This document shows, piece after piece, positions 1-64,000 of a DNA stretch of 64,000 nucleotides. The notes beneath the pieces were generated by a model that worked only from the letters and a program-made list of their open reading frames with translations, made no database searches and was not told the origin of the DNA. Each line of letters begins with the position of its first letter. The stretch's first letter is position 1. The stretch is from Anolis carolinensis. Its lineage: Eukaryota. The position numbers and the translations under genes were made by a program. Location: the NCBI RefSeq assembly GCF_035594765.1, contig NC_085842.1, positions 208,641,747 through 208,705,746 of the forward strand. The letters are read 5' to 3'.

Positions 1-38263: not shown

Positions 38264-38587
38264 CAGTAGAGTCTCACTTATCCAAGCTAAATGGGCCGGC
38301 AGAAGCTTGGATAAGCGAATAACTTGGATAATAAAGAGGGATTAAGGAAAAGCCTATTAAACATCAAATTAGGTTATGATTTTACAAATTAAACACCAAA
38401 ACTTCATGTTATACAACAAATTTGACAGGAAAAAGTAGTTCAATACGCAGTAATGTGATGTTGTAATTAATGTATTTATGAATTTAGCACCAAAATATCA
38501 TGATATATTGAAAACATTGATGGCAAAAATGGCTTGGATTATCCAGAGGCTTGGATAAGCGAGGCTTGGATTAGTGAGACTCTACTG
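38264..38587. mobile_element. Tc1/mariner (Tigger/pogo-like) MITE
   Basis: 24-bp TIR CAGTAGAGTCTCACTTATCCAAGC (23/24 match to the right end), with TA duplicated on both sides. Confidence 0.85.
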
Positions 38588-39289
38588 TATTTAAAAAAAG
38601 AGAGAGAAGGCGAAAAGAAGCTTCTCTTGCGCTTATCAACCACACAGATTGACAGATTCGTTGGTAATATTGATTTATGATTTGATTCAGAAAAGCCTCT
38701 CTGTCACGTGACGTTTCCGATGGGTCAAGAGTTGAATTCCAAGTTATTGATTTTTATTGTATTTATTTAGTTTTGGTAGGATTGTGGTTTTCTTGACTTG
38801 CGATCTCTGCCTTTCTTGCCAGAGAGTCTCCTTAGCGAGAATCTTATCCTGCTCTCTCTCGGCCTCCAGCCATGCAAGCTGGCAAAATGAATGCCAGTTT
38901 AATCTTACCCATATTCCTGGACAGCGGGTTTAGGAGCATTTCCTGCTATGGCGACATCCTTCTCCGCGTAGGAAAGAAAACGCTGCCCTCTGTTTACAGA
39001 GAATCCAACAATACAAAACAATTCCCGAAGGATTTCCATTATATTCTTTTCAAGACGGCATGTAACCACATTGACCCCCCCCCCCTTATTGACCCGTCTT
39101 CTTTCCCTCCCCCTTCCAAACTGGGAATCGGTCATTTACAGGAGCCCAGAACTAATAACTAATAACCGTTATCCCTGTTTTTCTCGAATCTCTGCCGACA
39201 CCCATCCTTCCACTATATGATACTGCCTTGCATGAATACTGTAAAGCAAAGGAGTTGTTCCTAAGGATTATCCATCTTCCCCTTCTGTG

Positions 39290-39755
39290 TCAGACTACAC
39301 AGAGAAGCCATTGAAATGCACAAGCTTGTGGACAATTTCAACAGAAAGGAGGAAACCATGAAAATGAACACAATCTCTAGAATCTCTTAAAATCTCTAGT
39401 ATTAGGACAGTAAATAAAGAATAACTCTGAAAACAAGGGAATTCCAGAAATGAAACAATCAGGACCAGCTAACACCTTCCAACAAAGGATTCCCCCAGGC
39501 AGGAATCAGACAGACCTGAAAGCTGCAAGGCTTTTCAATGCTAATCAAGTTGATTAATTGCAACATTCCCACTTGCCTCCAACAGACAAGAGTTCTTTCT
39601 CCCACCCTATTCATCATTCCACAGATATATAAACCCCACTTGCCTAGTTTCCAATAGACCTCACAACCTCTGAGGATGCCTGCCATAGATGTAGGCGAAA
39701 CGTCAGGAGAGAATGCTTCTGGAACATGGCCATACAGCCCGGAAAATGCTCAAAA
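39290..39755 (+). mobile_element. Penelope-like element 3' fragment
   Basis: RLHREAIEMHKLVDNFNRKEETMKMN remnant followed by the pLTR. Confidence 0.85.
39667..39707 (+). ncRNA. Minimal type I hammerhead ribozyme motif (PLE-associated), best-preserved copy
   Basis: CCU | CUGAGGA | U | GCCUGC-CAUAGAU-GUAGGC (6-bp stem II) | GAAA | CG | UC | AGG. Predicted cleavage is 3' of C39704. Confidence 0.7.
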
Positions 39756-40926
39756 ACCCACATCTTCCCCTTGCTTTTTGATATACCTATCTGAGTAGCC
39801 CCGACCCAAGAGCGCGTTGATATCGGGATTGATCGCTCCCTGTGTACAGATAAGGACAGATTTCTCCCCCTTCGTGACCCGGTCATGAGAGGGGATCACG
39901 TGGGTAGGACGCGGGAGCCGGTGACTACTGTTGACCTTTGTATTTATTTTCCATCCGAGGCAAGATTAGAAGCAGCCAAGTCTGTATTATAAACAGTCAC
40001 AGGAACATGAATGGCACCGCCACTTAAAAGTAGAGGAGATTTGCCTTTTAATACGCCCCACTAAAGAGCCATCCTGGAAGGCAGAAAATCTCTCCCCCTT
40101 TTCTCTACCTCAGAAGCAGAGGAGGGGAAGGAGAGACGTTTAGAAAGAGGGATTTAAAAAAAAAATCTGCTCCCTGCCACTAGTGGTGTCCTTTGCCTCT
40201 CCAGGTGGCCTGGAACAATATCTAGAGCCTCTCCTGACCCCCTTTCCCTCCCCGATGGTCCCCTCAGATAAAAGTCTTCTGGGGCTAGACTTTTATTGCA
40301 GGAGTCAGGAAAAGAAGCTGGTCGTAAACTCAGGTAGGTGTCCGGTTTGATCTGTCCAAGCGCAGGAAGTGGAGGGCCGAGGAGGAGGCGGAATCGGGGT
40401 TGTAAACCCTTTGCTTTCCCTTCTTTTCTCCTAAGATGAAACGACCAGGCACTCGACTCGGCGGCGAGGCCTGGGGTGATGGGAGCTGTTGTGTGTGTGC
40501 GTGTGCGTGCAATTAACTCTGCAGAGACAACACTGCAAAGACACCCTCCCCCCCACCTTCATGTCCCACTTCTTCCTTTTTCTTTTGCCAACCCAGCTCT
40601 GATCCCACACGAGTTTTCCTTGCCTGGGCTCTTTCTCGGGCATGTTATGGGTCGTTTTAAGGTCTAAGAGGCCCCAGTCTCCGCTGAGGAGTTCTAAGAA
40701 ACTGACGCTGTTCCCTGAGGCCAGGACTTTGACAAACACAAGCCACATACAGACCCTTTTTGGGCGAGTTGTGTTCAGATTTATAGCTCTTGCAGGAGGT
40801 TGAAGAAAAGGCAGAGAGACAGGCTGCTTGTGAAAGATGAGGAAGCATTGCTTGGAATCTGTTGTCTCCCTGGGTTGAGGTTGATACTCTCGCTATTCAG
40901 ATTAACAAGTGAGAAGAAGGCTTGTT

Positions 40927-41401
40927 GGGTTGCTGTGAGCTTTCCGGGCTGTATGGCCGTGTTCTCTCCTGACGTTTCGCCCACATTTATGGCAGGCATC
41001 CTTAGATGTTGTGAAACATATTGGAAACTAGACAAGGGAGCTTTATATATCTGTGGAAGGCCCAGGGTGGGAGAAAGAACTCAAGTGTGAATGTAGCAAT
41101 TAATCACTTTGATTAGCATTGAAAAGTCTTGCAGCTTCAAGGCCTGGCTGATTCTTGCCTGGGGAAATCCTTTGCTGGGAGATGTTAACTGGCCCTGATA
41201 GTTTCATGTCTGGAATTCCCTTGTTTTCAGAGAGTTACTCTTTATTTACTGTTGTGATCTTGAAGTTTTTTAAAATACTGGTAGCCAGATTGTGCTCATT
41301 TTCATGGTTTCTCCCTTTCTGTTGAAATTGTACACATGCTGGCGGATTTTAGTGGTTTCTCTGTGTAATCTCACATGCTGGTTGTTAGAGTGGTCCAGTA
41401 T
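40927..41401 (-). mobile_element. Penelope-like element 3' fragment (hammerhead core mutated to CUAAGGA)
   Basis: Reverse complement of the pLTR plus the endonuclease tail. Confidence 0.8.
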
Positions 41402-43128
41402 TTCAGTGGAAGACTTGTTATTTCCTTCCCTCCTTTCCTTCTATCTTTGCTTCCCAGTTTGCTTGTTTTCTTACTTCTCTTCTTCCCTCTCTCTTTCCCT
41501 TCCCTTCCTTTTTAACCATCCATCCATCCATCCATCTATCCTTCCGTATTTTCTCCCACCCCTTCCTCCCTCCTTTCCTTTTTCCTTTTTTTAACCTTTC
41601 TTTAATAATAATAACGATAAACTTTATTTATACCCCTCCCCATCTCCCAGAAGGACTCCTGCGGCTTACAACATAAATAAATGCAATGAATAACAGATGC
41701 AAAATAAAATAAGACAGATAATAACAAGTTAATATAAAAGACAAAACAAAACAAAATAGACAATTGAACAAGAAGTAGTAGAAAACATTAGTTTAAACAC
41801 AATGATTCCTATAAATTAAATAAAAGCCAAAATTTAGGACTACTACCAGTGATGCTGTGCATTTCTTATTCAGTGTGGGTGCATTAAAAGATGGCATGCC
41901 AAGGACACTGGGCTTGTTTGGAGACCAGCTAAATGACCTTGAGGTACCTCTGAGTCCACGTTTCGATGTCTTTGTTCCTTTCCATCCTTTCATCCATCTA
42001 TCCTTCCGCATTTTCTCCCTCCCTTCCCACCCTCCTTCTCTTTCTGTCTTCTTTCCTTTCTCCTCCTACCTTTCTCCTTTTCTGGGAGGCTCAGACAAGC
42101 TCCCTAAACCCCAGTGGAGATGAATCACCCACGCAGGCCCAGGGACACGGAGCAAATCCACTGTCCACCCGGGCCTTGCTGAGACAGACCCTACCAACCC
42201 TCGTTGGACCCCAGAGGCTGGGAGTGAGGCTGTGGATGAGGGGCTATTAGCACACCTGATTGCAGGCTCTGAAAAGGATCAACACAAAGAGATGAAAGGG
42301 CTCCCTTTCCACAGGACCTCTGATTTATGGGCCCGGGTGGGAGTGTATCCTGGGATAGGAAGTCCTTTCTTCCTGCGATGGCTGCTTTCCTTCTACTTTG
42401 CTAATTATCGATCTGTCTTTCTGATCTACCTATCTAATAAACCAGCTAAGTGACACCATAACAAAGAATTTCTTTACTTGTCCCCAGGAAATGCTATCCC
42501 AGTATCTTCCTCCTTGTCTCCCTCCCGCCCTCTCTCTGACACGCAGCTTGGAACAAAAGGCATTTTCTCCGCCATCCTGAAACACGTCTATATCCCTTGC
42601 CAGGTGATTTCCAGACTGAAATAAAAGCAGCCCCGTTTCCTTAGTGTGTTGGTACTTCTATTCTCGAATCCTCTTTACTCCTTACCCTTCCCAATAGCCC
42701 TTCAAATACCCTCCGTGGTCAATACATGGAAATATATCCCCGCCTGGAACAACCTGGAACTTTAGGCCTGTGTGGTCGTTCGCTGTTGGGCTCTCTGCGG
42801 GAATTCATCCCCCAACAATGTGGTCGAAAACATGGAGCAGTTGTGGCGTCAATTATGCTAGCCCCGGAGTGTAAATACTGCTCCCCAAGTTGACATTGCA
42901 CAGAAAAATCTATCTATCTGTCGCCCGTACACACGTTGGAAATAGAGTTTCATTATAGGAAGGAATAGATGACATTCTCTTTCTGTTGACCCTCCACCTA
43001 ACTGTGCTCACTTCCTTCTCCCTCCAAAATAATTATGCTCTTATGAAGGGCTCCATCTTGAGATTTGGGTTGCCCACCTTTCTGATCTCTACTCTTTTTG
43101 GAGTTGCATTGGAAGAAGTGTTAGTGTT

Positions 43129-43459
43129 CACAGAATCATAGAGTTGGAAGAGACCTCGTGGGTCATCCAGTCCAACCCCCTTCCAAGAAGCAGTAAAACT
43201 ACATTCAAAGCACTCCGACAGATGCCCATCCAGCTTCTGCTTGAAAGCCTCCAAAGAAATAGCCCCCACCACACTACGGGGCAGAGAGTTCCACTGCTGA
43301 ACAGCTTTCACAGTGAGGAAGTTCTTCCTGATGTTCAGGTGGAATCTCCTTTCCTGTAGTTTGAAGCCATTGTTCCGTCCTAGTCTGCAGGGCAGCAGAA
43401 AACAAGCTTGCTCCCTCCTCCCTATGATTTCCCCTCACATATTTATACATGGCTGTCAT
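43129..43459 (-). mobile_element. CR1 LINE 3' end
   Basis: Minus strand reads MYKYVRGNHREEGASLFSAALQTRT..AVQQWNSLPRSVV..SLEAFKQKLDGHLS and terminates in the ATTCTGTG-type CR1 tail. Confidence 0.9.
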
Positions 43460-44874
43460 GTATACTGCATTGACACTGCATTGGGGTTGACATCATCACC
43501 AAATGCAAGGAGAATTGGAAGACGCTTAGTCCTCTTTTCTCCCTTCCCCCCAAATATGGCGTCTAGCTTTTGTTTGGTGTTGTTGTTTCTGCTACTATTT
43601 TTTTTTATTAAAAGGGCAGATCTGAACCCAGCATCAGAGGCCTGGTTCTGTATATCATTCCAGAGATGTTTCTCCTCCAGCTCCACAGCTCCTCTGGCTT
43701 CTGCAGCCTGACTAATGACAGCTGCAATTGACAAAGCCTGCAGAAATGGCCACCGCCTTCTAACATGTATTTCACGAAACATTCTTTTCCCACATCAGCC
43801 CAAGTTTCTTCAAGTTCCGCCTGCTGCTCTGTGCTTACAGTTTACAGCTTTCTCCGAATCGCAGGGAGCTAATAAACGTTTTATTAAAAGGTTTTGATGG
43901 ATTCACCTTTGGGATTAACTAAGATAATAGTTTATTACACTCTGAAAGATTAAACTGAGTACCCTGGTGGGGAAGAGAGGAAAAAATAAACATTACAAAT
44001 AACAAAGCTCCTCTTTGAACGTAATGTACCATTGTTTGCAGACACAAAACATAACTCAAACAGTTTTGTTTTAAACACACACACACCACGATTTAGATAT
44101 GCATCTGATATTAGAAGACAATTAAAAGGATCTTTCTAGCAGAGGGGATGCCTATACTCATACACAGATCACTGGGGGAATATATGTTTGTGGATAGATA
44201 CGGTTTTTCCTCATTGGAGCTTTACGAGGAAAGAGGGATATGCCTGGTCAATTGGAGGAGCAAAATAAGACGGGTGTGTGTGTGTGTGTCAAGGATGGGT
44301 ATCTTGGAAAGACAAAAGGGAAGGTTAATGGAATTAAAAAGATCCCAGAGCGATCATTCTGTAAAAGAGTTCGTGCTCTTTCCCTCTGTCTCTCGCTTTC
44401 TCCCTTGCAAGGCAGATTCTACCATTCATCCACTCCTTCACATATTTGCATGCTCACAGAACTTAGTGTAACCTGCTTCCTGGCAATTAGGATCAAACAG
44501 TCTGGATCATCATAACAAACATATCTGAAAGCAGGAGCATGCATTCGCTTTTGTTCTACAGCCTATATGATAAAGAGGACAAAATGTGTATAACCAATAT
44601 AGAGGAGTCAAAGAGAAGTGCATCTTCATGTCAGTTTTTACCTAACAATTGGAATCTTCCTGGTTTTATTTTCTGTTATTATTTTGTTAAGAAACGGGAT
44701 TTTTTTCAGAACACCTGTAAGTTTGTGCACACAAAGGGGTGGAGAAAGAGGAAAAAGGTGGATTATCCATACCCAGTAGTATGTTTAAATACGGGATGTG
44801 TAGCTAAATATATTCATATTCATATTCACCATAAAACATACACATGGGATAAATTGTGCATATATTTAACACTA

Positions 44875-45255
44875 TTTTAAAAAACCTCTAAAATCATAAC
44901 AGTAAATACAGAACACCACTCAGAAAACAAAGGAATTCCAGACAGGAATCAATCAGGGCCAGCTAACACCTCCCAACAAAGGATTCCCCCAGGCAGTAAG
45001 CAGCCAGACCTTGAAGCTGAATGGCTATTCAATACTAATCAAGGTGGCCAATTGCAACATTCACACCTGCCTCAAACAGACAAGTGTTCTTTCTCCCACC
45101 CTGGACATTATGCCACAGATATATAAACTCCACTTGACTAGTTTCCAAAAGACCTCACAACCTCTGAGGATGCCTGCCATAGATGTGGATGAAACGTCAG
45201 GAAAGACTGTTTCTGCAACATGGCCATACAACCCGGAACAACTCACAGCAACCCA
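44875..45255 (+). mobile_element. Penelope-like pLTR fragment
   Basis: Same repeat family as the other PLE copies. Confidence 0.85.
45161..45201 (+). ncRNA. Minimal hammerhead motif, core intact, stem II with one mismatch
   Basis: CCT-CTGAGGA-T-GCCTGC-CATAGAT-GTGGAT-GAAA-CGTC-AGG. Confidence 0.55.
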
Positions 45256-45880
45256 TATTTTAAATGTTCGCCTTTTGTCATTTATTGAGGTCTGCAGGTA
45301 TGCTCAGCATTATTTCGAAGTACACAGAGGCATGGCTTCTCATTGAAAGTGTCACTTATTTTTAAAAAATAAAGACAAAACAAGTAACTATCCTTTTCAT
45401 TAGAGGTGATAGTCTCCGTGGTTAACTTGGCTGCTAGAATATTTTTGCTGCGAGTGAATAGAACCGGGGTTTCCCTTAGCCTCATCCACTACCATTTCCA
45501 ACCATTCCTCTGTTGACGTGAACTGGACAATCAATATCTAAGAGTCCCATTAATTTGAGCATTTCTCTTATCAGAACAAAGGAAGGCTGTATGGCTGCAG
45601 ACCCATAGGTGAGGATAAAGCCCACTTAGATCAATGGGATTTAATTCTAAATAGCCCTGACATCCATATAGCGTCTTGAAATGGAGATCACTCTTCCTTT
45701 TCCTCCTTAACTCTTTCCCAATGACACTGGATAATATTGCACTTATCTGGGGATGAAGTTTACCTTTCGATGTCTTTTGCCTCCATCAAAGGTAATTCAA
45801 GGGAGACCAGACATTCAAATCCGCAATCTAGGTGGAGCCTCTGAAGCTACTTTGGTTAATCCAGAGTAGACTTCTCCAAA

Positions 45881-46223
45881 GGGCCCTTCCACACAGCCCT
45901 ATGTCTAGGAAAATCAAAGCAGAAAATCCCACAATATCTGCTTTGAACTGGGTTATCTGAGTCCACACTGCCATATATTCCAGTTCAAAGCAGATAATGT
46001 GGGATTTTCTGCTTTGATTTTGTGGGTTATAGGGCTGTATGGAAAGGCCCAAAGGTTGCTCCAAGATTTCTGGGGCCCCTTCCACAAAGCTGAATAAAAC
46101 CCCACATTAGCTGCTTTGAACTGGAATATATGGCACTGTGGACTCAGATAACCCAGTTCAAAGCAGATGTAGTGGGATTTTCTGCCTTGATATTCTGGGT
46201 TATATGGCTGTGTGGAAGGGCCC
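45881..46223. mobile_element. Two adjacent palindromic MITEs (45881-46050, TSD AAA; 46074-46223)
   Basis: GGGCCCTTCC/GGAAAGGCCC and GGCCCCTTCC/GGAAGGGCCC termini. Confidence 0.8.
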
Positions 46224-48040
46224 TGTGTCAGGGATTACTAAACCACAATGGAGGCATTTAGTACATTCAACAATGTAGTTCTTGACAATACATATATTAA
46301 TGGGGAAAATAATTTCTAACCTTCTGTTCAGGGAAAAAGAGTCTGCTTTCCAGTTTCTCCTGCTCTTTGTTGCCCCCACAGCACCTAAGGATATGGTTTT
46401 CTATACTACAAGAATTTTTTTTATTACAAAACTCACCCCCATAATGCCACAGACACAACCAGCAGGAGTCCTGGGGCACCTCAGATAACCAAAGAAGCTG
46501 GTGGTTTAAAAGCAGCCAGATGGAGAGCTGACTCAAAGCCCCCCCCCCCCCCAAAAAAACCCAAGTTTCTCCCACACAACACCTAACCCCATCTCCAATA
46601 CCATAACATGACGAGGAAGATAGAGTTCTAAATGGGAAAAAATTATGAATATATTACATCTATTCATTGCATTTATTTAAAAGGTTCTCCAGCAGCAAAG
46701 TCTCAACGGTGGCTATTGTTTGTTAGGTCTACCAGGGGATTTTCCAACATATCTTAGGTCTTTTTCCCACCTGGAAAGATTCCTGGATTTTTCAGATGGG
46801 CTGCTCTGCAGATCTACCACAGAGGTGGTAAGATACACATCAGAGAGGTATTTATGACAGAAAATGGGCGCATTCTGTGCATTCCTGTAATTGTTGGGTC
46901 TTGAAAATCCTTATCTGGAATTAGCAGGCATTGTGTGTGTGTATGTGTGCCTTCAAGTTGCTGTCTACTTAGGGTGGCCCCATGGATTTCTTAGGATTTC
47001 TTAAACAAGGATTAAGGGACATCTCCCAAGCTGCTGTGATTCAAAGGATTGTTCTACAAGGACTTAAATCTTATCAAACCTAGAAAACAAGCATGTTTAC
47101 CACTTTAAAAAAAAATCCAACGCCAGATAATTTCCAATAGACAGATCCTGAGAAAGAGAAGAAATGTCATGGTGATGCCAACACACTGCAGTAAAATACA
47201 CAAAAGCCCCCAAAAAGTGTACACACTTACTTGAAAGTTCCTCTTCCTGAATTCAGTACATTTAATTCTGAGTTGACAAGGTGTGGATCTATTACCACAA
47301 AGTAACTGCTATTATTTGTTTTATTTTCATTCCCCCTATACAAATGTTAGGATGTTTAATAGTTAGGGGTGTTTTGCCCACCCTTTAAAATTATCTACAT
47401 AAGAGTAATTTGAAAGAATATTCCCTCTTGATTAAAATCAACCCGTTCTTGGAATTAGTTGTACTAAATACCTTTCTTAGTGTTTTTTATTCCTATTCAG
47501 AAAACAAACTAAAACAAAAGAAAACCAGCAGTGCAAGCCTAATTCCTTCCTGTCTAAAAACAAATTTTCTGAATTCTTCAAATAGGCCAGTCTTGAAGAG
47601 TTCGCGAACTAAGGCGCTTGGGCTAAATAAGTAAATAAATGGATTTGCAATACAGATTGGAATACAGATTGCTGGAGGAAGGGGGGCGGGATGGGGAGGG
47701 TTTTTTTCCCCTTTGCCCAAACCAGATATTTGTTGTTCTTCTTTCAAAAGGGTGAAAAGGGTGGGATGGGGTGGGATGGAGACAGGGGGTAGAGAGAGGG
47801 GCAAGGCGAAGGCAAAAGCAAAAAAACAAAAACAAAAACAAAAAAACAACAATTTCCCCAGCATAAAAATGAAACATCATGTTCGTTTGCCTTTGGGCTT
47901 CATTTTTTCCCTTCTACATTATAACTAGTTATTGAACTCGCTAGAAGATCTAAAGGCCATTTGCGAGGAGACAAATTTCAATGGAGGTTCCCCATCAATA
48001 ACTCCTTGGCAGTGACCTATTGGATCAAGTCAAACAGTTG

Positions 48041-48057
48041 AGGTGAAATTCAGGTCA
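48041..48057 (+). promoter_or_regulatory. DR5 retinoic-acid response element 5' of HOXC4
   Basis: AGGTGA-aattc-AGGTCA, matching the known 5' Hox4-group RARE form. It sits in a conserved-looking block at ~47880-48085. Confidence 0.85.
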
Positions 48058-48779
48058 CGCCGTCTAAGCAATATTAAAATGCGCCCACTTTTTAAAAAGC
48101 CACTTTCAACGAGATTTGAAGAAAATTGAATTCCTGGGAGAGGGAGGGAGGGGTAAAGGGAGGGTGAGGGGGTGGAAAGGGTGTAAGGGGGGGGGGCTTT
48201 GCGGAAGGGAGAGGGGAATTTGTTTGCATGCATGTGCTTTTTCCATCAAACAGGAAGAATTCGTCTCTAGCATTTTGTAAAACGGGAGGAAGGGATAAAT
48301 ATTTATACCTTGGCTTCTTAAGAGGCGAACATAAAAATTCTGTTACTTTTAGTGATATTCTTTGGTTTTCCAAATCGTTTTAACACCCCCCTGATTACTT
48401 TTTTTGACAACAGATTTAAAAGAAGGGAAGGGGGGGGTGAAGAGAAATCAATTAAACATTTGCATATTTCTTTGCATAAATTAGTCCTGTCTCCACGGTG
48501 GGGAAGGGAGAGGGAGGAAAAGGCCTATATGTTGATGTTGTGTGTGTTGCAGAACACCAAACATTTTACTGGAGCTCAGTGATTTATAAGTTGTTGAGCT
48601 TTTTTAATTGCAAGGCCAATATAATTTTGGAGTGCAAAGTGTCAATGAGAAATCAACTGTTTTTGTACTTCTCGGGAGAGAAAAAAGATATCCCATTCTA
48701 GCTACCCCTCTAACGTTATGCATTGAATTTACTAGGAAATGGTAAAAAGGTGGAATTTATCCAGTAAAGTCAGTGGTAA

Positions 48780-48939
48780 CATGCACAATGGAGGACCTTC
48801 TTATAGCAACATCAGAGGCACTCCAAGTGGCCAGCTACTGGTCAAAGGACATTTAGTAATATTTCAAGTTTTTAACTTTGTTTGTGCTTCTAAATACATT
48901 ACAACTGTACCTCCAGTTCGCTTCTGACAGGATAAATAA
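48780..48939 (+). mobile_element. Second Vingi-like LINE 3' end
   Basis: Homologous to 13114-13270. Tail TCGCTTCTGACAGGATAAATAAA, with imperfect 8-bp TSD AGTGGTAA/AGTGGCAA. Confidence 0.65.
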
Positions 48940-49005
48940 AGTGGCAAAATTAATTTTTCTTTTCAAAATGAGGAGGGACTGAATAGAAGAAAGGGGTGAG
49001 TTTGA

Positions 49006-49165
49006 GGGCCCTTCCACAAGCCCTATATTCCAGAATATCAAGGCAGAAAATCCCACTGTATCTGCCTTGAACTGGTTGTCTGAGTCCACACTGCCATATA
49101 TTCCAGTTCAAAGCAGAAAATGTGGGCTTTGATATTCTGAGATATAGGGCTGTTTAGAAGGGCCC
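49006..49165. mobile_element. Palindromic MITE (TSD TGA)
   Basis: TGA|GGGCCCTTCC...AGAAGGGCCC|TGA. Confidence 0.85.
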
Positions 49166-51285
49166 TGAGTGTGACAATAAACTTTGATCATTTCTTGGAA
49201 AAGTCTGGATTTTGATCTTTAGAGACAGGAATTATATTTCGAGCTTCTATCCCATTCTTCCTAAATGGCATTTATTGTTCCTTTATTATTTATTATTAAT
49301 TTTCTTCGAGGAAGTGCTTATTTGTTTCCCCAAACCACCCAGGACCAATACTCCAAAGCCAGGGGGGAGAGAGTGCTTTCCCTTCATGGAGGCCCTGAAA
49401 TGTAAGCTGGCGGCTTGAGGTCGGCCTTTAGAACGGATTTTCCTCTTTTTTTCCTTCCCATAAAACCTTAATTCGAATAGGGCTCACGTGGCAAGGGCTT
49501 TGTCTTATGATTATTACTAGCATTATGACTATTATGATTACTAAACACTGAAAGAGCAAGAAATCTCGGCGTCAGAGTGTTTCCAACCCCCCTCAATCCC
49601 AGCCTCTCCCCCCCCCCCCCCCCTTATTTTGGTCCAAGATGCACAGATTGCAAATGGCGAGAGGTGTAGGTTACCAAGCGGTCAGTATGGTAATCGCTTG
49701 CACAATGAATCCGCAGGGACAATGAGCACTTATTTTTCTTCAGTACTGTCAAGGAGGCGCTTTGTACTCAGAAATAGTCCTGAAAATGGTAGCCAGATAG
49801 ATACACGGGGTGCTGGGCTTTTTTCTCTCTCTCCTGCAAACCAATTTTTGGCCAGGGAAGGACTTTCAGGGAAGGGGTCAGAGATATTTTTCTAAAAAAA
49901 ATAAAATCTATGCGTTTTTATTTATTTTCCCCCAGTTGTCACTCAAAAGATCATAACAATAATTGTGTTTTCCTGACCTAGTTGTATTACTTGTTTTTAA
50001 AAAAAATAAGGAGGGGGAGACAGAGGGCAGAAGTGTGAGAGAGGCGAGAGGGATGCTCTAGGAACAAAAGGGATTTGTTTCCCTTAAAAAAAATTGCCCA
50101 CACATTCTTGGAACTTTCTTTGAGAGAACACATAAAAGAAACTCACCGGAACACTTTAAGAAAAGCATTTTTATTTTTATTTTATTTTAAAAGTTTATAA
50201 ACAGAAAAAAGAATATATAAACTTTGCAATTTAATTCATATCCGGGAGGAGAGAAAAACAGGAATATGTTAAGATATAGAAACTGACAGAAACCAACAAA
50301 GAGGTAAAACAAACAACCCCAGCATGGAAAATGAAAACAACAAATATCTTATAGCTTTCCTAGGAGTATGTCGTCCTAGGGAAGATATAATCCTATATGT
50401 ACTTACTCGGGAGAGAGGCTTACTTCCGAGTAAACATGGTCAAAATCAGGAGGCTGTGTTTTGCTGGCGGATCTCATGCAAAGAAAGAGCGAAATCTTAC
50501 TTCCAAGTAGCTTTACATACATCCTGCTTCTTGATTCATTTCATGCTTACTCGGACTTTAAACCCCAGTGCATAAATCTGCTATCTCATATGGAAATAAG
50601 ACTCGCTGGAAACAATGTGTCCTGATTTCCAGTTATTATTATCTCCCATAGCAGCATTGCCCTTTCTTCCGTGAGCCCCTAAAAGAATAATTAAGAGGAT
50701 AATAATCAGGATATAGTTTTATTTGTTTAGATCGCCCTTATGAATCAGGAACTTTAAGGTACATGAGCCAATTATCCCCTCCAAAGTATACAGTCTACTG
50801 AGGAGTCTCTATTGTGGCCAATGGGAGTTAAAAGCCACTGAGTTCAGTGAGGTTTACTTCCTAATAAATGTGCTTAAAAGTTGTAGCTTCAGTTGGTAAA
50901 TCTTTCATCCTTCCTCCTTATCTCTTCATTTGAATTCTATTAAGGTCCCCAATGGGCACTCTGCATTTCAAATCAAGTACTTGAAGGCTGTACTAAATTC
51001 AGTGGGAACCAGCTCAGCACATATTGAACAGCACAAAAACATATGGTCTACTCAGATGTAAGTCTCTCTGATTTCAGTGAGGCTAACTCCCAAGCAAGTG
51101 TGTATAAGATTGCTATTAGATATAAGACTTTTGATAGTATATGTAAAAGAGTATAATTTACACTGCTGCTTCTGATACTGCTAATCATAGTGTTTGTAAC
51201 AGCATAGGATTGGTAGTAAAAATTAAAGTGGAGCACAAAGAGTACTCATATTACTAAAATCAGAACAAATACTTTTTTAGAATAT

Positions 51286-51708
51286 GAACTCACCTGATTT
51301 TGTTCACTCTATACATTCTCCATTGAAAGAGAATGTTGAAGCTTGGAATCTATAAGATATGCAGGTTTGACAGGAATAATACTGAGTGAGGGAGAAATAA
51401 TCTTGTTCCCCAAACACAAACTTGGGGAGAATGAGTTTCATAAAACTATTACAATCCATAAAAGCCTGATGGTAGCAGTATTGTAGATGTTCGTAGAAAC
51501 AGTAGAGATACTTGCTTAACATTATTCCCAGTTGGTGAGTATTTCTATATTCCAGCATCTATCCTATAATTTCAAAAAAGAAATAAAATGAATGTTCTCT
51601 CTCTTTCTCCCTCACTCAGTATTATTCCTTTCTGCATATCTTTTAGGTTCCAAGCTTCACCATTCTTTCAATGGAAAATGTATAGAGTGAACAAAATCAG
51701 GCAAGTTC
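51286..51708. repeat. Long inverted repeat (~110-bp arms), probably an old fold-back/MITE
   Basis: Arm 51286-51397 is the imperfect reverse complement of 51604-51708 (e.g. CCTGATTTTGTTCACTCTATACATT vs AATGTATAGAGTGAACAAAATCAGG). Confidence 0.8.
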
Positions 51709-52236
51709 TCAATAGGAATGACATTGTAAAGATAGTCTGAAATGTTTCACTTACACTAGGTCTGGCCACCATTTCCTCCATTTTTCTTCTTCTTTTGGAG
51801 CAAACCACCCTTCTCCTCCTCAGAAGCTATCAATCAATCAACCAGCAAGCCAGCTGACAATTCCACATATTATTTGTGCATGAAAAACTCTTTCAGGGTG
51901 AACTTGGCCCAAATATTTCATGAAGTAATAAAAAAGAGGCTAATAAAATAGTAGATTTTTATGTGGTCACCTGAATAGAAATTAAGGTAATCTTTCAGGG
52001 CCCAGTTCTCAGAATGAGGAGAAGGTAGGTCCCACCCTGTCAAAATTCTTCAGAAACATGCATGCTCTACTTGGGAACAGCTTAACTTGTTTAACGACTT
52101 TTTTTGGAAGTCTTGAGGGCTGCTCTCTTCCCTTTAGTCATTAAAAGAAAGACTTATGAAGAACATCCTTTGGTGTGGGCATGGAGAGAAGTAATCTTCC
52201 CCTCTTCTCCCTGCAATAGACAGCCCAAATTCTCCA

Positions 52237-52318
52237 GTCGTTTATATGTACCCTGTAGAATCGAATTTGTGTGAGCACCTCAATCACAAATTCGTCTCTA
52301 GGGGAGTATATGGACGAT
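52237..52318 (+). ncRNA. MIR10C: mir-10 family precursor (mir-10c, HoxC paralogue)
   Basis: 5p arm UACCCUGUAGAAUCGAAUUUGUG (52249-52271) and 3p arm CAAAUUCGUCUCUAGGGGAGUA, with a basal stem GTCGTTTATATG/TATATGGACGAT. It lies at the canonical position just 5' of Hox4. Confidence 0.95.
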
Positions 52319-52695
52319 GCAGAGCTTTGTTAAAGGTTCTCCTTTCTTTGTGGTCTTCTCCCAGATGTTGCAGTGAACGGGCCAATATCTGAGACTTCAG
52401 AGGTAGTGTGTTTAAAGGTCTTAAGAAGCACATGTACACACACCTTTTGAGGCAGGTAAAGAGATCTGTCGGAAAGAAGAACCCTCTTACAGCCAGGTCT
52501 TGAATAAATAATTAGAATAACAGAGAAAGTACAGCGTGCTCCTGATAATAAAATCCGGAATTATTACTTCTTTCTTGCAAAGAAGGAGCAGCAGTGGCTG
52601 TAAAGGCAGCTCAGAGCTCACACAAGCCCTTGCCAGAGAGAGAAGGGAGGGAGGAAGAGAGGGAGAGAGAGAGAGACCTAACCATTTCAAGTGAC

Positions 52696-52830
52696 TGATT
52701 TATGGCGTTTTACAGCCCCATAAAAACTGTTACAACCAGCCCAGAGCCTCCGACACCGCTGGCACATTTAGTCTAATAAATAAAACATAAACAGTTAACT
52801 TTATGTGTCACTTTTATTGTTATCAAGTAA
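52696..52830. promoter_or_regulatory. Pbx-Hox/Cdx site cluster between mir-10 and HOXC4
   Basis: TGATTTATGG (52696-52705), CCATAAAA, TTTATG and TTTTATTG within 135 bp. Confidence 0.55.
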
Positions 52831-53324
52831 AATATTGCAATGCCCTGCAAGCTATGATTTTCAACTATAATTGTTATCAAGCAGTACAAGGGATTAATCC
52901 GACTGTCGGTGCCCCATCTTCTTAATGTAAGCTATAGATAAAGCCTTTTAACTGCAATAACTGCACTCTTTAAAATGTTTGCTTCCCATCCCAGCTTGCT
53001 GAACCTACCCAGAGGTCTGTTTATGTATCTTATGGGGGAACACAGGCACACTCATACAGGGCTGCTTCTGATCATCCCTGACTCAAGATTGAAATCATCA
53101 GAGATTGTGAATGGACTCTTCCTGCTTCTGCAGGAATTTCTGGCTGGGAAGAAGAAGAGAATATTACATCTCTTGTATGTGAATGGACACTTTCCTTGCT
53201 TCTTTACTTCCCTCATTTAAACTAAATATGCATGCATGTTCTTTCCCACAACAATGCCAGATCCTCTATGATTAACATTGAGCAGGTTTGTATAAAGCAA
53301 GCACCCAACTACCAGTTTCTTCCA

Positions 53325-53459
53325 GGGCCCTTCCACACAGCCACATAACTCAGAATATCAAGGCAAAAAATTCCCACAATATCTGCTTTGACCAGACTGT
53401 CATATATCCCCCTTCAAAGCAGATAAAGTGGGATTTTATTCAGCTGTGTAGAAGAGGCC
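53325..53459. mobile_element. Palindromic MITE (internally deleted)
   Basis: GGGCCCTTCCACACAGC...GCTGTGTAGAAGAGGCC. Confidence 0.75.
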
Positions 53460-54133
53460 TCAGACTCCTCCACCTTTCCATCCCCTGGTTAGAAGAAGAG
53501 CAGGTTGGTGGCCTTGCCATCTGGCTGGAAGGAACTTTCCCTGCTTTTCATCCTCGCCATCCTCTCTTATGAAAACCTCATCAGACCTCCCTTAAGCAAA
53601 GGTTGATGAGCCTTTCTAGAGCACTCTCACTCCAAATGACGCAAAGATGATTTGCATACCCCCTTCCCCAACCTTCTTCCTCCTCCCCCCCCCCCCCCCC
53701 AGGTAACCTGCCTTCTTTGTCTCTCTGCCTGCAAACAATTGGATGACAGATGTTGAACTTCCTTTAGTTTTTTGAATTTTGTGTATGTGTGTATGTTGGG
53801 AGTGGGGGTGGGACTAGATCTGCAGACAAGGATCCCAGCGGTGTCCTGGATGGGGGGGAGGGGGAGAAGGGAGGAGGGGGGGAGCACATCTCTCCCCACA
53901 GCTTTTAAGGTGAAACAAGCAGAGCACATTTGAGCATGCTGCAGTGTTTCAAAAATGGTTGTTTTTCCTGCTTAAGGCTGACTTAGCTCTTGGTTGTCTA
54001 CAAGAGAGGACTTGCTGTGTATCTAGAAAACAAGGGGTGGGGGTAGTTTGGGGGAAGAGATTAATCATGCAGAATGTACTCTTCCACACCATCTCTCTGT
54101 CAAATAAGTGAAATAATATTTAGATCATTGCTC

Positions 54134-54566
54134 ATGAACAAAATCTGGCTACCAGTATTAAAAAAACCTCTATATTCAGGACAGTGAATAAAGAACAACA
54201 TTCATAAAACAGAGGAATTCCAGACTTGAATCAACTAGGGCCAGCTAATACCTCCCAACAAAAGATTCCCTCAGGCAGTAAGCAGCCAGACCTTACTGCT
54301 GAAAGGCTATTAAATGCTAATCAAGGTATCCAATTGAAACATTCACACCTGCCTCAAACAGACAAGAGTCCTTTCTCCCACCCTGGACCTTCCAGAGATA
54401 TATAAACCTCACTTGCTTAGTTTCCAACAGACCTCACAACCTCTGAGGATGACTGCCATAGATGTGGGCGAAACGTCAGGAGAGAATGCTTCTGGAACAT
54501 GGCCATACAGCCCGGAAAACTCGCAGCAATCCAGTGATTCTGGCCATGAAAGCCTTCGACAACACA
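54134..54566 (+). mobile_element. Penelope-like pLTR ~300 bp upstream of the HOXC4 core promoter
   Basis: Full 3' end ...AAAGCCTTCGACAACA. Confidence 0.85.
54440..54480 (+). ncRNA. Minimal hammerhead motif, core intact
   Basis: CCT-CTGAGGA-T-GACTGC-CATAGAT-GTGGGC-GAAA-CGTC-AGG, with one stem II mismatch. Confidence 0.55.
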
Positions 54567-54861
54567 TTGAATTTACTTCTATTAATATTCTGATCATTGA
54601 TACTACCTTTTGAAGACGAGGAGCACAGGACTGCCTGGCTGTGGCTGCAAGGTCTGCCCCTTCCTCCCCCCAACCTCTCTCTCTCTGTTTCTTTCTCTCT
54701 TTCTCTCTCACACACCCCTCTTTTGCTCTGAGGGGAAGGGGATCACACCAACAACAACAAGAACACACGCACCCGCGCGCGCGCACCCACCCACCCACAC
54801 ACACACAAATTGGATACATTTTGAATAAGCTTTTGGTTCCTTATCCGGGGACTCGCTCGGC

Positions 54862-54922
54862 TGGCGTGATTGGCGCAAATAGTCACATGGTGAAACTAAC
54901 TTTACGGGGTCGCCAGCTAGTA
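54862..54922 (+). promoter_or_regulatory. HOXC4: HOXC4 proximal promoter (CCAAT + GTCACATGG)
   Basis: CGTGATTGG...AGTCACATGGTGAAACTAACTTTACGGGGTCGCCAGCTAGTA, the motif string typical of group-4 Hox promoters. Confidence 0.75.
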
Positions 54923-55078
54923 NNNNNNNNNNNNNNNNNNNNNNNNNNNNNNNNNNNNNNNNNNNNNNNNNNNNNNNNNNNNNNNNNNNNNNNNNNNNNN
55001 NNNNNNNNNNNNNNNNNNNNNNNNNNNNNNNNNNNNNNNNNNNNNNNNNNNNNNNNNNNNNNNNNNNNNNNNNNNNNN
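54923..55078. other. N-run (156 N) hiding the HOXC4 5' UTR and first ~31 codons
   Basis: Coding sequence resumes at HSPEYY directly after the gap. Confidence 0.9.
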
Positions 55079-55487
55079 CACAGTCCGGAATATTACAGCC
55101 GGACCAGGGAGCCCAGTTTCCAGCACCATCACCAGGAATTGTACCCTCCGCCACCTCCTCCTCCGCCACCACCGCCACCTCCTCCTCCTCCTCCTCCTCC
55201 ACCGCGACCCAGCTACCCCGAGCGCCAGTACAGCTGTGCCAGCCTCCAAGGTCCCGGCAACCCCTCCGTGCATCCGAGGGGCCATGGACCACCGCCTGGG
55301 GGCCACCATCTCCCCGAGAAGCCCCCGCAGCCGCAGCTCTGCGACCAAACGGCTCTTCCCAGCGCCGCCACCTCGCCATCCCCAGCTCCCCCAGCCTGCA
55401 ACCAGCAAAACCCCGACCACCCCAGCAGCACGGCCTCTAAGCAGCCCATAGTCTACCCCTGGATGAAAAAAATCCACGTCAGTACGG
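55079..55487 (+). CDS. HOXC4: Homeobox protein Hox-C4, exon 1 (visible part; ATG expected near 54986 inside the gap)
   Basis: HSPEYYSRTREPSFQHHHQELY(P20)RPSYPERQYSC...KQPIVYPWMKKIHVST. Donor G|GTAGGC at 55488. Confidence 0.95.
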
Positions 55488-55656
55488 GTAGGCAACTTTT
55501 GCTCCTCTCCTCTCCTTCCCCTTTCCTCTCTCTCCCTCTGCTTCCTTGTCCCTGCCTCCTCTCTCTCGCTCTCTCCCTCGCTGTCTGCCTCTCTCCCCCT
55601 CCATCACCTCCTTTTTGCCTTCAACGAGAGTCTTTGGGTTAGCACAATTGAGCGGG

Positions 55657-55702
55657 ATTTACGACTCCGAGTGGGTAATTACACCCACCATAAATTTTAT
55701 AG
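55657..55702. promoter_or_regulatory. HB-1-like conserved Hox4 intronic homeodomain-binding element
   Basis: ATTTACGAC...TAATTACA...CCATAAATTTTATAG. Confidence 0.7.
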
Positions 55703-55943
55703 CCAAGCTAGTCTGGGCAGCCCGAGCCATGTGGTTCGTTCTGTTATGTATGTGTGAAACTCCAGCGGCTTTGCGAGGGGTGCATAAATAATTCAGGCTC
55801 TTTGCAAGCCAGGGAAACCCCTTCTTAATCCGAGGGAAAGTCCTGGGTTCTTTATAACCCATTGAGCTGATGACTTCTTCTCTCTCCCCCCCCCCCTTCT
55901 CTCTCTTTCTCCCCCTCTCTTTCCCTTGAGCCACTGGAGATCT

Positions 55944-56145
55944 GGGTTGCTGTGAGTTTTCTGGGCTGTATGGCTATGTTCCAGAAGCATTTTCTCCTGA
56001 AGTTTCGCCTGCATCTATGGCAGGCATCGTCAGAGGTTGTGAGGTCTGTTGGGAACGAGGCAAGTGGGATTTATATATGGCTAGACAGCCCGGAATACTC
56101 ACAGCAACCCAGTGATTCCGGCCATGAATGCCTTTGACAACAAAA
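55944..56145. mobile_element. Inverted PLE insertion in the HOXC4 intron with an 11-bp TSD
   Basis: ACTGGAGATCT at 55933-55943 and 56146-56156. An antisense hammerhead-like motif lies at 55996-56036 (CUGACGA, perfect stem II, GAAACUUC). Confidence 0.9.
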
Positions 56146-56210
56146 ACTGGAGATCTTTCTTCCTCTCCGCGTGGGCATCTAACCCGCTCTCTTTCCCTGC
56201 CTCTTTTTCT

Positions 56211-56356
56211 TCCTTCCAGATAGCTGAATAAAATCCACATTATTTGCTTTGAACTGGAATATATGGCAGGGCGGACTCAGATAACCCAGTTCAAAGCAGA
56301 AAATTTGGGGTTTGCTGCCTTGATATTCTGGGATATAGGGCTGTGTGGAAGGGCCC
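56211..56356. mobile_element. Palindromic MITE in the HOXC4 intron
   Basis: Right TIR GCTGTGTGGAAGGGCCC is intact; the left TIR is degenerate. Confidence 0.75.
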
Positions 56357-56489
56357 TCTGTCTTTCTCTCCTTTCAGTCCTCCTTCCCTCCCTCCTTCAC
56401 TTCCCTTTCCGTCTCTGTGTCTTTCTCTGTCTTTCTCTCATTCCTTCCCTCCCTCCTTGGTGATTCACGGTGCTCTTTGGTTTTTCCAG

Positions 56490-56839
56490 TGAACCCCAAT
56501 TACACTGGAGGCGAGCCCAAGCGATCCAGGACTGCCTACACCAGACAGCAGGTCTTGGAATTAGAGAAAGAGTTCCACTACAATAGGTACCTGACCCGGC
56601 GAAGGCGGATCGAGATCGCCCATTCCTTGTGTCTCTCGGAGAGGCAGATCAAGATCTGGTTTCAGAACAGGCGGATGAAATGGAAAAAAGACCACCGGCT
56701 GCCGAATACCAAAGTGAGGTCCACAGCCCCGGCCAATTCCTCCACCGGCTCCCTCCCGGCGGCTCCTTCCAACGCCAGCGAAGACCATTCGCAAAGCTCA
56801 TCTCAGGAAGCACGAGCAGAGGATATTACAAGGTTATAA
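56490..56839 (+). CDS. HOXC4: Hox-C4 exon 2 (homeodomain)
   Basis: Acceptor TTTTTCCAG|TG. Reads [78 protein letters not shown]...AEDITRL*. Confidence 0.98.
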
Positions 56840-57798
56840 ACAAACAGAAAAAACAAAACAAAACAAAAACAGAACCGGCAACAGCAACAGCAAAAAGAAC
56901 CACCTCCCCCCATAAAAATGACTCTGATTATTTATAGAATCTAATATATATATCTAATCTATATATTTTGTTTCTCCTCTCTCTCTTTCTCTCTGTCTTT
57001 CTTGTTTCCTCCCCCTACTCCCCCTATCACCCCCCCTTCGTAGTTTTCCGGTGCGTGTGTATATATACTCCCATGAGCCAAGAAAAAGGAGAAAAATACA
57101 AATAGAACCACACAAACACACAAAAGAATGAGGTCTTTTGCCGAGATCTCAAGCTTTTTAGGTGCATGTCTTTATTAGCATGAGAGGCCAGGTGAAATAC
57201 TTGCTGGTGTTTTTTCTTTTCTTCTGTTTTTTTTAAAGCGCCATTTTCAGGGTTTTATTTATTTTTGTAAAGGGAAGGGATGAAAGAATGGTGTGTGAGT
57301 GTTCATTATTATGTGTGAGTGTTCATGAGTGTGTGCAGGGGTGGGGGAATCTAATGTTCTGTTTTCGATGAAAATGTGAAGCATATGCTAATAATTACAC
57401 AGGCAAGGAAAGAATGCAGTTGTGTTGCTCTCTGTGCATTTACCAATGGAGAACAAAAAAGGACAGAGAAAATGGATCATTGAGCGCTTTCTCTTCCCTT
57501 TCTTGCTTTTTGTTGTTGTTGTATAGACGTTGGGGAAAGATTTTTTACCAAAACGAAGACCGAGGAAAGAGGGCAGATAGCACAGAAAGCGATAAACTTA
57601 TATGATTTCTTTCAATGTGAGAAGCAAACCAGAGAAGAGGGAGGGCAAAGAGAACAAGAGAGAAAGTTGAAAGAGAAGTAAGTGTCAGTGGGTAGAATTG
57701 GTTTGGGTTTTGTCGTGGTTCTCGTGTTTTTTTTAATTTCCCTTTTGGATATTTTATTTTGGACTGATGATGATTTGACATGGTCATTGTAAACTTGC

Positions 57799-57847
57799 AA
57801 TAAAAAAGAATTTTAGTGTATATGTGAAAGTCCCCTTGTTCAATAAA
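57799..57847 (+). terminator. HOXC4: Probable HOXC4 polyadenylation signals
   Basis: AATAAA at 57799 and 57842, ~1 kb after the stop codon. Confidence 0.55.
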
Positions 57848-59778
57848 AAACAAAACAAAAGCAACCAACAACCATTGAGTGTGACACAGATTGATTTTGG
57901 AATATCTGGTGAGTTCTTTCGCTTCTTTGCTTTCTGTGAAATAGGCAAATGGGACTGGAGGAGGGGGTTAATGTACCACATCAGGTCCCTCAGTAAGGGT
58001 ATTTTCTCTATTAAGATTCCCTCCCCTGCTTTTGGTACCACTTGGAAGAAGTCAGTGCCCAATGTGCCACTGATTTTAGGGACAGTGGAGTCACCAATGG
58101 GATAGTATGTTTGGAATGAAATTCTGCCACCAAGTCCTAACCATGGAAGTGTCTATGTATTTTATTGGAAATATCTGTCACTGTGTATCCTTCTCTGAAA
58201 TTAGAGGTCTGTGTTTGGTGCTGGCCTATGTGTCTTGCTGGATTTGTTCCTCCTTTGTAAAATGTATTTATCCTTCCTTGCATAAGATGTCAGTTCCTAT
58301 CCCATGTTTTTTTTAAAGTTACTTCCTTTCTTTAAATGTCTGTGTAAATAACTTTAGCTGAAGTGAACCTTTGCTCCTGTACTTTGAATAAATTGTTGAG
58401 GTTGAGACTGTGGTAGATATTCCAGGGAGGTATTGTAGCGAATCAGTGTTTGTTTACTTCCCTGAGGGAAAGAGAAAGGGAGGTTGGCCAAGGAGTGTGG
58501 AAGAAGTGTATTTGCCTAGGGAGCACTTCCAGTGTGCTTGTGCATGTATATGAATGAGAAAATAGTCTAGATAGATAGATAATAGATTAGTAAGTGCCTT
58601 TTAAAGATGCACTTATTGTTCTATTGGGCCTGGTCTAGAAACAGAAAAACATGGGAAAGGGTTGTATTCTGTATGTTTTGCTCTGGAGCCTTGCTTCATG
58701 ACCTTTGCAAAATGTAAATGTTCAAATATTTTCAATTTCAGTTATTTCTAGTTAGTTCCAAAGCATTTTAAAATCCAGATTATCTAGATTATTTTGAACA
58801 GTGTCCCTGCCTTTGGGTCAGGTGCCTAATGAGTTACAAGAAGACACTGCAATTCTTTATACTATTTATATTGGGGTACAGCCAGGATAGTGCAATTGTC
58901 TGGTGGAGCAAGGTTTCTGAAACCTGGAGGGACAGAAGTTTGAAAAATAACAGGTTTTATTATCCTCCATAATCAAGATATTCCTCATGCAAATGTTTTC
59001 AGCATTCCTGTAAAAGGCAGAGGCAAGGAAAAATGAGGAGGGCACTTGGACAAGTCTTGCTGAAGTTAAGGGAGAATCTCTACTCATCCCAAATGGGTCA
59101 GAGGGAAATGTAAAGTCTCTAGTCCAGATCAGTTTAGAAACAGCAGCCAAAGATCCAGGATATCAGCATATCAATGCTACGATCCTTTGCCTAACAGCTA
59201 TTATTTTGTAAAAGTGATGTCCACATATTGCCCCTATTTTTGGGTTAAGAAAATACCCGATGTAAGAGCATGACATAAATCTATTTATCCTAGTTTTACA
59301 GAGCAAAAGGTGAGGATGAGTGCATATTCTGGGTTCCCTTGAATTGCTTGCACTGTTTCTTACTGCCCTTGTCAATTTCAGGCCTGCTCATTCACCTTAG
59401 GTTTGTTAGATGAAATGGCAGAATGGTTGGGGGCAAAACACAGCTACAGAGCTCTGCACACTTACTGTTGGAAGCAGTGGGATCTGCTCCTGAGTAAGCT
59501 TGAATGTCATTGGGCAGCACACTGAATCTATCACATGTTTTTATCAATGTATAAAATGCCTAAATGTTTCCTAGCTTACCGCTGAGATAAATAGAAACAC
59601 TAACTTTCTGCCCAATGTCCTCCCACAGAGTCCTGAAAGTGAACAAAGGGTTAAAAAGTCCTTTCTGGAGTTATATATATTTGGATAATATTCTAAAGTT
59701 GATTCTCACTTCACTACCCTTCCTCCTTCCCTACACACATGCATGCAAAAATAGAAGAATGTATAAGGGTTCCTCTAA

Positions 59779-59928
59779 GGGCACTTCCACACAGCCATAT
59801 AGCCCAGAATATTAAGTCAGAAAATCCCGCAGTATCTGCTTTAAACTGGGTTATCTAAGTCCACACTGGCATATATTCCAGTTCAAAGCAGATGATGTGG
59901 GATTTTATTCAGCTGTGTGGAAGGGGCC
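59779..59928. mobile_element. Palindromic MITE (TSD TAA)
   Basis: TAA|GGGCACTTCC...GGAAGGGGCC|TAA. Confidence 0.85.
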
Positions 59929-60623
59929 TAAATGTCTCTCTGTAATGTTCATTTCTAAAAAAAAAAAAAAAGGTTTGGCAGAAAGAGAGAGAGCGAGAGA
60001 GAGAAAGAGAGAGTACAAAACTTGATAAATGATAACCAAGTGCCTGTGAAAGAATCAGGCTGAATATGATGGGACTTTGTCTTGTGCGTATTCTCTGTGT
60101 CTGCGAGGAAGCCCAGAAAGGAGGGAGGGGACATCAATCACATTTGCAACAGTATAATATCCATGTTCATTTTATGAAAAGGGGGAAAAAATCTCAAACA
60201 TCTCAGATATATAGAGCCATCTTCCTTTCAGCAGGTCTCTACCTTTACCCACCAATGCATTATTATTTTATTTTTCTGCTTGGCATTTACTTTCCTCTTG
60301 ACAATTACCCTCTTCTGATCTTTTTCTAAAAAATCTAATTCTTAAAGCATGGGATTGAGCCTTTAGACTTGGCCATGACAGAATCCTTCCAAAGTAGGCA
60401 GATTATGAATGAGTTATAAAGGGAGAAGAAGAAGAAGAAAAAAAAAAGGGGGGGGAGGGTCAAGAAAGAAAGGGGAGATATCATGAGATACAAGCAGCCT
60501 GTCCCATCGTCCCCCTGCCTTTCTTTTCTCCTCTCTCTTTCTCTCTCAGCTTTTTGACGCCTCCATGTTGGGAGCTTGAAAAGGTACTTTATTGAAGTTC
60601 GAGTCAAAGGGAGGGGGGAATTG

Positions 60624-60640
60624 GGTTCACCCAGAGGACA
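60624..60640 (+). promoter_or_regulatory. DR5 RARE 3' of HOXC4 (Hox4 neural-enhancer type)
   Basis: GGTTCA-cccag-AGGACA followed by ACTTTTCT, matching the known 3' Hox4-group RARE form. Confidence 0.85.
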
Positions 60641-61645
60641 ACTTTTCTACGCCAGCAGTTTTATTCTAGCCACTCAGGCTGACCTCGGAGCCCCCAGTGA
60701 CCCGAGCTCAGTCTCCCAACGTGTACCTTCTGCGCGCCCGACACACATTTGAAGCCATCGCCACTGTTTCGGCGCTTTGTCAGGAATTTACCATAGTAAT
60801 GGAAAGCCGGGTGGGTGGGGAAGGGAGGGGAGAGGCGGAGGGGGCTTGGGCAGAATCGATGCCTGTTATCGCCTGGTGTTGTCACCAAAATAACCCCAGA
60901 GAAAAGAAGGCAGGGTGAAGTTTCGGCCAAGCCTCCCTTTCCCCTCTTTCCCGCCTTCCGATCACCAGCTTGGGAAGTTTTCCCAGCTGGGGTGGCAAGA
61001 GCAAAGTTTCCAGCGCCAAGTAAGTAGCTTGCAATTTTTATTACCCTCTTTTTCCCTTGAAAGAAAGAAGTTTCACGATTCATACATTGTTGTTGCTGTT
61101 GTTGCTTTTTTTTGCTGCCATCATGGTCATTATCCTAAGTCTGTGTTGGGGAACTTTGCTATATTTTGGTGGAATTACTCTATTTTGAGCCTAACAGCTC
61201 AGATTCCCCAACAGTCTCTCAGTCTGTAAAGTAGGGATCTAGGATAGCCTGGTAAGGTGGTCCCAGGCCTTTGGTGGCTTCTCCTGCCCCAAACCTACGC
61301 CTGCAAATCAACCAGGAAAGGAGAGATCTCCAAGCAAAGGGTCGAGATTGTTGCTTTGCCAGATGTAACTGGTGACTTTGTGTGGGTGAGTGGAGTAGCT
61401 GCCAAGGTGGAGATGAGAGTGAGTGGGGAAGAGCTACCAAAGAGGAGACTGTCCCAGCAAGACACGGCTAAGGACTGCTTTGGAGCTCAAGGACCCGCCT
61501 GAAGCCACCTTGTTGCCAAGGCTTCTCTTATTTCTCCATGGAGCTGATTGCCACATGCAAGGTTTCTTCTGTCTTCCACTGCCTTTGGGCTTCTTTCCTT
61601 TCTTTGCTACAAGTGGATGAGGCTACACTTGGCGATAGTTTCACT

Positions 61646-61869
61646 GGCCCCTTCCACACAGCTGAATAAAATCCCACATCTGCTTTCAACTGAAATATAT
61701 GGCAGTGTGGATTCAGACAACGCAGTTCAAAGCAGACATTGTGAGATTTTCTGCCTTGATCTGCTGGTTATATAGCTATGTGAAGGGCTCTCAGATACCC
61801 AGTTCAAAGCAAATATTGTAGGGTTTTCTTCCTTGATATTCTGGGTTATATGGCTGTGTGGAAGGGCCC
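61646..61869. mobile_element. Palindromic MITE with internal duplication (TSD ACT)
   Basis: ACT|GGCCCCTTCC...GGAAGGGCCC|ACT. Confidence 0.85.
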
Positions 61870-64000
61870 ACTATTCTCGGCTGGGCCTTTAATAAACAAC
61901 AGCAGTGCGCCCTTTCCTACCTTCTGAAATCAGGTCCTAATGAGTCTCTCTCGAAGGCATTCTGAACGCCTGAAAGCCTTGGGTTGGTTTTCTGAACTTG
62001 TGTCAAAGGAAACTCTCTCACACTGCTACAGAGAAGCAGTCACTTGTTCAGTTCGATTTCTTTCGCTTGGGGTGATGTGTATTTTTCCTAGAATGCTTTG
62101 GTGGCAACCATCTCTTCTGCTAACAGCCGTGTGGGGAGCACTTCATAGGGACTTAGGCGGCCATAAAGGAGGGCGTTGGAACAGCCCCCTGTTTGATAGT
62201 AGGCGATCAAAATGGGCAATGGAAGCTTCCCAGAGGCCAAGGGGAGCTATATTCTTCTGTAACCGCCTTCAGACGGGGCTTGGGACAGAAATGCCCTCAA
62301 ATGCAGCCGTGGTGGGTGGACAATGAACAGGGTGTGCTTTGAAAATACACACCTGTCCTCCTTCCTGCATATCAACTCCTTTCCCTTCCAATCTGAACAG
62401 GAGGTAGCCTAGCTTATGTTCCTAAACGGCCAGTTAGTAAATTATGTATCACGATTTCCCCCACTTTTAGCTTCTGGAGTTTCTCTTTCCACCCTTTCTC
62501 TTTTTACCCCCCACCCCCCAATGCACACACAGTTCAGGAAGACTGGGAGGGGGAAATGTTCGAGTACGTTGTTTAATTGTAATTAAAATACAAACATTCC
62601 GCCAGGGTTAAATGGATGAGTTACGGGTTTCCAACCATAACTGCCAGCAGCTTCAACATGTAACTTATATTTATTGTGGCCTCGTATATCATTATCCAGA
62701 GATATAGTTTTATGTACTTCCTAATCTGTCGCCTTGATTTATTTTGATGGGCAAGGTACCAAACCAAACATTTTGGGACTTTAGTGAAAGACTAGTATTT
62801 CATTGCAAGCAGCCAACAGTCCTTATGCTAATGGCATTAACAATTTCTGGCTAATGCTGCCTTCCTCCTTGCCTTTCTTCCTTCTCTCTTTTCTATATCT
62901 TAAACACATAAAGAACCTTGGAAAACAGGGCACTTTTTATTGAAGAATTTCAGCAGTGTTTAACCAAAGGTAATGAGTCCCTGTTTCCAAAATCACTGTA
63001 TTTTATTTGGTTGTACATATATTTCTCTGACCAACATATATTTGTTACTGCTATTTGCTGTGAGTTATGGCAACCCCATCAAAGAGATACTTCTCATCTA
63101 TTACCCTGCTGGGGTCTTTCAGACTCAGTGCAGTGACTTACTCGACTGAATTAATCCAACTGTAGGGTAGTCTCTCTTTTCCCACTGCCTCTCACTATAC
63201 CTAGCTGTATTGTGTTTCCCAAGATCAGTCCAAGTAGGACAGCCTCAGTTTGATGATCTTTGCTTTTAGTGATAGTTCAAGATCCTCCACCAGTGTCACC
63301 CCCTCTTCATACACATATCGTATCGTTGCCACCCACAAACTATTTGGCACATTGAGTCTGATTCTTCAATAAAGGCCTTTCTGACAGTGGAGAGACTACC
63401 AGTAACATTGCTGCCAACAGCATTGTTTCTTGCTTCCCAGGAACACCCAACCCATCATCATGTCAAGGTAGTGCAAAGTGGGCCAACGCTTCTCTCACAG
63501 TCCTTTTTTTCAGCATAAGGCAATATGAAACCTTATTACTTCTCCTTTTTCCCCAAGAGGGAGAAATGAGGTGTTCTATTGTTTGTAATTTGTAATTATC
63601 TGCCCAAATATTTGTCCTTTTAAAATACATATACACATTAAATACAAATACCCCGTGGAACAACTTAGCTTGAGTGTAATAGTATGTATTGAACCCAATA
63701 CTTAGGTGTGGATACATATTAAAACAAAAGCGTTGGATGATAGTTTACAGTACAGTATTTCTCTTGTATAGTCACTGTGGTAAATGTAGGGCAGCATTAG
63801 TCCATCCAGTGGAGAAACACCCATACTTAAATACTTATTAATGCAACTGGATTGGATGAGGAAGAAGGAGAGATTATAGCCTCCCAGTTCATGTATGCTT
63901 CACAATATTATTGAGCCTAGGAATGTACCCATGCCTTTATCAGAAGGATCTTGAGAACAAGAAGGCTGTTTTGCTGGAACAACTTAAGGTTAGATTTCAC

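What the first reader, a model, noticed from the sequence alone, without database searches (positions are those of the whole stretch)
39667..54480. Hammerhead-ribozyme motifs, carried by Penelope-like elements, sense to Hox transcription between HOXC5 and HOXC4
Seen: three + strand copies (39667-39707, 45161-45201, 54440-54480) keep every hammerhead core base in the order CCU-CUGAGGA-U-[stem II]-GAAA-CG-UC-AGG. Stem III is reduced to a palindromic ACGU, which cannot close in a monomer. Established: Penelope-like pLTRs encode such minimal type I hammerheads, which can cleave as dimers. Inference: these copies would lie inside introns of any long HOXC4/pri-mir-10c transcript from the distal promoters, so self-cleavage could interrupt or process read-through Hox transcripts in lizards. 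Caveats: the copies are 5-9 kb apart and stem I is only 3 bp, so they may be inert fossils.
Basis: partly seen in the sequence, partly recalled or inferred. Interest (0 to 1): 0.8.

Follow-up and report, generated by a model that had tools for sequence, protein, structure and literature searches.

The report
Penelope transposon hammerhead fossils near HOXC4
The three hammerhead-ribozyme motifs are real, but they are ordinary decayed copies of a published lizard Penelope-like (Poseidon) retrotransposon, which left at least ten copies on both strands of this HoxC region, and nothing indicates that they cut Hox transcripts.

Summary
The 41-mers at 39667-39707, 45161-45201 and 54440-54480 (+) carry CUGAGGA, GAAA and ACGUC in hammerhead order.

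They are not independent motifs. All are copies of the pLTR/ORF junction of a Poseidon-type Penelope-like element (PLE). They match the published Anolis carolinensis Poseidon_Ac junction at 39-40 of 41 bases. They also share its start codon at the base of stem II, its cut site 26 nt after the ATG, and its two tail ends.

One of those, at 36080-36120, also has an intact core. Six of the ten copies have lost the core or the palindrome. Copies B and C also have a damaged stem II.

Intact copies are no commoner than neutral decay predicts (P about 0.1) and show no strand bias. No Rfam hammerhead model matches. Predicted folds lock the core and the cleavage site in competing hairpins. In read-through RNA, copies A and C pair with nearby antisense copies.

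Published work found no cleavage of this ribozyme without the element's own protein, and no RNA-seq ends at the cut site.

The scan has already noted this motif elsewhere in this genome. It is already known and of low interest.

The parts
39667..39707 (+). Copy A hammerhead motif. The core and the ACGU palindrome are intact, stem II is 6 bp (GCCUGC/GUAGGC) and stem I is 3 bp. The predicted cut is after 39704. The former element start codon is at 39676-39678.
   Evidence: (1 mismatch to the Poseidon_Ac junction 41-mer).
45161..45201 (+). Copy B hammerhead motif. The core is intact, but stem II is weakened by a C10.2-A11.2 mismatch, G10.1-U11.1 and two further wobbles. The predicted cut is after 45198.
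   Evidence: 2 mismatches; energy of the HHR-like fold 0.0 kcal/mol.
54440..54480 (+). Copy C hammerhead motif. The core is intact, and stem II has an A10.2-G11.2 mismatch. The predicted cut is after 54477. It lies 2.1 kb downstream of mir-10 and about 440 bp upstream of the masked run at the start of HOXC4 exon 1.
   Evidence: (1 mismatch).
36080..36120 (-). Copy F hammerhead motif on the minus strand. The core is intact (CUGAAGA) and stem II is rich in G-U pairs.
40968..41008 (-). Copy E motif, dead: CUAAGGA (G5 changed to A) and a changed stem I. It is the inverted partner of copy A, 1.3 kb downstream.
37282..37322 (-). Copy D motif, dead: G5 to A, G12 to A, and CG to GG in the palindrome.
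38120..38161 (+). Copy G motif, dead: the CUGANGA box is scrambled with a 1-nt insertion, and the palindrome reads AGGU.
7986..8019 (+). Copy H motif, dead: a deletion removes the palindrome, the cleavage site and the 3' strand of stem I.
55996..56036 (-). Copy I motif in the HOXC4 intron. The core bases are kept, but the palindrome is broken (ACUU). It is the inverted partner of copy C.
10857..10883 (+). Copy J motif, dead: a deletion removes CUGANGA and the 5' strand of stem II.
39265..39760 (+). Element copy A. It is a 5'-truncated Poseidon PLE insertion holding the end of the endonuclease ORF, the pLTR with a TATATAAA box, the HHR, and a short tail ending near +85 from the ATG.
44873..45258 (+). 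Element copy B: pLTR, HHR and a short tail ending near +85.
54134..54571 (+). Element copy C: pLTR, HHR and a long tail ending near +119 to +123. That end is the AC-rich reverse-transcription (RT) start site of the paper.
37195..38245 (.). Head-to-head inverted pair of truncated PLE insertions: D (37195-37622, minus) and G (37620-38245, plus). Both have long tails.
52242..52314 (+). mir-10 hairpin, the HoxC-cluster copy. It fixes the direction of Hox transcription.
   Evidence: RF00104, 60.6 bits, E = 1e-12.

Best explanation
The three motifs are the hammerhead ribozyme at the pLTR/ORF junction of a Poseidon-clade Penelope-like retrotransposon. This is the family of Poseidon_Ac (PAc) of Anolis carolinensis.

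PLE reverse transcription starts about 85 or about 115 nt inside the next tandem unit, and copying is often cut short at the 5' end. Nearly every insertion therefore carries the junction, and with it the hammerhead. At least ten such truncated insertions landed in this HoxC interval on both strands. They now differ by about 14-20% from one another and are decaying at roughly the neutral rate.

In the active element the ribozyme overlaps the start codon. According to the published biochemistry it cleaves only with help from the element's own protein. I take the copies near HOXC4 and mir-10 to be inert fossils with no role specific to Hox. The family assignment and the decay pattern are shown here; their inertness in vivo is inferred.
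For: (1) Identity.
- The 41-mer made by joining the 3' end and the 5' start of the published Poseidon_Ac entry matches A and C at 40/41, B at 39/41, and E and F at 38/41.
- The ATG sits at A9-U-G10.1 and the cut falls 26 nt after the start codon, as stated for PAc.
- Upstream translations read ...EHLMNQPGHSILIENKEMLDHSNNHNVRLHREAIEIHKDVDNF. This is about 82% identical by eye to the C-terminus of the Poseidon_Ac endonuclease.
- Downstream translations read MPAIDVGETSGENASGTWPYSPENSQQ..., about 80% identical to its N-terminus.
- Copies end near +85 or near +116 to +123. These are the two RT start sites and the 30-40 bp optional tail of the paper.

(2) Dispersed repeat. There are ten copies, 6 on + and 4 on -, with variable 5' ends.

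(3) Decay.
- Six of ten copies have lost the core or the palindrome.
- 1.85 intact copies are expected at the flank rate and 4 are seen (P = 0.096).
- There is no strand effect (Fisher 0.57).
- Core columns show a pairwise difference of 0.113 against 0.196 elsewhere (P = 0.08). The whole 41-mer is at the 30th percentile of sliding windows.

(4) Poor ribozyme prospects.
- No Rfam hammerhead family matches, even at E <= 10.
- The MFE fold pairs CCUCA with UGAGG of the core, and places C17 and the 3' strand of stem I in a second hairpin. The HHR-competent fraction is 3e-4 for A and 1e-7 to 1e-9 for B, C and F.
- The double-hammerhead energy for A is -20.3 kcal/mol, against -37.8 for two separate monomers.
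- In 2-kb read-through RNA, the HHR of A pairs with antisense copy E at 39 of 41 nt, and the HHR of C pairs with antisense copy I at 38 of 41 nt.

(5) Literature.
- The PAc HHR is inactive without PAc protein, and no RNA-seq reads begin or end at its cut site.
- Single min-HHRs are inactive and dimers are weak.
- Accumulation of transposable elements in squamate Hox clusters is already described.
Against: - Core columns are somewhat less variable than the rest of the element, and more copies are intact than expected. Both trends fall short of significance with ten copies. Both are also expected if the source elements kept the core under selection.
- Copy A has a fully intact motif, and Poseidon_Ac is reported as active in A. 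carolinensis. Its protein could therefore in principle assist cleavage in trans.
- Nearest-neighbour folding ignores tertiary contacts and co-transcriptional kinetics.
- No RNA data could be examined here, so transcription through the sites and RNA ends at the sites are untested.
- The species of the window is coded, so the assignment to Anolis is inferred.
Confidence: 0.9

Rival explanations
1. The sense-strand hammerheads self-cleave, alone or as dimers, inside long HOXC4/pri-mir-10c transcripts. They thereby interrupt or process Hox read-through RNA in lizards.
For: - Three copies with an intact core lie sense to Hox transcription between HOXC5 and HOXC4.
- Copy C lies between mir-10 and HOXC4 exon 1.
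- Domesticated intronic hammerheads exist in amniotes: RECK, CTCL and DTNB.
Against: - The copies are 5.5 and 9.3 kb apart, and helix I is 3 bp.
- B and C have a mismatched stem II.
- The HHR-competent fraction is 3e-4 or less.
- A and C pair with antisense copies in read-through RNA.
- The same ribozyme in the active element needs PAc protein and leaves no detectable ends in RNA-seq.
- No conservation signal exceeds neutral decay.
- An equally intact copy lies antisense.
- The same motif is scattered through this genome (these are unchecked notes).
Confidence: 0.03
2. Protein-assisted cleavage in trans. In cells where an active Poseidon element is expressed, its RT/endonuclease protein binds host transcripts that carry fossil junctions. 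It then promotes hammerhead cleavage there, as a side effect rather than as regulation.
For: - The PAc HHR is described as a protein-assisted ribozyme, and the element as apparently active.
- Copy A is 40/41 identical with all stems intact.
- Copy C keeps the long tail with the AC-rich RT start region.
Against: - Even for the active element, no RNA-seq ends were seen at the cut site.
- A and B lack the long tail.
- It is unknown which RNA features the protein needs.
- Expression of the Hox region and the element in the same cells is untested.
Confidence: 0.05
3. The insertions matter, if at all, through features other than the ribozyme. The pLTR carries a TATA box about 45 nt upstream of the hammerhead, so copy C could start sense transcription into HOXC4. 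The inverted pairs A/E, D/G and C/I could form long double-stranded RNA that is edited or diced.
For: - A TATATAAA box is present in every pLTR copy.
- The paper places the element's promoter in the pLTR.
- Copy C ends about 355 bp before the masked start of HOXC4 exon 1.
- The MFE folds show long inverted-repeat duplexes.
- Another reader noted a PLE-tail hairpin in the HOXC5 3' UTR.
Against: - No expression data are available.
- The copies are old and mutated.
- Hox clusters of squamates tolerate many transposon insertions without any known effect.
Confidence: 0.08
4. The motifs are chance matches to a loose hammerhead consensus.
For: No Rfam hammerhead model matches them.
Against: - Four exact matches are found against 0.01 expected.
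- Homology extends over 360-430 bp between copies.
- The motifs match a published, biochemically tested ribozyme at 39-40 of 41 bases.
Confidence: 0.005

Closest known systems
PAc / Poseidon_Ac hammerhead ribozyme of Anolis carolinensis (Mob DNA 2024, PMC11167929; Repbase entry Poseidon_Ac)
   Same: - The 41-nt motif is the same (39-40 of 41 bases).
- The ORF start codon sits at the base of stem II, and the cut falls 26 nt after it.
- The flanks are the same: the endonuclease C-terminus and the pLTR upstream, the ORF N-terminus downstream.
- The two tail ends are the same, at about +85 and about +115.
   Different: - The window copies belong to an older, diverged subfamily. Their flanking coding remnants are about 80% identical, and their pLTR carries about 20 extra bases.
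- They are 5'-truncated and have no intact ORF.
- Six of ten have lost the motif.
- They are single dispersed copies, not tandem units.
Minimal hammerheads (min-HHR) of metazoan Penelope-like elements (Cervera and de la Pena 2014, PMC4209133)
   Same: - Type I topology.
- Long helix II (6 bp) and short helix I (3 bp).
- One unpaired base at the 5' end of stem II.
- Helix III reduced to a small palindrome.
- Located in the pLTR and scattered as single motifs from truncated elements. Nearby pairs on opposite strands also occur.
   Different: Nothing essential. The 2014 paper names turtle and snakes among reptiles. The lizard element was covered by the 2024 paper.
Domesticated intronic hammerheads of amniotes (RECK, CTCL and DTNB; Rfam Hammerhead_HH9 and HH10)
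   Same: Type I hammerheads lying sense within long transcription units, probably derived from retroelements.
   Different: Those are canonical hammerheads with loop-loop tertiary contacts, and they are conserved at orthologous positions across birds and mammals. The copies here match no Rfam hammerhead model, lack a defined loop 1, show neutral-like decay, and have no shown orthologous conservation.

Membership tests
Poseidon_Ac / PAc junction hammerhead | Sequence of the pLTR-end/ORF-start junction carrying the ribozyme | tested here: met
   The junction 41-mer read from the published entry matches A and C at 40/41, B at 39/41, and E and F at 38/41.
Poseidon_Ac / PAc junction hammerhead | ORF start codon at the start of stem II, with the cut site 26 nt downstream of the start codon | tested here: met
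   In copy A the ATG is at 39676-39678 and C17 at 39704. B and C have the same spacing.
Poseidon_Ac / PAc junction hammerhead | Flanked upstream by the GIY-YIG endonuclease C-terminus and the pLTR, and downstream by the ORF N-terminus | tested here: met
   The translations, compared by eye with the Poseidon_Ac_1p translation, are about 82% (37/45) and 80% (33/41) identical. Pfam gave no hit on these 41-52 aa pieces, which are too short for it.
Poseidon_Ac / PAc junction hammerhead | Insertions end at one of two internal RT start sites (the tail signature) | tested here: met
   Seven copies end near +85, and three (C, D, G) end near +116 to +123.
Poseidon_Ac / PAc junction hammerhead | Protein-assisted self-cleavage | not testable with these tools
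   Shown for the consensus element in PMC11167929, not for these copies.
PLE min-HHR (Cervera and de la Pena 2014) | Core CUGANGA, GAAA and UH in type I order | tested here: met
   A, B, C and F meet it. D, E, G, H and J fail it. I keeps the core but loses the palindrome.
PLE min-HHR (Cervera and de la Pena 2014) | Helix II of 6-8 bp with a bulged base at its 5' end, helix I of 2-5 bp, and helix III absent or a small palindrome | tested here: met
   Copy A has 6 bp in helix II after an unpaired U, CCU/AGG as helix I, and the ACGU palindrome. B and C have 5 of 6 pairs, including wobbles.
Rfam hammerhead families (Hammerhead_1, _3, _II, HH9, HH10) | Score at or above the family's gathering threshold | tested here: not met
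   There was no hammerhead hit at the gathering threshold, at E <= 10 on the whole window, or on a 101-nt piece around copy A. This is expected, because those models require a helix III.
Domesticated intronic hammerheads of amniotes | Conservation at the orthologous position across species, beyond the flanks | not testable with these tools
   No eukaryotic genome collection is on hand. Within the window, core retention fits neutral decay.

The most novel reading that the evidence does not exclude
Host pre-mRNAs that carry well-preserved Poseidon junction fossils in the sense orientation (copy A, and copy C upstream of HOXC4) are cleaved at the hammerhead site when the active element's protein is present. 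Bursts of Penelope activity in embryo or germline would then truncate HoxC4/pri-mir-10 read-through transcripts and many other host RNAs.
Probability: 0.03. Interest if true: 0.6.

Novelty: already known. Interest (0 to 1): 0.1.

Why it matters

The evidence points the other way. This is the published junction ribozyme of a very abundant lizard retrotransposon, present here as decaying copies on both strands.

The useful results are these:
- An exact family assignment.
- A full inventory of the ten copies and their defects.
- The finding that insertion ends match the two published RT start sites.
- The finding that squamate HoxC DNA tolerates sense-oriented copies close to mir-10 and HOXC4.

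Tried and rejected
- **Rfam cmscan.** Run at the gathering threshold and at E <= 10 on the whole window, and on a 101-nt piece. There was no hammerhead hit. This says that Rfam models do not cover min-HHRs, not that the motif is absent.
- **Pfam on the three endonuclease C-terminal remnants (41-52 aa).** No hit, because they are too short. One earlier call failed on a frame with stop codons.
- **Post-insertion selection on the core.** Pairwise column diversity gave P = 0.08, and the count of intact copies gave P = 0.096. Neither is significant, and both are confounded by conservation in the source elements.
- **Strand bias of intact copies.** None found (Fisher 0.57).
- **Sequencing runs.** 24 coded runs were returned and none is on record as RNA. 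The large holders look like whole-genome data.
- **Read laying on 49000-54900.** No letters of 52754-52838 were sent to any tool afterwards. No N run was filled.
- **Typed published sequence.** I did not type the published Poseidon_Ac sequence into any alignment tool. Comparisons beyond the 41-mer pattern were made by eye.
- **Consensus.** No consensus of the window copies was built.
- **Chance-motif explanation.** Rejected.

Full report
**Observation.** They read CCU-CUGAGGA-U-[stem II]-GAAA-CG-UC-AGG. A pattern search for CTGANGA, 8-30 bases, then GAAACGTC finds 4 matches in the window against 0.01 expected from shuffles. The fourth match lies on the minus strand at 36083-36117. Allowing three mismatches to the full 41-mer adds a fifth copy at 40968-41008, also on the minus strand. 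Helix I is only CCU/AGG. The A15.1-C-G-U16.1 palindrome cannot close a hairpin in one molecule.

**Gene context.** Homeoboxes of HOXC6 type (near 17244), HOXC5 type (near 23072) and HOXC4 type (near 56657) all lie on the + strand. HOXC4 exon 1 runs from inside the N run 54923-55078 to about 55500. Rfam finds mir-10 at 52242-52314 on the + strand with 60.6 bits. The three copies are therefore sense to Hox transcription and lie between HOXC5 and HOXC4, as claimed. Copy C is close to HOXC4. Its element ends near 54570, about 355 bp before the masked run that holds the start of exon 1.

**What the motifs belong to.** BLAST of the flanks against the window shows that each motif sits in a 360-430 bp repeat. 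The repeat has at least ten copies:
- On the + strand: A 39265-39760, B 44873-45258, C 54134-54571, G 37620-38245, H 7747-8061, J 10776-10937.
- On the - strand: D 37195-37622, E 40926-41428, F 36024-36279, I 55938-56078.

The copies share 3' ends but have variable 5' ends, the signature of truncated reverse transcription. Upstream of the longer copies an ORF remnant reads ...EHLMNQPGHSILIENKEMLDHSNNHNVRLHREAIEIHKDVDNF.... From the ATG inside the motif the frame reads MPAIDVGETSGENASGTWPYSPENSQQPSDSGHESLRQH.

**Match to the published element.** A 2024 paper describes PAc, the Poseidon Penelope-like element of Anolis carolinensis (PMC11167929). Four of its statements can be checked against the window:
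[quoted passage not shown] - Reverse transcription starts at two internal sites, one of them in an AC-rich stem-loop 111-118 nt into the ORF.
- These sites explain an optional 30-40 bp tail on genomic copies.

The window copies fit on every point. The ATG occupies A9-U-G10.1, and C17 is 26 nt past it. Seven copies end near +85, and three (C, D, G) end near +116 to +123.

The Repbase entry Poseidon_Ac is printed in the paper's supplement. It ends with ...cctcacaacctctgagg and begins with atgcctgccatagatgtgggcgaaacgtcagg. Joined in tandem, these give exactly the 41-mer used as the pattern. A and C match it at 40/41, B at 39/41, and E and F at 38/41. By eye, the ORF remnants are about 82% (37/45) and 80% (33/41) identical to the C- and N-termini of Poseidon_Ac_1p.

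The motif also has every feature that Cervera and de la Pena listed for PLE min-HHRs (PMC4209133). These are a long helix II, a short helix I, a bulged base 5' of stem II, a small palindromic helix III, scattered single copies, and nearby pairs on opposite strands. The family assignment is therefore firm. The window copies belong to an older, diverged Poseidon subfamily.

**State of the ten copies.**
- A, B, C and F keep the core and the ACGU palindrome.
- D and E have G5 changed to A. D has also lost G12 and the CpG.
- G has a scrambled CUGANGA box.
- H has lost the cleavage site, and J the CUGANGA box, both by deletion.
- I has ACUU in place of ACGU.
- Among the intact four, only A has a clean 6-bp stem II. 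B has a C-A mismatch and G10.1-U11.1. C has an A-G mismatch. F is rich in G-U pairs.

**Is the core protected?** Mean pairwise difference is 0.113 in the 12 core columns against 0.196 in the rest of the element (P = 0.08 by resampling columns). The 41-mer as a whole is unremarkable, at the 30th percentile of sliding windows. At the flank rate, 1.85 intact copies in ten are expected and 4 are seen (P = 0.096). Intactness does not depend on strand (Fisher 0.57). The mild trend is what one expects if the source elements kept the ribozyme while they were active. There is no evidence of selection after insertion, though ten copies give little power.

**Would they cleave?** No Rfam hammerhead family matches at any threshold tried. 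That reflects the missing helix III.

Folding of 67-nt pieces gives the same picture for all four intact copies. The 5' flank CCUCA pairs with UGAGG of the catalytic box. C17 and the 3' strand of helix I sit in a second hairpin, CAGGAG/CUUCUG. Only stem II agrees with the hammerhead fold (z-scores -1.85 to +0.34).

Forcing helices I and II leaves a fraction of 3e-4 of the ensemble for A, and 1e-7 to 1e-9 for B, C and F. The double-hammerhead pairing of two A molecules scores -20.3 kcal/mol, against -37.8 for two separately folded monomers.

In 2-kb read-through + strand RNAs, the hammerhead of A pairs over 39 of 41 nt with the antisense copy E, 1.3 kb downstream. The hammerhead of C pairs over 38 of 41 nt with copy I in the HOXC4 intron. 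These are equilibrium predictions without tertiary contacts or kinetics, so they weigh against activity but do not prove its absence.

The experimental literature agrees:
- The PAc ribozyme shows no cleavage without PAc protein, and the authors found no RNA-seq reads beginning or ending at its cut site.
- A single min-HHR of Schistosoma mansoni was inactive, and dimers were only weakly active, mostly at unphysiological magnesium.

**Transcription.** This could not be tested. The run search returned 24 coded runs, none on record as RNA. The strongest holders have contig totals of genome size and are probably DNA.

**Comparison with what is known, and novelty.** The motif, its element, its position over the start codon and its biochemistry are all published. 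So is the accumulation of transposons in squamate Hox clusters. They are canonical, Rfam-detectable and conserved at orthologous sites, and none of that is shown here.

The scan's own notes list 136 hammerhead entries in this genome. They include a follow-up that filed a tandem array of the same junction as an ordinary by-product of an abundant lizard transposon. I treat these as leads, but they agree with what I derived independently.

**Verdict.** The Hox-processing inference is unsupported and unlikely. The thing is already known and of low interest. The most novel reading left open is protein-assisted cleavage of host transcripts at well-preserved fossil junctions such as copy A. I put it at about 3%.

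Noticed in passing
window 37195-38245: Two truncated Poseidon insertions lie head to head: D on the minus strand and G on the plus strand, abutting near 37620. This gives a roughly 1-kb imperfect inverted repeat. Both hammerheads are dead.
   Followed up: partly
window 23411-23523, 7317-7405, 10712-10776, 56077-56142: Short pieces of the PLE tail (the ...ggccatacagcccggaaaactcacagcaaccc... part) occur without the hammerhead, some as small inverted pairs. The pair at 23417-23516 is the hairpin that another reader noted in the HOXC5 3' UTR. It is therefore Penelope-derived.
   Followed up: partly
window 31084-31166 and 33762-33844: Two palindromic hairpins hit Rfam mir-5408 on both strands at 48-54 bits, well below the gathering score of 90. 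They look like copies of a hairpin-forming transposon related to that miRNA family.
   Followed up: no
window 45880-46000 and at least 12 other places (e.g. 46104-46224, 49005-49123, 56237-56357, 59777-59898, 26522-26641): A second interspersed repeat family of about 120 bp, at 80-90% identity, is scattered on both strands through the HOXC5-HOXC4 interval and the HOXC4 intron.
   Followed up: no
window 54396-54403 (and the same position in every pLTR copy): A TATATAAA box lies about 45 nt upstream of the hammerhead. In copy C it points toward HOXC4 exon 1, whose masked start begins about 520 bp downstream. It could act as a transposon-derived promoter. This is untested.
   Followed up: no
window 22500-22690: A long (TG/TA)-rich microsatellite lies just upstream of the HOXC5 homeobox exon. 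It gives many spurious miRNA-family hits at sub-threshold scores.
   Followed up: no
window 21332-22000 and 55079-55500: HOXC5 exon 1 encodes a long His/Gln run, and HOXC4 exon 1 a run of about 20 prolines.
   Followed up: no
They lie about 450 nt downstream of mir-10.
   Followed up: no
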